Source: a virus. From it: 64,000 bases of DNA. Below are positions 1 to 64,000 of the stretch, in pieces (positions within the stretch are counted from its first letter, which is position 1; each line of letters opens with the position of its first letter). The translations under genes were made by a program, and so were the position numbers. Below the pieces are notes generated by a model. That model worked only from the letters and a program-made list of their open reading frames with translations. It did not search any database and had not been told where the DNA came from. The stretch is from IMG/VR virus record IMGVR_UViG_3300047388_000292, positions 1-64,000 of that record; one strand, given 5' to 3'.

Positions 1-436
1 GGACGAGCATCGCAAACGGGTTGCCAGCACGATAGCCCTCCATGTAGCGGATCGCGTCGTTGTACATCGCACTGACGGTCTTAGCGACATGTGGTCGATA
101 CTCCGCAACTCTTCGAGCCTCAGCCTTCATGATCCGATCTGGCCTACGATCGCCAAACTCCTCGAGAAACAGACGTAAGTTCGCTGCGTGATAGTCGCAC
201 GTAGTCTGCTCTGGCCGCGGATGTTCTCGCTGCCACCAGTCCGCGACAGATCGAAGTGTGCCAGCGTAAACGTGCCCGTGAGGATGAAACTCCTTCTCGG
301 CCTCTACCTCTGCGTACCTCGCAGTGCCCTCCTCATTCGCGGACCCACGCTTCGGGTAGACCCCGATGTAGACCTTGCGACCGACCGCAGGGCTGTAGAC
401 CCAGACCTCAAATTTCTTCCCTCTCCGGCGAATCAA
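1..436 (-). CDS. int: tyrosine recombinase/integrase, N-terminal part (runs off the window edge)
   Basis: Hand translation from TTG 436, which overlaps the xis stop: MIRRRGKKFEVWVYSPAVGRKVYIG...YHAANLRLFLEEFG...KTVSAMYNDAIRYMEGYRAGNPFAML. This fits an arm-binding plus core-binding domain ending in the NPF motif. The catalytic domain is outside the window. Confidence 0.75.
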   Translation of the reverse strand, partial: MIRRRGKKFEVWVYSPAVGRKVYIGVYPKRGSANEEGTARYAEVEAEKEFHPHGHVYAGTLRSVADWWQREHPRPEQTTCDYHAANLRLFLEEFGDRRPDRIMKAEARRVAEYRPHVAKTVSAMYNDAIRYMEGYRAGNPFAMLV

Positions 437-651
437 CTCTCCTCCTCTCGTCGAGCCAGCCACGCTTCTACCTCAGACAATCTATACCTTCTTGATCGTC
501 CGTACCGATGACTTGGTAGACCATCGTGAAGTCTGTAGGCGATCCATCGCTCAGACATGCCAAGAACCTCAGCAAGTTGAGCCATCGTCAACATCGGCTC
601 GAACCCCGGACGCTGAGGAAACTGAAAGATCTTGGCTGTCTCAACAGTCAT
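433..651 (-). CDS. xis: excisionase-like HTH protein
   Basis: MLTMAQLAEVLGMSERWI...GLPSHRYGRSRRYRLSEVEAWL is an Xis/HTH_17 pattern; translationally coupled to the integrase. Confidence 0.8.
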   Translation of the reverse strand: MTVETAKIFQFPQRPGFEPMLTMAQLAEVLGMSERWIAYRLHDGLPSHRYGRSRRYRLSEVEAWLARREEES

Positions 652-950
652 GGAATCCCACTCGTCTCAATGTCGAATGGACCGAACTTGAGGATCTCAA
701 CAACTCCACTCGGAGGCTTCATATTCATCAGCCACGCCTCGGCTACAGCGCGCTCAGGCGTAATCCAACGACTAACTGGTACGCCCTTGCGACGAAGATC
801 AATGATCCGACGAAGACGATCTTTATCTCGTCCCTCCGTGGAGTAGCGCCACTCAAATTCCTCCTTCTTGCAACCACGCGTCACGCAATACTCCCTGGTT
901 CGAGCGCAAACACACATACCAAGATGCACTGAGTATCGTTCTGTACTCAC
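648..950 (-). CDS. hypothetical protein
   Basis: 100-aa ORF with 4-nt overlaps to both neighbours. Confidence 0.6.
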   Translation of the reverse strand: MSTERYSVHLGMCVCARTREYCVTRGCKKEEFEWRYSTEGRDKDRLRRIIDLRRKGVPVSRWITPERAVAEAWLMNMKPPSGVVEILKFGPFDIETSGIP

Positions 951-1441
951 GGCGTAGCCTTCCAGTCGCCAGCAAGAACCACAGCAGCCCGAGCGATCGT
1001 CAGCCGGCCGGCGCAGATCAGGCGGTGAAGAAGGTTCTCGACGAGATCCTTGGCGTGCGCCCCACCAGAGCCGGCGTAGGGCTCAGGCCACAGGTTGTGC
1101 GGATCGGTCGGATTCCCACCATCCTCGAGCGCAACGAGATGATCCTCTTCGTACAGCGACGCTGATCCCTTGTCGCCGTAGGCTCGCATCTGATAGAGCT
1201 TCAACGAATTAGTGTAGGATGTCGGCGGTCGAATCTTCGAGGTGTATCCCGAAACACAGATCGTGCCCTTCGGATTCGCGACCGCAACAGCATTGAGAGC
1301 GCCCGACGTGCAGGCTGCGTCAGGGGTTACCACACCATCAACGAGCGTCCGGACGTGACACGCCAGCGAGCTCGAACGCATCGATCCACACGCCGCGAGA
1401 GCAAGAACAATCAGGAGCACTGCACTACTTAGCCGAGTCAC
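947..1441 (-). CDS. lipoprotein with HNH-like (His-Me) motif
   Basis: Hydrophobic N-terminus with LAAC lipobox; YEEDHLVALEDGG...NLWPEP...KDLVEN.LH..IC motif. Confidence 0.65.
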   Translation of the reverse strand: MTRLSSAVLLIVLALAACGSMRSSSLACHVRTLVDGVVTPDAACTSGALNAVAVANPKGTICVSGYTSKIRPPTSYTNSLKLYQMRAYGDKGSASLYEEDHLVALEDGGNPTDPHNLWPEPYAGSGGAHAKDLVENLLHRLICAGRLTIARAAVVLAGDWKATP

Positions 1442-1541
1442 GTGCAGATGTCCTCAACTATCATCGAAGCCTGCTCCACCAGCCAGCCCAACATTCCTAA
1501 GAACTCGAGCACAAACATCTTAGTTAGATCCACAACCACAC

Positions 1542-1814
1542 TCATGCCGGGATATCCCGGCCGATCTCTCGGCAACATTGGCTGCACGGGACATAGAGAC
1601 CATCACCAGTTCCAGTCGACAGGGTTCCGCGACGCATGGCCGGGTGTCTACCCTCCAACATGTCGATCGCATACTCCTCTATGCAACATAACGGATATCC
1701 ATAGTGAAGACCCTTTTCCATCACCCTAATCGCATCCTCAATCGGAGGCAAAGGCGCCCAAGTCGTAACGCCTAGATCGGTGATCGGATACCGATGATCA
1801 AGAAGCGCCATCAC
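1542..1814 (-). CDS. Cys-rich hypothetical protein (GYPxCC motif)
   Basis: YGYPLCC and PCSQCC motifs; overlaps the upstream gene. Confidence 0.55.
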   Translation of the reverse strand: MMALLDHRYPITDLGVTTWAPLPPIEDAIRVMEKGLHYGYPLCCIEEYAIDMLEGRHPAMRRGTLSTGTGDGLYVPCSQCCREIGRDIPA

Positions 1815-2035
1815 TCATCTCCGTAGAGGACCGAAACGATTTCTGGATGCCCCAACGCAATCGCAATCCGATCAACAACGAAGATATCAATCGTCTTCCG
1901 TTTATGCCTGAGAACTGTTACATCGATGCCATGACAACGTCGATTGAACTCCTCTTCACTCAGATGCAGGTCACGCAGCCAGAAATCAAACGGTTCACGA
2001 GACCTATATGGGCTATCAGGATTACGCCTCGTCAT
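1811..2035 (-). CDS. small HTH-like hypothetical protein
   Basis: 74 aa; IDIFVVDRIAIALG resembles the end of an XRE domain. Confidence 0.45.
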   Translation of the reverse strand: MTRRNPDSPYRSREPFDFWLRDLHLSEEEFNRRCHGIDVTVLRHKRKTIDIFVVDRIAIALGHPEIVSVLYGDE

Positions 2036-3102
2036 GCAGCCACCGCTCGCCTGCGATCAACAGCAGCTTGCCAGGCATCCAACCATCGCCACGAGTTGTC
2101 CTCGATCAGCAAGTTATCCCTGACAAACTCGCGCCCACGCTGACCTTCCTCCTCGCGCAACGACGGCTCTCGAAGCAACCGTAAGACAGCACGATGCCAG
2201 TCTCGAGAGCGATCCTTGGCTATGCACCCAACATCAGCCTGTCTGACGAACTCGAGATACTCCGGCTGAGGGGAAGCGACCCAAGGCACTCCAAGCGCCG
2301 AATACTCGAGCACCTTCAACCAACTCTTGCCCTGCCAGTTGTACCGATTCTCTGCAAGCGGAGCAATACCTACATCGAGGTGCGCAACCAAATGTGGGTA
2401 CTCAAGAAACTCCACGATGCCAGTCTCTCCCAGTTCCTCGTCGAGCCACAGAGACTTCCGAACATCCTCCTTGAGTCCTACAACCCGAAACCTAGCGCTA
2501 ACCTCCCTGATCGCTAACCCCACACCTCCACGAGTGACTTCGAGATCTCCAGGATGATTCTTCACCGTGCCACCCCATCCAACCGTATGCCCGTCTCGTT
2601 GTGCTCCGATGTCGAGGTAGTGCTGAGGAACACAATTACGAACCAGATGCACGCGGCCATGAGAAGCGTAGTTCTTAGCGATCCCAGGCGTCGATGCAAC
2701 CACCACATCCGCCATCGAGCACGCCCGCTTCAGATACTTCCACCCGGTCATGTTCTGGTTGTAAGACTTGTGCTGTGGATGATTACTAGGGAGATGCTGT
2801 AAGTCGTCGTCAATATCGACAACAACCGCTATCCCAAGCTCCTGGTAGAACGGAATCGAATCTGCATAGACCTGTTCCGCAGGACGCTGTAAGACGAGTA
2901 CATCAGCATCAGGAGGATCAACGATTCCCACAACCTCAATAGATCCGTCGTCATTTATCCCACTGCACTCGATCTGAATCTTCTCGTAATCAATGATCTC
3001 GATCTCGCCACGATCCGTAAGGACCTGAGCCGGCCATCTAACCCTCAACATCCCACACGCCTGAAGATCTGATGTAGTGATGGCGACACGCAACTTACCC
3101 AT
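2032..3102 (-). CDS. glycosyltransferase, GT-B fold (GT4-like)
   Basis: VVVDIDDDL, ADVVVAST, VGWGGT, LDVGIAPL...KSWLKVLEYSALGVPWVAS motifs. Confidence 0.9.
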   Translation of the reverse strand: MGKLRVAITTSDLQACGMLRVRWPAQVLTDRGEIEIIDYEKIQIECSGINDDGSIEVVGIVDPPDADVLVLQRPAEQVYADSIPFYQELGIAVVVDIDDDLQHLPSNHPQHKSYNQNMTGWKYLKRACSMADVVVASTPGIAKNYASHGRVHLVRNCVPQHYLDIGAQRDGHTVGWGGTVKNHPGDLEVTRGGVGLAIREVSARFRVVGLKEDVRKSLWLDEELGETGIVEFLEYPHLVAHLDVGIAPLAENRYNWQGKSWLKVLEYSALGVPWVASPQPEYLEFVRQADVGCIAKDRSRDWHRAVLRLLREPSLREEEGQRGREFVRDNLLIEDNSWRWLDAWQAAVDRRRAVAA

Positions 3103-3445
3103 CGTCTTCCTCAGCCATCTTCGTAATACACGCTGAACAATGCATCAATGGTGGGTTGCGTGATTCATCACAGCCAACAGTTGTACATGTCGGTCCCTGC
3201 CTGACTCTGCGCTTCTTGTTCTTCGCCTTCGGGTCGGTAGCACCATGATGCATATTCCTACCCTGCGTCTTGACGGACTCGGAAATCTTCGCGAGCTGCT
3301 CGGCATGCCCTAGACAAAAAAGCCTCCACCGACCATGCCCAGGATCTTCGTGACAATCCGGATTCACGCACTCAAGAATCGGTCTACCCTTGTAGAAAAC
3401 TGTCGCACTCATATATCTAGGAACCACTAAAGACATGCCAATCAC
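3095..3445 (-). CDS. Cys/His-rich hypothetical protein
   Basis: Two Cys/His clusters (CxxxxC...CxxH and CxxxxC...CxxC), coupled between the two glycosyltransferases. Confidence 0.55.
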   Translation of the reverse strand: MIGMSLVVPRYMSATVFYKGRPILECVNPDCHEDPGHGRWRLFCLGHAEQLAKISESVKTQGRNMHHGATDPKAKNKKRRVRQGPTCTTVGCDESRNPPLMHCSACITKMAEEDDG

Positions 3446-3933
3446 TCCGGCTTCACTAGGGAGATAACGTCGGTATGCCAGACCATCTCACCGAAATTCC
3501 TAAGTGTCGAGGAAATGAAATAGTAGTCACCCTCATACGCGTCCTCCTTCCACGTCCCCAGTTTCTCCGAAATATTCGGCACCACAATCATCTGGGTCGA
3601 AACATTCCCTAACGTAACTTGCTGTAGTTGCCATATCTCTGTCCCGTCGGCGTAACGCATCTTGAACAAATGAGGCGTATGCGGGTTCATCTCCACCGCT
3701 GCTCGAATAACATCAAACGCACCAGGAGCTGTTTCGTCATCGTCGTCTTGAAAGAGAATAAAATCTCCACGAGCGGCCCGCATGAGTTGGTTGCGCGCTT
3801 TATGCCCCCACGGGCAGTCCTGGTTGATCGACACAAGGATCTCATCACCCTCAAGCATCTGTGGACGAATGCTGTCAATCGTCCGAGATAAGGTCGGTCT
3901 CCCAGACGTCGCAATAATTGCCGTCAATCTCAT
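3442..3933 (-). CDS. glycosyltransferase, GT-A fold (GT2-like)
   Basis: IIATSGRPTL, GHKARNQLMRAARGDFILFQDDDD (DxD), YEGDYYF; start taken at MRLTAII, coupled to the upstream stop. Confidence 0.88.
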   Translation of the reverse strand: MRLTAIIATSGRPTLSRTIDSIRPQMLEGDEILVSINQDCPWGHKARNQLMRAARGDFILFQDDDDETAPGAFDVIRAAVEMNPHTPHLFKMRYADGTEIWQLQQVTLGNVSTQMIVVPNISEKLGTWKEDAYEGDYYFISSTLRNFGEMVWHTDVISLVKPE

Positions 3934-4493
3934 GGCGTGTAAATCCACATCGTGTCGACGATCTTCACCGTACCCAACAAATCCTCATCTGATAACGCAT
4001 CAATCGCCTCAGCCACACCTGGACAACTATCCTCCAAGTAGTCATGACAGACGATCGCGCCGCCCGGAGCAAGGATCTTCAGAGAGTTCTCTACATCTCT
4101 ACGCACAGACTCTCGACGATGATCTCCGTCAATAAAGATCAGATCGAACATCGACCCAAGATCGTCAAGAACCGGCAGAGCCCAAGCACTGTCGGCAAGC
4201 ATCATCGCAACCTTACTCACCGCCCCATAAGCAGAGAGATTTGCCAGCATCCTCTCCCGGCTGCCTTCAAGCGATCCATATCCAGCGTGTGGATCAACCG
4301 CCACCACGTGCTTCGCAACCTTCGCCATGACGATCGCGCTATATCCGTAAGCCGACCCAATCTCCAACACACTCTTATCGACCGCCATATCTTGCAGAAC
4401 AACGGTCTCGTTCTCAGTCAGTGAGGTGGATATAAGCGGTCCACCATCAATCCGCATATCTCTCCACGGCAACAACATTTGCATCGTCTCCAT
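3930..4493 (-). CDS. class I SAM-dependent methyltransferase (Methyltransf_24-like)
   Basis: VLEIGSAYGYS, FDLIFIDGDH, PGGAIVCHDY; ATG 4493 has a GAGGGAG SD. Confidence 0.88.
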   Translation of the reverse strand: METMQMLLPWRDMRIDGGPLISTSLTENETVVLQDMAVDKSVLEIGSAYGYSAIVMAKVAKHVVAVDPHAGYGSLEGSRERMLANLSAYGAVSKVAMMLADSAWALPVLDDLGSMFDLIFIDGDHRRESVRRDVENSLKILAPGGAIVCHDYLEDSCPGVAEAIDALSDEDLLGTVKIVDTMWIYTP

Positions 4494-4503
4494 TTCGTCT
4501 CCC

Positions 4504-5772
4504 TCATGTAACCGGCGCTCGTTGAAACTGCTGTGCATCTGTCCACATCTTCGCGAACGTCCCAGTCGATGGATCCCACACCACGTCGACCTCCGCCAAC
4601 GGGCCATGCCGGAACTTCAGCATCTTGATCCGCATCTTCGACTGCGCTCGCATCCCTTCGTCCTGCATCATTCCGAGGTAGAGGTCAGCAGCCTGGTACA
4701 CGGAGATGCTGCCACCCATATTCGTCCGTGATGACCCTCCCTCGGCGGCGTCCCTGCCATCCTGCGAGACCATGATGACCGCGGTATCGGTATCCATCGC
4801 GATCGTCTTCAAGTCATTGGTGATGTTCTCCAACTGCTCCCATTTCGGCACCCGCGTCGCGTACGACATCTTCATCCGCTGCACATAATCGATCGCACAG
4901 ACATCAGGCTTGTATCTCTCGATCTCAGCGTGGACACGATCGATCGTCCCTCCGCCGAAGCGGTCAAGAATCAATATCTCTCCCCGCGCCTTCGAGTAGA
5001 CCCGAGAGACGTCGCGCCAATGCTTGACCTGCATATCACTGAGGTCGTGACGCATGAAATCACTGTGCTTCCAGTGCATGACCATCGTGTGCAGACGATC
5101 TTCAACCTCGCGAGCAGACATCTCGGCCGAAAGCAAGAGTGCAACCTTGTCGTCTTCGAAAGCGCCTAGTAAATTGACCCCGGTAAGGAAGGATTTTCCG
5201 AGCCCGCTGAAACCGGCGTTCGTGACAACCCATCCCGGCTTGATGCCATCAGTCGTCTGATCGACTATCGGGATTCCGAGCGGCGTGCCTGGACGATGCT
5301 TTCCGTGCTCTTCTTCATACGCCTGGATCCGGAGTTCGAAGTCCTCAGAGAATCGTGCAACACGGCCGGAAGGAATGACCGTCGCAATCTCGCGAGCCGC
5401 CTCGAGCATGACCTCGTGCAAACTTCCTCGGCGATTCCAGTACTCCGGGTCCGACTTCGGCATCATCGAAAGTTCGATGACCTTCGCCTCGAAGTAGCGC
5501 CGGCGGACCTCAGCTAGGAACTCATCGAGTAGAGCCTCTACTGGCTCCGAGCTGTACTCGCCTCGCCAGTTCGGGAAGTTGTGCTGGACGAAAGACGCTG
5601 AGGGACAAGATCCATACTTGCGCGCGTACTCAGACGCCCAAGAGAAGATCTGGCCTACTTCTCGTCCCGGTTCATCCTGAGTGAAAAGCTCAGAAACAAC
5701 TCCCCGGGAGATGAGAAGATGTATGTTGCCCTCCGCCAAACTCTTGGCAACAAGGGCACGCTGAACGTCCGT
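4504..5772 (-). CDS. dnaB: DnaB-like replicative helicase
   Basis: Walker A GFSGLGKS, LSAEMS, AIDYVQ, MVSQ, YQAADLY, KFRHG; start probably ACG 5772 (see findings), otherwise TTG 5739. Confidence 0.88.
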   Translation of the reverse strand, partial: TDVQRALVAKSLAEGNIHLLISRGVVSELFTQDEPGREVGQIFSWASEYARKYGSCPSASFVQHNFPNWRGEYSSEPVEALLDEFLAEVRRRYFEAKVIELSMMPKSDPEYWNRRGSLHEVMLEAAREIATVIPSGRVARFSEDFELRIQAYEEEHGKHRPGTPLGIPIVDQTTDGIKPGWVVTNAGFSGLGKSFLTGVNLLGAFEDDKVALLLSAEMSAREVEDRLHTMVMHWKHSDFMRHDLSDMQVKHWRDVSRVYSKARGEILILDRFGGGTIDRVHAEIERYKPDVCAIDYVQRMKMSYATRVPKWEQLENITNDLKTIAMDTDTAVIMVSQDGRDAAEGGSSRTNMGGSISVYQAADLYLGMMQDEGMRAQSKMRIKMLKFRHGPLAEVDVVWDPSTGTFAKMWTDAQQFQRAPVT

Positions 5773-5845
5773 ATTCCTCTCCTAAGTTCGTCTCCGACCC
5801 CGGCTCCCCGGGGGTGTCGCCCCTCGTTGAATAGACGACACCCAG

Positions 5846-5875
5846 AATCTACTCCACCTACCTTACCCCTGTCAA
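5846..5875 (-). promoter_or_regulatory. sigma70/SigA-type promoter for the helicase operon
   Basis: Minus strand TTGACA-18 nt-TAGATT. Confidence 0.65.
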
Positions 5876-6141
5876 GTAAGGCTACAAAGGGATTCCTTCC
5901 CAAATCCCACCAGCGCTGAGTGTTGACGAAGAGCGACATCAGAAAACGTGATCGAGGTGCCTGGTGGAAGATGCTCTGGCTTAGCGAGTTCTGGATCCTC
6001 GCACACAGTCATCGTCACCGATCCATTGATGTTCTTCCCCGCAGCTTTGACGCAAGCATGGATCGCCTCGGCAATCCCTACCAACAAACCAGGAGGGGCT
6101 TCTCCGTCGCACTCCAACGTGAATACAACGTGGTGTCTCAT
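5872..6141 (-). CDS. hypothetical protein
   Basis: 89-aa ORF coupled to the upstream gene. Confidence 0.5.
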   Translation of the reverse strand: MRHHVVFTLECDGEAPPGLLVGIAEAIHACVKAAGKNINGSVTMTVCEDPELAKPEHLPPGTSITFSDVALRQHSALVGFGKESLCSLT

Positions 6142-6596
6142 ACGCTCAGACTGAGCCCTGCTCCAACAGCCGCGCCGGGTCCTACAGTCACCGCAACGGG
6201 CTGGACCGAGAACGGCGTGACGCCATCCGGCTCGAGGATCGGCTGACCGGCAGCATCGGCAATCGTCGCTGAGATGTTCGCAGTCCCCTCGGCTACCGGA
6301 GCAACCTTGCCGCTCGTCGGATCCACAGTGGCGACCGCAGGATTGTCGCTGACGTACGTGACCACGGCGCCCTCAGGAGCAGGAGCGTCAGTGTCGCCCT
6401 TGTCGTCCACATAGTTGACGGCAGCCTGCTCGTTCGTGGTGTCTACGGTGATCGTTCCGGGCATGATGCTTCCTCCAATGGTAAGAATTGCGGTCACTGG
6501 TCCCAGCGGCCGGGGGAGTCGCTTGATCTTGGCCTTGATGGGACCGAGCTCGAAGACCAGCTCAACTTCCTCGACCAAGGCTTCATCGTCGCTCAT
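6138..6596 (-). CDS. Ig-like (Big_2) domain protein
   Basis: VTYVSDNPAVATVDPTSGKVAPVAEGTANISAT; second in-frame start at 6464 with a GGAGG SD. Confidence 0.75.
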   Translation of the reverse strand: MSDDEALVEEVELVFELGPIKAKIKRLPRPLGPVTAILTIGGSIMPGTITVDTTNEQAAVNYVDDKGDTDAPAPEGAVVTYVSDNPAVATVDPTSGKVAPVAEGTANISATIADAAGQPILEPDGVTPFSVQPVAVTVGPGAAVGAGLSLSV

Positions 6597-6614
6597 AGTC
6601 GTAGTCTACTTGTC

Positions 6615-6914
6615 CTACGTCAAGATGCCGAGAGCCCTCTCCCGGACCTCATCTTCGACAGAAGCCATCCGTGCCTCTCGCTCCTCTTCCTCAGCCACTG
6701 CGCAGTGCTCACAGGCTCCAACCGGCTGCGTCAACTCGACGAGGATGCTGCAGATGTGACCAACCGGGAAGTTCTCGTCGCCGTCCTCCTCCTCGACGAT
6801 GCACGCGTAGGTCGTGTAGTGACCAACCTCGAGATCACTCGTGGCATCAAGCATGCGGGCAATGGCCTTGGGATCGATTTTTGTTCTGACCCCTCCTATC
6901 GGTTCTACCCTCAT
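6615..6914 (-). CDS. hypothetical protein
   Basis: 99 aa, Cys-containing, coupled overlap. Confidence 0.55.
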   Translation of the reverse strand: MRVEPIGGVRTKIDPKAIARMLDATSDLEVGHYTTYACIVEEEDGDENFPVGHICSILVELTQPVGACEHCAVAEEEEREARMASVEDEVRERALGILT

Positions 6915-7267
6915 CCTCCTGCCGCCCTCCGCTTTAGCTCGGTGTAGAGCACCTCTCGATCCTCGGCAAGCGAGCGCTCCACAAGATCACGAACCCGCCG
7001 CATCTGCGCAAGCACCTGCTCATCTGGTCCATCCACGATAAAGGCAGTCAAGGTGACCGGGCCAGTAGTAGCGTTGCCAAATTGCTGCGTCGGCGTTACC
7101 TCAGCGTTCGAGTGGGCGTACATCAACAGTGGATTCCCAAACTGATCTCGAGGCCATCCTTGCCTGAGAGTATCGAGAGGATTCTCGCGATCCTCGTTGC
7201 GTCGAGCTTCCTTCATCTGCGCATTCGCAAGAGACAATTCGCTCCTTCTCTGCTGTTCCTCGGCCAT
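6911..7267 (-). CDS. hypothetical protein
   Basis: 118 aa, coupled overlaps. Confidence 0.6.
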   Translation of the reverse strand: MAEEQQRRSELSLANAQMKEARRNEDRENPLDTLRQGWPRDQFGNPLLMYAHSNAEVTPTQQFGNATTGPVTLTAFIVDGPDEQVLAQMRRVRDLVERSLAEDREVLYTELKRRAAGG

Positions 7268-7557
7268 CAGCGATCCCCACCCGGTCCGTCAAAGGTCGAC
7301 GGGAGCGGCTCTAGCGGCTTGATAGTTGGTCTGAGAGTGCTCTCTGGATCAACTGGACCCTCTCCCGGCTCATTCCTCGCGTCCTGCCAGTTCTTCGCGA
7401 CTGCAGCGATGTCGTGCAGACTCTCCGCGATGCTGATAAAGGTCTGTCCGAAGATCAAGACAGACTTGGCCGCGACCTCGTCAAACTTGTCGTCGTCGTG
7501 ATTCCTGATGGTGGCGACAATCTCTTCAACACCATTATGCAATTCCTCGAAGTGCAT
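7267..7557 (-). CDS. hypothetical protein
   Basis: 96 aa; GAGGAGACGAG start-associated SD. Confidence 0.6.
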   Translation of the reverse strand: MHFEELHNGVEEIVATIRNHDDDKFDEVAAKSVLIFGQTFISIAESLHDIAAVAKNWQDARNEPGEGPVDPESTLRPTIKPLEPLPSTFDGPGGDR

Positions 7558-7581
7558 CTTCTCGTCTCCTCTCGTTGATTC

Positions 7582-7848
7582 CTACTCGCCCGTCTTGCGA
7601 TCACATCTCAGCTTGATCAGTTTCTCCGTGGACTGCGGGCGCCGGGTCTCGAGCCACGCCACGATCAGATCGACCTGCTCAGGGGTCCAGTAGCGCCATC
7701 CACGCTCGTCTCGCTGAGGCATCGCTCCAAGCGGCAGAGCCTTGTCCCGCGTCCACTGGCGGATCGTGTGCTGAGTCCTGTCGATGATCCCGCCGAGTTC
7801 CGCGAGGTAGATGCGACCAGGAACCTTCTTGCTGTGATCTCGTCCCAC
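7582..7848 (-). CDS. MerR-family HTH DNA-binding protein
   Basis: IYLAELGGIIDRTQHTIRQW...PQRDERGWRYWTPEQV; GTG 7848 lies 6 nt downstream of TGtTAGGAT (leaderless). Confidence 0.8.
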   Translation of the reverse strand: MGRDHSKKVPGRIYLAELGGIIDRTQHTIRQWTRDKALPLGAMPQRDERGWRYWTPEQVDLIVAWLETRRPQSTEKLIKLRCDRKTGE

Positions 7849-7950
7849 ACACGTCGATCCTAACAGACCCCTGTCAGGTCGTAGGACGCTGTAGGTCAAG
7901 AAAGAGAGAACCCCGCCGGACGCTAGAACGACGGGGCTCTCAAGAAACCC

Positions 7951-7978
7951 TTGCACGCTGTAGGACAGGTGGTAGGAT
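7951..7978 (+). promoter_or_regulatory. rightward promoter into a non-coding region
   Basis: TTGCAC-16 nt-TAGGAT with an extended TG; no credible plus-strand CDS downstream. Confidence 0.55.
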
Positions 7979-7984
7979 CCCGCT

Positions 7985-8312
7985 CTCACGAAGCGGTCGG
8001 AGTGTAGTCGCTACGCTCAGGAATTTCAATGACGCCCCGGTGATCGCAGGGGCACGAATTCGACCAGGAGCCTCTGGAGTGCGGGGAGGCACAACAACCA
8101 AATATCTCCTGATCGAACGACAGGCGCTGGAACACAGGGATACTGGAGCTGAGCCAGCGGCTGATCTGGAAGCGGATGGGACGGCCAGCTATATGCGAAG
8201 GCGCTAGGCCGCGGAAGATCAGTATGGGGTCTGGGAGGGCGGAGATATGTGGAATATGTTCCCCCCAAATCTGGTTTTTTCGCGCCAGGGATGGGCGGTT
8301 TGCGGCCCGCCC
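7985..8312 (+). ncRNA. candidate structured non-coding RNA
   Basis: Several complementary stems, 16 GGA versus 2 TCC, an upstream promoter and a terminal GC hairpin at 8293-8312. Confidence 0.45.
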
Positions 8313-8322
8313 CGAAGTACGC

Positions 8323-8514
8323 TTACTGCTCTGTTTTCTTTCCGTAAATCAAACAGAGAGCCCAACAGATCTTCGTCCACAACCCCCGCATCGGCTCATA
8401 CGGCGACCGTTGAATCAGCCGCTGCAACATGTCCAGATCATGCCTGCTGATCTCGATCGTGAACCGGTCTTCTTCCTCGTGCCAGCGCACCTCGGCATTC
8501 TTCTCAGGCGTCAT
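8323..8514 (-). CDS. hypothetical protein
   Basis: MTPEKNAEVRW...; ATG overlaps the frame-corrected stop of the upstream gene. Confidence 0.5.
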   Translation of the reverse strand: MTPEKNAEVRWHEEEDRFTIEISRHDLDMLQRLIQRSPYEPMRGLWTKICWALCLIYGKKTEQ

Positions 8515-8710
8515 CGAGGTAGAGCCGCCCGCACGAAGCAATCCTTGCCTCGAGAAGCTTGCGTAGACCAGCAGTCAACTCTGGCCCTTCCAGAGTTTCC
8601 GCCATGTCCTGCGCGAGTTGAGCGCACTGCTTGCTGATTGACCGAAGATCCTCCGGCAAATGAGCGAACTCAAAGTACCGGAGGATCTCCTCAGTTGCTG
8701 GGTGCATCAC
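8511..8710 (-). pseudogene. helical-hairpin protein (HLP...LRKLLEAKD type, possibly Acb2/Tad1-related) with a 1-nt frameshift
   Basis: ILRYFEFAHLP...ELTAGLRKLLEA, then the family-typical KDCFVRAA continues in the -1 frame. Confidence 0.6.
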
Positions 8711-9192
8711 TCAGCCGGATCGTCGGCTACAGGCTCGCTCGGCGCGCTCTTCGACGTCTTTGCCTTCGCCGGCTCTGAAACCTGATTCAGAGTAAACACG
8801 GCTGCGTACCCGTCGTCCTTGTTGCCGAAGATCTTACCTTCGTCAGCGAGCTTCTTGAGCTTGCGTGCGATCTTACGAGAGCCTACACCGAGCGACTCTG
8901 CGATCTCCGGGGTCTTACGAGGGGTCTCGCCGCCAGCGTTCACGGCTTCGATGAGAGCCTCGTCAGTCACCTGATCGCCAGCATCTGCGTGGCCATTGGT
9001 CGAAACCGTTTCGCCGGTGATCTTCCCGAGCGCCTCGAGCGCCTTGCGTAGGCCAGAACGCTCGTCCTTCAGCGGCTTCGAGTGTTCTGCCAGAGCCTTC
9101 TTCGCCGCCTCAAAGTCTTTGTTGAGCTTCTCGAGCTCGCCTTGGACCTCGTCAAGACGGCTCTTGATCGCGGTAACTGCTGAGGTTGCCAT
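8707..9192 (-). CDS. coiled-coil plus winged-HTH protein
   Basis: N-terminal heptads; TPEIAESLGVGSRKIARKLKKLADEGKI; AAGGAGG SD. Confidence 0.65.
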   Translation of the reverse strand: MATSAVTAIKSRLDEVQGELEKLNKDFEAAKKALAEHSKPLKDERSGLRKALEALGKITGETVSTNGHADAGDQVTDEALIEAVNAGGETPRKTPEIAESLGVGSRKIARKLKKLADEGKIFGNKDDGYAAVFTLNQVSEPAKAKTSKSAPSEPVADDPAE

Positions 9193-9252
9193 ATGTCCCT
9201 CCTTGAGTGGATGAGTACCAACAAGGGAAAAAGATATCAGAACATATGCGAA

Positions 9253-9699
9253 CTATCGACGCTTTTTCTTCGTGATCTCGTCAAGAAGCTCTGCGACCAT
9301 AGCATCAGCGTGGCCGTTCTGAGTGCGAGAAACATGGAAAATCCTCACGATGCATCCTCGAGAGCGGAGTCGAGAAGCGAGACGATGAGCCGCAGTCCTG
9401 TAGGGCATCAGGCTTCGCTCCCTAACGCACCACAGACCCAGTACTTGCATGACAACGAGCTTAGAATCGCTGTAAATGCTGATCTCATCGCCGATTCCGA
9501 GGCTCTCCGTCAACGCCATATCGAGCGCGAGGATCAGCCCGGAATACTCGCCGGCGTTGATCGTGATCGAGCCGAGGAATCTGGTCTCCCGAGCGATCTC
9601 CAAGCCATCCAAGTAGAGGATCGCTCCACAAGCGCAGAACGTGAAGGTCTTTCGATCCCTAGTCCGTAGACCAGCGTCGCAGTATGCCTCGTAGATCAA
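9253..9699 (-). CDS. ribonuclease HI family protein
   Basis: YCDAG, TINAGEYSGL, IYSDSKLVVMQ, HVSRTQNGHADAM (acidic D-E-D-D set). Confidence 0.88.
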   Translation of the reverse strand: MIYEAYCDAGLRTRDRKTFTFCACGAILYLDGLEIARETRFLGSITINAGEYSGLILALDMALTESLGIGDEISIYSDSKLVVMQVLGLWCVRERSLMPYRTAAHRLASRLRSRGCIVRIFHVSRTQNGHADAMVAELLDEITKKKRR

Positions 9700-11210
9700 A
9701 CAACAGTCCTCTCGGCGATCTCGACCTTCCAGCCCTTCTGGTTGTAGAGCATGTGAATACGAGTGCGGTACTGCGAAGCCAGCAGATCGACCTTCGGATC
9801 TCGGACATCGATGACCACGGCATTCTTCTTGCCTGGCGCCGGCCGCATGATCCGTCCTACAGGCTGCTTGACGACTTCGACGTTGCGAAAGGGGTACGCG
9901 AGGACCACGCGATCGAGCATAGGCGCATCGAATCCTTCTTCAGCGATCGTCGACAAGACGCAGATGTACGGAGAATCTGAGATCAACTCTCGGACTTCCA
10001 CAGCTTCTTTCCCGCTGCTCTCGCCTGTGAGCATGATCGTCGAAGCCGCAGCCTCTGCGTGTAACCCTTTGATCGTCTCGTAGATCGCCTTGAGATGCAT
10101 CTTACGACGCGAGATGACGAGGATCCGATGGCCACCCGTCATCTCCCCAATGACCTCCTCGGCGATCATCTCGTTGCGCGCAGAATCCGAACACAGCGCA
10201 GACATCATCGCGTTGTAGTTGTTGCGGACCACATCCATAATCGGTCGACCGGTCCTACGACTGATCACGACCTCGCCGTCGCCGTCGAGGCGCTCAACCT
10301 TCTGCGTCGAGTGGTAGTCGAATTCGAAGTCGGAGGTCAGAACGCGCACAGAAGGCGTCACGAGGGAATCTCCAGCCTCCTCAGCAGTCGTCTCGTGGAC
10401 GATTGGACCGATGATCGCCTGAACGATCGGGAAGAACAGAGGATCGCGGTCAGGTGTCGCAGAGACACCCCAGCGATAGCGGGCAGGGAACCTCTGGAGG
10501 ATGTCTTGAAGCGTCTCAGCACTCGTGTGGTGGCACTCATCCACGATCACCGACCCCCAAATGTCGAAGAACCGCCGGTGAATGGTGTGAAGGTCCACCG
10601 CCATGCGCTCGAGCTCGTTGTAGCGCGCCCAAATCGCCTGCCTAAGCGCCACCGTGATCGGCCGGAGATTTATCTCGCTCTCGCCGAGGTAGCCGGCGTC
10701 GTACCCAAGCTTCTCCTTGATCTGCTCGACCCACTGGCGCGCGAGCGCAGCCTTGTCGACAATGATGATCGTGGGCTGATCTACGCGCCTCAGAGCCTCG
10801 AGCGCGACTGCGGTCTTCCCCGCGGCGGTCGGAGCCTCGTAGATGCCCTGCTCGCACGTCACGAGAGCCTGCACAGCAGGTTCCTGGTAGTCGCGCATGG
10901 GGACCGGATCCAGGTTCAAGGGCCAGAACTCGTAAAAGCGCCGGCAGTCCTCCCACTCGATCGTCATGCCCCACTGAGCCATCCCCTGCGAGAACTGGTG
11001 CAGGAAGCCACGAGGGAGCAGGAGATCGCGTCCGTCGCGCAGGTAGAGGGGAATCTGGTCTGGCAGCCTCTCAGCGCCCCACACGAGCTCTCGGAGCGCC
11101 GTAGGTTTCGAGGGATTCGCAATCTGTAGGGCGCCCAGGAGCGACGGTAGGACATGCGGAGGGACCTCGGCCTCGCGCACACGGATGAATGAATCGACCC
11201 TGACCAACAT
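9696..11210 (-). CDS. SF2 DExH helicase
   Basis: RDYQ, APTAAGKT, VDECHH, SATP, EGFDAPMLD, QPVGRIMR. Confidence 0.92.
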   Translation of the reverse strand: MLVRVDSFIRVREAEVPPHVLPSLLGALQIANPSKPTALRELVWGAERLPDQIPLYLRDGRDLLLPRGFLHQFSQGMAQWGMTIEWEDCRRFYEFWPLNLDPVPMRDYQEPAVQALVTCEQGIYEAPTAAGKTAVALEALRRVDQPTIIIVDKAALARQWVEQIKEKLGYDAGYLGESEINLRPITVALRQAIWARYNELERMAVDLHTIHRRFFDIWGSVIVDECHHTSAETLQDILQRFPARYRWGVSATPDRDPLFFPIVQAIIGPIVHETTAEEAGDSLVTPSVRVLTSDFEFDYHSTQKVERLDGDGEVVISRRTGRPIMDVVRNNYNAMMSALCSDSARNEMIAEEVIGEMTGGHRILVISRRKMHLKAIYETIKGLHAEAAASTIMLTGESSGKEAVEVRELISDSPYICVLSTIAEEGFDAPMLDRVVLAYPFRNVEVVKQPVGRIMRPAPGKKNAVVIDVRDPKVDLLASQYRTRIHMLYNQKGWKVEIAERTVV

Positions 11211-11252
11211 GCTTGAAGCCTAACCCTATTAGGTCGGGACTACAAGACTTCT

Positions 11253-12068
11253 CTACTTCGTGAGCAGCACAACAGCGGTGACCGCGATGCCGATGATTGT
11301 GAGCAGCACTGCGAATACACTGATCCCAATCGCGATCCACGTAGCAGTGCTTGTGCTGCGCTGGCGTTGCTCGATGGCTTGAGCGTTGCCGCCTACAGAT
11401 TGCTGCTGGGATTTACGGAGAGATCCGATCTGCTGGACAAGCACGGCGCCAATCACGCCCATGACCGCAATCGCGATGGCTGCTGGTGCTACTCGGGCTG
11501 CGGTTGTCTCTCGCGTATCGATCAACTGCGACTTAGATCCGGCTGTCTCATATTGTACCTTCCTCAATTCGGCGATGTCTTTCATGATCGGCTCGTTCGT
11601 CGCAGCAATCTGAGCCTGAAGCTGCTGCCGAGTCGTCTCGACCTGCGTACGCATGGCGTCTGCGGCTGCGGCAACCTGATTCGCCAGTGCAGCAGCGGCC
11701 TGAGTCTGCACTTCAGCCTGCGTGGCGACGTTCCCCTGGTCGACCGCTCGAATGGCGTCAAGGCGTAGCGTCTCTGCATGCCGAAGCTCTTGGCTGTGGC
11801 GCTCCCGCATCGCCGCCATCGCTTCGGTGTACTCGGCACGCATCCCGCCGATTGACTCGGTGAACCGTTGGCGCATATCAGCGACACGCTCCTGCATACG
11901 GCTCTGAAGACTGAATTTGTCTTCTTGCGCAATCCGCAGATCATCCTGACGGAGGTTGGAGGCATCGACGAGATCGAGAACGTTGTCGGTCGGATCAAAT
12001 GCCTTCGCCCCTGACGCGTCAGTAGGTGCGCCGTTGGAACGGTCACGCTGGCGGTCTCGCCTAGCCAT
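11253..12068 (-). CDS. coiled-coil membrane protein with two TM segments (possibly lysis-related)
   Basis: Long helical region followed by two hydrophobic helices; last gene of the tail operon. Confidence 0.6.
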   Translation of the reverse strand: MARRDRQRDRSNGAPTDASGAKAFDPTDNVLDLVDASNLRQDDLRIAQEDKFSLQSRMQERVADMRQRFTESIGGMRAEYTEAMAAMRERHSQELRHAETLRLDAIRAVDQGNVATQAEVQTQAAAALANQVAAAADAMRTQVETTRQQLQAQIAATNEPIMKDIAELRKVQYETAGSKSQLIDTRETTAARVAPAAIAIAVMGVIGAVLVQQIGSLRKSQQQSVGGNAQAIEQRQRSTSTATWIAIGISVFAVLLTIIGIAVTAVVLLTK

Positions 12069-12241
12069 TACAGCGCCTCAGCAGAAGAATCGATTGCAGT
12101 TATCCCAAACAAGATGGCCTCCTTCCATGTTCGGCCGGCCTTGCTCAGCCGCGATTCGGATCTAGATGATACCGATACCTTGCTTTTTCATGGAAGACCT
12201 ATTAGGTTAGATATATAGAACGAGACGAAAGGGGCGGCGAT

Positions 12242-12898
12242 ATGAAGAAGTTTCTTGTGGTGATGATCTTGATGACGACGACCTTGGTGCTCGCTTCGCC
12301 GGCGTCAGCTCGTCCTACACTCGCTGCAGGACGCGCGCTCGAGCACGCTTCACGCATCGAGACCATTGCTCAGCCCGCACAAGCTTCCTGCCCCGCCGGG
12401 GTACCCGTCCAGACGATTACCGTCGTCAATCAGGCGAACGTCCATCCGGTAGCACTCGCAAAGGTGGAGCGCGCCGTGGTCGATCAGTCGTTGCAGCTCC
12501 GGGCAGCGTGGGGAACCCCGTGCGTGACCTTCGGCCCCGCCGGCTGGGTCGTGACGCTTCAAGCTGGGACGCCCATCCAGAACGCGGGCGGGTCAACATC
12601 GCTGCCGCTAGCAGGCCACCACGACTACACCGGCGTCCCCTCGGCGGTCGTGACCACGGGCCGCAATCCGATGAGCGTCTGGTCCCGAGCGTTCACGCAC
12701 GAGATAGTCGAGATGCTAGTCGACCCGACCGACACGATGCGCTGGAAGCTCGGGCTGCTCGAGGTCTGCGATCCGGTTGAGAACTGGACATATCCGCTCG
12801 ACGGCGTCCAGGTTTCGGACTTCGTGCTCCCCGCCTACTTCACCAGCGGTCCCGGCCCGTGGGATGAGGCCGGGATGCTAGCTGGACCGTTCAGTTGA
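12242..12898 (+). CDS. secreted zinc-metalloprotease-like protein (moron)
   Basis: Signal peptide ending ASA; FTHEIVEMLVDP...EVCDPVE...VSDFVLPAYF; opposite strand with its own promoter and SD. Confidence 0.65.
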   Translation: MKKFLVVMILMTTTLVLASPASARPTLAAGRALEHASRIETIAQPAQASCPAGVPVQTITVVNQANVHPVALAKVERAVVDQSLQLRAAWGTPCVTFGPAGWVVTLQAGTPIQNAGGSTSLPLAGHHDYTGVPSAVVTTGRNPMSVWSRAFTHEIVEMLVDPTDTMRWKLGLLEVCDPVENWTYPLDGVQVSDFVLPAYFTSGPGPWDEAGMLAGPFS

Positions 12899-14027
12899 TC
12901 ACGTAGGAACAGCCACCGAAGTAGAAGCTGATGGGAGCGGTGCCGCTGTTGAGCGACCCAAGTATTCCGGTCGCACTTGCTACCTGAAAGAACGTCGCAA
13001 AGTAGTTCGGACTCTGAAACATGGTTCCCGGAAAAAGAACGTTTACCGCCGGTTTCATGCTCGCCGGAAGTGTGCCCAGAGTAGCCGCGGAGCCGCTTGA
13101 CTGGTCGATTGCTCCTCGCAGGAAGACGCGGTCGCCTACCAGGCGACCGCCCGGAGTCTCGCTGCCATGTGTTGCCATGCCGGTGCCAAGCGAAAGGTTG
13201 ACCCAGCCCGTGTCCTGCCGCCCGGAGACGATCCGCCAGTTCGTGCCGTCGGACTGAAGCGCCACGCTCGCGCCCGGCGCGCCGAGCAGGAAGCTGGCCG
13301 CGTTGGTCAGGCCGAGGCCCTGAATGAGCGTGCCGGACACGGTGACCGGGGTTGCGCCCGTGACGCTGGCGTTCGCCTGGACGGCCACCATCGCGTTAGG
13401 GTTGGCCAACGGGCTCGGGAGCGTGACCGTAGTGCTGGGAGCAGCGACGATGCATTGACCGCATCGCGCGGTAACCGATGCACCAGGCGCAACCATCTGA
13501 AGCGTTGGCCCAACAATTGAAGCAAAGTTCAGATACGAGAAAGAAGCGGAAGAAGCTGCTCCGTTCGGAACCAACACATAAGCAACGACGAGAAAGTTGT
13601 TTTGCAATGCCGGTCCGCCACTCTGCCCTGGAGCACCGGTCAAGTTCGCCAGAGTCGCTCCTACAGTCGCAGTCCCAGATATAACAATCGGAGATGTAAT
13701 ATCGCTAGAGTCTCCGCCAGTTTCAGAATCGAATACGCGTGGTCCGACCGCGTCTATTCTGGGATTTCCAGATGCATTGGCCGCATGACTTGGAGTCGCA
13801 ACCGAGGCGTCATTACGAACAATCCAAAGTCCGCCTTGGCTTGCAAAAGTATTTGCCACCAACCCTCTACCAGCAGCCATGTTACTAGCCATGCCTGCAC
13901 CAGCAGAACAAAGCAAGTCGTTTGCAGTAAATACACCGGGTCCCTGAGCCCAACCAACGGCAGCCTGGCGATCATCCTGCGCAACTGAGTTCAACTTCCC
14001 ATCGTAGAGCGCCCCATGAAATGTCAT
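12891..14027 (-). CDS. minor tail / receptor-binding protein
   Basis: ANASGNPRID baseplate-anchor-like N-terminus; DTGWVNL...VFLRG...LGTLPASMKP fibre-tip C-terminus. Confidence 0.75.
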   Translation of the reverse strand: MTFHGALYDGKLNSVAQDDRQAAVGWAQGPGVFTANDLLCSAGAGMASNMAAGRGLVANTFASQGGLWIVRNDASVATPSHAANASGNPRIDAVGPRVFDSETGGDSSDITSPIVISGTATVGATLANLTGAPGQSGGPALQNNFLVVAYVLVPNGAASSASFSYLNFASIVGPTLQMVAPGASVTARCGQCIVAAPSTTVTLPSPLANPNAMVAVQANASVTGATPVTVSGTLIQGLGLTNAASFLLGAPGASVALQSDGTNWRIVSGRQDTGWVNLSLGTGMATHGSETPGGRLVGDRVFLRGAIDQSSGSAATLGTLPASMKPAVNVLFPGTMFQSPNYFATFFQVASATGILGSLNSGTAPISFYFGGCSYVIN

Positions 14028-14037
14028 ATTGTCTTCC

Positions 14038-15201
14038 TCACGCAGTCGACGTAAACGTAGTTTGAAAATTAGTTACCGTCTCTACTCCCTCATCACTGAT
14101 TCCAACTGTAAACGCGAATATCCTCACCGGTTGAGGACCAGAAAACCCAGATCCAGGCGGAGGAATCACGATCGATCCATAGTTAGAGACCAGATAACAA
14201 AAGTCCCCAATGTCAAAATCGACAAAGGGATTCAACGACGACGGAGACCCAGACGGAAGTTGATCAAACGAGTAGACCGTAATTCCATAGGCATTCGTCG
14301 TCGCTTCTCCTTGCGCGAATGCTGTGAGCACATCCGTCGTAACCTGATCAGAAATCGAAGTCTGCGACGTGAAGAGCCCAAGAGTCTGAATAGATCCAGG
14401 CCACTCTCCCTCGCCAACTGCGTACTGCCCGACTGCATAGACCTCATTCTCGATCTTCGATGCATCCTCTGTGGGACGTATATCCGAGAGGTTATTCGGG
14501 CCCTGCTTGAAACCAAAGAGCGCATTTGGGCGTACCTGCCCCCGTCCGTTGACCGTATAGGGTCCACCTACCGGCCAGATCCCGTTGTAGTAGAGATTGA
14601 GCTGGCGCGTCATTGGGTCAACTCGAAAATCAAATCCAGCCTCGAGTTGTGACAGCGTCGTGATCTGTTGGCCGATGTTCGCAAAGCGCTGAACTGTGAA
14701 GTTCCTAGTCTGAGTGTTCGCCGGCGTCTGTCCCATCGTCACGTAAATTGGAGCTCCCTGAGACTGCGAATCATAGATGCCTCTAGATAAGAGGTCGGCA
14801 ACGATTGCACATTGATCGACACTCGTATACTGCTGAGAAGTCGCAGTAGTCGTAGGCGATGGGCCTACATCCGAGTTGGAGCCAGTCTTCAGCAGATAGT
14901 GATTGAGCTTCTCAAACCACCCAACACATCCAATCTGCATCTGCGCCCGAGCTCCAGAGGGGGCAATTGTCCACACCGGACCTGACCACACAAGACTGTT
15001 GTTCCGATAGCAGATGATGCAAGTCGATACTTTCTTGACGAGCGCTGCCGCGGGATCTAGGACAGACAACGCCAACGATGCCGACTCGCGTGAGTTGAGC
15101 TGCGGGGTGATCGTCCTTGACGTCGCATTCGAGAGCTCCGCGAGGATCGACATATCTGACGACCGCGCTAGAAACCAATTCCAACTCGGGCTGGATGCCA
15201 T
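14038..15201 (-). CDS. minor tail protein (baseplate hub, Gp37/Tal-like)
   Basis: RNNSLVWSGPVW, GFDFRVDP, DFDIGD; position downstream of Dit. Confidence 0.8.
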   Translation of the reverse strand: MASSPSWNWFLARSSDMSILAELSNATSRTITPQLNSRESASLALSVLDPAAALVKKVSTCIICYRNNSLVWSGPVWTIAPSGARAQMQIGCVGWFEKLNHYLLKTGSNSDVGPSPTTTATSQQYTSVDQCAIVADLLSRGIYDSQSQGAPIYVTMGQTPANTQTRNFTVQRFANIGQQITTLSQLEAGFDFRVDPMTRQLNLYYNGIWPVGGPYTVNGRGQVRPNALFGFKQGPNNLSDIRPTEDASKIENEVYAVGQYAVGEGEWPGSIQTLGLFTSQTSISDQVTTDVLTAFAQGEATTNAYGITVYSFDQLPSGSPSSLNPFVDFDIGDFCYLVSNYGSIVIPPPGSGFSGPQPVRIFAFTVGISDEGVETVTNFQTTFTSTA

Positions 15202-15202
15202 G

Positions 15203-15922
15203 TCAGTTCTTTACAGCGATATACGGGTAGAACTGAGCATGTCCCGGGTCTGACCATATCTGCATGAAGGCAGAGAAGTGCTGAGTTATCCGTCCCTGTG
15301 ACAATGCGCCATTGTAGACAGCAATATCCTGCCCGAGAGCGATCGTATTCGATGCCGCAGCCGCTACAAGTAACTGAGTATTTCCTGTCGTTGAAGCTGC
15401 GACTGTTCCAGACAGCACCTGAGATGCGACGAGCACACCGTCTACATATATCGCCTGCACCTGAGCCGTAGGATCGTATGTGCCTTGAATGATCTGTGGA
15501 GGTCCGGTGAGGACACTGGCTGCAGTTAGCGTGTGCTGGGCCCCAGTCCACATACTCCAAGCGATCCCAGATCCGATTACCTCGAGTTGAGCTTGGCCGG
15601 GAGCATTGAATAAGTAGAAGGATGTCCCGTGGATAAGTTCCTGTACCGTGACTCCTTCGACAGTTACACCGCTCCCAAATGCAAATCCAGCGACTGATGC
15701 CTGAAATCCATCGAGCTGTGCTGTATACCCGCCTCTAGCACTGGTGAAGGGATCATCCTGTACCAGCGGAGGAAGTCCGAGCGTCGGGGATCCAACTGCT
15801 GGGAGGACGATTCCACCTACATCATCGAAGACATAGTTGAATGTAGATGGCTCTCCTAGCATCCAGCGAGACTCTAGGTACGGAACCTCAAGTTGTGCAT
15901 CTCTGAGGAATCTCTGTGCCAT
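15203..15922 (-). CDS. minor tail protein with LamG/ConA-like domain
   Basis: WMLGEPS, GTYD...IYVDGVLV, DIAVYNGALS..I..H; start at MAQRF. Confidence 0.75.
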   Translation of the reverse strand: MAQRFLRDAQLEVPYLESRWMLGEPSTFNYVFDDVGGIVLPAVGSPTLGLPPLVQDDPFTSARGGYTAQLDGFQASVAGFAFGSGVTVEGVTVQELIHGTSFYLFNAPGQAQLEVIGSGIAWSMWTGAQHTLTAASVLTGPPQIIQGTYDPTAQVQAIYVDGVLVASQVLSGTVAASTTGNTQLLVAAAASNTIALGQDIAVYNGALSQGRITQHFSAFMQIWSDPGHAQFYPYIAVKN

Positions 15923-15923
15923 A

Positions 15924-18812
15924 TCAGATCCACGCCGAGTTCCATGCAACAGTGGCGGAAGGACTCCCAATTGGGTTTGAGCCGGCAAGTTGAAGAATGT
16001 TATCCGCAGGCTGGATCTCAGGCCACCGCTGATTGTTGGTGTCAAACATCTGCATCACCGACGCCCCAGACTTGTTTGTCAGCGTATGGTTGAATGCGTC
16101 AATCTGAACAAAGTCCCCTTGTGCAATCGTCCCGTCTAGCGCGAAGCTAAACCCAGTCGAGAGGTTGTAGAGGACTGGATTTGTGATCCCTCCATTGATC
16201 GTCACGAGCGGTCTCGCGACCCACGTTCCCTTGTTTGTCGCCACGGCCTGCTGCGTCGGACCTGCTGATTGCGTAAGAGGTTGATTCGATGGCAGTGAGG
16301 TGGGGACATTGTATGTAAGCGGATATGAACGAGGGTAAGACCGCCCGAAGTAGACACCTGATCCAGTTAGCAGAGGAACGATTGCACTCACCTGAACCGG
16401 ACACAAGATCCTCGGATCAGATGCTCTCACGGCAAACTGAAAATCTCTCGTGAACCTAGTCCCGGTCGCATTTTGAGATATGTGAGATATCGCCGGCGAC
16501 TGCACGGTTCTAGCATTTAGGACAAAATCACAGGGCATGATTGCGTCTACACGCCAGTCAAGGAACGCCCACTGGCCTCCGAGCTGCGTAGCCGTGAGCC
16601 CAACGAATCCCGATTGCTTGTAACCAAACGCTTGAGCCAGCGCTCCTGTCAGCGTTGTGAAGCAAGTCGCTAGAACAGTCGGAGATTGGACTGCATGCGG
16701 ATCTTGCAAATAGACCGTCGCGACTACCGTGTCGTCGATCGTCTGCATTTGAACCCAGATGATGCTTGGAGTCGAGATCTGAGGACTAAGGGCTGCTGTC
16801 GCCAGTGTTGTCGTCCCAGAAGGCTGAATAGCTTGTATCGCTACCTGCCATGTTGCTCCGGTGTACTGAAGTACAGCCTGGAGATAAGAGTTCGATGCAG
16901 TGGCGGCAGAGATAACACCAATCGACTGCACAGTAGCCGTAGGTTGAAGCGCGACAGATGCCGTCACAACCTCATCGACAAACCCACCGCGAAGATTGTG
17001 GTAAGAGACTGTAGCTCCGCCGCTAAATGACGTGCATCGGCCATTCCCAGGTATCGACAGAGATTGCCCAGACAACTGCGACCAAAAAGCAACCGACTGA
17101 GAATCAAAGAACGCATCGTGCTGGTCCCACCAGTTGAACTTGATCGGGAACTCGGTCAGAGATTGGAGCGCTGCGAAAACAGCTAGCGCTGCGGCTGTCT
17201 GCGACGATACAAGTCCAATTGTCGGAGGAGACCCAAGGACTGCTACAAGATCTCGCTCCATCGCATTGAGTTCAGGTACCGACCCAGCTTCCATTGTGCC
17301 TGCGATCGTAACCGTGTTGTGCGTCGGGATCATTGACTCGCCAATGAGGTAGAGATGGCTCGGAGAATCAACGGAAATACAACGCATCGGGACGCTATCT
17401 ATCTGATTGACAGCAGTGATATATCGGTATTGCTCGTGCTCTGGATAGCGAATCTTGGAGCGACGATAGAGAAGTAGATCCGTCTTACGGCTAAGGCGGA
17501 ACGGACTATCTTCCGTGACAAACTGAACACGATAAGAAATCCCAGTGCATTTTTCGTACAGTCTCGCCCACTTGCTTGTGAGCGTCGGTCGATACCCAAG
17601 TGACCGAGCTAACTCAAGAACTTGGAGCGCAAGATGCTCAAGAGTAGAATCAAACTGAACTTCGCCTTTATCACCCACTGTTCCATCTGTATCGAGCAGA
17701 CCAGCAAGGAGTGCCCGACGTTGTTCGACAGAAGCTTCAAGGTACAAGCGAGGGATATGCTTGTTTCTATAGACGTCTAGATCACGAAGGATAGAAGGAA
17801 CACTTGGCCCTTCTATCGATCGGAAAGAATACGTAATAGGCCCTTTTAGTTTCCTAGTTGCATACCCGTCATGACTGACGTTTTCAATGACCTCTGGGTC
17901 GGCTGAGTAAATCTCTGGACTCCAACGACTTCCATCTCCCAGCCACGCCCCAAACGTATATGGAGCTAATGGAAGCTCTTTTACCACATATTGCAGAGGA
18001 CCAGCAACTCGAACTGCATGATTGACTACTCCATTAGGCCGTGAAGGAGCATGACTGGTATAGAGAGTTGCACGGATTTCTTCGGTTGTATGAATCTTGG
18101 CACTGCCACACCCAGACTTTTCCAACATCTGAATCTTGTGCTGAGCAGATGCGACAGCCGCTTCCGTCTCACTATCAAAGAGACCAATAGGTATGTGGCT
18201 TCTTGCAGGTCCGTAATACGCTAACCATCGGTCACCTTCTCGACATACCCCTCGATATCTAGATGTGGCTAGCTTGCGTCGATTGGAGACCCGAGGTTGA
18301 TGAACACGCTGACGTCGGATACGGGCTTCGAAATCAACTGTCTCCCATAGGTGATCTGCATCGGCAATGATTATTGTTCCATCTGAGAACACAACTTCGC
18401 GACAAGGTCTCCCTGATGGCTGCGGGTAGACGCCTGTGACATTACATGGATGACCAAGATCATCAAATACTTGATCACCTACATGAAGATCACCGAAAAG
18501 TTTCCATCCATTAGGTGTCGGAATAGGATGCGAACATGCGTTCGCTTTTCCGCCCCAATAACTGTCAAACAAAACTTCACCGTGCGCGGCAGGTCGAGGC
18601 TGCCGAGAGTCTCGAAGATCAGGTCCACGCAGTCCAGTGATGTCCTTGACGATGTATCTGTCCGGACGCAATCGATCGTTGATCACGAGCTGGTTGGCGA
18701 GAATGATTGGAGCATTGCGACCGAGCGCAAGCATCTCCGGAATTTCCGGAAAACGATGCTGATAGTTTGGGACCGCAGTCCGTGCTATCTGTTGAGCAAT
18801 AACTGGAGTCAT
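15924..18812 (-). CDS. distal tail protein (Dit) interrupted by an intein
   Basis: Exteins DITGL...PRPAAHG...YWGGK|TVTIAG, ASDPR, NKGTWVARP...GGITNP, PADN; position after the tape measure. Confidence 0.8.
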   Translation of the reverse strand: MTPVIAQQIARTAVPNYQHRFPEIPEMLALGRNAPIILANQLVINDRLRPDRYIVKDITGLRGPDLRDSRQPRPAAHGEVLFDSYWGGKANACSHPIPTPNGWKLFGDLHVGDQVFDDLGHPCNVTGVYPQPSGRPCREVVFSDGTIIIADADHLWETVDFEARIRRQRVHQPRVSNRRKLATSRYRGVCREGDRWLAYYGPARSHIPIGLFDSETEAAVASAQHKIQMLEKSGCGSAKIHTTEEIRATLYTSHAPSRPNGVVNHAVRVAGPLQYVVKELPLAPYTFGAWLGDGSRWSPEIYSADPEVIENVSHDGYATRKLKGPITYSFRSIEGPSVPSILRDLDVYRNKHIPRLYLEASVEQRRALLAGLLDTDGTVGDKGEVQFDSTLEHLALQVLELARSLGYRPTLTSKWARLYEKCTGISYRVQFVTEDSPFRLSRKTDLLLYRRSKIRYPEHEQYRYITAVNQIDSVPMRCISVDSPSHLYLIGESMIPTHNTVTIAGTMEAGSVPELNAMERDLVAVLGSPPTIGLVSSQTAAALAVFAALQSLTEFPIKFNWWDQHDAFFDSQSVAFWSQLSGQSLSIPGNGRCTSFSGGATVSYHNLRGGFVDEVVTASVALQPTATVQSIGVISAATASNSYLQAVLQYTGATWQVAIQAIQPSGTTTLATAALSPQISTPSIIWVQMQTIDDTVVATVYLQDPHAVQSPTVLATCFTTLTGALAQAFGYKQSGFVGLTATQLGGQWAFLDWRVDAIMPCDFVLNARTVQSPAISHISQNATGTRFTRDFQFAVRASDPRILCPVQVSAIVPLLTGSGVYFGRSYPRSYPLTYNVPTSLPSNQPLTQSAGPTQQAVATNKGTWVARPLVTINGGITNPVLYNLSTGFSFALDGTIAQGDFVQIDAFNHTLTNKSGASVMQMFDTNNQRWPEIQPADNILQLAGSNPIGSPSATVAWNSAWI
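17316..18545 (-). mobile_element. class-3-type intein (410 aa) with AP2 and LAGLIDADG endonuclease domains
   Basis: Ala1 ANACSHPIPTPNGW, block B DADHLW, GAWLGDG and LAGLLDTDG, block F MRCISV, block G IPTHN|T. Confidence 0.9.
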
Positions 18813-19159
18813 GTCCCACCAGACGAGTCAAGCTGATCGGTAACCAGCCGAATCAACGCATTTACCTGCTGGGTTAGTGACCGCACCTGAGCACCAATCT
18901 GAGCAACAGTTGGAGGAGCTAAAGCCAAGTAAGCAACGTTGGTGGTTACAGCCGCAATTGCTTTCGCAGTCAATGCATCTTGATTCGCTTCCCGAACCGG
19001 CTGCGTCCAAGTAGTGCCGTCAAACATCCAACCAACGCCCGGCTGTGGAACCACATTCGATACGTCAATCCACGATGAAGGAGCTGCGTCTCCTGAGAAC
19101 TGCTGCGGACCCATAATCACCGTAGCCGGACTGCCGTGATCGAGACACACGAAGATCAT
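18809..19159 (-). CDS. small tail-associated protein
   Basis: PQPGVGWMFDGTTWTQP motif typical of fibre-assembly-like proteins. Confidence 0.6.
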   Translation of the reverse strand: MIFVCLDHGSPATVIMGPQQFSGDAAPSSWIDVSNVVPQPGVGWMFDGTTWTQPVREANQDALTAKAIAAVTTNVAYLALAPPTVAQIGAQVRSLTQQVNALIRLVTDQLDSSGGT

Positions 19160-19707
19160 GACAGCGGACTCACCCAGCGGACGGAGAAGTGCTGGTACGG
19201 CCAGTTCGTTGATCCGTAGCAGTTAGTGGTTGCGGTGCCGACATAATGCGGAAATAGGTACTGCCCTGCGGTCATCTTGACGAGCGCCGAAATAACGGCA
19301 TTACCAATCAAGCCCGCACCCGCATCATGTGCAATCCAAAAACAACCCTGCGGCGTGCCAAGGGAGCCGGATCTGTTGGGTGGAAACAGTTGAAGGTCAA
19401 CACCTATGAACACGCCGCCCGTCGCACCCTGATCTATACGAAGGTTCAAGTCAACCTGATACCACCCATCAATGGGGACATTCGGGCCGTTGTTGAAGGC
19501 ATCGTTGCCCATGCCACCCAACAAGTCCTGAGTGGGGAAGGCGAGGTAGCTGGAAGCAGACACCGTGTCCGCTGCCTGCATGTGCCCTACGTAGATAGGA
19601 GGCGCCGCCGGGATCGGAGTAGCTACAAGTCTCTCTAGGATCGCTACTCGATGCTCCAGACTCGTAGGAGCAGGGATATGTTGGGGATTAGTAACTACTC
19701 TCGTCAT
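19156..19707 (-). CDS. minor tail protein with C1q/TNF-like domain
   Basis: Short coil LEHRVAILER; VPIDGWYQV...ALVKMTAGQY; ATGA overlap with the tape measure stop. Confidence 0.6.
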   Translation of the reverse strand: MTRVVTNPQHIPAPTSLEHRVAILERLVATPIPAAPPIYVGHMQAADTVSASSYLAFPTQDLLGGMGNDAFNNGPNVPIDGWYQVDLNLRIDQGATGGVFIGVDLQLFPPNRSGSLGTPQGCFWIAHDAGAGLIGNAVISALVKMTAGQYLFPHYVGTATTNCYGSTNWPYQHFSVRWVSPLS

Positions 19708-22700
19708 GGTGAAGTCGCCGAGTGCCATGCAATCGCCGCGCCCAGATAGCGCGGGTCAGTTGTCTGTGTAGGATTCGTGAGGTTGACATTGATGTTCTGA
19801 GTATTGGTGGAAGAGATCGAAGCTGATCCAGGCACGAATGGGACTCCGATGCCAGATCCACTCGCCGGGTTCGAGAACTGTGGAAGAAGAGCACCCATCC
19901 CAGTAAACATCGCTGCACGGAATGAAGACCACATCGTCGAAGAAAACGATTGAGGTTGCATCAACTGCCCGTTGAGAGTCATGAGTTGTTGGGTATTCGT
20001 TTCGAGTGCTGCCTCGTTCGAAGCGATCTGACCGATCAACCCCTCGAATTGCGTTGTCTGAGCTGCAGTCATCCCCGACTCGAGCTGAGAGATGGGGAGA
20101 GACGTCAGAGCTTGGATCAGTCGGACCCCTGACAGACCTTGCAGATTCACTGCCCCACCAGTCATCCCGGAAAGCTGCGAAATCAAACCTCCCTGTGCTC
20201 CCTGAAGTGCGTTGATCGATCCCTGTGTTACACCGATGGCTGCCGGCACATTTAGGCCACCCTGGATTGCCCCGATCGTCTGAAGCGCTCCGTACAGAGA
20301 TCCGAAAACCCCAGTCTGGAACTGAGAGACACGATTGATCCAATCGATCGTCGTCTGTCGAATCGCAACAGTCTGGTCTGAGAGCGCCTGCGTATTCTCT
20401 GCGATCTGTTCGGTAAGTTGTCCGATCTGGTCTGATAGTTGCTGTGAAAGGGCTAAGTTTCCTTGTTCATTGGCTTGATGCAAGAACCCACGAGCTTGTG
20501 CAAGTTGCCCTCGAAGGTCTGCGCCGGTCTGCTGAAGAACTCCATACTGAAGCTGTGCAGCAATAGTCGTCGCAGCGCCGCCCATTCCCTGCACTCCCTT
20601 GGCGACGACATTCTGCGCAAATGAAGTCCGACGCTGAAGCACATTGTTCTGGTACTGAGATTGCTGAGTAAAGTACTCAACCTGAGCTTGGAGCAGTTGG
20701 GTGGTGTAATCCGCGATCGATTGATTGAGTTGCTGGATCTGCTGCTCGGCTTGCGCGGCGACATCCTTGTTGCCCTCGGCTTGAGCCTTCTGGAGAACTT
20801 TCGTGTAAGCAGTGATCTGGGACTGAGCATTCGAAACAAGTTGATTCGTAACCGACACACCCTCTTGGCCCTTGCCAAAGAATCCACGGTTCTGCATGGT
20901 GGAAACCTGACCTTGTAGCCCTTGACTTTGCAACCCAAGCGTGTTCTGGATGCCTGACATCTGATCTGAGAGTTCAGTCCCCTCTGCCTGATAAAGCGAT
21001 TCTAAAGCTTGAGCGCTTTCGCCGGAGAGAGTCTGTGATCGCCCAACGAGATTTCCATACTGAAGTGCTAGTTTATTCGCCTGAGCGGCAGGGGAGAGAT
21101 GTTTGTTCTGGTTCTTCAGCTCTGAGATCTTCTTCTGAATCAGAGAGATCTTCAAAGCCTTATCTCGCCTGCCTCTAGATGTTACAGGAGTCTCGTTGTG
21201 CGCAACTCTAAGTTGTGTATTGAGACTGCTGATGCTCTTGTTATTTTCTGTAATCTGATGTTGGTCAGACGCACTTGCACGAACAGAAGCTAGTTGCTCA
21301 ATCTGCAACGGTGTATCTGACGCAAGGCTACGCTCACTAACGTGCAATCCCGACGCAAGTTGTGAGAGCACATCATGCTTGGCACTATCGACTAACTTTT
21401 GTTCTCGACCGATATTACGGTACTCAGTCCTGTATGCCCCAATAGTCGCCGCATCCTGTTGCGCTGGAGTCTCTCTCTGAACCGCAAGCCCCTGCTTATT
21501 CACGAAGATCGAGCTTTGCACAATCTTGTTTGACGCCTGAGTAAACATTGCTTGGACAGCTTGATCGAGCTGATCTAGTGGACCGCCTTGAGCCGTAATC
21601 TGACCAAGGTAGTTCATGAACTTAGTGAAATTCCCAACTACATCGTGCAGACCTGTGGAGAGAAGAGTGATCAACCTCGAGATATCCTTGGGAGAAATTG
21701 ACTGAGTCTGACCAGCGGCTGACAACTGAGCCAGAATCTGTATGAACTTCATGACCTGAGGGAGGGATATATTCAGTTGCGTCGCTGCCAAGCCAGCGCT
21801 TCCTGCTGTCCCAATCCCTCCAAACATGCCGCCTGTCTGCGCCGGCGTGATCGCTACATGCTCAGAAGCACCACCTTCTCCAGCAAGGAACATCGTCGGA
21901 TGATCCACAATCCCGTGGAATCCACCAGCGGCCGGAATGATTCCACCTGACTTATAACCAAGGAACTGTCTAAATGAAATACCACCGGGCATTGGTGTTC
22001 CATCGGCATGACCGTTATACCGAGTCAGAGGACCAGTTCCTGCAGCATTCGCCCACCCAGTCTCGATCCCAGACGGCCCACCCATCGCGGTACCAATAAA
22101 TTGTCCCCCTGTGAGTTGCTGCCCGGGCTGCACACCAGGAGTGAAGTCCTCCATGACATAGACGTTCCCGCGTGCAGTCTTATAAACAACGCCTCCTGTC
22201 CCCGGCCAACCCGGCCAGAGCCCGATCGACATAACAGTTCCAGGTAAGACCGCATCTACGCGTCCTTGCCCTCCAAAGTCCACACCCTGGTCAGTGCGCC
22301 CCAAATGAAGCGCTGAATAAGCCCCATGAGCTCCAGATCCTCCAGGCGCTCCAAACGGAACTCCTGCCGCTCCACTAGGAGCCATTTTCGAAAGAAATGC
22401 ATTAGCAGCAGCAGTAACATTTTTCAACACAGCTCCGCCGAGTACTGACCACGCTCCCCCAGGCCCACTCCACTTTGGCTGAGTTATTGTCTGAGCCGCA
22501 CCTGAACTTCCAAGCGCCCCAGGAGGAATACCGCCCTTCAGGAACTGCTTGTAAGCCCCCGACGTATATGTAGCCCATGCCCCAAGCCCTTGTGAACGCC
22601 ACTTCGAGACTGCCATCTTCGCATTTGTCAGCGGATCGAATACATTCCCAGGGAATGGGAGTCCCAAGATTTGCCACAGCCCTGAAGCACCTGAGGGATT

Positions 22701-25700
22701 GTGCGCGTCGACCGCTCCAGTTGACTCAGCCTCAGCGATAGCAGCCATAAGTGCGGCCATGTTGGGTGGTCCGCCAGCCTGATCCCAAAGACTTTCGAGC
22801 TGACCATATGACTCAATCGTTCCTCCTGCCGCATAAGAGCCCTGTAGAACGTGTGGAGCAGACGATAGATACTGAGCTAGCAACGCTCGCTGACGCTTCG
22901 CATGCTTCGGGTCGGTAGTCAAGACAACCTCGGGGTAACCACCCTCAGCAACTTGAATGATCTTTCCGCCCGGACGCGCTGACTCATACCCGCCAGTTGC
23001 ATGATGACCAATCCCCGCAGCACCACCTCCAGTTCCCCCACCGGCTGCCTGGAACTGCAACCAATTCATCGTGCTGATTGGCCCTAGTGTCTTCATGTCT
23101 TTGCCAGTCAGCGCAGGCGCACCCATAGATTTGAGCGCATTATTCATCAGAGTATTGATCGCTACCAACCCGTTTTGCACGCTCCTGGCAGCAAGATTGG
23201 TATTACCAGCGATTGTCTGATATGCGCCGGTCATCACAGCAACAAGAGCTTGTGACCCCTGCACAGTCCCAGTACCAAGGTTCGTGCTGATGTTTGCGAT
23301 GTTAGTCTGAACGACCTGCTTGACTTGCGTAAGAACATTTCCTGTCGTCGCATTGATTCCAGAGAATGTCGAGTCCCACAACTTTCCAGCAGCCACTACT
23401 GCGGCATTGACTGGATCAAGTTGTTTAGCAAGGAGATTTAGCCCTGTACGTTGTTTCGTAGTCAGATCAGGCATATTGGAGATTGTTATGATCTGACCCT
23501 CGAGCTTATGAAGTTGCGAAGTTGACAACTGAGCAGGATCAGTGATTCCCTTCAGCTCTGTCTGCAATTGCTTGAGTGCAGTGCTCGTTGTGGCCGTGTT
23601 GACGCTCTGAGTCAACACACCACCACCTCTCTGGCCTGGCGCTCCTGTTATCACATCACGCTGAGCACCGACAGGCCCCAACAACGATGCAAGCCCTGGA
23701 GCAGTGGTGCCGTGTGATGGGCCTCCGCCAAACAGCGCAGCAACAACGGTTGGCGCAATGAATGTGCCCAACACAGCAGCAATAGAGCCCGCTCCTATCG
23801 CTACTCCACCTGCAGCGGCTCCACTGCCTGCGCCTGCTGCCGCAGGAGCGATTATGCCTCCAGAACCTCGCACAAACCCAGCAGGAACAGCCCCAGTCAC
23901 TTCTGCGGTCCTGATCTCAACACCAGCAACTCCGCCTCCAGAGATCATCGCTTCCCTGATCGCCGCAGCAGCAGCCGCTCCTCCCTCTTCAAATGCGAGT
24001 CGCATCTCTGCTGCCGGTCCCGTCGCTGCTGCCCCACCGCCAAAAGCATTCTTGAGGCTAGTCCACGCACCCCCAAAGTTTCCAGTCGCGAGTGCTTTCA
24101 GGGCTCCGCCGAGTTGACGGATCATCGACAATGGATGAATCACAGCTTTACCAAGTGCACTGAATCGACTGATTGCTGTCGAGAAGTCCCATGCCTTCCA
24201 AGCAACTAGGAACGCCCCGAACGGAATCAGCACACCGTCATTCCACAGTGTCTTGAAGGGACCTCCAACATAGGTTCCTAGATTCACAAAGCCATCGAGA
24301 ATCTTGGTGAATAGCTCAAGGAAGAGAGTGACCGCTTTAGTCAACGGAGGCGCCACGATCATGTAGAAACGACCAAATCCCTCAATCAGAGGGACTAATA
24401 GATTCAAGAGAGCAATAGCTTCTTGCTTGTGTACCTCGAAAATCGTGTGAAGCTGCTGTTGCCCGCGAGTCGACGTCAGCCAGTCATGCAACTTGTCAAG
24501 CATCTGCGTCAGCGTGGTAACGATCGACTGCGCAGTGCCGGCGTCGGCGTGGAAGATCTGGTAAATGTCTTTGACTAGGATCTCAAGAAAATTCTTCCAA
24601 GTCTCGAAGAGGCCTACCAGATGATCGACAAGGTGGGTTACCTTATTCCAGTTACCAGGATCATTCCACTTCGTGAAGAAGTTATCGACCGCAGTGATGA
24701 AGCCACCCTTGAGAAATGTGTTCGCTACATAATCGATGATCTTCGAGACAAGCTCGAACGCCTGCACAAACGCATGTACTGATTTGGGCAATCTCGCAGC
24801 GAATATGTTCTCAAGATCATTGAAGATCTTCTTGCCGGGGCCCTCTATATATTGGAACAGAGGACGTAGTCCAGCGTCGATAATCTTGAAGTTTCTTGTG
24901 GCCGCATTAGCGATCAACTGCACGTATCCGTACGCCACTCCGACGAGTTGCCCGAGGATTGTCGTAGCAGCCTTCCGGGCATTGCCCGTCGCGTTGTCCC
25001 AATGCTTGTTCAGGTTGTCGACTTGCTTCGCGAGTGCAAGTTCCGCTCCGGCACCAGGACCAAGCTGCGACATCTGGAACTTGAGCTGGGCATTCGCTGC
25101 CGTCTGCGCCTGCGCAAGGTTCTGCTGGGCGGTAGCAGCTTGCTGAGAGTTCTTTCCGTACTGCGCAACAGCAGCGTTGGCCTGCGCCTGCGCAAGCGCG
25201 ACATTCTGAGTATTGGTCTGGAGCGTCTTGTAAAGAGCACTCGTGTCAGAGATCGTCGACTTCATCACTGCAGCATCTGCGCCGCCTCCTACGGCAGTCG
25301 TAGCCAGCGAAGCGCCACCGAGTAGAGCTCCGCCTCCCAACGCCCCAGCGGCCGACCCAGCAAGTCCTATACCGGTCATCAGAAGGTGCTCGAGACCAAG
25401 ACCGGCAAAAGCTCCTAACGAACCTGCAGACGCGTACCTAAGTCCAGGCGTAAATCTACCTCCGCCTCCACCACCCCCTGTAAGCAGAGCCCCAAGACCT
25501 CCTCCGCCGCCTCCATCACCTACTGTCAAAATTAGTCTCGCAGCTTCGTCTCGAGCCATCCTCGCTGCGTAAGCAAACTTGATCGCCGCCGACGACGCCG
25601 GATCGAAGCTACGCGCGATCCCATCGAGTTCACGAGCCATCTGGCGATATCCGATTGACGCCGCGTTGGTGTCCATCGTTCCTTTTCGCAACGAGGCAGT

Positions 25701-26432
25701 AAAGCTGTCGTAGCGACGCTGAGTATTCGTTATGCGATCAACAAGTTGTTGATGAGCAGCCTGTTCCTTTTGAATCGCCAAAAGTTGAGCATCAGTATCC
25801 CGCTGTTGCTGCATGCGGATGTCGTGAACCGCGTTTGCATTAGCAACCTGCTGAGCGGTATATGCTGCAAGGTTGCTCTTGGACTCGTTGAGGATGTCCT
25901 GAACAGCTTTGGACTGGAGCGCATATTGCCGGGCTTCCTCCGTACCGACCTCGTACGCTCGAGCAAGCTTCGAGTACTCCTGAGCCAAGCGCTGCGCTTC
26001 GACCTCTTGCTGACGTGTCAGGGTCGTCTGCTTGTTGAAAGAGTCCTGGAGATTCCCCATGACCGCGTCAAGTCGCTCAGCCTGCTCCGCGAGCTTCGCC
26101 TCCTTGTCACCAGCGGTGTCTGCGGAGCGACTGTAATCATCAAGCGCAGTCTTCGCCTGCCTTACATCACTTGTCTGTTTCTGTGTAGCCTGAGATGCAC
26201 GATCAAGCGCTTGACGTTGCTTGTCGAGGCTTGTGGTCGCTTTATCAACAGATTCAGTTGTCTGCTGCAACCCTTGATCGAGCCCGGCGGTCGGGTGAGA
26301 ACGAACCGTCTCCGCGCCGGCGACCTTCTTCAGAGCCTCAATCTCAGCAGCAAGCTTCGCGAGACCGGGGCCAGCTCGGTCGATTAGATCGACGAGAATC
26401 TCAATAAGGAAGGTTGATGAATCCTCAGACAT
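19704..26432 (-). CDS. tape measure protein with lytic transglycosylase and M23-like domains
   Basis: 2242 aa, Ala/Gln-rich helical; AIAEAES...ASGLWQI...DPLTNAK...GAW; follows the tail chaperones. Confidence 0.93.
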   Translation of the reverse strand: MSEDSSTFLIEILVDLIDRAGPGLAKLAAEIEALKKVAGAETVRSHPTAGLDQGLQQTTESVDKATTSLDKQRQALDRASQATQKQTSDVRQAKTALDDYSRSADTAGDKEAKLAEQAERLDAVMGNLQDSFNKQTTLTRQQEVEAQRLAQEYSKLARAYEVGTEEARQYALQSKAVQDILNESKSNLAAYTAQQVANANAVHDIRMQQQRDTDAQLLAIQKEQAAHQQLVDRITNTQRRYDSFTASLRKGTMDTNAASIGYRQMARELDGIARSFDPASSAAIKFAYAARMARDEAARLILTVGDGGGGGGLGALLTGGGGGGGRFTPGLRYASAGSLGAFAGLGLEHLLMTGIGLAGSAAGALGGGALLGGASLATTAVGGGADAAVMKSTISDTSALYKTLQTNTQNVALAQAQANAAVAQYGKNSQQAATAQQNLAQAQTAANAQLKFQMSQLGPGAGAELALAKQVDNLNKHWDNATGNARKAATTILGQLVGVAYGYVQLIANAATRNFKIIDAGLRPLFQYIEGPGKKIFNDLENIFAARLPKSVHAFVQAFELVSKIIDYVANTFLKGGFITAVDNFFTKWNDPGNWNKVTHLVDHLVGLFETWKNFLEILVKDIYQIFHADAGTAQSIVTTLTQMLDKLHDWLTSTRGQQQLHTIFEVHKQEAIALLNLLVPLIEGFGRFYMIVAPPLTKAVTLFLELFTKILDGFVNLGTYVGGPFKTLWNDGVLIPFGAFLVAWKAWDFSTAISRFSALGKAVIHPLSMIRQLGGALKALATGNFGGAWTSLKNAFGGGAAATGPAAEMRLAFEEGGAAAAAAIREAMISGGGVAGVEIRTAEVTGAVPAGFVRGSGGIIAPAAAGAGSGAAAGGVAIGAGSIAAVLGTFIAPTVVAALFGGGPSHGTTAPGLASLLGPVGAQRDVITGAPGQRGGGVLTQSVNTATTSTALKQLQTELKGITDPAQLSTSQLHKLEGQIITISNMPDLTTKQRTGLNLLAKQLDPVNAAVVAAGKLWDSTFSGINATTGNVLTQVKQVVQTNIANISTNLGTGTVQGSQALVAVMTGAYQTIAGNTNLAARSVQNGLVAINTLMNNALKSMGAPALTGKDMKTLGPISTMNWLQFQAAGGGTGGGAAGIGHHATGGYESARPGGKIIQVAEGGYPEVVLTTDPKHAKRQRALLAQYLSSAPHVLQGSYAAGGTIESYGQLESLWDQAGGPPNMAALMAAIAEAESTGAVDAHNPSGASGLWQILGLPFPGNVFDPLTNAKMAVSKWRSQGLGAWATYTSGAYKQFLKGGIPPGALGSSGAAQTITQPKWSGPGGAWSVLGGAVLKNVTAAANAFLSKMAPSGAAGVPFGAPGGSGAHGAYSALHLGRTDQGVDFGGQGRVDAVLPGTVMSIGLWPGWPGTGGVVYKTARGNVYVMEDFTPGVQPGQQLTGGQFIGTAMGGPSGIETGWANAAGTGPLTRYNGHADGTPMPGGISFRQFLGYKSGGIIPAAGGFHGIVDHPTMFLAGEGGASEHVAITPAQTGGMFGGIGTAGSAGLAATQLNISLPQVMKFIQILAQLSAAGQTQSISPKDISRLITLLSTGLHDVVGNFTKFMNYLGQITAQGGPLDQLDQAVQAMFTQASNKIVQSSIFVNKQGLAVQRETPAQQDAATIGAYRTEYRNIGREQKLVDSAKHDVLSQLASGLHVSERSLASDTPLQIEQLASVRASASDQHQITENNKSISSLNTQLRVAHNETPVTSRGRRDKALKISLIQKKISELKNQNKHLSPAAQANKLALQYGNLVGRSQTLSGESAQALESLYQAEGTELSDQMSGIQNTLGLQSQGLQGQVSTMQNRGFFGKGQEGVSVTNQLVSNAQSQITAYTKVLQKAQAEGNKDVAAQAEQQIQQLNQSIADYTTQLLQAQVEYFTQQSQYQNNVLQRRTSFAQNVVAKGVQGMGGAATTIAAQLQYGVLQQTGADLRGQLAQARGFLHQANEQGNLALSQQLSDQIGQLTEQIAENTQALSDQTVAIRQTTIDWINRVSQFQTGVFGSLYGALQTIGAIQGGLNVPAAIGVTQGSINALQGAQGGLISQLSGMTGGAVNLQGLSGVRLIQALTSLPISQLESGMTAAQTTQFEGLIGQIASNEAALETNTQQLMTLNGQLMQPQSFSSTMWSSFRAAMFTGMGALLPQFSNPASGSGIGVPFVPGSASISSTNTQNINVNLTNPTQTTDPRYLGAAIAWHSATSP

Positions 26433-26434
26433 AC

Positions 26435-26566
26435 TTACTTCTTCTTGTCTTTACCCTTGCGCTTCTTTTTGACCGCCTGGAACATCTTCTTACAGAGAGA
26501 AGATTCGCGATCGAGTTCAGCTTCCTGATCTTCTTCCTGCTTCTGTATGTCCCATATCTTCTTCAT
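26435..26566 (-). CDS. 43-aa basic micro-protein
   Basis: Hand-translated MKKIWDIQ...KKKRKGKDKKK; fills the gap between neighbours exactly. Confidence 0.4.
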   Translation of the reverse strand: MKKIWDIQKQEEDQEAELDRESSLCKKMFQAVKKKRKGKDKKK

Positions 26567-26755
26567 CTATCGCATCCGATCCAGACACGGCCATCTGTGA
26601 ACCCACCTGGCGTCTCTGCCATATCCATCAACAACAATTCCCTTACCTCGCTGCCCACACACACAACAATTAGGTGCGTCTGCATTCCAAACAACTTGCA
26701 TGCCAATCGAGTAATTGAACGAAGTTGTCGTTGTGAGGGAGGGATAAATCTGCAT
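26567..26755 (-). CDS. small Cys/His protein
   Basis: CCVCG...HRWPC. Confidence 0.45.
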   Translation of the reverse strand: MQIYPSLTTTTSFNYSIGMQVVWNADAPNCCVCGQRGKGIVVDGYGRDARWVHRWPCLDRMR

Positions 26756-26760
26756 TCAAA

Positions 26761-27974
26761 TCACTCCCAAGGATCTCCTGGATCATCCGGTAGCTCACGA
26801 ATCTGTTTCATCCCTGGAAGATCTGGCTGCGCATACTCAATCGATCTAGCCACTGCACGACGGCTAGCACGCATAAACGCGGTGTCTGCTACTTCATCAA
26901 TACGTTTGCGATCAGCTTCACTCATCGTTGCTTCTTCCTTCAGCCGGTCGTACATCTCCTCAACCTGTTCGAATACATCAGAGATGTTGATCTTCTCCGG
27001 ATCGAAGTCTTTGGTATATAGCGCACCGATGTGAGCGAGCCGTCGCTTGTCTATCTCCTCGGCAGCCTGACGACGCTTCCAAGCGTCCATTGCAGCTAGC
27101 ACACGTCGGTAGGGCCACTCGAGTAATTCCTCGATCGTCTCTGGATGTGATCCGCTGTACTCCTCGAGGAATTCGATCGCTGTCAGTCCTCTTCGGGCGG
27201 CTGGAGCCTCTTCCTCTCCGCTGCCAACCTCCGTGCCCACCTGCGCAGTCGCTCGCGAAAAAAACGTTCGAGCTCCTCGTAATTCTGATGGATGAAGACA
27301 TCCATCATCTCCTCGCCCTCATTCATTGAAAGCCCTCCCTCGTCCATTGGGCGACTCCAGATCTCTATAACCGCGAGACGCTCGCGTGGTGGAACTCGAA
27401 GCCAGATGCACTGAGCCTCAGCGAGAATCTCCGGAGCATAAGACGCAAGCTTTGCGAACCCGCGCACAAAAGAGTCAACGCCGGCGAAATCACCTTGAGT
27501 GAAGTCGATTGCCAACTTTCCACTGTCGTCAAAAGAGACCATGTCAGGAACAGACATAAGACTAGGAAGATCCTGGGTTGAGATCCCCTCGGGCCCGCTC
27601 ATAAGCTCGTCGAGCTTACGTCCGAGCAGCCCTGTGAACTGCATCATCGCGAGATACGAGAGCGGTTTCTGGACGTATGTCGCCTCGAATGGCTCCTCAA
27701 CATCGACGATCTGCCGTCCTTGGCGACGCTTGCCGTAAAGCATCCCTGAAACTTTCCACGCTCGCTCTGGGACTTCCTTGAGCACATCGTCGAGATCGGC
27801 ATTGGAGGCAGGAACATCATCAACTGGCTCATCGACGTCCTGCTCCTCAGCAAACGCTTCCAGAGCTTCGGTGTTGAGCGCTGAAGGACGCATTGACTCT
27901 TCCGATACCGGAACTTCCTGAATATCTTTGTCTTGGATCTCGGTAGTGCTCATGTCCATCTCCTCTTGGGTCAC
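26761..27974 (-). CDS. tail assembly chaperone, long -1 frameshifted form (G-T)
   Basis: Slippery T7 (CGT TTT TTT CGC) at 27258-27264 joins ORF 27183..27974 to ORF 26761..27240. Confidence 0.85.
27183..27974 (-). CDS. tail assembly chaperone, short form (G)
   Basis: Acidic 263-aa ORF upstream of the tape measure, carrying the slippery site. Confidence 0.8.
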   Translation of the reverse strand: MTQEEMDMSTTEIQDKDIQEVPVSEESMRPSALNTEALEAFAEEQDVDEPVDDVPASNADLDDVLKEVPERAWKVSGMLYGKRRQGRQIVDVEEPFEATYVQKPLSYLAMMQFTGLLGRKLDELMSGPEGISTQDLPSLMSVPDMVSFDDSGKLAIDFTQGDFAGVDSFVRGFAKLASYAPEILAEAQCIWLRVPPRERLAVIEIWSRPMDEGGLSMNEGEEMMDVFIHQNYEELERFFRERLRRWARRLAAERKRLQPPEED

Positions 27975-28510
27975 GCGAGGCTCTTTAGCTCTCGCTCAAA
28001 TATCTCGACGTCAGCGGGCAAAGCCGAGAACATCTCTTCATAGGTCCGACACCCGAACTCAGCGCCTTCCTGACCAGCAACGGAGTGTCGGAAGACTGTG
28101 TCTCCGAACATCCCCTCGAAACGCATCACCTTCCTCGTTGCGGGAGTGATCTGGTGTGGTTCCTCACCAAAGATCCCGGTCCCGCGGTCCTTGAAGATCG
28201 GATAGTCGGCCTGGTCGGAATCTCCAGACGTGAAGCTCCTACGACCAGAGTCGATCGGCGGGATCCCTACGGCGCCATGGATCATGTCGCCAGCAGAAAT
28301 GACCGGGTGACGACCAACGTGCTCCTCGAGGTCCCCTGTGGTCCCGTAGTCGCCCGTGATCGACTCGGCGACGTTCACCCGCAACAGACCCTCACCCTGC
28401 TCGGTCACGCGGTCTACAAGGCGCTCGAGCAACGCATGAACCGCCAGCGCCGTGAGGGCGTCGGTGTTCGACTCAATTCGAACTACGAGATCTGCTAGGG
28501 CGTCGTCCAC
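27971..28510 (-). CDS. HK97 gp10-like neck/tail-completion protein
   Basis: TGDL, DRGTGIFG...ITP..RKVMRF...VFRHSVAGQ. Confidence 0.65.
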   Translation of the reverse strand: MDDALADLVVRIESNTDALTALAVHALLERLVDRVTEQGEGLLRVNVAESITGDYGTTGDLEEHVGRHPVISAGDMIHGAVGIPPIDSGRRSFTSGDSDQADYPIFKDRGTGIFGEEPHQITPATRKVMRFEGMFGDTVFRHSVAGQEGAEFGCRTYEEMFSALPADVEIFERELKSLA

Positions 28511-28604
28511 GGGCGGGTACAGTCGAATAGACCTATCCGCACGGGGGCGCCTGCGCCTTCCACCCGATGCTTGTCCTACAGACTAGCGCTTCTCACGCAA
28601 AGCG

Positions 28605-29129
28605 CTAATTGCCCATAACATTTGCGATGCACTGCTCGCGCCACGCCAGGTAGCCGTTCGGATCCGGGTCGCGGAGCACATCCCCGAACTTCGCCATCAG
28701 CCAGTGCTGGAACGGGTACTCGTGCTCAGGGCCGAGGTTGAAGTCTTTCAGCAAGATGGGGACGGCATGCCGCACGGTGACGTAAAGCGGTCCAACGACC
28801 TCGCCGTCCTGGTCGGCGGACTTGGTGATCTCCTCCCGCATCATCCGGTTCAGCTTACGAACCTGCGCCTCCCGCGGGCTCGGATCATGCCACTGACGGC
28901 GCCGGTCTCTCGCCGTTGACCGCGCAGGATGGCGGTGTTGACGCTTTTGCTGAACGCGACGCTCCCTGCGATTTGCCCGCTCTGCGGGTCCGGTCGCACT
29001 GGCAAGGAGCTTCACGACCGCCCGAGCCCTGTTCGGCGCTTCATCCTTCAGACGGCGAAGCAGATCCTCATACTGCGCACGAGTGACCGTGACATCTGTC
29101 TTATATGGGTTCCTCTCCTGCTTCGGCAT
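28605..29129 (-). CDS. hypothetical protein
   Basis: 174 aa, Arg-rich middle, abuts the spike gene. Confidence 0.5.
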   Translation of the reverse strand: MPKQERNPYKTDVTVTRAQYEDLLRRLKDEAPNRARAVVKLLASATGPAERANRRERRVQQKRQHRHPARSTARDRRRQWHDPSPREAQVRKLNRMMREEITKSADQDGEVVGPLYVTVRHAVPILLKDFNLGPEHEYPFQHWLMAKFGDVLRDPDPNGYLAWREQCIANVMGN

Positions 29130-32100
29130 TTACGAGAGGACCTCGATGATCACATACCCTGAACCGCCGTTACCGCCGTTGCCGCCTGCCCCTGGTGCCC
29201 CACCGTTCCACGCACCACCACCACCGCCGCCGCCGCCACCACCTGTGTTCGCCGATGCGCTTGCTCCATTCCCCCCGGCTGCCGTGCCAGACCCACCAGC
29301 TCCAACGCTTCCTACCGCTGCCGAAAGGCTGCCTGCGCCTCCGCCTAGTCCGCCCAGGGTGGCGCTGGTCGGGCCTCCACCTCCACCACCGCTGCCGGTC
29401 TGGCCGAACGGATCACCGCTACCGTCGCCAATGGTCGAGCTGGCGTAGCCGCCTTGTCCGGCTGACGGCTGGCTACTCGCTGCGCCAGTCCCTCCACCTT
29501 GAGCGCCCCAAAGGCGCGAGTTGACGAGGCCAGAGCTATTGGCACCGCCCCCCGCCCCGGGGCCACCGCCGTAAGCTCGTACCGTTGTGGCTCCGATCGC
29601 GACCGTGGTCGCGGAGCCGCCGTTTCCTGGGCTGCCCGCGCTACCAGAGGCTCCTCCGCCGGTCCCTCCGCCCGCTCCTGCGCCTGTGCCACCTGCGCCG
29701 ATGGTTACATTTGCCGTTGTCGCTGAGCCTACCGGCACGATTTGCGACACAAATGTCCCGGAGCAGCCGCCGGATCCGCCGACTTGTGTGGCAGTGCCGC
29801 CTGAGACGCCACCTCCGGCACCCTGCCCGCCGCCGCCTATGGCGGTAACACGTACCAGGGTCGCGCCTGCGGGTAATGGCCAGGATCCGTTCGAGGCCGT
29901 GAGCAGGAAGACGTCGCCGCCCGCGTGCGTGTCATCGACGTTCCCGCGAGCGAACCGGAACGTGCCCTGAGAAGCGCTGGCCGTGTAGCCGTGAAACTCA
30001 CAGTTGACCATTGCCACGGTGCTGTTGCTGGTCACGTCTGTCCTGACCCCGCATTGCATAGTGTGGACTGCGCGGTCGTCCACGGCGACGCACGATTCCA
30101 TCTTGTTCGTTACCCCGCTCATGGCGACCCAGTAGTAACCGTAGTAACCCGTGACACCATCGTCTGCGCAGTTGTAGACACGGCAGTGGGCTAACGTTAT
30201 GTCATTGTTGCCCTGGATCCAGATGCCGTGGCCGCCCGACCATTCCGACACTAGGTGGTGAATATCCAACCATCCGCAGTATTGGATCAGCACAAGGCTC
30301 TGCGTGTTAGTCGCACCACCGTCCTGGTAGACGCGGTTGTGCGCGAAAGTGCTGTGAATCACCTGCGAGAGATACAGCGAGTAGTTGCCTGGCGCGGTTG
30401 ACGTGCAATGGATGGTGTTATGCGACGCGTCAACATGCCGCCACGGCAATCCCAAAGTGATCGTGACGGTACCGCTGGCGGTCGCATTGAGACTCATCGT
30501 CCATGTGGCGGTCGTCGCCCCCGATACGAGATATGACCCTTGGGCGATGCCGGTGCCAATGAGCTGCGCGTAAGTCATGTTCACGCTCTGCGTGCCGGTG
30601 ATGCTGGTGATAGTCGGCGAGCCGTTCGTCGTCGTGCCGGTCACAGTTACGGTACCGGAGGTGATGACAAAAGCCAACTGTTGCGCGGTGATCACGTTGC
30701 CGATCACTTCGACCTCGCTCGCGGCTAAGCCCAGGCCGCGGCCGTTGCTCGTCGTTGAATCGAGGATGTTGCCCTGAATGATTATCTTGCGGCCGAACCA
30801 CGGGTCGAGCTGGGTGGCGCCCGCGAACCCACCGATGAACATTGCGTAGGAGCCGATGCCGACGCAGTTGTTGACGCAGATGTTGTTTGCAACGATGAAC
30901 TGCGAGTATTCGGTCGCGGCGGTGGTGGAAAGCTCGAATTGGATCGCAGCACTGCCGCCGGTTCCGGTCACGGAGCAGTTGTTGCCGATGATCTCCCCTC
31001 GCACCTCGGTGGTGCTCACCGACCCCGTGGTGACAAAGGTGATGCACTCGGTCGCGCAGTTCTCAATGTAGTTGCCGATGGCGTAGCAATGTTGCATGTG
31101 AAGCCCGACAGTGGCGCGCGCCCCGAAAGCAATCGCGTTGTTCTCCGCAACAGTGCAGATCACGCCGGTGAACCGGCAGTACAGAGCGTGCGCCCGAGTA
31201 CAGTTCTCCAGCTCAAGTACCGCAGCGGTCCAGTTCGACACCTGCACCTCGGCGACGAAGATGTCGGAGTTCTGGTTGGCTGAACTGCACCAGATGACCG
31301 CATGCTGCTGTGTTCCGGTTTCGAGCTGGGTGCCGGGGAAGGTGCCTCCGCGCAGGCCCCAGTTTGACACGCCAGCCTGCGGAACCTGGCCACCCCATAC
31401 GCCACCGTAGCCTGCTTTGAATTTCATGTGGACCGTGACGCCCCGCAGATCCCAGGCCACGTTCGACTTTGGCACAAGACCACCAACGATGTACTGGGCG
31501 CCGATGACCCCTATGATCGTCCCGCCGCCATGCGCAGACACGGCATCCTCGGCCGCTTGCCACGCCGCAGTGTCGTCCGTTCCAAATTTCACAGTCGCGC
31601 CACTCGCGACGGTCGTGCTGGCGTTCGCTGGCGTGCCGCCGCCTTGAGTCGTGACGAGGCTCGCGACGTTCCCGGCGACGGTGCTGATGTACCCGTACAG
31701 CATTCCTCCGGCCGTGCCAGCGCCTACAACCATGACGTACTGGCCTGCGTTCGCGGCAGTCGTCCAACCTGCGGTAGCTGACGAGACGGTGTTGGTGCCC
31801 GACGTGATCGCGCCGTCCGCGACGACCTTGGCGTCTCCCTTCGCGTTCCACGGAGCTTGAGCAACAGAGACGATCTCGCGTAACGCCGGAGCGGTGATCG
31901 TGCTCGACCCCATAACCTGGGTACGGCCAAACGCATCGGTCCCGCTCGCGGTCACCGCCGAGGATGGAAGCTGCGGCGTCCAGTTCACGAACGTCGTGTC
32001 GGTCGCCGGGTCATGCCCGATGTTGCCGTTGGCGTTGGAGGTGTAAAGCGCGCCGCTACGGGACACCCACGCGCCCTGGGCGTAGGTTGTGCCGACTAGC

Positions 32101-32450
32101 CAGGGAACGATCGTGCCGGTGGGACCGGGCGGGCCGGATAGCCCGGTCGGTCCTTGTGGTCCGAAAGCGGTCGAAAGTTCAAGCCCAGTTCCTGAACTGA
32201 TTACAAATGCATCATCAGCAGGATTGCCGGTGAGAATTGCAGCTCTAGGACCAGTAGGTCCAGCTAATGCCGCTACAACTATGCCGGGCTGGAGATTTAG
32301 TCCATCTCCTACAGCAGCTTGATACTCGGCCGGGAGGAAATACCCCCACTGTCCAAGAGCTACAACACCTTGCGATGTTTGAATTGCAGCAGTGTTGCTC
32401 CTCGTCGGGTCAAGTAGACCTACGAAGGTATATATGGAACCGGCTGGCAC
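29130..32450 (-). CDS. tail spike/fibre: collagen-like + CBM5/12-like + pectate-lyase-like beta-helix + Gly-rich domain
   Basis: GPQGPTGLSGPPGPTG; WLVGTTYAQG..VSRSG.LY; AKGD...GTDDTAAWQAA; IIGNN repeats; GGGG-rich C-terminus. Confidence 0.8.
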   Translation of the reverse strand: MPAGSIYTFVGLLDPTRSNTAAIQTSQGVVALGQWGYFLPAEYQAAVGDGLNLQPGIVVAALAGPTGPRAAILTGNPADDAFVISSGTGLELSTAFGPQGPTGLSGPPGPTGTIVPWLVGTTYAQGAWVSRSGALYTSNANGNIGHDPATDTTFVNWTPQLPSSAVTASGTDAFGRTQVMGSSTITAPALREIVSVAQAPWNAKGDAKVVADGAITSGTNTVSSATAGWTTAANAGQYVMVVGAGTAGGMLYGYISTVAGNVASLVTTQGGGTPANASTTVASGATVKFGTDDTAAWQAAEDAVSAHGGGTIIGVIGAQYIVGGLVPKSNVAWDLRGVTVHMKFKAGYGGVWGGQVPQAGVSNWGLRGGTFPGTQLETGTQQHAVIWCSSANQNSDIFVAEVQVSNWTAAVLELENCTRAHALYCRFTGVICTVAENNAIAFGARATVGLHMQHCYAIGNYIENCATECITFVTTGSVSTTEVRGEIIGNNCSVTGTGGSAAIQFELSTTAATEYSQFIVANNICVNNCVGIGSYAMFIGGFAGATQLDPWFGRKIIIQGNILDSTTSNGRGLGLAASEVEVIGNVITAQQLAFVITSGTVTVTGTTTNGSPTITSITGTQSVNMTYAQLIGTGIAQGSYLVSGATTATWTMSLNATASGTVTITLGLPWRHVDASHNTIHCTSTAPGNYSLYLSQVIHSTFAHNRVYQDGGATNTQSLVLIQYCGWLDIHHLVSEWSGGHGIWIQGNNDITLAHCRVYNCADDGVTGYYGYYWVAMSGVTNKMESCVAVDDRAVHTMQCGVRTDVTSNSTVAMVNCEFHGYTASASQGTFRFARGNVDDTHAGGDVFLLTASNGSWPLPAGATLVRVTAIGGGGQGAGGGVSGGTATQVGGSGGCSGTFVSQIVPVGSATTANVTIGAGGTGAGAGGGTGGGASGSAGSPGNGGSATTVAIGATTVRAYGGGPGAGGGANSSGLVNSRLWGAQGGGTGAASSQPSAGQGGYASSTIGDGSGDPFGQTGSGGGGGGPTSATLGGLGGGAGSLSAAVGSVGAGGSGTAAGGNGASASANTGGGGGGGGGGAWNGGAPGAGGNGGNGGSGYVIIEVLS

Positions 32451-32462
32451 CGGCAGTCCAAA

Positions 32463-33452
32463 CTACGCGTACAGTTGCTCGACCCGCTCGCCGAATCGAG
32501 CATTCGGATCAGCGATGTTTGGGTCAGCGAAAGCACGGAAGACCTGTGGCAGCGTCTGTTGAGCACCGGTCTTGTCGAACGTCAGCCTAGATGCCTGCGG
32601 AGACCTCGTCACGATGCGGAAGAGGTGCGCGACAATACGCCCAGAAGAAGTCCCGATAGTCTTCTGCGCGATAACGGCTAGACGTCGCTGCGTGTAGAAG
32701 AGTGGCCCTCCCATAGGCAGATGGCGCTCGTTAGGAGACTGGGTTACGTCTGTGGTGATCGCTCCGCCTTCCCACGCGAGCTGAATGTTCTCGAGCGTGG
32801 TTTCGGCGAGTTGTGTAGTAACTGTCATCTCCCAGTTGTCAGGCAACGCAGTGATTGCCGTCAAGATCTGGTCAACGTCGATCATCGTCTCAGTGTTGTT
32901 CCGGTCGACGTGAACTCCAGCTTTCGTTGATCCGAGTTCAGTCCACGGAGCAACTGGATCAAATAATCCAAAGCCTGGTGTCGTGCGCACAATATTGACC
33001 AGAGGAGTCGTGCCGCCGGTCAGAGCCTGCAGAGAAGATGGAGCCTGAATCAGAGGCTGCGCAGTCAGCGCATTGTGCCCGGCGAATGTGACAACCATCG
33101 GAGTAGCGGGGAACGGTCCACCTGTAACCGTCACGCTGCTCGCGCCGTCCGGGTTGATCGACGCAAGAGCATTCAGAGCCGTCTGGACCTGCGTAGAAGT
33201 CGCACCAAACGGGATGTTCGCCGTAGCCAACGAGTTGAACGCAAGGACAAAGTTGCCACCTGACGGAGTCCCCGTCATCGTGATCGTCTGGACCTCAGTG
33301 GTATATGTCGAAGCGACGGTGTTCAGGTTGACGACCGACGTGAGATTGCCCGGATAGGCGGCGGTAATCGGAGCAATGAGGAGTCGTGCAGGGGCGCGAA
33401 TAAATCCGTCGCCGATAGGACTAACCCGCTGAAATGCGCCGGCAAGAGCCAT
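32463..33452 (-). CDS. major tail (tube) protein with inserted surface domain
   Basis: WTELGSTKAGV, IDVDQ, TQLAETTLENIQLAW; EVQT..GTPSGG insertion. Confidence 0.85.
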   Translation of the reverse strand: MALAGAFQRVSPIGDGFIRAPARLLIAPITAAYPGNLTSVVNLNTVASTYTTEVQTITMTGTPSGGNFVLAFNSLATANIPFGATSTQVQTALNALASINPDGASSVTVTGGPFPATPMVVTFAGHNALTAQPLIQAPSSLQALTGGTTPLVNIVRTTPGFGLFDPVAPWTELGSTKAGVHVDRNNTETMIDVDQILTAITALPDNWEMTVTTQLAETTLENIQLAWEGGAITTDVTQSPNERHLPMGGPLFYTQRRLAVIAQKTIGTSSGRIVAHLFRIVTRSPQASRLTFDKTGAQQTLPQVFRAFADPNIADPNARFGERVEQLYA

Positions 33453-33461
33453 CTATCGCTC

Positions 33462-33797
33462 CTAGTCGCTCGGTTGGGTAGGGGCGGACGGCTGTGACGA
33501 AGACGGAGACCCTAAAACAGAAGGAGGAGAAATGATCGCTGTCTGACCGCGATCTAGTTCGTCTGATTCATCTGAACCATCCGTCTTATCTAGCTCATCT
33601 GCTTCGTCTGAACCCTCTGACTCGACCTCAACCTCATAATGAGATGAGATCTGACGAAGTTCGTCGCCAGAGATCTCCATGAAATCAGGATTGCCACGAA
33701 CCAAGAGACGTTCCCTGCCTTCATCGTCCGGATTCAGGCGGATGTACTCAGTATTGTCACTTGGCGATGCGCCACCGATGAATCTAACCAGTGGCAC
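33462..33797 (-). CDS. small acidic virion-associated protein
   Basis: 111 aa; first gene after the late-type box. Confidence 0.55.
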   Translation of the reverse strand: MPLVRFIGGASPSDNTEYIRLNPDDEGRERLLVRGNPDFMEISGDELRQISSHYEVEVESEGSDEADELDKTDGSDESDELDRGQTAIISPPSVLGSPSSSQPSAPTQPSD

Positions 33798-33859
33798 TAA
33801 TGGTCCTCGCGGCCTTCACGGTAACTAGAAACGCTACGTGCGCGTGACTACTACGGCCT

Positions 33860-33886
33860 ATGGGTATTTTTACCCAGCGACTACTT
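33860..33886. promoter_or_regulatory. palindromic box, copy 1 (TGGGTA-N4-TACCCA-GCGAYTACTT)
   Basis: 25/27 identical to 49479-49505; upstream of the tail operon. Confidence 0.75.
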
Positions 33887-34571
33887 AGTAGCTAGCCAAC
33901 TGCACCGTGTAGCGAAGTCTTCTACCCATATATATCCAGTAGGGACCAGTTCGCTCACGATTATCTCCGGGAAGCGCAAATGGAAGTCCAGAGTTTTTAG
34001 TTGGCGGTCTCTGAAGAGTTTGTACGCGGCCACCAAAAGTGGGATCTCGACGTATGCACATATGAACGGCAGCAGACAATAGATGGACCTGCCGGTTCAC
34101 TTCTCCCTCGGCGTCGATCCCTGGTTGCCGACGCAGATCATCTTGATTCACAGGCCCTGCCTTACAGAGAATCTCGAGAGAAAGCTGGCAGTCGAGAGTG
34201 TCAAACTGATCAGCATCTGCTCCACGCGATGGTCCTACAACAGCGCATCGAGATGTGACCGAAGGCCAGAAGTCAGATGAAGACTGCATCAACGATGGAC
34301 GCGCACCAATAAAAAAGTTCTGTGGTGCAATGCGCTCTATGTGAACACCAACCGCTTGATACTTGACGCCGGCGGACCCGAGAGCCTGTGCGTATACCTG
34401 ATCCCGCTGCGTCCAAATTGTCTCTTGGCGTTTGCACTCATCCTCAAGATGAAGAACAACCTGCATCAACGCCGCACGCTCGATTACATACGCCTCGTCC
34501 CCGTGGACCGGAAACAGATGATCCGCATTTCCTCCTCCAGGCTGAACACTACTCGGAAAAACGCTCATCAA
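33885..34571 (-). CDS. tail terminator/neck-like protein
   Basis: Position upstream of the tail tube; IRRDPTFGG motif. Confidence 0.55.
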   Translation of the reverse strand: MMSVFPSSVQPGGGNADHLFPVHGDEAYVIERAALMQVVLHLEDECKRQETIWTQRDQVYAQALGSAGVKYQAVGVHIERIAPQNFFIGARPSLMQSSSDFWPSVTSRCAVVGPSRGADADQFDTLDCQLSLEILCKAGPVNQDDLRRQPGIDAEGEVNRQVHLLSAAVHMCIRRDPTFGGRVQTLQRPPTKNSGLPFALPGDNRERTGPYWIYMGRRLRYTVQLASY

Positions 34572-34577
34572 GCACTC

Positions 34578-35489
34578 TTACGGGAAAGGCCACGGTCCAG
34601 TCAACATTCCCCACCCTCTTCCGCCTGTCATGAGACCCTCAGTACGAAGAGGATTCCTTGTCACATACCCAGGATCGAGCAATCCGCTGAGAGTCGACGC
34701 CGGCAATGGTGTTACGGTGCGCATCGCCAGTCCGGGCTGGATCACCATCAGGTCGCGCCACTCCTGCGTGAGCTCGCGAACTAACCGCGGAGCAAGCTCT
34801 TTCAGCGACGCGATCATGTCCGGATAGGACGTGACCTCAGAGGTCTGCGTCGAGCTTGCTGTCTTCCACTGACGAGACCAGAACTCGATAGCCGGATTGA
34901 TGAGTTGGAGCGCAAGCCGCTTGGACAGATAATCGAGGAAGACAATCCCAAGCCCTGATTCGGAGTCCGGGGAGACCGTTGTCCCGAGCACGCGCCACTT
35001 GATCACCTCGGCCTGCTGCTGCAACCACAGGTCACCGAATCGCTCGTCTTTGCGCAACGCCGACAAAGTCAGCGGCATATGCGCTGTGACGCCCATGACG
35101 ATCATCCCAATCTGAGACCCAACTCCGGGTCCGTGATCTCCAATGTAGATCGGGAATTCCGGGGAATCCTTCGGCCCAAAACCAGGCAGAACGAACTGCC
35201 ACCAGGCCATGAAATCGCCTTCTCCAAGGGACGATATATCGGTAGTCAGCCAGTCATGGCGTACGTTGTTCCCGTCCTGATCAGTTGGATAGATCGTGAT
35301 TGCATTCGGTACTGATGGATTGATGACGGGGGCTCTCGAGATAAGTGGACGTACAAAGATCGACACAGTCGCCCCCGGAACCATTGCAATCACCTGACCG
35401 TTCAGAATGATCGAGTCGTAGATGCTTCCAGGTGCATCAATTGGAACAAAGACCGGCGTGCGTTGAGAGGGGATAGTACCCGGGCTCAT
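34578..35489 (-). CDS. head-to-tail adaptor-like protein with N-terminal BppU-like domain
   Basis: NVRHDW...GDFMAWWQF N-domain, then a helical domain; position in the neck module. Confidence 0.5.
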   Translation of the reverse strand: MSPGTIPSQRTPVFVPIDAPGSIYDSIILNGQVIAMVPGATVSIFVRPLISRAPVINPSVPNAITIYPTDQDGNNVRHDWLTTDISSLGEGDFMAWWQFVLPGFGPKDSPEFPIYIGDHGPGVGSQIGMIVMGVTAHMPLTLSALRKDERFGDLWLQQQAEVIKWRVLGTTVSPDSESGLGIVFLDYLSKRLALQLINPAIEFWSRQWKTASSTQTSEVTSYPDMIASLKELAPRLVRELTQEWRDLMVIQPGLAMRTVTPLPASTLSGLLDPGYVTRNPLRTEGLMTGGRGWGMLTGPWPFP

Positions 35490-37561
35490 CTTTTCTGGAT
35501 TCTACCGCTTCGGTTGCCAAGCGATGGAGGATTCTGTGGAGGCCCGAGTTTCACGAATGGAATTCCTCGTCTGTCAAGTTCTGGCGAATCTCTTGGAGGA
35601 CCTACTCGCACGGATGGGATCCCTCGAGATCCTAACGTGACCTCGCCATACGCAGTCAGATTCGACAAAGGAACGAAGATCGGGACAACCGCTCCTGTCT
35701 GAGACTGTGTCGCTGAAGCAAAGAACACAGAGACCACTACGGTTGATTGCGCGTTCGAAACAGTCTGGCTTGCGACTATCAACAACATTGCAGTCTTCAT
35801 CGTCGCTGTAGCAGTAGCCGTCGACATTGCTGCTGGCGTAAAATGCCCCGCTGCAGTCATGTTTACAGACCCAGTGGTGCTGACGACCGCAGTTGGAGAT
35901 AGTTGTGCTGCGGAGTTCACTGAAACAAGCGAGGTAGTAGTCACAGACGGAGCAACGATAAATGGCTGAATAACAGTAGGCTGTGCGATCGTACTCGAAA
36001 CGCTGCTTGCAGCGGAAACAATAAGTACTCGAGCAGTCAGCGGTGTAGTGGCACCCAATATCGAGCTTGCGGTTGGGGCGATAAATGCGACACCAGGAGA
36101 CGTTACCCCAGCGACCGACGATGTAATGCTCGTCACCGATGGAGAGAGAAGACTCGCAGCGGACATAGGAGAAATAGCCGAAGTCGTGCTATTCGATGTC
36201 GGCGATATCAAGGTAGCTGCTGAAACCGGCACAGACACGCTCGAGACCATTATTGCCGAAACCGTGAACATAGCCGCCGCGGTAATCGGAACAGCAGCAG
36301 CACTTGAGCTTGTAGAAATCAAGTTCACAAACGTCTTGGCACTAACCGGAACAACTGCCGCAGAAACTGCGCTGACGACTGGCACAAGCTGTGGTGCTCC
36401 CGCGAGGATCGTAACATTCACAGAACCAATGCTCGTGATAGCCAGGGTGATAAATGTAGGCGCGCTGGTTGGCGTGGTCGCTGTTGAGATAGACGTAACC
36501 GAAGGTACAAGTAGCACAGGCGCAGAGATTGGAACTGTCGCAGAGCTAATCGCGGTTGTGGTCGAAGTAATCAAAGCAGCAGCAGTAAGCGGGATGCCTG
36601 CAACAGAACTAGAGTTCGTAGTAACACTCAAAAATGTCTGTGCCGTTATGGGTATATTCGCTGTGCTGATGGCCCCAGCGGCTACAGTAAAGAACGTCTG
36701 CGCACTGATCGGGACACTGGTTGCACTAACCGCTGTAGCAGTTGGAGTAATAAACGGCAAACCGTTTTGTATTGGCGAAATTGACGCCGTAACAGACGTT
36801 GCTGTCGGCACAAACAATGCTGCTGCTGTCAATAGCCCAGTGGGGGTCGTCGTGCTGCCGGTAGATATGGATAGAAGTGAAGCTGCCGTGAGCGGCACTA
36901 CAACAGCGCCAGTAGTCGTGGCGATCACGGAGAAGAACGTTTGTGCGGAGATAGGTACAACAACAGAACCTATAGCTGTCGCGTTGGGCACCAAGAACGT
37001 CGTGGCGCTCACGGGGATGACCGCATTGGACACAGCAATCCCGGACACTGTGAATAAACTTGTAGCCGTCAGAGGCGCACTCGTAGAAGAGACCGCGACG
37101 GCAGTCGGATTGATCGGCTGTTGGACAGTAGTCTGCCCGGTCGCAGTAGATGTCGAGCTTACAGACGGACCAAGCAGCGCAGCAGCAGTAGTCGGGCTAG
37201 AAGCTGAGCTCGAGCTAGTTGTAGTCAACGAGAAGAACGTCTGTGCGCTTGTTAGCACAGAGGCAGATGCATTCGCAATAGCTGATGGAGTCAATAGCGC
37301 AGCAGCAGTCACAGGCACTGTAGATGTAGAACTAGACTGTGCGGTTGGAGCAATCAACGACGGAGCGGTTATCGTCACAGCAGCTTGCGTTTGAGCATTG
37401 GCAGACACGACAAATGATGTCGTCGCAGTAATTATTACAGCGGCTGCGCTTATGACTGCGGCAGTTACCGCGCCAAGGTCCGCCGCGGTTATTGCGTTCG
37501 AGTTTACATTCGGGAGCTTCCCGACGAGAAGCGGCCCGGGTCCCGGCAGGAACAGGGTCAT
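35486..37561 (-). CDS. Ser/Thr/Ala-rich 20-aa tandem repeat fibre protein
   Basis: About 30 imperfect 20-aa units such as AQTFFSLTTTSSSSASSPTT; almost uncharged. Confidence 0.75.
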   Translation of the reverse strand: MTLFLPGPGPLLVGKLPNVNSNAITAADLGAVTAAVISAAAVIITATTSFVVSANAQTQAAVTITAPSLIAPTAQSSSTSTVPVTAAALLTPSAIANASASVLTSAQTFFSLTTTSSSSASSPTTAAALLGPSVSSTSTATGQTTVQQPINPTAVAVSSTSAPLTATSLFTVSGIAVSNAVIPVSATTFLVPNATAIGSVVVPISAQTFFSVIATTTGAVVVPLTAASLLSISTGSTTTPTGLLTAAALFVPTATSVTASISPIQNGLPFITPTATAVSATSVPISAQTFFTVAAGAISTANIPITAQTFLSVTTNSSSVAGIPLTAAALITSTTTAISSATVPISAPVLLVPSVTSISTATTPTSAPTFITLAITSIGSVNVTILAGAPQLVPVVSAVSAAVVPVSAKTFVNLISTSSSAAAVPITAAAMFTVSAIMVSSVSVPVSAATLISPTSNSTTSAISPMSAASLLSPSVTSITSSVAGVTSPGVAFIAPTASSILGATTPLTARVLIVSAASSVSSTIAQPTVIQPFIVAPSVTTTSLVSVNSAAQLSPTAVVSTTGSVNMTAAGHFTPAAMSTATATATMKTAMLLIVASQTVSNAQSTVVVSVFFASATQSQTGAVVPIFVPLSNLTAYGEVTLGSRGIPSVRVGPPRDSPELDRRGIPFVKLGPPQNPPSLGNRSGRIQKR

Positions 37562-37567
37562 GACGGC

Positions 37568-38116
37568 CTAGTCAGGCGAGCGGATGTTGGCCCACTGGGT
37601 GGTCCAGGACCCGGCGACGCTCAGGGTCTTGGAGATCCAGATGGTCTGGTTCACCGAGTGGTCAAACGCCGCCGAGGTGCCTCCGAACACCACAAGGAGC
37701 TGGGTGTTGGCGGTCGCCGCGACGCCGCCGGACACGAAGAACCCGGTGCCCTTGATCGTGGCGTTGGTCCCGCCCGGCGCGCCGGTGGTCAGCACGGTCA
37801 GCATCATCCGCAGATACCAGGGGCCCGACAGCGAGGAGGCCGGCACGGTCTGGGCGATCGAGGCCCCGAGCGTGGTGCCGGAGGCGTTGGTGGTGGAGAT
37901 GGTCGGGCTGATGGTCAGCGCCCCGGTCGCCGCGGTGGTGATCAGCCCGCCCGCCTCGACGATGTACATCTTCCCCGGCCGCGGGTCGTAGGCGAAGATC
38001 GGCGTGTACTGCTGGCTGTTCCACATGCCGACCGCGGTGGTCGCCGCATTGGCGGCTAGCGGATCGGTGATGGCCGGCTCGACCGGGCCGGCATCCTGTA
38101 GGTATTGCCTCGCCAT
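37568..38116 (-). CDS. beta-rich virion structural protein
   Basis: 182 aa, Thr/Gly/Ala-rich, in the head-accessory cluster. Confidence 0.6.
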   Translation of the reverse strand: MARQYLQDAGPVEPAITDPLAANAATTAVGMWNSQQYTPIFAYDPRPGKMYIVEAGGLITTAATGALTISPTISTTNASGTTLGASIAQTVPASSLSGPWYLRMMLTVLTTGAPGGTNATIKGTGFFVSGGVAATANTQLLVVFGGTSAAFDHSVNQTIWISKTLSVAGSWTTQWANIRSPD

Positions 38117-38875
38117 CTACAAGATCCCTCCTTGGGGAGCCATGAACGGGATTGCCCGAAAGCTCGGCTGAGGGCCCACCACAGCAGCGGCGGGCGTCGA
38201 TACGACCTCCAGCACAACGATCGTGTACGGGCCGGTTGACGTGCCGGAATAGCCGAACGATTGCGAGCCGGTGGACGTCTCATCGTCCAGCTCGGTTAGG
38301 TAGAGGGTGTAGTTCGTGCTGAACGCCTGCGCGAACGGCGACGCTGTCGGCCCCGGCGCACCCGAGCCGTGAGTGGTCGCCGCGGGCGACGGCGACTCCA
38401 CCGCATGCGCCGACCAGTCGCCCGCAGCCCAGCAGACGGACGAATCCACCTTCGTCATCGTTATCGCCCCGGTCTGCGGCGATGACGTCGCGCCCGTCAC
38501 CAGCTGAGACGCCCCGACCGAGATCGTGTCGGTGCCCTGCGCGCGGAACTGATAGACGCCCATCCCCATCGCCATCGCAGCGCTGCTGGGACAGTTGGCC
38601 GTGATGATGCCGGAGCTGCCCGCGGTCGCGACGGCAGTCCATACGGCCACGCCACAGTCGGTTCCCGTCGTGCTATGGACTTGCTGCGGCGTCCAGGACA
38701 GACCCGATCCCGTGTTCGTCGGCGCGCTCCAGGCGTGCGACCCGTTGCCTTCGTTCCCCGCGAGGCAGACGAGAACATCACCCGTCTGCCACGTCAGTGT
38801 TGCCGATGCTTGGCTGTTGGTTCCGGTGGTGCCGCTGTTGGCTGAGGAGAACGCGATGAGGGTTGGCGCGGCCAT
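38117..38875 (-). CDS. Ser/Thr/Gly-rich virion structural protein
   Basis: TWQTGDVLV, VAVWTAVA lectin-like beta pattern. Confidence 0.6.
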   Translation of the reverse strand: MAAPTLIAFSSANSGTTGTNSQASATLTWQTGDVLVCLAGNEGNGSHAWSAPTNTGSGLSWTPQQVHSTTGTDCGVAVWTAVATAGSSGIITANCPSSAAMAMGMGVYQFRAQGTDTISVGASQLVTGATSSPQTGAITMTKVDSSVCWAAGDWSAHAVESPSPAATTHGSGAPGPTASPFAQAFSTNYTLYLTELDDETSTGSQSFGYSGTSTGPYTIVVLEVVSTPAAAVVGPQPSFRAIPFMAPQGGIL

Positions 38876-38878
38876 CGT

Positions 38879-39271
38879 CTACAGCGTCTCGTAGACAACC
38901 GACCCTGAGATCGTCGTTGGCGCTGTCGCCGTCAGGATGACCTGAAACGCCGTGTCGGTCGGGAACGGGGAGCCGATGCCGACCGACATCGTGTTCTCCG
39001 TGACCGTCACGCCTTTCGTGGTCACGGTCCCTCCGAAGAACGTGGCCGAGCCGATGTCACGCCACGTGGCGCCATTGTCGAGCGAGTATTGAATGTCGAT
39101 CGTGAGCGCATCGGCAGGCGTGAGCGTGTTCAGCCACGGGTGGTTGCCGGCGCCGGCGCGCTCGATGATGACCTCGGCCTGCGACCAGGGCTGCGCGCTG
39201 TGCGCGAACGTGTTGAACGCGGTTTGCCCGGCGGCCAGCGTGATCGTTGGAATGTTCTGCGTTACCGACAC
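38879..39271 (-). CDS. hypothetical beta-sandwich protein
   Basis: IQYSLDNGATW. Confidence 0.55.
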   Translation of the reverse strand: MSVTQNIPTITLAAGQTAFNTFAHSAQPWSQAEVIIERAGAGNHPWLNTLTPADALTIDIQYSLDNGATWRDIGSATFFGGTVTTKGVTVTENTMSVGIGSPFPTDTAFQVILTATAPTTISGSVVYETL

Positions 39272-39295
39272 GGCAAAGCCCCCCGAGAGGTTGGT

Positions 39296-41122
39296 TTACG
39301 GGTTGATCGGCGTGCCGTCGTCGTAACGGTTCCCCGCCCCCCACACGTTCCCGGAGTCGGTGCCGCGCTGGTGGACGGTGCCGTTGTCCCAGCCCGCGAT
39401 CGGGCCGTACACGCCGCACTGGCCGGTGACGCCGCGCCCGAAGACGTTATTGGCGATGTAGTCGCCGATCGTCGGATACGGCTTCTGCGTTCCCTGCCCC
39501 GGATACAGGCAGACCGCGACTTGGCTGCCGTCAGCATAGTTCGGTCCGGCGGGAGCCAGATAGTTGTATTCGGCGTCGAGCGTGACCTGGTTGAAGTCGG
39601 GGAACACTGACAGGTCGCCTGAGCAGCCTGCGTTCCCGCCGCCGACAACTGCGCCCGGTAGCGTGGCGGCCTGGTCGCCGCAGTTGATGTAGTCGTGAAT
39701 GGCGGTGAGCTTGTTGCCCGGCCCGTTGCCGTTGCCACCGATCCCGTTCATGTGGAATGTGGATTGGACGACGAGGCCGTGCTCCCACGAGTCCTTGACG
39801 ATGCAGTTCCCGTCGCAGTGGTCGGGGCCGTTGCCGCCGTGATTGTTGACGTGGTCCTCGTAGAAGTTGCCGTAGGAGATGTTTGCGCGGTTGACCTGGA
39901 TCGTCGACCCGTCCGATGCGGTGTAGGTCGGCATGTCAGCCGTGTCGATCTCGTCGTAGCTCATCACGAGCGGGCCGTTGACGTCCACGTAACCGATGAC
40001 CTTCGAGTTCTTCAGCGTCACGCACGGCGTCGCCGGGGAGCTGGTGCCGTTGCCAGCGTTGTCGGAGAAGCTGCCGGTGATGAGCAGGCCCGAGATGGTG
40101 ACGTTGCACGAGTTGACCTCCACGGCCTGATTGCTGGCGTTCCAAGTCCAGCCCGGGCCGGAGGTCGCGTCCTGCGGGACGCGCGTGAGGACCGTTCCGG
40201 CCGGCACGCCGGTGCTGCTGGGGCCGGGCCAGCAGCCGCCCCACGGGTCGGGGCTGTCGGGCGCGTTCGGGGTGCTCGCCGGGCAGTTGCCGCTCGGCGT
40301 GGTCGACGTGGTGCTCGTCGTGCTGGTTGTGGTGGTCGGCGTTGTCGAGGTTGTCGAGGTGGTGGTCGGCGTCGTGGTGCTCGTGGTCGTGCTGGTCGCT
40401 CCGGTCCCCGAGACGTAGGCGCTGACCGGATTGGAGTTCCACTGCAGCGCGGGCGAGTAAGGGTTCGGGAAGCCGCTGCCGGACCAGTCGAGATTCGACC
40501 CGCCTGAGCCCATGTCCCGGTAGCTGATCGTGCCGCCCGTCTTAGCGCCGAGCGCGATCCAGTACCGGGTGCCGCTGGTGATGCTCGCGTCGCCGGCCAG
40601 CGGGACGGTCGCCCACCCCGCCGCGTTAGAAGCGATGGTGGCGGTGTCGAGGCGGGCGCCCGGCTTGCCTGCGCTGTCGGCATACAGTCCGACCTGCGCG
40701 CCGTCCGTGGAGTCGAGGTACACGCTTACGCTGGCGGCAGTGCCGGACGCACCGGCCGTGTAGCCGAATGCCTCGCTTGCAGGCGCAGAGCTTCCGTCGT
40801 GGGTGCCTTGGACAGTTTGGCTTCCCAGCAGCACCGTGCTGGGTGGAGGAGGGGGGGGCGTTGTCGGGACGGTGAAGCTGCCGATGATCGTTTCGGTGTG
40901 CGCGCCCGGCGCAAGGCCCGTCTGATTCAGCGGACTCGTACAGGCAGCCGGCGTGCCGCCGTCAAGCGAGCACTGGAAAGTCGCGCCCGGCTCATCGGAC
41001 GAGAAGCTGAAGGATGGGCTTGAGCCGGCGCCGAGGGCGACCGCGCCGCCGATCCCGAGGATCAGCGCGAGGAGGCCGAGGACGATGTAGGTGGTCAGGT
41101 CGGGCTTGTAGATTCGGCGCAC
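39296..41122 (-). CDS. exported multidomain protein (Ig-like, DUF4082-like, Thr linker, beta-helix)
   Basis: Hydrophobic N-terminus; FSFSSDEPGATFQCSLDG; GLYADSAGKPG; poly-Thr linker; WPGPSSTGVPAGT. Confidence 0.7.
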   Translation of the reverse strand: MRRIYKPDLTTYIVLGLLALILGIGGAVALGAGSSPSFSFSSDEPGATFQCSLDGGTPAACTSPLNQTGLAPGAHTETIIGSFTVPTTPPPPPPSTVLLGSQTVQGTHDGSSAPASEAFGYTAGASGTAASVSVYLDSTDGAQVGLYADSAGKPGARLDTATIASNAAGWATVPLAGDASITSGTRYWIALGAKTGGTISYRDMGSGGSNLDWSGSGFPNPYSPALQWNSNPVSAYVSGTGATSTTTSTTTPTTTSTTSTTPTTTTSTTSTTSTTPSGNCPASTPNAPDSPDPWGGCWPGPSSTGVPAGTVLTRVPQDATSGPGWTWNASNQAVEVNSCNVTISGLLITGSFSDNAGNGTSSPATPCVTLKNSKVIGYVDVNGPLVMSYDEIDTADMPTYTASDGSTIQVNRANISYGNFYEDHVNNHGGNGPDHCDGNCIVKDSWEHGLVVQSTFHMNGIGGNGNGPGNKLTAIHDYINCGDQAATLPGAVVGGGNAGCSGDLSVFPDFNQVTLDAEYNYLAPAGPNYADGSQVAVCLYPGQGTQKPYPTIGDYIANNVFGRGVTGQCGVYGPIAGWDNGTVHQRGTDSGNVWGAGNRYDDGTPINP

Positions 41123-41123
41123 G

Positions 41124-41600
41124 TCAGCTCGCCAGTTCGGTGTTACCGGCATCCGTGCGTTGGTATGGGCCTGGATGCGATCCTTCTACTAACCCAGCCT
41201 CAATCAGCAAATTGAGCTGCTCAAACACTTGCCGAATCGTATCCTCGAGCGTGCCCGATATATCGAGCTTATCGGCCTCTGGATTCTGCGGGTTGAAGGT
41301 ATGTGGGTCCAGCATCAGAGACCGAGTCAGCGCAGCCAGAGTGTTTCGAGGGCCATACGCTGTCTCATCTTCCTCATCTGCTATGAACCCGAGGACACGT
41401 CTAGTTAGAGACAAACGCTTGAACTTTGTTTCTGGTAGCACAGCACCAGGACCACCACCTGCAGTGAGGCTGACGCTCGCCCGAACACCAAGCATAAGAG
41501 CGGCTGCTACAGCAACCGGATCAGTCACCTCTGGCGTGACTCCCTCGGGGATAGACGCAACGTCTGCGGGAGTGATCTCGATCGAATCTGAAGCTTCCAT
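41124..41600 (-). CDS. hypothetical protein
   Basis: 158 aa with a GGAGGAGG SD. Confidence 0.6.
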   Translation of the reverse strand: MEASDSIEITPADVASIPEGVTPEVTDPVAVAAALMLGVRASVSLTAGGGPGAVLPETKFKRLSLTRRVLGFIADEEDETAYGPRNTLAALTRSLMLDPHTFNPQNPEADKLDISGTLEDTIRQVFEQLNLLIEAGLVEGSHPGPYQRTDAGNTELAS

Positions 41601-41609
41601 CGCCTCCTC

Positions 41610-42245
41610 CTAACTTCCGGTGATGGATAGTGACATCGCAGCCGAAGCGATTGTGGGCGGAGTTTGGGTCGTGCTGATTACCGTGCTCGTGACACTCGCG
41701 ACCCACAGCAAGTTTGAGCCAGAAATCGTCGCCGAGTCGCTGATGCAGAACCCGAGCAGCGTCGAGGTCGAGGCCGTGCAGGCGCCCCAAGTGATCGCAC
41801 CATTGTTCGTTACGACCGACGGGGTAGCGCTGGTCGCAGCGTTTGTCCATGTGCCGACCGTAGGTGTCAAGATCGCGTAGCCGGTGTAGGCTGCAACGGT
41901 TCCCGCAACGGTGGTGCCGGTGCTCGCGGTGGTCGGCGCAGTCGTGAGCAGTGATAGGCCGATGACGGCCGGCAGTGTCCACTGCGAGCCGTGGCCGACG
42001 CACATGTCGCCAACCTTCGCCATCGAATACTGCGCCATCCCAGTAAGCGCAGTCGGACAACCAGCCGCGTCGAGCTCGCGAGCGATCTCCAAACCTTCGG
42101 GAATTTCGTGTGCGGCTAGGTTGCAGATGTCCTGAAGCACATCCCGGAAACGCTCGATATCCTCGAGCCGCGTGTTCATCCAACGCTTGCCGTACTCGGT
42201 AAGCCGTGCTGGTTCAAGCTCGAGATAGACCGGCTCAATGCTCAT
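41610..42245 (-). CDS. virion fibre-anchor structural protein
   Basis: LSLLTTAPT...YTGYA...W...NNGAITWGACT...ISDSAT.GSNLLW. Confidence 0.7.
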   Translation of the reverse strand: MSIEPVYLELEPARLTEYGKRWMNTRLEDIERFRDVLQDICNLAAHEIPEGLEIARELDAAGCPTALTGMAQYSMAKVGDMCVGHGSQWTLPAVIGLSLLTTAPTTASTGTTVAGTVAAYTGYAILTPTVGTWTNAATSATPSVVTNNGAITWGACTASTSTLLGFCISDSATISGSNLLWVASVTSTVISTTQTPPTIASAAMSLSITGS

Positions 42246-42527
42246 TTACCCGGTGTTCCTTCCATTCGGCATAGATTGGAACATTTGCTGAGGCATGCCG
42301 GGAACTGCGATCTCTACGCGCTTCTTCGCAGGTTCACCGCGCAATTGCCCAGCGATGTCATCGGCAGCAAAGTCGTCGAGCGGAAACTGCCATTGCCGGC
42401 CAAACTGATCATCCTTGAACACAAGCACACGGCCAGCGATGATTGTCTGTCCCGGATTCTGAGGATCAGGTGCCTGCTGTTCGGCGATGACGTATCCAAC
42501 TCCGATGATTGTTTCTGCAATCGGCAT
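42246..42527 (-). CDS. hypothetical protein
   Basis: 93 aa, coupled. Confidence 0.55.
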   Translation of the reverse strand: MPIAETIIGVGYVIAEQQAPDPQNPGQTIIAGRVLVFKDDQFGRQWQFPLDDFAADDIAGQLRGEPAKKRVEIAVPGMPQQMFQSMPNGRNTG

Positions 42528-43117
42528 CAGACATTCACTCCTGCCGGCTGCTGAATCTCACCCTCGTAAATACCACGATCCCATTCAACAATCGCCGGCC
42601 GATTCTTGTGTTCGCGCTCATATGCAATGGCGTCCTTCACCAACGGATCTGAGGAAACCGAGAACTTCTCAAGGATCTGACGCACATCCCACTGGTCAAA
42701 TCCATCGAACGGCTCGCGCTCACGAACTGAGACGAAGTCCACAATGTCAGCACGACTCATACCGCCCTCGGCACGCTCGTAGTCCTTGGCCTGCCTGACC
42801 GTCGACACATCTGCGTCTCTCAGGCGATCGATGATTTCCTGCGGATGCAAACCAACATAGTCAGGCCACGGCGGCTTGACTTCTGCACCCTCGAGCGTCC
42901 GCACACCGGCCAACTCTGTCGCCTTGACGCGATACGAATACGCCTCGGACACAGTCAGCGGCTCGAAGCGCTCGCGATACCAGTCCGACCCCTCCTTGAT
43001 CTTGTCGCGGATGAAGTCGTGGACCTCCCAGTCCGAGAGCACAGTGCCCTCTTGATGAACGAAGTGGTCGTTGTTGACGTTTCGAACAGTCGTGTGCTTT
43101 TTCAGCAGGTATGCCAT
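42527..43117 (-). CDS. capsid-associated hypothetical protein with two internal repeats
   Basis: PWPDY...YER...R..IV unit repeated as PFDGF...YER...R.AIV; start MAYLLK with an AGGAG SD. Confidence 0.6.
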   Translation of the reverse strand: MAYLLKKHTTVRNVNNDHFVHQEGTVLSDWEVHDFIRDKIKEGSDWYRERFEPLTVSEAYSYRVKATELAGVRTLEGAEVKPPWPDYVGLHPQEIIDRLRDADVSTVRQAKDYERAEGGMSRADIVDFVSVREREPFDGFDQWDVRQILEKFSVSSDPLVKDAIAYEREHKNRPAIVEWDRGIYEGEIQQPAGVNV

Positions 43118-43140
43118 CAGGGCCTCGCTCCTGTTAGTTA

Positions 43141-44400
43141 CTAAAAACTTTTCATGTACAAAAATGCTTCGGGGCGCCGCAGACGACCAAACCGAGCCGA
43201 CGCCTGACGGAAGAAGTGCTTCTTGGCACCGTGGTCGACGATGATCTCCGACTGCGGTCCCTGCACCCACTTCAGCTCGTTGAAAGCGGCTGAGAGTGCA
43301 ACCATGCCGTCAGCGACATCAGCGATGCGCTCACCTTCATGGACGTACTCGGTGGTGTACATGAGCTCGCCGTTGAGCAGGTACTTCGTCAACGCACCCA
43401 TGCCTCGGGAGTATCCCTGCGTCTCCGAACGGTAGCCGGAGTCGGTAACGATGAGCTTCGGTGCCGGAGCCACATTCGAATCGACCTCGTCCATGCCTCC
43501 TCCCCAGAGCAGCGTCTGCATGTCTGCTGCCGTCGGCAAGTAGACGTTGCGGTCCGTCGGCGTGAGATAACCGCGGGCCTGGTTCGAACGCTGCAGATTC
43601 GAGAACGTAATCGTGTTCTGGTGGATCCTTGACGCGTAGACGCCGATGTCGTTGGCGATCAACTGCTGACCCGAACGAATGTCGTCGATCGGCGTGGAGT
43701 TCACGCGGTCCGTCCACGGCACCGACGTCGTGATGTTGTGGGTGCTCATGTACGGCCACGTGATCGTCGCTGATCCCTGGTCGTAGGTGACCACGAGGGA
43801 CTGACCCTTGAACATAGCCCAGCGCATGACTTCGGTAAGACGCTCGTTGCGCAACTGGAGCATGCGTCCCTGAGTAACAAGGTCGACACCTGCGCGAGCG
43901 CGGATCGACTCATCCTTCGAGGTCATGCGCAGCCACAGATCCTCCTGAATTGCCACCATCTCGTCGAGGAGGAGCAGCTCAGAGACTTCCTGAGTAAACG
44001 CCATCTTCGGGACGAAGATTTTCGGAGAAGCATCCGGAGCGCGGAACTGCCCGATTCCGAAGGCCGCGACTTCCGCGATCTCCCGCTTGATCGTGCGGTC
44101 ATAGCACGGGACCAGCGGTGCAATCTGCGGGCCCATAGTTGGCAGCCGCTCGAGCACCGTCTCGAGATTGCGTCGCACCAGATCGGTAATCGCTGCCTGT
44201 TGGAAGACATCGAACACGTTCTGGTCTCCGGCCTGTGCGCCGGCAATGAGTGGCATTCCGTGCGGATACTTCTGCTGGAACCACTCCCACGACCCAACCA
44301 TCGGTCGTGAATCGTCAGCTCGACGCCGGGGGTGTCCGAGATGATCGTGAGATCCCCCGTGTAGATACTTCATCCGCTTGCGGTTTTTGCGGTCGGCCAT
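43141..44400 (-). CDS. major capsid protein (lambda gpE-like family)
   Basis: FRAPDASP, RNERLTEVMRWAMF.G, W...NSTPIDDI; follows the decoration and protease genes. Confidence 0.85.
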   Translation of the reverse strand: MADRKNRKRMKYLHGGSHDHLGHPRRRADDSRPMVGSWEWFQQKYPHGMPLIAGAQAGDQNVFDVFQQAAITDLVRRNLETVLERLPTMGPQIAPLVPCYDRTIKREIAEVAAFGIGQFRAPDASPKIFVPKMAFTQEVSELLLLDEMVAIQEDLWLRMTSKDESIRARAGVDLVTQGRMLQLRNERLTEVMRWAMFKGQSLVVTYDQGSATITWPYMSTHNITTSVPWTDRVNSTPIDDIRSGQQLIANDIGVYASRIHQNTITFSNLQRSNQARGYLTPTDRNVYLPTAADMQTLLWGGGMDEVDSNVAPAPKLIVTDSGYRSETQGYSRGMGALTKYLLNGELMYTTEYVHEGERIADVADGMVALSAAFNELKWVQGPQSEIIVDHGAKKHFFRQASARFGRLRRPEAFLYMKSF

Positions 44401-44427
44401 GTGATGCTCCTTTCTATTCCGGCCGAC

Positions 44428-45204
44428 CTAGTACCAATCGCAGGTCGGGAGGGATGTCTTTGCCGTGGCCCCATACTGGAACCAGTTCGGCAACTTCGAA
44501 ATGTCGAAGACACACTCGTGGAAGTACATCGGGATGGCCTCGTTATCTCCGACGACATTCCCGAAGAAGTCTCGATCAGGACCATCGAAGACACCCAGGA
44601 GATGCTGAGCGAAGGTACCCGGAGTGGTATGCACTGGCGTCACTACAGGAGTCGTGCCCCCGGTCAACCCGGAGCTGTTGGCAGTGATCAATGGCTGCGG
44701 CAAGTTCCCAAGTAGACCACCGAACGTCACAACCAGTGGCGTACCAGGGAACGCACCGCCGGTTACCGTAACGTTCGCGGTTGCACCAATCGTCGGCAAC
44801 GCAACTAGCGCCGCCTGGAGCACCGTTGACGTGGAGTTGAACGCAATGTTGGTAGTAGTTGCGCCGTTGAACGTCAGCGTGTAGGTGCCTCCTGTCGGAG
44901 TACCCGTAGTCGTGAGCGTCTGCACATCGTTGGCGTTGGATCCTGTGCCTGTGTATGCAGATACCTTGGTCGCGTCGTTCGGAGACTCGCCGAGGAACGT
45001 CCCGATCGGCAGTACATACGCCTGAATCGTCTGAAGAAAGGACCCCCAGATATTCTGATACTGCAAAGGCGCCGAGATGGTCGTCGCAGTGAGCGTCGAG
45101 GCATCGAAGACGGCCGATTTGATGCTCCTCGTACCAGTGAACGCCCGAATACAGGTCGGCCGCGGAATCTCACGAGAGCGGAGGGTCTGTTGAATCGGTG
45201 ACAT
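44428..45204 (-). CDS. head decoration protein with inserted surface domain
   Basis: VLPIGTFL...GVF core split by a DVQT..GTPTGG domain; immediately upstream of the capsid. Confidence 0.75.
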   Translation of the reverse strand: MSPIQQTLRSREIPRPTCIRAFTGTRSIKSAVFDASTLTATTISAPLQYQNIWGSFLQTIQAYVLPIGTFLGESPNDATKVSAYTGTGSNANDVQTLTTTGTPTGGTYTLTFNGATTTNIAFNSTSTVLQAALVALPTIGATANVTVTGGAFPGTPLVVTFGGLLGNLPQPLITANSSGLTGGTTPVVTPVHTTPGTFAQHLLGVFDGPDRDFFGNVVGDNEAIPMYFHECVFDISKLPNWFQYGATAKTSLPTCDWY

Positions 45205-45208
45205 CTAC

Positions 45209-47488
45209 CTACTCCTCCTTCCCGCCAACAACCGGCGCGAGTTCGAGTTCCAGAGTCCCGCCAAGGGACTTCCGCATCCACGCCTCGAGCTGCTCACCGG
45301 TCATCTCTCCCTCGCCGGGGTTCTGACCCTCCGGCTTGAGGTCAGGACGCCCGGGAAGCGGACTCGTGAGCAGGTTGGCCTTCTGCGCGAGAGCAAGCGT
45401 GCCCTCGTCATCCTTCGGCAGTGCAGCAACGATGCGATCAACGATTTGAGTGACCGTCTGGTGCTCGCTGCGATGCTCCTCGGAGAGGTTGAGCTTGATC
45501 GCTACCTGACCGTCGTCTGAGCGAAGGACATCCTCAATCACCCGGAGAAATCCCGGACAATCCTTGAAGCCCATCTCAGAGAGCTTCGTCAGACGATCTG
45601 TGACGCCGTCTTCCTTGCGCTGCTTTCGGTAATCCTCGAGCTCGCGCTGCTCGGTCTGACTGGCATCCATCTCTCGCTGAAGCAGCTCCCGCGCATTGTC
45701 GTCGAGGTTGAGCCGATCCAGCAGTTCGAGGGTGAGACCCATGAGGGTTCCTCCTTGCTGGGGGGTTGACGGCTCGGAGAGCCGGAGTGCAGATGCCCGC
45801 TCAAGCGGGTCTTCGGGAAGAGAAGTGTTCGTCTTGCTGTCGCCCTGACTACTGTCAGTAAGCGTTGGATAACGCTTTTTCACAGCAGCGCGAATCGTGG
45901 CTAGACGCGTGCCAGTCTCATTCTGAACACCGCGAGACAAAGCATTGCGCGCGTGAGCCAGATCATGAATTGGATACTCGCGCGTCTTCGGGAAGACAAA
46001 AGCGGTGTCAGGAAGATCCTTGCGTGACTTGGCTGTCAGCGTCGCAAGATTGAGTTCATCTTCAGAAAGACTGAGGTCAGATTCCATCTGGAGGATAGCC
46101 TGTACCTCCTGCTTGTCGGTGTCGGCGTCTTCGTCCGTCACCCACTTCTGCTCCACAACCTTCCATTCACCGAAGTCGCTGAGATGAAGAATTCCTTCCG
46201 AATCCATTGAGTACGGGATCACCCAAGCATCGTTGGTTCCATCCGGATCCCCATAGTCGAGCCGCACAAGAGCTTTCGAAGCAGACACATCCATGACATC
46301 GAAATAAGCATTCTCCTCGTCATAGTCCGGAGAGCGTCCCATCGTGCGCAACTGCTCGTAGATCTGCCGCTGTACTTGTATAAGGGACGGCTCATCGCCC
46401 CACTGAACATCAGTAGCAAGCTTGAGTTCAGCCTCGAGCGATTCGATCGGACCGCGAGTGGAAAATATCGGACGCTTCGGTTGAGGCTCAGGTGCCGGTA
46501 CCTTGATGTCCTCCGAGAGAAGCATGTCGACGATCGTTCGATTGTCAGAGAAACAATTCGACCCGTACGGTTCCATGCCGGTTACCCACGGTCGATTCGT
46601 CAGAGCAACATGCTCGATAACGTGCGGATAAGTCTTTGCCGTCTCCTGGTTGGCATAACGATGCAAGATCCCACAAGAGCGAGAGAGCACCGACCCGCGC
46701 TCAACCATTCCTTCAACTTCAGGCTCGGTGAACTTGTGACCTCCGAGAATTACCTTCTCGCCCGGACGAGTCGTCGAATCGGCGATCTTCATCCTGACGA
46801 TCGTCCCTGTGTTCTCAAACGTCCCGTTGGCGTGAGTCTTCGGAATCGTGACGTGCTCAACAGCCTTCTCGTTGAAGGCATCTACCAAATCCTCGAGACC
46901 GATCTCCTTGTTGTGATTCTCAGCATGCCCCGGAACAAACACGAGCGGTACCTTCTCTTTGCCGCCTGGAGCATCGGGATTCGGTCGCATCGCGAGCGTC
47001 CCGGAGCGAAGGATCGGAGCCCAGATCAGACCCTCGGCATCCTTCTGCAGGTCAACTCGCTCGCCGAGAAGATCAGCACGCGCGAAGACCTCAATCGAGA
47101 GGTGATCGGAATCAAGAAGGGTCTCGTCGAGATCAGGACCGCCGGCCTCGACAAGCGATGTCGCATCCATCGCAGCGCAACGGGAGGCAGACCATGATGC
47201 GCCGGCAGGGCCTCCCCACATCAAATCGTCAGCATGCTCAGGACTAGGCTCTCCAGCAGGACATCCGCCGCCACCGGAAGCAAACGGCATCGCGTGGCCA
47301 GAGTGGTACTCAGCCATCGAACGCACATGATCATCGGAAATCTGCTGTCCCGAGGCGATCTTGCGACCTGACTTCAACGAGATCTCGTGGACCTGATCCT
47401 CGCTGACGTGACCGTCCTTGATCATCTGTAGCCCGCGCTGCGCAGCCGTTTTCATGGCGGTCGAAGGGGTATGTTTAGTCTTCGCCAT
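45209..47488 (-). CDS. capsid maturation protease/scaffold fusion
   Basis: HVALTNRPWVTGM (Mu gpI-like); RKDLPDTAFVFP..REYPIHD.AHARNAL domain; acidic coiled C-terminus. Confidence 0.8.
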   Translation of the reverse strand: MAKTKHTPSTAMKTAAQRGLQMIKDGHVSEDQVHEISLKSGRKIASGQQISDDHVRSMAEYHSGHAMPFASGGGGCPAGEPSPEHADDLMWGGPAGASWSASRCAAMDATSLVEAGGPDLDETLLDSDHLSIEVFARADLLGERVDLQKDAEGLIWAPILRSGTLAMRPNPDAPGGKEKVPLVFVPGHAENHNKEIGLEDLVDAFNEKAVEHVTIPKTHANGTFENTGTIVRMKIADSTTRPGEKVILGGHKFTEPEVEGMVERGSVLSRSCGILHRYANQETAKTYPHVIEHVALTNRPWVTGMEPYGSNCFSDNRTIVDMLLSEDIKVPAPEPQPKRPIFSTRGPIESLEAELKLATDVQWGDEPSLIQVQRQIYEQLRTMGRSPDYDEENAYFDVMDVSASKALVRLDYGDPDGTNDAWVIPYSMDSEGILHLSDFGEWKVVEQKWVTDEDADTDKQEVQAILQMESDLSLSEDELNLATLTAKSRKDLPDTAFVFPKTREYPIHDLAHARNALSRGVQNETGTRLATIRAAVKKRYPTLTDSSQGDSKTNTSLPEDPLERASALRLSEPSTPQQGGTLMGLTLELLDRLNLDDNARELLQREMDASQTEQRELEDYRKQRKEDGVTDRLTKLSEMGFKDCPGFLRVIEDVLRSDDGQVAIKLNLSEEHRSEHQTVTQIVDRIVAALPKDDEGTLALAQKANLLTSPLPGRPDLKPEGQNPGEGEMTGEQLEAWMRKSLGGTLELELAPVVGGKEE

Positions 47489-47661
47489 CAGGCAAATTCC
47501 TTGACTGTCCGTTGAAGCTCATCGCGATGAATAATTTCTAACCCACGCATGTGAATCTCAATTTCCGGAGCGCAAAAGCAATTGGATTCGAGCACATGTC
47601 CAGGTTCAGTATCTGGAACAACATGAACTTCGCCTTCATACTCTTGAACAATCCAACCCAT
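47488..47661 (-). CDS. 57-aa His/Cys micro-protein
   Basis: Hand-translated MGWIVQ...HVVP...H...CFCAP...IHRD; TGATG overlaps at both ends. Confidence 0.6.
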   Translation of the reverse strand: MGWIVQEYEGEVHVVPDTEPGHVLESNCFCAPEIEIHMRGLEIIHRDELQRTVKEFA

Positions 47662-48218
47662 CAGACCGTCGCCGCCTCAACATACTCAGTCAGGAAGGTC
47701 TCTGAGGGAGATGGAGCCGGATCAAGACCAAGCAGCACGCGACACGGATTGCAGTTGTCTGCAATGTCGAGCAGAACTGCGTGGACTTCGTCAGCGACGT
47801 CGGCGTATTCCTCTGGGATATCGAGCTTCGCGATGTGCCCGTATGGCCACTGCTTCGTGCCGGGGACATCTGCGTAAGCGATGCCGACGCCCGGAGTTCC
47901 TGCATCTGGGTGGCCGGGATGTGACCCTGCAGGAGGACCATGACGCCAGTCGGTACGACCTCTCAAAGTATCTTTCAAGACTCCACACAGGCCCCGAGTC
48001 TTAGGACCAAAACGCTTGAAATTGTCATGAAAACAAGCAGTCCAGGGATGAGGGCTGGCGGCGTAATGCTTGAGCAGAAAACGGAGATAAGACATCTTTT
48101 GTCGATCTGCTGTCACAGCCTCAAATCGAGCAAGCAACGTCATAATTGCTTGATCAATCCGCTCATCTTGAGCAACTTCAATACGATTCCTCGCAGCGGC
48201 TTCAACAACAGCATCCAT
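47661..48218 (-). CDS. hypothetical head-associated protein
   Basis: HPWTAC...GLC..LKD...TDWR; start MDAVVE overlapping the upstream stop. Confidence 0.55.
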   Translation of the reverse strand: MDAVVEAAARNRIEVAQDERIDQAIMTLLARFEAVTADRQKMSYLRFLLKHYAASPHPWTACFHDNFKRFGPKTRGLCGVLKDTLRGRTDWRHGPPAGSHPGHPDAGTPGVGIAYADVPGTKQWPYGHIAKLDIPEEYADVADEVHAVLLDIADNCNPCRVLLGLDPAPSPSETFLTEYVEAATV

Positions 48219-48748
48219 CAGACCAACATCGCCTTCTTCTTCGCTGCAGCAGCTTCTCGGCAACAGGCTCGACAATAACGATGCCCATTTCTGCGAATCC
48301 CTCGATTAGTACTACCACGTGGAGCATCATCGTCAAGTCGATGGCCATTGCGGCAGTAAAGGAAAACTTCAATACGTTGCACAGATTGTTCTGCGTACTT
48401 CGCTACACACTCCTCGATCACAGCCCGACGACGAGAACTCATAAGCGGATAGACAGCGACCATGATGTCGATCGCGCGTCTTGCTGTAACTCGATACTCC
48501 CAGTGTTCATTCCCGGCGACTGTGATGCTATTCATCCTCACGGGTCCTGGGAAGGTTGCAGTTAGCCGATCAAGAGGCTCTCGGAAATTCTGCGATGCAA
48601 TGACAAGTGGATAACCAGAATGATCAATCCGGCTCTCCGGACGCCGATCATCTCCGTACCAACCGAAGCACCCTTCACCTTCAAGGAACCCAGCGATCCA
48701 GTAGATCTCGGGATCTCGCTCCCATGTTTGAACTGACGCGTCAGACAT
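48218..48748 (-). CDS. single-motif LAGLIDADG endonuclease with C-terminal Zn finger
   Basis: WIAGFLEGEGCF; CRNGH...RYCRAC. Confidence 0.75.
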   Translation of the reverse strand: MSDASVQTWERDPEIYWIAGFLEGEGCFGWYGDDRRPESRIDHSGYPLVIASQNFREPLDRLTATFPGPVRMNSITVAGNEHWEYRVTARRAIDIMVAVYPLMSSRRRAVIEECVAKYAEQSVQRIEVFLYCRNGHRLDDDAPRGSTNRGIRRNGHRYCRACCREAAAAKKKAMLV

Positions 48749-48977
48749 TCGCAGTCTCCACTTGTGCCATGTTGCGAAGCATCTCCCCCATCTCGAAATC
48801 CGACATCCCGGGAGAGAAGATGTGTCCACATCCGCTGCACTTGAGCACCACGTTCAGCTCGTCGGCATATTCCTCGACTCGCTGAAAATGCTTGTATGAC
48901 AGGATGTTTCGGCGCATCTTGCAGTTAGGACAAAGCAGCCGACTACCCTGCATCAGGCGTGGCTTCATCTCATACAA
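48741..48977 (-). CDS. zinc-ribbon protein
   Basis: CPNC...CSGCGHIFSP. Confidence 0.6.
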   Translation of the reverse strand: MYEMKPRLMQGSRLLCPNCKMRRNILSYKHFQRVEEYADELNVVLKCSGCGHIFSPGMSDFEMGEMLRNMAQVETANV

Positions 48978-49419
48978 CTTCCATCATTGGTTTGAATTCA
49001 GACCAACGACGACCTGCCAATATCCTACTAATCTGGCATGGATGAACCCCTACCATCGCGGCAATCGCTCTGTGTGTAATCCCAAAATTATGATGCAAGT
49101 AGATTGCCTGAACAAGCTCTTCAGTTAGTTTCGTACCGATACCTCGACGAATATTTACGGCCTGCGTCACAACTTCCATGTGATCGGGATTGACGCATGA
49201 CGGCTGCCTACAAAGATGATCAATGACCATCCCTTCAGCGATCTGTTCGTGTCGATCTTCATAATATGCTCGATGCGCACCTACAGACCTTCCATTCCTC
49301 CTCGTCTGAGGATAAGTACGAAATTTACCTCGCGGAGTAGCTAACGCCCACAGCCAACATGGAGACGTATAGCCACAATCCTTCTCAACGTACTGAATTG
49401 GAGATTTAGCAGGCATCAT
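48970..49419 (-). CDS. HNH endonuclease with C-terminal HTH
   Basis: CWLW, AHRAYY, IDHLCRQPSCVNPDHMEVVTQAVN, KLT...IA..VGV...ISRI. Confidence 0.88.
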   Translation of the reverse strand: MMPAKSPIQYVEKDCGYTSPCWLWALATPRGKFRTYPQTRRNGRSVGAHRAYYEDRHEQIAEGMVIDHLCRQPSCVNPDHMEVVTQAVNIRRGIGTKLTEELVQAIYLHHNFGITHRAIAAMVGVHPCQISRILAGRRWSEFKPMMEVV

Positions 49420-49478
49420 GTAGCGACGCTGAGCGCAGCACTGCGCCCAATCATCTGCTCGCGCGCCTATAAAGGTCG

Positions 49479-49505
49479 ATGGGTATTTATACCCAGCGAT
49501 TACTT
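49479..49505. promoter_or_regulatory. palindromic box, copy 2
   Basis: ATGGGTATTTATACCCAGCGATTACTT upstream of the head operon. Confidence 0.75.
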
Positions 49506-49540
49506 TGCGTAAGATGCCGCCATGCAGTAGGATTGCTCTT

Positions 49541-49598
49541 GCAACACCTCTCCTCCCTCAGACTTGCGCCTCGGTTCCGGACCGGGGCGCTCGTCGTT
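49541..49598 (+). ncRNA. candidate small RNA with anti-SD tract
   Basis: Promoter TTGCGT-17-TAGGAT (49505-49533), CCTCTCCTCCCTC tract, GC hairpin 49566-49590. Confidence 0.45.
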
Positions 49599-49947
49599 AG
49601 GCAGCGTTACGATGCCCGAGAGTGAGTCCGCCAGAGTTGTAATAGAGATGATTACTCGACTCTGGAACGGTAACTACGCCATCAGAATCCAAAGCAAGTA
49701 TCTCTAAGGCTATGGCAAGGACTACGGCATGAAGAGTATTCTTCGCGCCTAATCTTTCGCGTGCGGCCTCAAGAGTCTTGTGGACTGTTTGCTCGATTAC
49801 AAAACATTCTTGCGCGATCTTCCGGTTAGTCTTCCCGGTAGCGCGGAGTGAGAGAAACTGCTGCTGCCTATATGACAGCAGGGGTCTAGGAGGACGCGGC
49901 TGGACCGACTGGGCGCCCTGCGGCTGCCCTGCGGGAATCGTCTCCAT
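49597..49947 (-). CDS. LuxR/GerE-type HTH regulator
   Basis: LSYRQQQFL..RATGKTNRKIAQEC...EQTVHKTL...RERLGAKN..HAV. Confidence 0.85.
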   Translation of the reverse strand: METIPAGQPQGAQSVQPRPPRPLLSYRQQQFLSLRATGKTNRKIAQECFVIEQTVHKTLEAARERLGAKNTLHAVVLAIALEILALDSDGVVTVPESSNHLYYNSGGLTLGHRNAA

Positions 49948-50410
49948 CAGACAAAAGCGTAGCAAGACGCTGTAGGTCGCAGCCGAAGTCGGTCTCAATC
50001 CACGCTTCAGCGGATTTCTCGAGCGCGTCTATAAGCCCGGCTGCAATCAGTTCACATCCAGTCATCTCGGCTGATTGAGACAACCACCAAAACAAGAACA
50101 TTCCGACGATCTCGTGGGCCTGATGAACGGCTTTAGGGTGTGCTTCTTCGTAGGACGCCTTGATTCGCTGTAGGACTTCGGCGACCTTCGACATCCTCGA
50201 GTCCGCATCCACAAAGCAGACTTGACCCGCATCGCCCTTCAACGACCGCGGAGGCCCGTCGTTGGGGACCAGGACTACAGTCTTCGCGCGCGAGTAGCGC
50301 TCAGCAAACGGAAGACCGAGGGGCACGAGATCGTCTGTAGACGAAGCTCCACGCACAATGAGAAGGTCACACTCCTCATCAATGCTCGGCAGATGCCGAC
50401 CCTCGGTCAA
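49886..50410 (-). CDS. hypothetical protein, possible degenerate receiver-like domain
   Basis: CDLLIV...KTVVLV...FV...KVAEVL alpha/beta pattern. Confidence 0.45.
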   Translation of the reverse strand: MTEGRHLPSIDEECDLLIVRGASSTDDLVPLGLPFAERYSRAKTVVLVPNDGPPRSLKGDAGQVCFVDADSRMSKVAEVLQRIKASYEEAHPKAVHQAHEIVGMFLFWWLSQSAEMTGCELIAAGLIDALEKSAEAWIETDFGCDLQRLATLLSDGDDSRRAAAGRPVGPAASS

Positions 50411-50443
50411 TCCCAGCTCGTTGATCGTCCTACTGTACCACAG

Positions 50444-50454
50444 ACCTATTAGGT
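50444..50454. promoter_or_regulatory. operator-like palindrome ACCTATTAGGT
   Basis: Perfect copy also at 12197; variants at 11224, 51893, 62142 and 7869, all at gene junctions. Confidence 0.65.
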
Positions 50455-50489
50455 TGTAGGACGCTTCTCACGACGCTTCGCACGTGCGA

Positions 50490-50759
50490 TCAGGAGCCTA
50501 CGGTCGAAGTCGTCCACTCGCCGCCACACGTAGGACAAACGGACGGATGCGGATCTGGCTCGTCTAGAGCCGGCGTGACTGCCCACCATGATTTCCCATC
50601 TTCTTTCTTCCCGCCAATGTTCTCCGTCTTGACCATCACGATGGTGTCCTCGATTGAGTCAAGGCATTGGAGCGAATCACCCCACGCGTCATAGACCTCA
50701 AGCAGTCGAGATCCGTCGGTGATGTACTTCGGACGGATCAGGGGTGGCGCTGCGCTCAT
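50490..50759 (-). CDS. hypothetical protein
   Basis: 89 aa with C-terminal CPTC. Confidence 0.5.
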   Translation of the reverse strand: MSAAPPLIRPKYITDGSRLLEVYDAWGDSLQCLDSIEDTIVMVKTENIGGKKEDGKSWWAVTPALDEPDPHPSVCPTCGGEWTTSTVGS

Positions 50760-50810
50760 GGCTAGGGAGAGCGGGGACTACAACCACCGTAGCGCGATTA
50801 TCAGGAATGT

Positions 50811-51020
50811 CTAGCGGATCTGTCCCGAGACAGCCAAGACCATGAAACACCAAAATCCAAAGCCTACGACAAACCGTAGGCCACTCGGGATGCTCTTGTC
50901 GCCAACAAACTTCCAGACCGCGTAGATCAGGAGAAGCGGCCAGAGGAAAACAAGGAAGATGAGTGGAAACGCAGGAAGCGAGACTCCAGTTCGTCTTGAA
51001 GTGCGGAAGAAGAACCTCAT
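50811..51020 (-). CDS. small membrane protein
   Basis: Two hydrophobic helices. Confidence 0.55.
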   Translation of the reverse strand: MRFFFRTSRRTGVSLPAFPLIFLVFLWPLLLIYAVWKFVGDKSIPSGLRFVVGFGFWCFMVLAVSGQIR

Positions 51021-51265
51021 TGATATGACTTCCATGCAGTCGAATATCGATCTTTGATATATCTCATCGCAGAGATTGCATTATCGACCGGATTGAGATA
51101 ATCAATCATCCGTGCATGAGCGAGATCACGGTCCTCCTGCCACATCTCCCAGTAGTTACCTTGATGCGCCCACGGACGCACAACCCTGCCACTAGGGATA
51201 TGTCCATCTTGGATGTTCTCTACGCGCTTGATGTATCGAACAATATCGCGTGCTAGATCACTCAT
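51017..51265 (-). CDS. small protein with a lytic-transglycosylase-like C-terminal motif
   Basis: NPVDNAISAMRYIKDRY. Confidence 0.45.
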   Translation of the reverse strand: MSDLARDIVRYIKRVENIQDGHIPSGRVVRPWAHQGNYWEMWQEDRDLAHARMIDYLNPVDNAISAMRYIKDRYSTAWKSYQ

Positions 51266-51632
51266 GGTTGGATCCCCAACTGTCCGTTACGAAGTCTTCC
51301 AGCCATCCACTCGAGATAGTCAGCTCGACGGGGATTCTTGTTCAAAGCATGTTCTGCCGCTTCGTCTTCCCAAGACTCAATCAAATCGACAACTGCATTC
51401 ACGTAGCGAGCGTGGAGCATGATCTTTATCTGATCCATCACGCACGTCGCTTCTGCTCGCGGCGAATCTCATCCAATACGCGCACTGCCCGTCGACAACG
51501 ATCGACTTCCATTTGAGCAGCATCGTAGTGGCCTGCATCAAAGAACTCGCGCGCTTCTCGACCAGCCTCTTCCAATTCCTTGAGCGCTCGTGTAGCTCGT
51601 GCCACATCGAGTCCCGGGAAGAGATCGATCAT
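51262..51632 (-). other. two small hypothetical CDSs (51262-51438 and 51438-51632)
   Basis: Coupled ORFs with overlapping stop/start codons. Confidence 0.5.
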
Positions 51633-51635
51633 CGT

Positions 51636-51884
51636 TTACTCCTCGAAAATATCCATCCGTAGGCCGGGAGAATGTCTAGGTAGTGCTTTGTCCTCGCGCT
51701 TCTTCGCCGGCTGTGCTCGAGTTCCGGAAACGCGGCGGATGTGGGCCTCTTCGTCAGCAAGGTAGGTGTCGATCGCATCGCGCACGATCTGAGAGACCGT
51801 AGTCCCCTCTCCCTGAGCAAATCGCCGGAGCTCGCTCTCCATCTCATCGTTGATTCGCACCCGCAGGACTGTAGATGACGCCAT
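51636..51884 (-). CDS. ribbon-helix-helix (CopG/Arc-like) regulator
   Basis: VLRVRINDEM...LRRFA...GTTVSQIVRDAIDTYL; leaderless, with the palindrome over its -10. Confidence 0.85.
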   Translation of the reverse strand: MASSTVLRVRINDEMESELRRFAQGEGTTVSQIVRDAIDTYLADEEAHIRRVSGTRAQPAKKREDKALPRHSPGLRMDIFEE

Positions 51885-51912
51885 GAGAGCGAACCTATCA
51901 GGTTAGAACGCT

Positions 51913-53840
51913 TCATGTAGATTTCTCCTCGTTTTTCTCGCGCTCAATGTCCTGCCGCTCCCGTTCCCACGCGCCGTGACGGCAATGCCGCTTGCAACAA
52001 CACAGGCACGATGGATGGCCGCACCACTTGGCCAACCTTCTCGCCTCTTCCCTCGCAACAGCCTTGATCTTCTTCCGTTTCTCCCGCTCAACCAGCCATC
52101 TATGAAACCAGCGAATCATCAGTCCTCCAAGGTCTCGTTCAGCGCAGCGCGAGGACGCTGAGGTTGACCTACTACTTCAGCGAGCCTGTGCAATTCAAAT
52201 CCCAAACGACCTGCCCCCAACGCTGGCGTGTCCCAGAACGCCTCCACCACTCTCGTGGCCGCGTCCCGTACAGGATCAGGCAACGCCAGAAGGGCATCCA
52301 CAATGCACGCGGCATTCCTCCGCTTCAACGCGAAATGATCGGGCATCGAAGTGGGGAGCTGCGACAGCACCGCCTCGATCGCTCTCTCCCGCTCAGGAGT
52401 CATATCCGCCTCGTCGGAGTCTTGTCAATACGCAACGCATCACTACGTCGGGCATGAATCAACGTCGAGTACAGGTCGTTGGTGGTCTGGCAGTCAAGGG
52501 CGTTCGATGCGCCGGTGCGAGTGTCAGTGACTCGGATGATCGAGGTCAAAGTCCGCGGACCGTGGCAAACAACATCAATATCTCCGTGATCGCGGAACAC
52601 AGTCCAAGTAATCGGCCAACCTCGGTAGATGATCAACTCAGTCTGCCCTGACTTGATTGTCCACGGGCCGGACAGATGACCGTTAGTCTGTAGCGCGTTC
52701 GCCGTCACTGGCAGTACTAATAGCAGCACGAGAATTAGGATGGCCTTCTTCATTCTTAGTTCCTTTCTTCCAGAGCGTCGACCCACTTTCGCCACTCCTC
52801 ATTGTCTCGGACTAGCCGGCGGACGTCGTCAGAGACTTCGAGGTGGTCATACTCAGCAAACTCATCACTATCTCCACCAACTCCCCGCGCGCACACGAAG
52901 CCGTACTTGATCCTCTGGTAGATGTGCACATGTTCTCCGTCTCTGACTTCGTCGTCGAGTTGATCGAGCGCATCAATGTTGTAGGTGTCTGGATTGTGCA
53001 CAACGCGCAAGAAGACCGGATAACGAGAGATATACATCTTGCTGCCACGGGCCGGCCCACCAATGAATGTCGCAGCCATCAGACCTCCTCAGTTTTCCGG
53101 GCTTCCATGAACATCGCAGTCACGATCTCAATCAACTGCATACCAGTCACATACTCTGACCCGTCACTTGAGATCTTCTCTGCAGATTCATTGATCGCGT
53201 CAAAAGCAATAGTGCAGTTCTTGATCAGATCGACGGGACTGAAGTCCAGCGAAGAATGAAGTTTGTCGCGAACATAGGACATCACTCGAAATCTCTGATC
53301 TCCATTCAAAGGTTCGAGGGCTTTCAGCACTGTCGAGATCGCGCGGAGTTCTGGGTCTTGCTGAGTCGCCATCACTTCTCCAACTTCGCGAGCTCGCGTT
53401 TGCCAGATTCCAGAAGAGGAACAACAGGATCCTCTTTCGTCACGCGAGCAGTTCTGTAAGAGTCATGGCTTGGCCAAGTGATCAAGCCGGCGTAGAGCAA
53501 CTTCTCTCGGAGCCGGCGGTCAGGGCGCTTCTTCTCCCCGTCAATGGTGTAACGACCAGCGCGGTTGATTCTCAGCTTCTCATCTCGCGCAGCGCGGAGA
53601 ATCCGCAAGACTTCGGGTTTATCTAAATCATCAAAGTACATCTTCGTCTCCTCTCGTGAACCGTTCAACCAGCGCAGGTGGAACGTCCTCTACGTACGTA
53701 GAAACAATTCCTTCAACACCTTGAATGTCGCGCATGATCCTCCAATAGTCATTCAAACTAGCGTCGGTGACACGGATCCTCACATCGAACTCAACGAAGA
53801 TATTGTCTCCGTAGCGGATCACCTGGAAATTCTCAGGCAT
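51913..53840 (-). other. run of small hypothetical CDSs (51913-52119, 52119-52403, 52400-52753 secreted, 52756-53079, 53079-53375, 53372-53641, 53631-53840)
   Basis: Tightly coupled ORFs; 52400-52753 has a signal peptide MKKAILILVLL...ANA. Confidence 0.55.
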
Positions 53841-54210
53841 CTTTATCTTCTCTCGGCTCTGGTACGACGTTGTGGCAGACAATGCATTTTTTGCCGTGGT
53901 AGATCTTGCGCATCTCTTTGCTGTCGCAGACGGTACAAGGCACGCGAGAAGACGAAGCAGCCAGAGCTTCTTCCAAGACCTCTCGAGAATCGCGGGTATT
54001 AGGACGCTTCCCAGTCTCGGCTTCGATCTGATCTCCTATGGACTCTCGGATCTGAGCATTAGCTTTGCGTTTAGGAACCTCAGAGACTTCCCGAGCGATC
54101 TGCTTCAAGATCCAAGCATTGCGGGATAGACCTCCTCGAAGCTTCTCCATCTCGTTGTAGATCACACGGGGCATACGTACCGTCACCTGCTCCCAGCCAT
54201 CATCAGCCAT
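53833..54210 (-). CDS. RHH-like N-terminus plus Zn-finger protein
   Basis: QVTVRMPR..YNEM...LSRNAWI; CTVC...CIVC. Confidence 0.6.
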   Translation of the reverse strand: MADDGWEQVTVRMPRVIYNEMEKLRGGLSRNAWILKQIAREVSEVPKRKANAQIRESIGDQIEAETGKRPNTRDSREVLEEALAASSSRVPCTVCDSKEMRKIYHGKKCIVCHNVVPEPREDKDA

Positions 54211-54529
54211 TTCCGTCTCCTTTCATGCGCAGGATCAGTCGCGCGAGCGGAGCCAAACGCCGGCGGCATTGGTATGGCGTAGGCGGAGCGAATAGTGGAA
54301 GACTTCTACGGAAGTGAAACTCCTGCTCGAGTGCGTTGCAATAACGCTTCAGATCACGGACTTCCTGGCGACGCTCTCGGTAGCGCGCTATCAAAATAGC
54401 TACGTCGGCAGGAGCAGGTCGGTGATCTGAAGGCCAGAAACGACCATCACCGAAGTTAGCGTAAGAACTTAGACGCTGAACTACTTCGCTAAACATGTTG
54501 TCCTGCACAGCCATGTGTTTCTCCTCCAT
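54203..54529 (-). CDS. hypothetical protein
   Basis: 108-aa ORF, first full gene of the leftward operon. Confidence 0.5.
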   Translation of the reverse strand: MEEKHMAVQDNMFSEVVQRLSSYANFGDGRFWPSDHRPAPADVAILIARYRERRQEVRDLKRYCNALEQEFHFRRSLPLFAPPTPYQCRRRLAPLARLILRMKGDGNG

Positions 54530-54617
54530 TCAAGAATTCCTTGACTTGATTGCTCCCCAAACCGCTTCTGCACATAGCAAATCGTAGGCACTGCTCGTCT
54601 CCTCTCGTTGAAGCCAT

Positions 54618-54718
54618 GAGTCAGTCAGTGAATGACTGAATGAATGAATCTATCACGATCCGTCCTACAATCCCAAAATTTTCCTCATTCAGTCATTCAT
54701 TCAGTGAATCATTCAATG
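54618..54718. repeat. inverted TGAA/TCAT microrepeat array
   Basis: TGAATGACTGAATGA (54628-54642) has a perfect reverse complement about 45 nt downstream, embedded in further 4-mer repeats. Confidence 0.7.
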
Positions 54719-55459
54719 CCCTGCGGCCCATTTCCCCCAAATTATCCGATTGTGTTTGCTGCCTACCATCGGGGGCGCTAGGGCGCCGGTATGTGCTCAG
54801 TCGTTTCCCCCTGGGGGTGGGGAATGTATCGATTTGCAGGGCTTTGTACCTACTGAGGATGTAGGTAGGAACATGTTCGAGTGTGCGTGAGGAGCAAGGT
54901 GGGAAGTCATATCAAGTCAGTGGAGAGGCTAGTCAGATGCCTTACAATGGCTGTCTGTAGCCTCACACTGTGGTTCGAAGGTATGTCCAGTATCTACCTA
55001 CCTTCATCCCGCGGATTTCAGATCTTCTCGCTACATGTCCGGTGTCCTACGGCATATGTCCGCCGATCTCGGCGCATGTAGTGGAGTAGAGGTCTACTGA
55101 GCTTAGGAAGGCTTACATCCGCGCGATTCTGACGCTACGGTGGGATCATGGAGATAGGATCAGTAGTTACTACTGTTGATTCTGTATGTGGGAGGAGTAT
55201 TGTCGTGCACATGTCGACCACACACCTAGCCACTAGTTCGGTCTCTCCGAGTAGCGCGATTCTCGACATGGCAGGGATGCCGTGCGGACTACGGCCGGAT
55301 ACTGCCGATCAAGCTAGGTGTATGTGCCGGCCTACTCATATCCTCGCGCAAGGTACCTTTCGGTATCTGCGCCATGATCTCGGTGTCTGTGATGTCTATG
55401 CGATCGAGCTTGCCTTGATCGTCGCTTCTCGAGCCCGCGATACCAACTAGGGAGATCTA

Positions 55460-56563
55460 ATGTCCGCAGCACTCATCCGCAAGTCCGATCCTACCCTCGA
55501 CAGCTATACGCAGCGAGAAGATTGGGAGCTCAGGCGCCGTAGTATGCGCTATCCGATCGGATCGGCCGAGCGTACTGCGTTCGCCTATGCGGCGGATCGT
55601 ATGTTTGATCGGATCGACTATGCGGCTAGGGTTGATCTCGCCAAGCTTGGCCAATCGATCTCAGGCCGGCGCGACGACCTACACACTATCGTCTCGGAGG
55701 AGATCTAATCATGCCCGCCGATGACCGCCGATATATGCCGTTTGAGCTCCGCGCGATCGATGATCCGCGCTACCGTGGGGAGATCTCGCGCAATGCGCCA
55801 CCATAGCGATTGTGATGGATTTCGCACTGAGCATAGAGTCTCGATTGTCTCAGCCGGCGCCGGAATGTATCGCGCGGTGTGCGAAGACTGCGGGGCCCTA
55901 CATGCCGGCGCCTATGGTCGAACCTATTCGGCCAATGACGTTTGGCGCATGTATGCCGATCATCCCCGCGAGATCCCGTGTGATGGCCGATGCCGGCAAT
56001 GGGAAGACTAACGCCATGCGAACCTATATCTATGAATACGATGGCGCCCTATATCGGGTTACTGTCGACTATGCCGGACATATCGTCCGGTTTGAGGAGA
56101 TCTCGACATGACCGCACAAGTTCTAATCAGTCATCGCGCGGAGCTCGCTTGTAGGCTCGCTGAGCTCCGGCGCATGTCCGATCATACAATTGTCAATAGG
56201 CCGGCGCACAAGCGCTAAAGGAGATCGATCGATGACTGAGCTCCGCCCAGATCAGCGATGCCACCATCGCGATTGTCCGCGCAAGCGCGATAAGGGTTGG
56301 ACTACATGCGCCAGACATCACACCGCGGGAATTAGCATCCGCCAATGGAATAAGCGCACTAAGGGGAAGCGATGACAATCGAGCTCATCGAACGTGAGGC
56401 TAGCGGCGAGCTTTGCGCGCTTGTATCGGTCAACGGAGACTTGATCGAGGTAACCCGCCGTTTCGGTAGCTGGACCACGCTACCTAACGAGAACACTGGC
56501 AAGTTTCGAGAGATCTTGCCGGCATATGCGCGCGAGCTCCAGCTTGCGGCAAAACATATCTAG
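55460..56563 (+). other. cluster of micro-CDSs (55460-55708, 55711-55806, 55793-56011, 56016-56111, 56108-56218, 56232-56375, 56372-56563)
   Basis: Most have GGAG/GGGGA SDs or ATGA coupling; early-gene-like layout. Confidence 0.55.
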
Positions 56564-56576
56564 AGGAGATCGAACT

Positions 56577-57215
56577 ATGTTCGGAGACATCACAAACGAG
56601 ACTGTCCGCGATACGGAAGACCGGCGCTATGGCGACGTCGATATGGGTGGCTGGACGATCTACGCTCAGCGCTTCTCAGCGCCGATCCGGGAAGGCTTCC
56701 ACTACTTCGGCAGCTTTGAAGAGGAGACCTACTCAGGGCCCTGCAATAGCGCTGAGGATGTCTGGACAGAGATCCTCGAGATACGCGCGGAGATTCGCCC
56801 CAACGGGCTAGCCGCACTTGATCCGCGCGGGAATGCATTGGAGCTCGAACGCGCTTCAATTATCGCGCTAGCACGGCGCCTAAGCAATCCTGGGGAGTTT
56901 GACGCCGAGACATCCTATAACGGACCTGGGCGATTTGAGGGTGCCGACGATCGCGCGCTAGTAGTCTCGCTGGACATTCTGAGCTCGCACGGCTACGCCG
57001 ACGATCAGGCCGGCTCGACAGAGTACGGTCTCTATCTCGAACGTTTCGGCCGGCATGTCCTCGCGCATGACGATCGCGGGTTTGTCGTGGCATATCGCAT
57101 GGACACGGAGGAGCTCGCACAAGCGGAGCTAGACGCTGAGGATGCGCGACAGAATCCGATTTGTGAGAAGTGCGGAGAATCGCACGACGAAATGAATCCA
57201 ACATGCGCGTCTTAG
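56577..57215 (+). CDS. acidic hypothetical early protein
   Basis: AGGAG SD; GPGRFEG...DDRGFV motif. Confidence 0.65.
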   Translation: MFGDITNETVRDTEDRRYGDVDMGGWTIYAQRFSAPIREGFHYFGSFEEETYSGPCNSAEDVWTEILEIRAEIRPNGLAALDPRGNALELERASIIALARRLSNPGEFDAETSYNGPGRFEGADDRALVVSLDILSSHGYADDQAGSTEYGLYLERFGRHVLAHDDRGFVVAYRMDTEELAQAELDAEDARQNPICEKCGESHDEMNPTCAS

Positions 57216-57418
57216 TCTTAGCCGGCATCGTCGGATTCATCATCGCGGCACAATTCCTAGTGCGAGGCCAAGACTCGACGTTTCTACCACCGCAGCGCGT
57301 ACCCACTGGAGTCTGTCTCCGCGGATATGCGCAGGATGCCGAGTATGTCCGGTCTACGGATACCGTGCGAGTCTTGTGCTCAGACGGTACATACGTCGTC
57401 GGCACCTATCACCCGTAG
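57203..57418 (+). CDS. small exported protein
   Basis: N-terminal hydrophobic helix and a Cys pair. Confidence 0.5.
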   Translation: MRVLVLAGIVGFIIAAQFLVRGQDSTFLPPQRVPTGVCLRGYAQDAEYVRSTDTVRVLCSDGTYVVGTYHP

Positions 57419-57446
57419 GTCAATCAACGTCTGAGGAGACGAGAGA

Positions 57447-57737
57447 ATGAGTAACGCACACTTCACTACCGCGCGGGATCTCCGCGCAAGTCAGACTGCC
57501 GAGTATCGCGCTAAGACAGCGCGTATGGAATTCGAGCACAAGCTACGCGCGATCGATGGTCTACGGGTCTCGACTATGGGGGCTACCCGAGACATCCTCG
57601 CCGCGCGCTACGTCGCGCGCATCCGGAACAAGCGCAAGCGAGAATACGCAAGCGCATATCTGGCGTTCTTACGTCAGGAAGCGACGATTGCGCCAGCTCA
57701 TAACGGTCTCTCTTTCATGGCCGCGCAAGCGGTCTAG
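57447..57737 (+). CDS. hypothetical protein, possibly with a premature TAG
   Basis: Start-associated SD; the frame stays open after TAG to TGA 57779. Confidence 0.6.
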   Translation: MSNAHFTTARDLRASQTAEYRAKTARMEFEHKLRAIDGLRVSTMGATRDILAARYVARIRNKRKREYASAYLAFLRQEATIAPAHNGLSFMAAQAV

Positions 57738-57775
57738 ATGAGACTACGCGCGATCTTGAGAGGAGATGAGACGCG

Positions 57776-57976
57776 ATGACTGATTCTCAGACGGTTTACT
57801 ACGTCTGCGACCGTTGCGCGCATGTTGAATCATGGCCAAGCGAACATGCTGATGAGATGCCTGACCGATGCGAGAATTGCCGAACATGCGCTAACCAACA
57901 CGGACCATTCGAGGATCTCGGCACGGCTGAGGATCTCTCACAAGACATCCTCGACAATCAAGGGACGTATCGATGA
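57776..57976 (+). CDS. small zinc-binding protein
   Basis: CDRC...CENC. Confidence 0.55.
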   Translation: MTDSQTVYYVCDRCAHVESWPSEHADEMPDRCENCRTCANQHGPFEDLGTAEDLSQDILDNQGTYR

Positions 57977-58064
57977 TCGATAGCAAGCGCACACAATCCG
58001 CGCGAGCCGAGACCTTGCGCCGACGCACAGTTCGAGCAATCAAATACGGGACGGAGACGAGACG

Positions 58065-58955
58065 ATGACCGATACAACCACAATTCGCGCCGAGATCGGC
58101 ACTAGCGGAGACTTCGGCGAGGTTACGCTTACAAGTGATCCACACGAAGCTATCGGCGACGCGGTCGAGCTCGAACATTCTTGTGAAGATGCTGCCTGCG
58201 ACATCTCGCGGGCCCTTGACGATGGTTTCCCGCTATGGTCAGCATATCTCTTGCAGGGTGCTACAGAGTGCCCGTTGCTTGACGCTGTCATCGGACACTA
58301 CGCAGGCACGGAAGCCTTGCCAGACTGGCAGGAAGCCGCAGAAGCCGAACGCGTTGCATGGCTCGCTTCCGACACCTGGACTAAGCACGCACACGAGTGC
58401 GAGTCTTGCGGCGCCTACACATTTGGCGATGACTATTGGACTCCTGAGCGTTGCGAGAACTGTCTAGCCGTATTCCCGCGGCTATCCGACGATGAGCTAG
58501 ACGAGTTTGTCACTGGCTATATCGAGTCTGCCTTATGGTCGAGCTCGATTGAGGAAGACTTCGCCCGCGCGCATAACGCCGAGACGGGCGATGACATCGC
58601 GCCAGATACGTCTATGCAATCGTTCGGTCTCACGGATGACGATATCTCCGATGACGCACGCTCAGCGATCGAGGATGAGTGCCGAGACTTCTGTAAGGCT
58701 ACCTACGCCGATCTCTGCGCTTACGTCGAACGTATGGGGGAATGGCACGGTCAAGACTCAGTCCGCGGCGCCGATGCGCGCTATAGCGGTTGGGAGCAAG
58801 CCGGCGGCGACTTCTGGCTTACTCGCAACGGTCACGGCGTCGGATTCTGGGATAGGGGACTAGGCGAGCTAGGAGACCGTCTCACGGCTGCCTCTAAGCC
58901 TCACGGATCGTCTGACCTATACATCGGCGACGATGGGAAGGTGTCTGTCTCGTGA
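58065..58955 (+). CDS. acidic phage early-type protein
   Basis: GYIESALWSS...AGGDFWLTRNGHGVGFWDR...YIGDDG motif recalled from phage hypothetical proteins. Confidence 0.7.
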   Translation: MTDTTTIRAEIGTSGDFGEVTLTSDPHEAIGDAVELEHSCEDAACDISRALDDGFPLWSAYLLQGATECPLLDAVIGHYAGTEALPDWQEAAEAERVAWLASDTWTKHAHECESCGAYTFGDDYWTPERCENCLAVFPRLSDDELDEFVTGYIESALWSSSIEEDFARAHNAETGDDIAPDTSMQSFGLTDDDISDDARSAIEDECRDFCKATYADLCAYVERMGEWHGQDSVRGADARYSGWEQAGGDFWLTRNGHGVGFWDRGLGELGDRLTAASKPHGSSDLYIGDDGKVSVS

Positions 58956-59635
58956 GCGCTGAGCGTAAGCCTCAGAGTGCGTCTAAGGAATGGGCCCGCG
59001 GTAAGGCGGGAGTGTCGAGCCTAGTCCGTTGGTCTGAGGATCGAAAGAGTATCCGCGCCGAGCTCCGTCGATCTGGGTTGCTGTGATGACTAGCTCTAAG
59101 CCGTTTATCTACATCGATCGACGTCCCGGCAAACCGATCGAGCGCGGTATTCCATCCGGTGTTCGAGTTGCAATACACCTTCCCGGGCGAGATTGTCTAG
59201 AGCTCCACGTCGACCCTAATGGTTGCTGGCGCGTCCAGGTTGGGCCCGAGCTGGGCGAGTCAGGCGAGTTTCGCAAGCTTGCCGATGGGCGCCTAATCAA
59301 GTGGGAGCGATGAGATTTACTCGCCGACCATATCCAACGAGCATGGTTGTCTACATGCTCGCAATCAGTAAAGCTAAAAGAGACGAGAGACGATGAGTCA
59401 GTTTCCATATACAGACGAGACCGGTAGGCGAGTCAGGCCGGCGCCGCTGACGTTCGAGATCGAATGGCTTGATTACAAGCGTAAGGTGATCGGGCGAGAT
59501 GAGATCCGTAAGGTGGATCTCTCGGCGGCGATCAACTACGCCTGCAATCAGTTGAAAGCAGCCAAGCGCTCTCCAATATGGGACGCTCACGGCTTCTTTG
59601 TCCAGTCCAAGCGAGAGGAGATGATGCAACGATGA
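58952..59635 (+). other. small hypothetical CDSs (58952-59086, 59083-59313, 59393-59635)
   Basis: Coupled ORFs or purine-rich SDs. Confidence 0.5.
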
Positions 59636-59994
59636 GCACAACTGAGAAACATCAGGGATATACAAACTACGCGACGTTTGGCGTAGCGGTAACACTCGAC
59701 AATAATCGGCCGTGGGCGGAACGCATTCACGCGATTACGTTTGCAGCGATCGATAATGCTCCAACCGACGAGAACGTCTCCGGGAACATCTGGACCGTTG
59801 AGGAAACGGAGCGCTTCCGGCTCTCCGATGCGATCAGGGATTACGTAGAGAATCTATGCGAGTCTGGCATCCGATCGGTGAGCGACGCTGGCCTAATGGC
59901 GTCTCAGATGGTGCAAGCTGGACTATGCGAGGTCGATTGGCAGGATCTCGCGCGCACCTATCTCGACCTAGCGAAAACTGAGTGGGAGCGATGA
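59632..59994 (+). CDS. phage hypothetical protein (GxTNYxT...VDW motif)
   Basis: GYTNYATF.V...LDN...EVDWQDLA. Confidence 0.65.
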   Translation: MSTTEKHQGYTNYATFGVAVTLDNNRPWAERIHAITFAAIDNAPTDENVSGNIWTVEETERFRLSDAIRDYVENLCESGIRSVSDAGLMASQMVQAGLCEVDWQDLARTYLDLAKTEWER

Positions 59995-60488
59995 CAGAAT
60001 CATTTGAGAATCTGCGCGCCACGTCGCTGAACCCAGAGCAGCACGAGCGCACGTGTGGATACTGGTACACGGTGACCAATGGCGCGATGGCTCATACAGC
60101 GTTCGCTACTCGTGCCGGACTAAACCGCTGGCTACAGGAGCGTGGGTTGAGTCTCAAGACTGACCTACCCGCACAAGGCGAGTGGGGTACTACCGCGATC
60201 GTCGGCACATATCGCAAACGCGCGTATTTGTACGACACTGACAAATTCGAGGAGATGCTTAGCGATCTAGAGGGTTCGCCAGATTACCGCGATCGTCGAG
60301 ACCGCGCGATTGCTACTGCGGTTCTCGACAATGCTAACTATATCGACGGACAAATCGATGATGAACTGAGAGAGATACCCGGGGAGATCGAGACAATCTG
60401 GCGTCTCGCCCGATCACTGGACTGTGACTACGTACGGTTGGATGCAGACGGACCAGTTGACGAGACCCTGCCGACCTGGGATTGGTAG
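59991..60488 (+). CDS. hypothetical protein with DUF5983-like C-terminus
   Basis: HTAFATRAGL..WL..RGL N-part; ARSLDCDYVRLDADGP...LPTWDW C-part. Confidence 0.6.
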   Translation: MTESFENLRATSLNPEQHERTCGYWYTVTNGAMAHTAFATRAGLNRWLQERGLSLKTDLPAQGEWGTTAIVGTYRKRAYLYDTDKFEEMLSDLEGSPDYRDRRDRAIATAVLDNANYIDGQIDDELREIPGEIETIWRLARSLDCDYVRLDADGPVDETLPTWDW

Positions 60489-60899
60489 ATGAATCCAGCC
60501 GTAGCCATCGGCGCCACAGTTCTAGGCGCCGTCGCAGCAATCTCGCTCAGCACATCACCTGGAGGGGGGAGTCCTACTCCTGCGAGCACTCCTAAGCCCA
60601 TAGACCTATGCGCGACGAGTCAACCCGCGGCTTACTGCACCGCGCTCGCATGGCAACGCGCAGGAAGCCCAGAGACAACGCCACCGCACTCGGCGAGCAA
60701 GGGAGATCCGCTGAGAGGAGCCCTCTACAAGATCGCCCCGCCGATCATCGTCGCGAAGACAACCAAGACGCCGAAGACCAAGACGAGAACGAAAACGGTT
60801 TACAAGACTCGAACTATCACTCAATACCGCACAACGCCAACTCCAGTCCAGACGACGACGTTCTCGGTGCTGGGAAAAACAAAAACGCAAATTCCATAG
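60489..60899 (+). CDS. Thr/Pro/Lys-rich exported protein
   Basis: Hydrophobic N-terminus, low-complexity tail. Confidence 0.5.
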   Translation: MNPAVAIGATVLGAVAAISLSTSPGGGSPTPASTPKPIDLCATSQPAAYCTALAWQRAGSPETTPPHSASKGDPLRGALYKIAPPIIVAKTTKTPKTKTRTKTVYKTRTITQYRTTPTPVQTTTFSVLGKTKTQIP

Positions 60900-60913
60900 A
60901 GGGAGATGAACAC

Positions 60914-61156
60914 ATGAACACTCGAAGGATCATTAGCACAATCTCAATCGCGGGGTCTATTGCACTCGGCGTCTCCGCTTGCGGCGGACAATCCGGCCCG
61001 TGCGTCGTTCTCGCGAACGGCGGAAATACGCTCTGCGGCGGAACGGCTGCGAGCTGGTGTCGAGCGACAGACCCACTACGGCAATTAGCGGCGAGTAATC
61101 TGACGAACTCCTCAAACGATCTCTGCCAAACGATCGAGAGTCAGTACCCACAATGA
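60914..61156 (+). CDS. small Cys-rich lipoprotein
   Basis: Lipobox VSAC; four further Cys. Confidence 0.65.
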   Translation: MNTRRIISTISIAGSIALGVSACGGQSGPCVVLANGGNTLCGGTAASWCRATDPLRQLAASNLTNSSNDLCQTIESQYPQ

Positions 61157-63171
61157 AGTTTCCATACAACATGATCGAAAAGCTAGAGGAATATCGAGAC
61201 TACTACTCAGTCTCACCAAACTCAGACGCGTGGCGCCGACTTGGCGAGAAGTCCGTCAACGAGATCAAACAGGACGAGATCGCTCTATGCCGACTTGAAG
61301 ATGACGGAGGACCCTGCCGATGACTGAGCAAGACTACTGCCGCACAGTCGCCTTTGGACTAATTCGCGCCGCCGATGCCGCACTCTGGCACGCACATTCA
61401 CTACTCGACGCCGCCAAAGACGAACACCGCGATCGAACGCGCGAGGTAGCACAACGAACGCGACGACTTGGAGATGACCTACACAACGTAATCGAGTGCT
61501 CATGACGATATTCGTCGCGATCGTGCTGACCGCCGATGAAGCCAAGGCTGCGGCTAATGCTTGTGCGTCGGTAATGACGGCTGGCCGCGGGTTGTTTTCT
61601 CTTGGCCATCCAGTATTCACCGCTGCTCTCGCCATCGAAGATGCGATGGTCAAAGCCGGCGCAATGGACCCACTACCACGCCATCTGCGAAACAAAGAAG
61701 AGAAATATGACCTGGGCTGAGACCGTCCAACGCCGGAACCGTCTGATTGCCGTCGCCGCTGAGCTTGAGTCCGCGGAGGAGCGCATCCGAGAAGCTGTAG
61801 TCGCGTGGGAGAAGACCGTCGAGCTCGCTGAGGATCCCGACTTCGGTCTTCCCTGCTGCGCTCAGAGTCCTTGCCACGACCTACACGACGAGATGATCGC
61901 TGTATGCCGTCGCCTACGACTCTCTCGGCGAGTTGTCGAGCACCGAGTAGAAGCGCTGAGGCGAGAAGCTCAGAATGTCCCACAACGAGAGGAGATCCAC
62001 GCATGAGCCAAGATAACTGGCACAAACTCCGAGACTGGCTAACGAGAGTCTTCGGCGAGACTGAAGGCGAAAAGATGTTTGCCGATCACGTCAAAGAAGC
62101 CCGGAAGAACGGACTCGAACTACCACAGGACAAATAGCCTAACCTGATAGGCTTGACTGTAGGACAATTCAACGAGTTGAAGGAGACGAGAATGACTGTT
62201 GTAGATGATGATGAGAGGGCTCGAGATGCTGCGATCGAGAGCGAACTTCTTCCCGGCCCTTACCGAATCAATCCTGCCACCGATCAAGCAATGAGGCTTG
62301 AGTACCAAGTCCCCGAGCGAGGCCACGTCGTCGTGACCGATGTATTTGGGGGTTGCGAAAGGACGATCACGGCGGATGAGTGGAACGAGTGGAAGCGTTG
62401 CGGGTCAAATGACTGACGTCGAGAGAGTCATCGGATCTTCAATCGCTATCGGATTTTGGGCGATGATCACCGCAGTAGGTATCGGCGAGTTGGCCTACAA
62501 GATCACGACGAAGATCATTGAGAGGAGGCGAGGATGATGAGCGACGTCAAGATGAATCCTGAGATCCTGCAACATGGCGTCGAGGCAACTATCGCACAAC
62601 TACACGACTATCCCCGCCGGATCGTCGTCGCGCTGACAGAGGACGAGATCATGGAGTTAGACAGGATGTGCGTCGAACCGAAGTACGAGATGTCTCAGGT
62701 TGTCCGGGAAGACATCCACAAAAAGCTTCGCACCGCGCAAATGGATGCCTTTGTAGCGAGACACGGATGAGTGATACTAAATACGTCCATCTCGGCGAGG
62801 AGGAAATCTCTATCTTCCAGTCGATCGCTGCGTCGCTGGAGAAAATCGCTAATCCTCCAATCATCATGGATGATCATAGTAATCCGATCCTTTTATCAAC
62901 TCTCCCTCAATACCTCGCCGGCCTGCGTGAAGCGCTAGATAGCGCAATGAAGTCACAGGCTTATTGGTGTTCACGATACGACGAAGCAATTTCTCACAGT
63001 CTCCCACATCGCAGAGATCCAGTCGCGACGTACATCAAGCGTTGGCGAAACCGCTACGACGAGAACACCTCGGGATGGATCGCGCTCGACAACCTCCTCG
63101 ATGATTATCGCTTACATGCCGACACCGGCACCAAGCTCAGCGACGACGTCAGAATAGGAGATGAATCATGA
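61153..63171 (+). other. run of small hypothetical CDSs (61153-61323, 61320-61505, 61502-61720, 61707-62006, 62003-62137, 62192-62416, 62409-62537, 62534-62770, 62767-63171)
   Basis: Coupled ORFs with SDs. Confidence 0.55.
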
Positions 63172-63848
63172 AACTTGTAGGTATGGTTTCCTTCTGGGAT
63201 GAAGACCCAAACTTGCTACGCAGTTGCTTCGATGGGATGACAAAGCTTGGCGTTACTCACGTCGTCGCAGTAGACGGAGTCCTTGACCTCTACCCCGGCG
63301 GAGAATCAAACTCTGCCGTCTACAAACACAAGATCATACTCGAGATGACAGAAGCCCGCGGAATGGATCTCCTCCTCTACCGCAACCAAGAGCGCTGGAC
63401 TGGGAACGAAGTCGGCAAACGACAGTTCATGCTAGATCTAGCGCTCGCCATAACGACAGCCGAGGACTGGCTCCTCGTCTGGGACACCGACTACGTCCTG
63501 CTGGAACCATTCCATCCAAGATATCTGTTGGAACATACCGACCTCAACTTTGCCGATGTTTCCTACGGCGAGGACCCAGACCATCTCTACCACGCCCGCT
63601 TACTTATGCGCGCTCAGACCGGACTCCAGTTGAGGACAAACCACTACGCCTACTACGAGGACCTCACTGATGTGATCGGCTCGTGGTTCCTACCAGACAA
63701 CCGCCGCGACGGCGGAGAGAATCCGCAAGCACTCGACCTGACCAAGCTCATCCGAGTCCACCACGACCATTCTCTGCGTCCACAGGAGAGGCTCGACGGG
63801 CGCACGGTGTTCTATGAGCGGCGCGATGAACAGAAAGTGGAGTGGTAA
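63168..63848 (+). CDS. GT-A-like glycosyltransferase
   Basis: HVVAVDG, EVGKR, DWLLVWDTD (DxD), late His. Confidence 0.65.
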   Translation: MKLVGMVSFWDEDPNLLRSCFDGMTKLGVTHVVAVDGVLDLYPGGESNSAVYKHKIILEMTEARGMDLLLYRNQERWTGNEVGKRQFMLDLALAITTAEDWLLVWDTDYVLLEPFHPRYLLEHTDLNFADVSYGEDPDHLYHARLLMRAQTGLQLRTNHYAYYEDLTDVIGSWFLPDNRRDGGENPQALDLTKLIRVHHDHSLRPQERLDGRTVFYERRDEQKVEW

Positions 63849-64000
63849 TGAACAAGCTACGTGGGGAGTGGGGCACCTGGATCGAAAACAAAGATCATCA
63901 CATAACAACGATCGTGGGATGGCTACCAGACGATGAGAGTGAACCGACAAGCCACAAAATGGCGATGGAGTCTCATCGTGACGCACATCTTCTCGTCGAT
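63848..64000 (+). CDS. hypothetical protein, partial
   Basis: TAATG-coupled start; open to the window end. Confidence 0.4.
   Translation, partial: MNKLRGEWGTWIENKDHHITTIVGWLPDDESEPTSHKMAMESHRDAHLLVD

Follow-up and report, generated by a model that had tools for sequence, protein, structure and literature searches.

Inteins are hosted mostly by ATPases and nucleic-acid enzymes. Those of class 3 are defined by the W-C-T triplet, that is, a Trp at block B:12, a Cys at F:4 and a Thr at G:5 (PMC5050341). Among them, the mycobacterial DnaB intein Msm DnaBi1 has a redox trap that works through a reversible disulfide (PMC6195587), and its inhibition by zinc and chlorine species is reported in two further papers (PMC7360933, PMC8557812). 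In two surveys of mycobacteriophages and actinobacteriophages, class 3 inteins were found in just four types of host protein, TerL, Cas4/RecB-like proteins, a DNA helicase and a minor capsid protein, with no tail protein among them, and a host switch from TerL to Cas4, together with conflict between intein and extein trees, has already been described for the actinobacteriophage elements (PMC5050341; bioRxiv 10.1101/2025.01.02.630785). The first-pass annotation of the DNA studied here placed phage inteins mostly in terminase, replication or head-assembly genes. Tail-related hosts do have a precedent, an intein in a tape measure protein recorded in a 2025 survey (bioRxiv 10.1101/2025.01.02.630785). 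In the sources searched we found no report of a distal tail protein (Dit) acting as intein host.

The interrupted tail gene and its host protein

The window analysed here is the whole stretch of 64,000 nucleotides that opens the record IMGVR_UViG_3300047388_000292, which in full has 98,427 bp and a CheckV completeness of 100%, and which derives from an uncultured, siphovirus-like phage of 98 kb. Among 50,697 GenBank phages no match was found to its tail region by megablast, or by tblastn to P0005, the closest relative of the interrupted gene, and a search for related loci in viral, metagenome and genome collections found none. The genes concerned are located as follows.

19704..26432, minus strand: candidate tape measure protein (2242 aa), upstream of Dit in the same tail operon, proposed from its size, position and Gly-rich, coiled-coil composition
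19156-19728 and 18809-19159: two small ORFs between the tape measure candidate and Dit
15924..18812, minus strand: precursor ORF (962 aa, stop codon counted in the coordinates) for Dit N-extein, intein and Dit C-extein, a single open frame without stops
18546..18812, minus strand: N-extein (89 aa), opening part of the predicted N-terminal ring domain of Dit, ending in YWGGK
17316..18545, minus strand: class 3 intein (410 aa), from Ala1 to Asn410
15927..17315, minus strand: C-extein (463 aa), with the rest of the Dit ring domain, a lectin/CBM-like beta-sandwich insert and the C-terminal SPP1_Dit domain
4504..5739, minus strand: DnaB-like helicase (Pfam DnaB_C, 78 bits), with an uninterrupted Walker A motif GFSGLGKS at 5191-5214

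The tape measure candidate, which matches SLT weakly and below the cut-off (E 5e-4), is separated from Dit by the two small ORFs, whereas in the textbook order Dit follows the tape measure gene directly and precedes the tail-tip (Tal) gene; minor tail protein genes lie downstream of Dit. The intein is present as one copy only in the whole 98,427-bp record, and the P-loop of the phage's own DnaB is empty, as the first-pass annotation had stated.

Several lines of evidence support that the host protein is an "evolved" Dit, both in sequence and in the model of its orthologue. The C-extein matches Pfam SPP1_Dit (PF22768) with 29.9 bits for a cut-off of 25 (32.5 bits in P0005), and also PHROG 5577 (minor tail) and PHROG 33 (Dit). 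The AF2 model of the intein-free P0005 (pLDDT 87) retrieved with Foldseek the Douge baseplate chain 8zdo_m, the SPP1 Dit 2x8k (TMt 0.68), 80alpha 6v8i and p2 2wzp_P, as well as the J-1 evolved-Dit CBM 5ly8. Pfam PF05709 (Sipho_tail N-domain) did not match the window protein, P0005 or any other part of the genome, and it was detected in two phmmer relatives of P0005, P0180 (29.6 bits) and P0271 (26.2 bits). Since no second Dit-like gene was found in the 98-kb record, a contiguous Dit is obtainable solely by splicing. Both the Dit identity and the dependence on splicing proposed at first sight are supported. Some Dit relatives are long (888-1245 aa) and were considered as carriers of further inteins, an idea that was discarded as their extra length corresponds to CBM or lectin inserts.

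Class 3 residues and fold of the intein

The 410-aa translation of 17316-18545 starts with ANACSHPIPTP, ends with MIPTHN and contains ADADHLW and PMRCISV, with YWGGK flanking it on the N side and TVTIAG on the C side. Its parts are given below, all on the minus strand; the codons listed one by one, from Lys-1 to Thr+1, were checked by script.

18321..18545, minus strand: N-terminal splicing region (blocks A and B), from an in-register phmmer alignment to 6bs8, 6rix and 6riy
18117..18248, minus strand: AP2-like insert, intein residues 100-143, three strands and a helix
17451..17993, minus strand: LAGLIDADG homing endonuclease domain, intein residues about 185-365
17316..17429, minus strand: C-terminal splicing region (blocks F and G), from the same class 3 alignment and conservation in relatives
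18546-18548, minus strand: Lys-1 codon
18543-18545, minus strand: Ala1 codon
18402-18404, minus strand: Cys48 codon
18351-18353, minus strand: His65 codon
18345-18347, minus strand: Trp67 codon
17934-17936, minus strand: codon of the catalytic Asp204, in motif WLGDGS
17685-17687, minus strand: codon of the catalytic Asp287, in motif LLDTDGT
17379-17381, minus strand: Cys389 codon
17322-17324, minus strand: Thr408 codon
17319-17321, minus strand: His409 codon
17316-17318, minus strand: Asn410 codon
17313-17315, minus strand: Thr+1 codon, a residue native to the Dit family

The search for intein-free homologues of the extein that had been suggested for this locus gave three proteins, P0005, P0006 and P0007, 51-68% identical to the window C-extein, which read straight through the junction and align across it without gaps (YWGGK/TVTVAG and similar), so that the 410 residues constitute a clean insertion. 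The predicted spliced product has 89 + 463 = 552 aa, close to the 550 aa of P0005. Because these homologues are gap-free at the junction and the intein aligns in register with 6bs8 and 6rix, position 1 is assigned to Ala. We rejected a class 1 alternative in which Cys4 would be residue 1, as the homologues have no ANA before TVT and the class 3 alignment is in register from residue 3.

In phmmer searches the intein aligned in register with the class 3 structures 6bs8, 6rix and 6riy (E 1e-25 to 7e-25). Trp67 is placed two residues past the block B His65, Cys389 is within PMRCISV and Thr408 within PTHN. Among 141 related inteins, His65, Trp67 and Cys389 are conserved in all, Asn410 in 140 and Thr408 in 138, with His409 invariant or nearly so, and Ala1 is present in 114. 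The Thr at +1 is also found in 122 of 134 intein-free Dit family members. With no Cys, Ser or Thr at position 1, the W-C-T triplet, the C-terminal His-Asn and the +1 Thr, the element is, on its sequence, a class 3 intein, and every item first listed for it (410 aa, Ala1, W-C-T signature, +1 Thr, insertion at YWGGK/TVT) is indeed present.

The AF2 model of the intein (pLDDT 93.8) consists of a PI-SceI-like splicing domain and a LAGLIDADG endonuclease. The HINT fold of this predicted structure superimposes on 6bs8, 6rix and 6riy with TMt 0.81-0.84, and Foldseek aligned the model to PI-SceI with E 6e-19 and TM 0.61-0.66. The endonuclease matches Pfam LAGLIDADG_3 (31.6 bits) and Hom_end (25.2 bits), both above cut-off, and its two LAGLIDADG motifs keep their acidic residue, Asp287 being shared by 133 of the 141 relatives. 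The AP2-like insert, modelled as strands 100-103, 106-111 and 118-123 followed by a helix at 126-143, gave a weak PDB match to the AP2/ERF protein 7et4 (E 0.51), and in the sister intein of P0023 Pfam AP2 aligned over its full length, though below threshold (E 6e-4, 20.5 bits). Given its position in the linker that joins splicing block B to the endonuclease domain, the modelled insert may be a DNA-recognition region. The same motif was found in nine of the 141 related inteins, namely Dit inteins and seven TraG-type inteins, and in no others.

Insertion site, origin and mobility

The insertion site had been described as a Walker-A mimic. It reads D-S-Y-W-G-G-K-T, without a Gly five residues ahead of the GK glycine, and a pattern scan found no match to the full Walker-A pattern G-x4-G-K-[ST]. 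In the model of P0005 it corresponds to the start of a core beta-strand in a beta-sandwich ring domain. It is also the most conserved motif of the Dit family, usually GGR/T, with Arg at -1 in 114 of 134 members and Lys in only 14, and two of the three other intein-bearing Dit alleles have Arg there. The Dit site is thus not a true Walker A, and its likeness to donor sites is limited to G-[KR]/T-x-T. Given the family consensus and the failure of the full pattern, what remains of the "mimic" is three to five residues.

A Walker-A GK/S or GK/T is, by contrast, the location of 106 of the 141 related inteins. Dit inteins were found in four alleles (the window, P0008, P0013 and P0168), all at the same site, two of them fragments (P0008 without its N-end, P0168 ending after 232 aa), and about 97% of Dit family representatives are without intein. 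In both FastTree and IQ-TREE reconstructions the Dit inteins are monophyletic (support 100 and 99) and lie inside a 13-row clade (support 100) with the AAA_10 and P-loop_TraG inteins, within which the sister group has a support of 30 in FastTree and is an open fork in IQ-TREE. The nearest non-Dit hosts are TraG-type (GSGK/TMT) and AAA_10 (GSGK/T[IL]A) ATPases. As the Dit inteins are nested among P-loop inteins in the two trees, an extein switch from a P-loop site to Dit is the parsimonious reading of the sequences; both trees are unrooted, so the direction from P-loop to Dit rests on parsimony. A direct DnaB origin was rejected, as the 38-row clade with the Dit inteins does not include those of DnaB (P0111).

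These data support the suggested jump to a GK/T-like site outside the usual niche, with two corrections: the nearest kin are TraG-type and AAA_10 inteins and not those of DnaB, and this phage is not where the jump took place. Members of the same intein clade occupy the identical site in at least three further Dit alleles, which are divergent.

The element has apparently kept moving since then. P0168 and P0013 have inteins that are 72% identical, with N-exteins just 32% identical. P0005, whose exteins are the nearest to those of the window gene (68% identity in the C-extein and 84% in the N-extein), has no intein. The GC3 of the intein is 38.5%, versus 54% in the C-extein. Intein and extein relationships are in conflict, and the presence of the intein differs among close alleles, in such a way that we infer movement of Dit inteins between divergent Dit alleles, the similarity of their homing sites being judged at the protein level.

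Proposed splicing, its possible control and known systems

The class 3 splicing pathway is established for relatives of this intein, and the steps proposed here are based on it. Translation would yield the 962-aa precursor, in which Cys389 (block F:4) would attack the Lys89-Ala90 bond and hold the N-extein as a thioester, by analogy with those relatives. The N-extein would then be transferred to the hydroxyl of Thr+1, cyclisation of Asn410 would free the 410-aa intein, and an O-to-N shift would leave a 552-aa Dit with native YWGGK-TVT, able to build the ring-shaped hub of the tail tip. Judging from its motifs, the intein once released would be expected to cut Dit alleles without intein in co-infecting relatives and to copy itself in by homing. 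The small lineage to which it belongs would have become Dit-specific by an extein switch from the Walker-A (GK/T) inteins of conjugation-type ATPases onto G-G-[KR]/T-x-T, and would later have moved among divergent Dit alleles. Both splicing and cleavage activity are deduced from conserved residues and the predicted fold. On these grounds we regard it as very probable that the sole Dit gene is parasitised by an intact, bifunctional class 3 intein from a Dit lineage produced by extein switch. By default it is read as a selfish element, with splicing that would be constitutive and obligatory, and not as a regulator.

A different possibility, along the lines of the conditional gating suggested in the first-pass annotation, is that splicing acts as a conditional checkpoint, in which a Cys48-Cys389 disulfide or zinc would lock the precursor under oxidative or metal stress and tail-tip assembly would be held until the cell is reducing and healthy. 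The two cysteines that make up the redox trap in Msm DnaBi1 have in-register counterparts here (GRPC at 45-48, RC at 388-389), which makes a capacity for redox or metal gating plausible by analogy; moreover, splicing is obligatory for a contiguous Dit, and the insertion falls at the start of the ring-domain core strand, in the most conserved motif of the family. However, 123 of the 141 relatives have Cys48, across all kinds of host protein, and in Msm DnaBi1 splicing itself depends on this residue (PMC6195587). Judged from the alignment, it is a family-wide feature and not an adaptation of this copy, and for these two reasons it is uninformative on selection for regulation here. An intein is absent from the Dit orthologue nearest to the window gene and from about 97% of the family representatives. 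The patchy occurrence of the intein, its still intact endonuclease motifs, its low GC3 and the disagreement between intein and extein relationships all point to a mobile parasite, so that we consider such a checkpoint unlikely. Still less credible, indeed very improbable, is a dead or decaying intein, with the phage defective or the 962-aa precursor functional unspliced with a bulky insert in the hub: the window intein is the longest end branch of the Dit clade (0.56) and has odd residues by the N-junction (Asn2, and at position 4 a Cys in place of the Leu or Val of most relatives), but none of the catalytic and structural hallmark residues has been lost, the frame is open across 962 codons, the AF2 model is very confident, the record is rated complete, and a ring-forming domain is unlikely to tolerate 45 kDa inserted where one of its core beta-strands starts.

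The constitutively spliced, selfish intein proposed above is best compared with the mycobacterial class 3 DnaB inteins (Msm DnaBi1, 6bs8/6own; Mch DnaBi1, 6rix/6riy), whose splicing domain is in register with it from residue 3-4 to the terminal THN. They have in common Ala1, the Trp at B:12, the Cys at F:4, the Thr at G:5, the His-Asn end, a non-catalytic Cys48 and Lys at -1. Whereas the mycobacterial inteins sit in a true helicase Walker A and their crystallised forms have no endonuclease, the Dit intein is hosted by a beta-sandwich tail protein, has Thr at +1, and carries a full LAGLIDADG endonuclease and the AP2-like insert. Closer in sequence are the metagenomic inteins of P-loop_TraG (PF19044) and AAA_10 (PF12846) proteins (P0016, P0017, P0019-P0021, P0023, P0025, P0027 and P0034), which are 404-478 aa long and 46-50% identical; the ATPases that host them have a genuine Walker A, and the inteins of TraG type share the AP2-like insert and have the junction GK/T-M-T, compared with GK/T-V-T in Dit. 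The class 3 inteins of actinobacteriophages are likewise phage-borne and of LAGLIDADG type. Against 50,697 GenBank phage records the best match of the Dit intein was below 40% identity, and no tail annotation appeared in 60 records sampled across the 655 matches.

In architecture the element resembles PI-SceI (the VMA1 intein, 1vde/1lws), with a splicing domain, an inserted (here putative) DNA-recognition region and a two-motif LAGLIDADG endonuclease, although PI-SceI is a class 1 intein with Cys1, from a eukaryotic V-ATPase and about 16% identical. The extein, in turn, has the organisation of evolved Dits (SPP1 gp19.1, 2x8k; J-1 Dit CBM2, 5ly8; the 80alpha, p2 and Douge baseplates), with a predicted N-terminal ring, a C-terminal SPP1_Dit domain and a lectin/CBM-like sandwich; these are without intein and about 8-12% identical to it.

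The case widens the host range to a non-enzymatic, ring-forming tail hub protein. It also shows in nature, and fairly cleanly, how an intein may move out of the Walker-A niche, and here the rare AP2-like insert marks the lineage independently of trees. It would be a useful test of the minimal flanking residues for a class 3 intein and its endonuclease, and a candidate scaffold for splicing outside P-loop contexts. If the checkpoint were true, conditional splicing would control the assembly of virus particles instead of a DNA enzyme. With this locus the idea that splicing may gate virion assembly, drawn by analogy, becomes testable. Compared with all these systems, Dit is a new host protein for an already known kind of element.

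Identity of the insert and of its host protein

The first-pass annotation had described a class 3 intein in a distal tail protein (Dit), with coordinates and motifs that proved exact on translation and homologue alignment. The features concerned are:

15924-18812, minus strand: precursor ORF, 962 aa
17316-18545, minus strand: intein, 410 residues (ORF residues 90-499)
18117-18248, minus strand: AP2-like insert of three strands and one helix (intein residues 100-143)

The translation of 17316-18545 starts with ANACSHPIPTP, ends with MIPTHN and contains ADADHLW and PMRCISV, the junction being flanked by YWGGK on the N side and TVTIAG on the C side; the codon coordinates of all key residues were verified by script. 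A search with the C-terminal part among 5.8 billion proteins detected only four relatives, three of which (P0005, 550 aa; P0006, 574 aa; P0007, 550 aa; 51-68% identity) have no insert, and are the intein-free homologues whose search had been proposed. Their alignments run gap-free across the junction (marked by a slash), reading YWGGK/TVTVAG, FFSGK/TLSF and FMGGK/TITV, respectively, so that the 410 residues constitute a clean insertion, with an Ala start, an Asn end and a native Thr at +1.

The host protein is Dit, as annotated: its C-extein (the part following the intein) contains the SPP1_Dit C-terminal domain above the Pfam cut-off and matches PHROG 33 (Dit) and PHROG 5577 (minor tail). Exhaustive phmmer with the intein-free P0005 yielded 1217 relatives, and the longer members of this family show a Pfam Sipho_tail N-domain plus CBM or lectin inserts. 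The AlphaFold2 model of P0005 (pLDDT 87) has its best structural matches in the mycobacteriophage Douge baseplate, SPP1 Dit, the 80alpha and p2 baseplate Dits, and the CBM2 module of the phage J-1 evolved Dit.

Class 3 inteins are defined by a position 1 without nucleophile and a W-C-T triplet at B:12, F:4 and G:5 (PMC5050341). Ala1 and the triplet are present here, in agreement with the class first assigned, and the top PDB sequence matches (phmmer, E 1e-25 to 7e-25) are the class 3 DnaB inteins 6rix and 6riy (M. chimaera) and 6bs8 (M. smegmatis), with which residues 3-70 and 376-410 align in register at both ends. A set of 141 relatives of the intein was extracted; none of them varies at His65, Trp67 or Cys389, whereas Thr408 is found in 138, His409 in 133, Asn410 in 140 and Ala1 in 114. 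Both LAGLIDADG_3 and Hom_end were found in the intein (Pfam), and the acidic residues Asp204 and Asp287, one per LAGLIDADG motif, are retained. The AlphaFold2 model, for which 50 relatives were aligned, has very high confidence (pLDDT 93.8, pTM 0.90) and matches PI-SceI (E 6e-19, TM about 0.63) and class 3 mini-inteins (TMt 0.81-0.84). Sequence and modelled fold place the insert in class 3, with a predicted homing endonuclease. The AP2-like unit, also confident in the model, occupies the stretch that links splicing block B to the endonuclease domain; it weakly matches 7et4 (E 0.51), and the sister intein in P0023, one of the metagenomic P-loop_TraG and AAA_10 ATPases, gives a full-length Pfam AP2 match of 20.5 bits, below cut-off.

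Insertion site and origin of the Dit inteins

Inteins typically insert at highly conserved stretches, and this junction falls in the most conserved one of the N-terminal domain, H-G-E ... Y-G-G-R/T-I-T-L-x-G. Of the 134 family members compared, 129 have the Gly, 114 have Arg and 14 have Lys, and 122 carry Thr at +1; the AlphaFold2 model places the junction at the opening residue of strand 87-97. The site had been called a Walker-A mimic, which holds for the three to five residues G-[KR]/T-x-T but not for the full G-x4-G-K-[ST] pattern, nor for the P-loop fold, as the protein is a beta-sandwich; it is not a genuine Walker A. The companion claim that such inteins follow the GK of P-loops is correct and general, since 106 of the 141 come immediately after a Walker-A GK and before a +1 Ser or Thr, in FtsK, Rad3-type helicases, DnaB, TerL, and P-loop_TraG and AAA_10 ATPases.

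Inteins at this Dit site are not common: among the 150 best cluster representatives of the family, the only further bearers are P0013 (953 aa, YRGR/ALDD, alignable over its full length with the precursor of the window), P0168 (a fragment, GGR/AADD at the junction) and P0008 (lacking the N-terminus). In unrooted trees (FastTree, 143 inteins; IQ-TREE mixture model, 42 inteins) the Dit inteins group as a single clade of four (support 100 and 99, respectively), nested in a 13-member clade (support 100) whose remaining members are GSGK/T inteins of AAA_10 and P-loop_TraG ATPases; in the surrounding 38-member clade, all but the Dit inteins are P-loop inteins. Apart from the trees, the AP2-like motif links the Dit and TraG-type groups: only nine of the 141 inteins have it, seven being the entire TraG-type set and the other two the full-length Dit inteins. 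The junctions are alike as well (GK/T-M-T in TraG-type, GK/T-V-T in Dit). Because of this nesting, the shared motif and the junctions, the parsimonious history is that the intein moved to Dit from the P-loop of a conjugation-type ATPase; the trees are unrooted, and the sister group within the 13-member clade has a support of only 30 in FastTree and is an open fork in IQ-TREE. The jump from a P-loop site put forward earlier thus fits the nesting, although the nearest relatives are the AAA_10 and P-loop_TraG inteins.

Intein and extein identities are in conflict. The N-extein (the part preceding the intein) of P0168 is 74% identical to that of P0006 and only 32% to that of P0013, whereas its intein is 72% identical to that of P0013 and 52% to that of the window. 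Moreover, P0005, the nearest extein relative (C-extein 68%, N-extein 84% identical), has no intein, and the intein has a base composition foreign to the gene around it (GC 48.5%, GC3 38.5%, against 53.8% and 54.2% in the C-extein, 15927-17315, and a window GC of 56.5%). Taken together, these sequence data favour horizontal transfer among Dit alleles over long vertical co-descent.

Genomic context and role of splicing

In gene order, Dit follows a tape measure candidate and precedes minor tail genes; two small family-less ORFs (19156-19728 and 18809-19159) separate it from the candidate. Neighbouring and replication features are:

19704-26432, minus strand: tape measure candidate, 2242 aa
15203-16045, minus strand: ORF, 280 aa, directly downstream of Dit
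9696-11210, minus strand: 504-aa helicase (PHROG 16, E 3e-48)
4504-5739, minus strand: DnaB-like helicase, P-loop intact, intein-free

The tape measure candidate shows a weak SLT transglycosylase match near residues 1226-1274 (E 5e-4, below cut-off). The 280-aa ORF has a Laminin_G_3/concanavalin-like lectin match (26.7 bits, just below the 27.6 cut-off); a start at the listed TTG would give an overlap of about 120 nt with the 3' end of Dit, so that the true start is probably further in. The replication module, including both helicases, directly adjoins the tail module, and the phage's own DnaB site is empty, as first noted. A group-1 glycosyltransferase gene lies at 2032-3102 (minus; Glyco_trans_1_4, 33.3 bits). 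The large ORFs of the presumed head/packaging region (29130-47488, minus; 1106, 329, 691, 618, 419 and 759 aa) gave no significant Pfam match, and neither megablast of the tail region nor tblastn of P0005 found a match in 50,697 GenBank phages; the lineage is very divergent and uncultured.

The whole 98,427-bp IMG/VR record, rated 100% complete, contains neither a second Dit nor a second copy of the intein, so a contiguous Dit can be obtained only by splicing. On the best-supported reading, the intein is a selfish element, still intact, that would have to splice for the tail tip to be assembled, presumably through the steps of the class 3 pathway (PMC5050341, PMC6195587). Regulation of Dit splicing by the Cys48/Cys389 pair has been considered on the sole basis that this pair, whose equivalent forms a reversible disulfide in the M. 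smegmatis DnaB intein Msm DnaBi1 (PMC6195587), is conserved here; but Cys48 occurs in 123 of the 141 related inteins regardless of host protein, which would indicate capacity, not adaptation.

Comparison with known intein hosts

The selfish element itself is of a known kind. Its best match in the 50,697 GenBank phage records is less than 40% identical, and 60 records sampled across the 655 matches there correspond to helicase, terminase, exonuclease, similar or unannotated genes, with no tail gene among the 60. Full-text literature gave nothing relevant for an intein in a "distal tail protein" or "minor tail protein". The 13 mycobacteriophage intein hosts of Kelley et al. 2016 include no tail protein, the word "tail" being absent from the text (PMC5050341). 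Of the 19 host proteins in a 2025 survey of actinobacteriophages, one is a tape measure protein and another an uncertain "baseplate wedge domain" protein, but none is a Dit; the survey records class 3 inteins from no more than four host types, and already describes an extein switch, from TerL to Cas4 (bioRxiv 10.1101/2025.01.02.630785). Relative to these sources, both the host protein, Dit, and the position within it are new for an element of a known kind.
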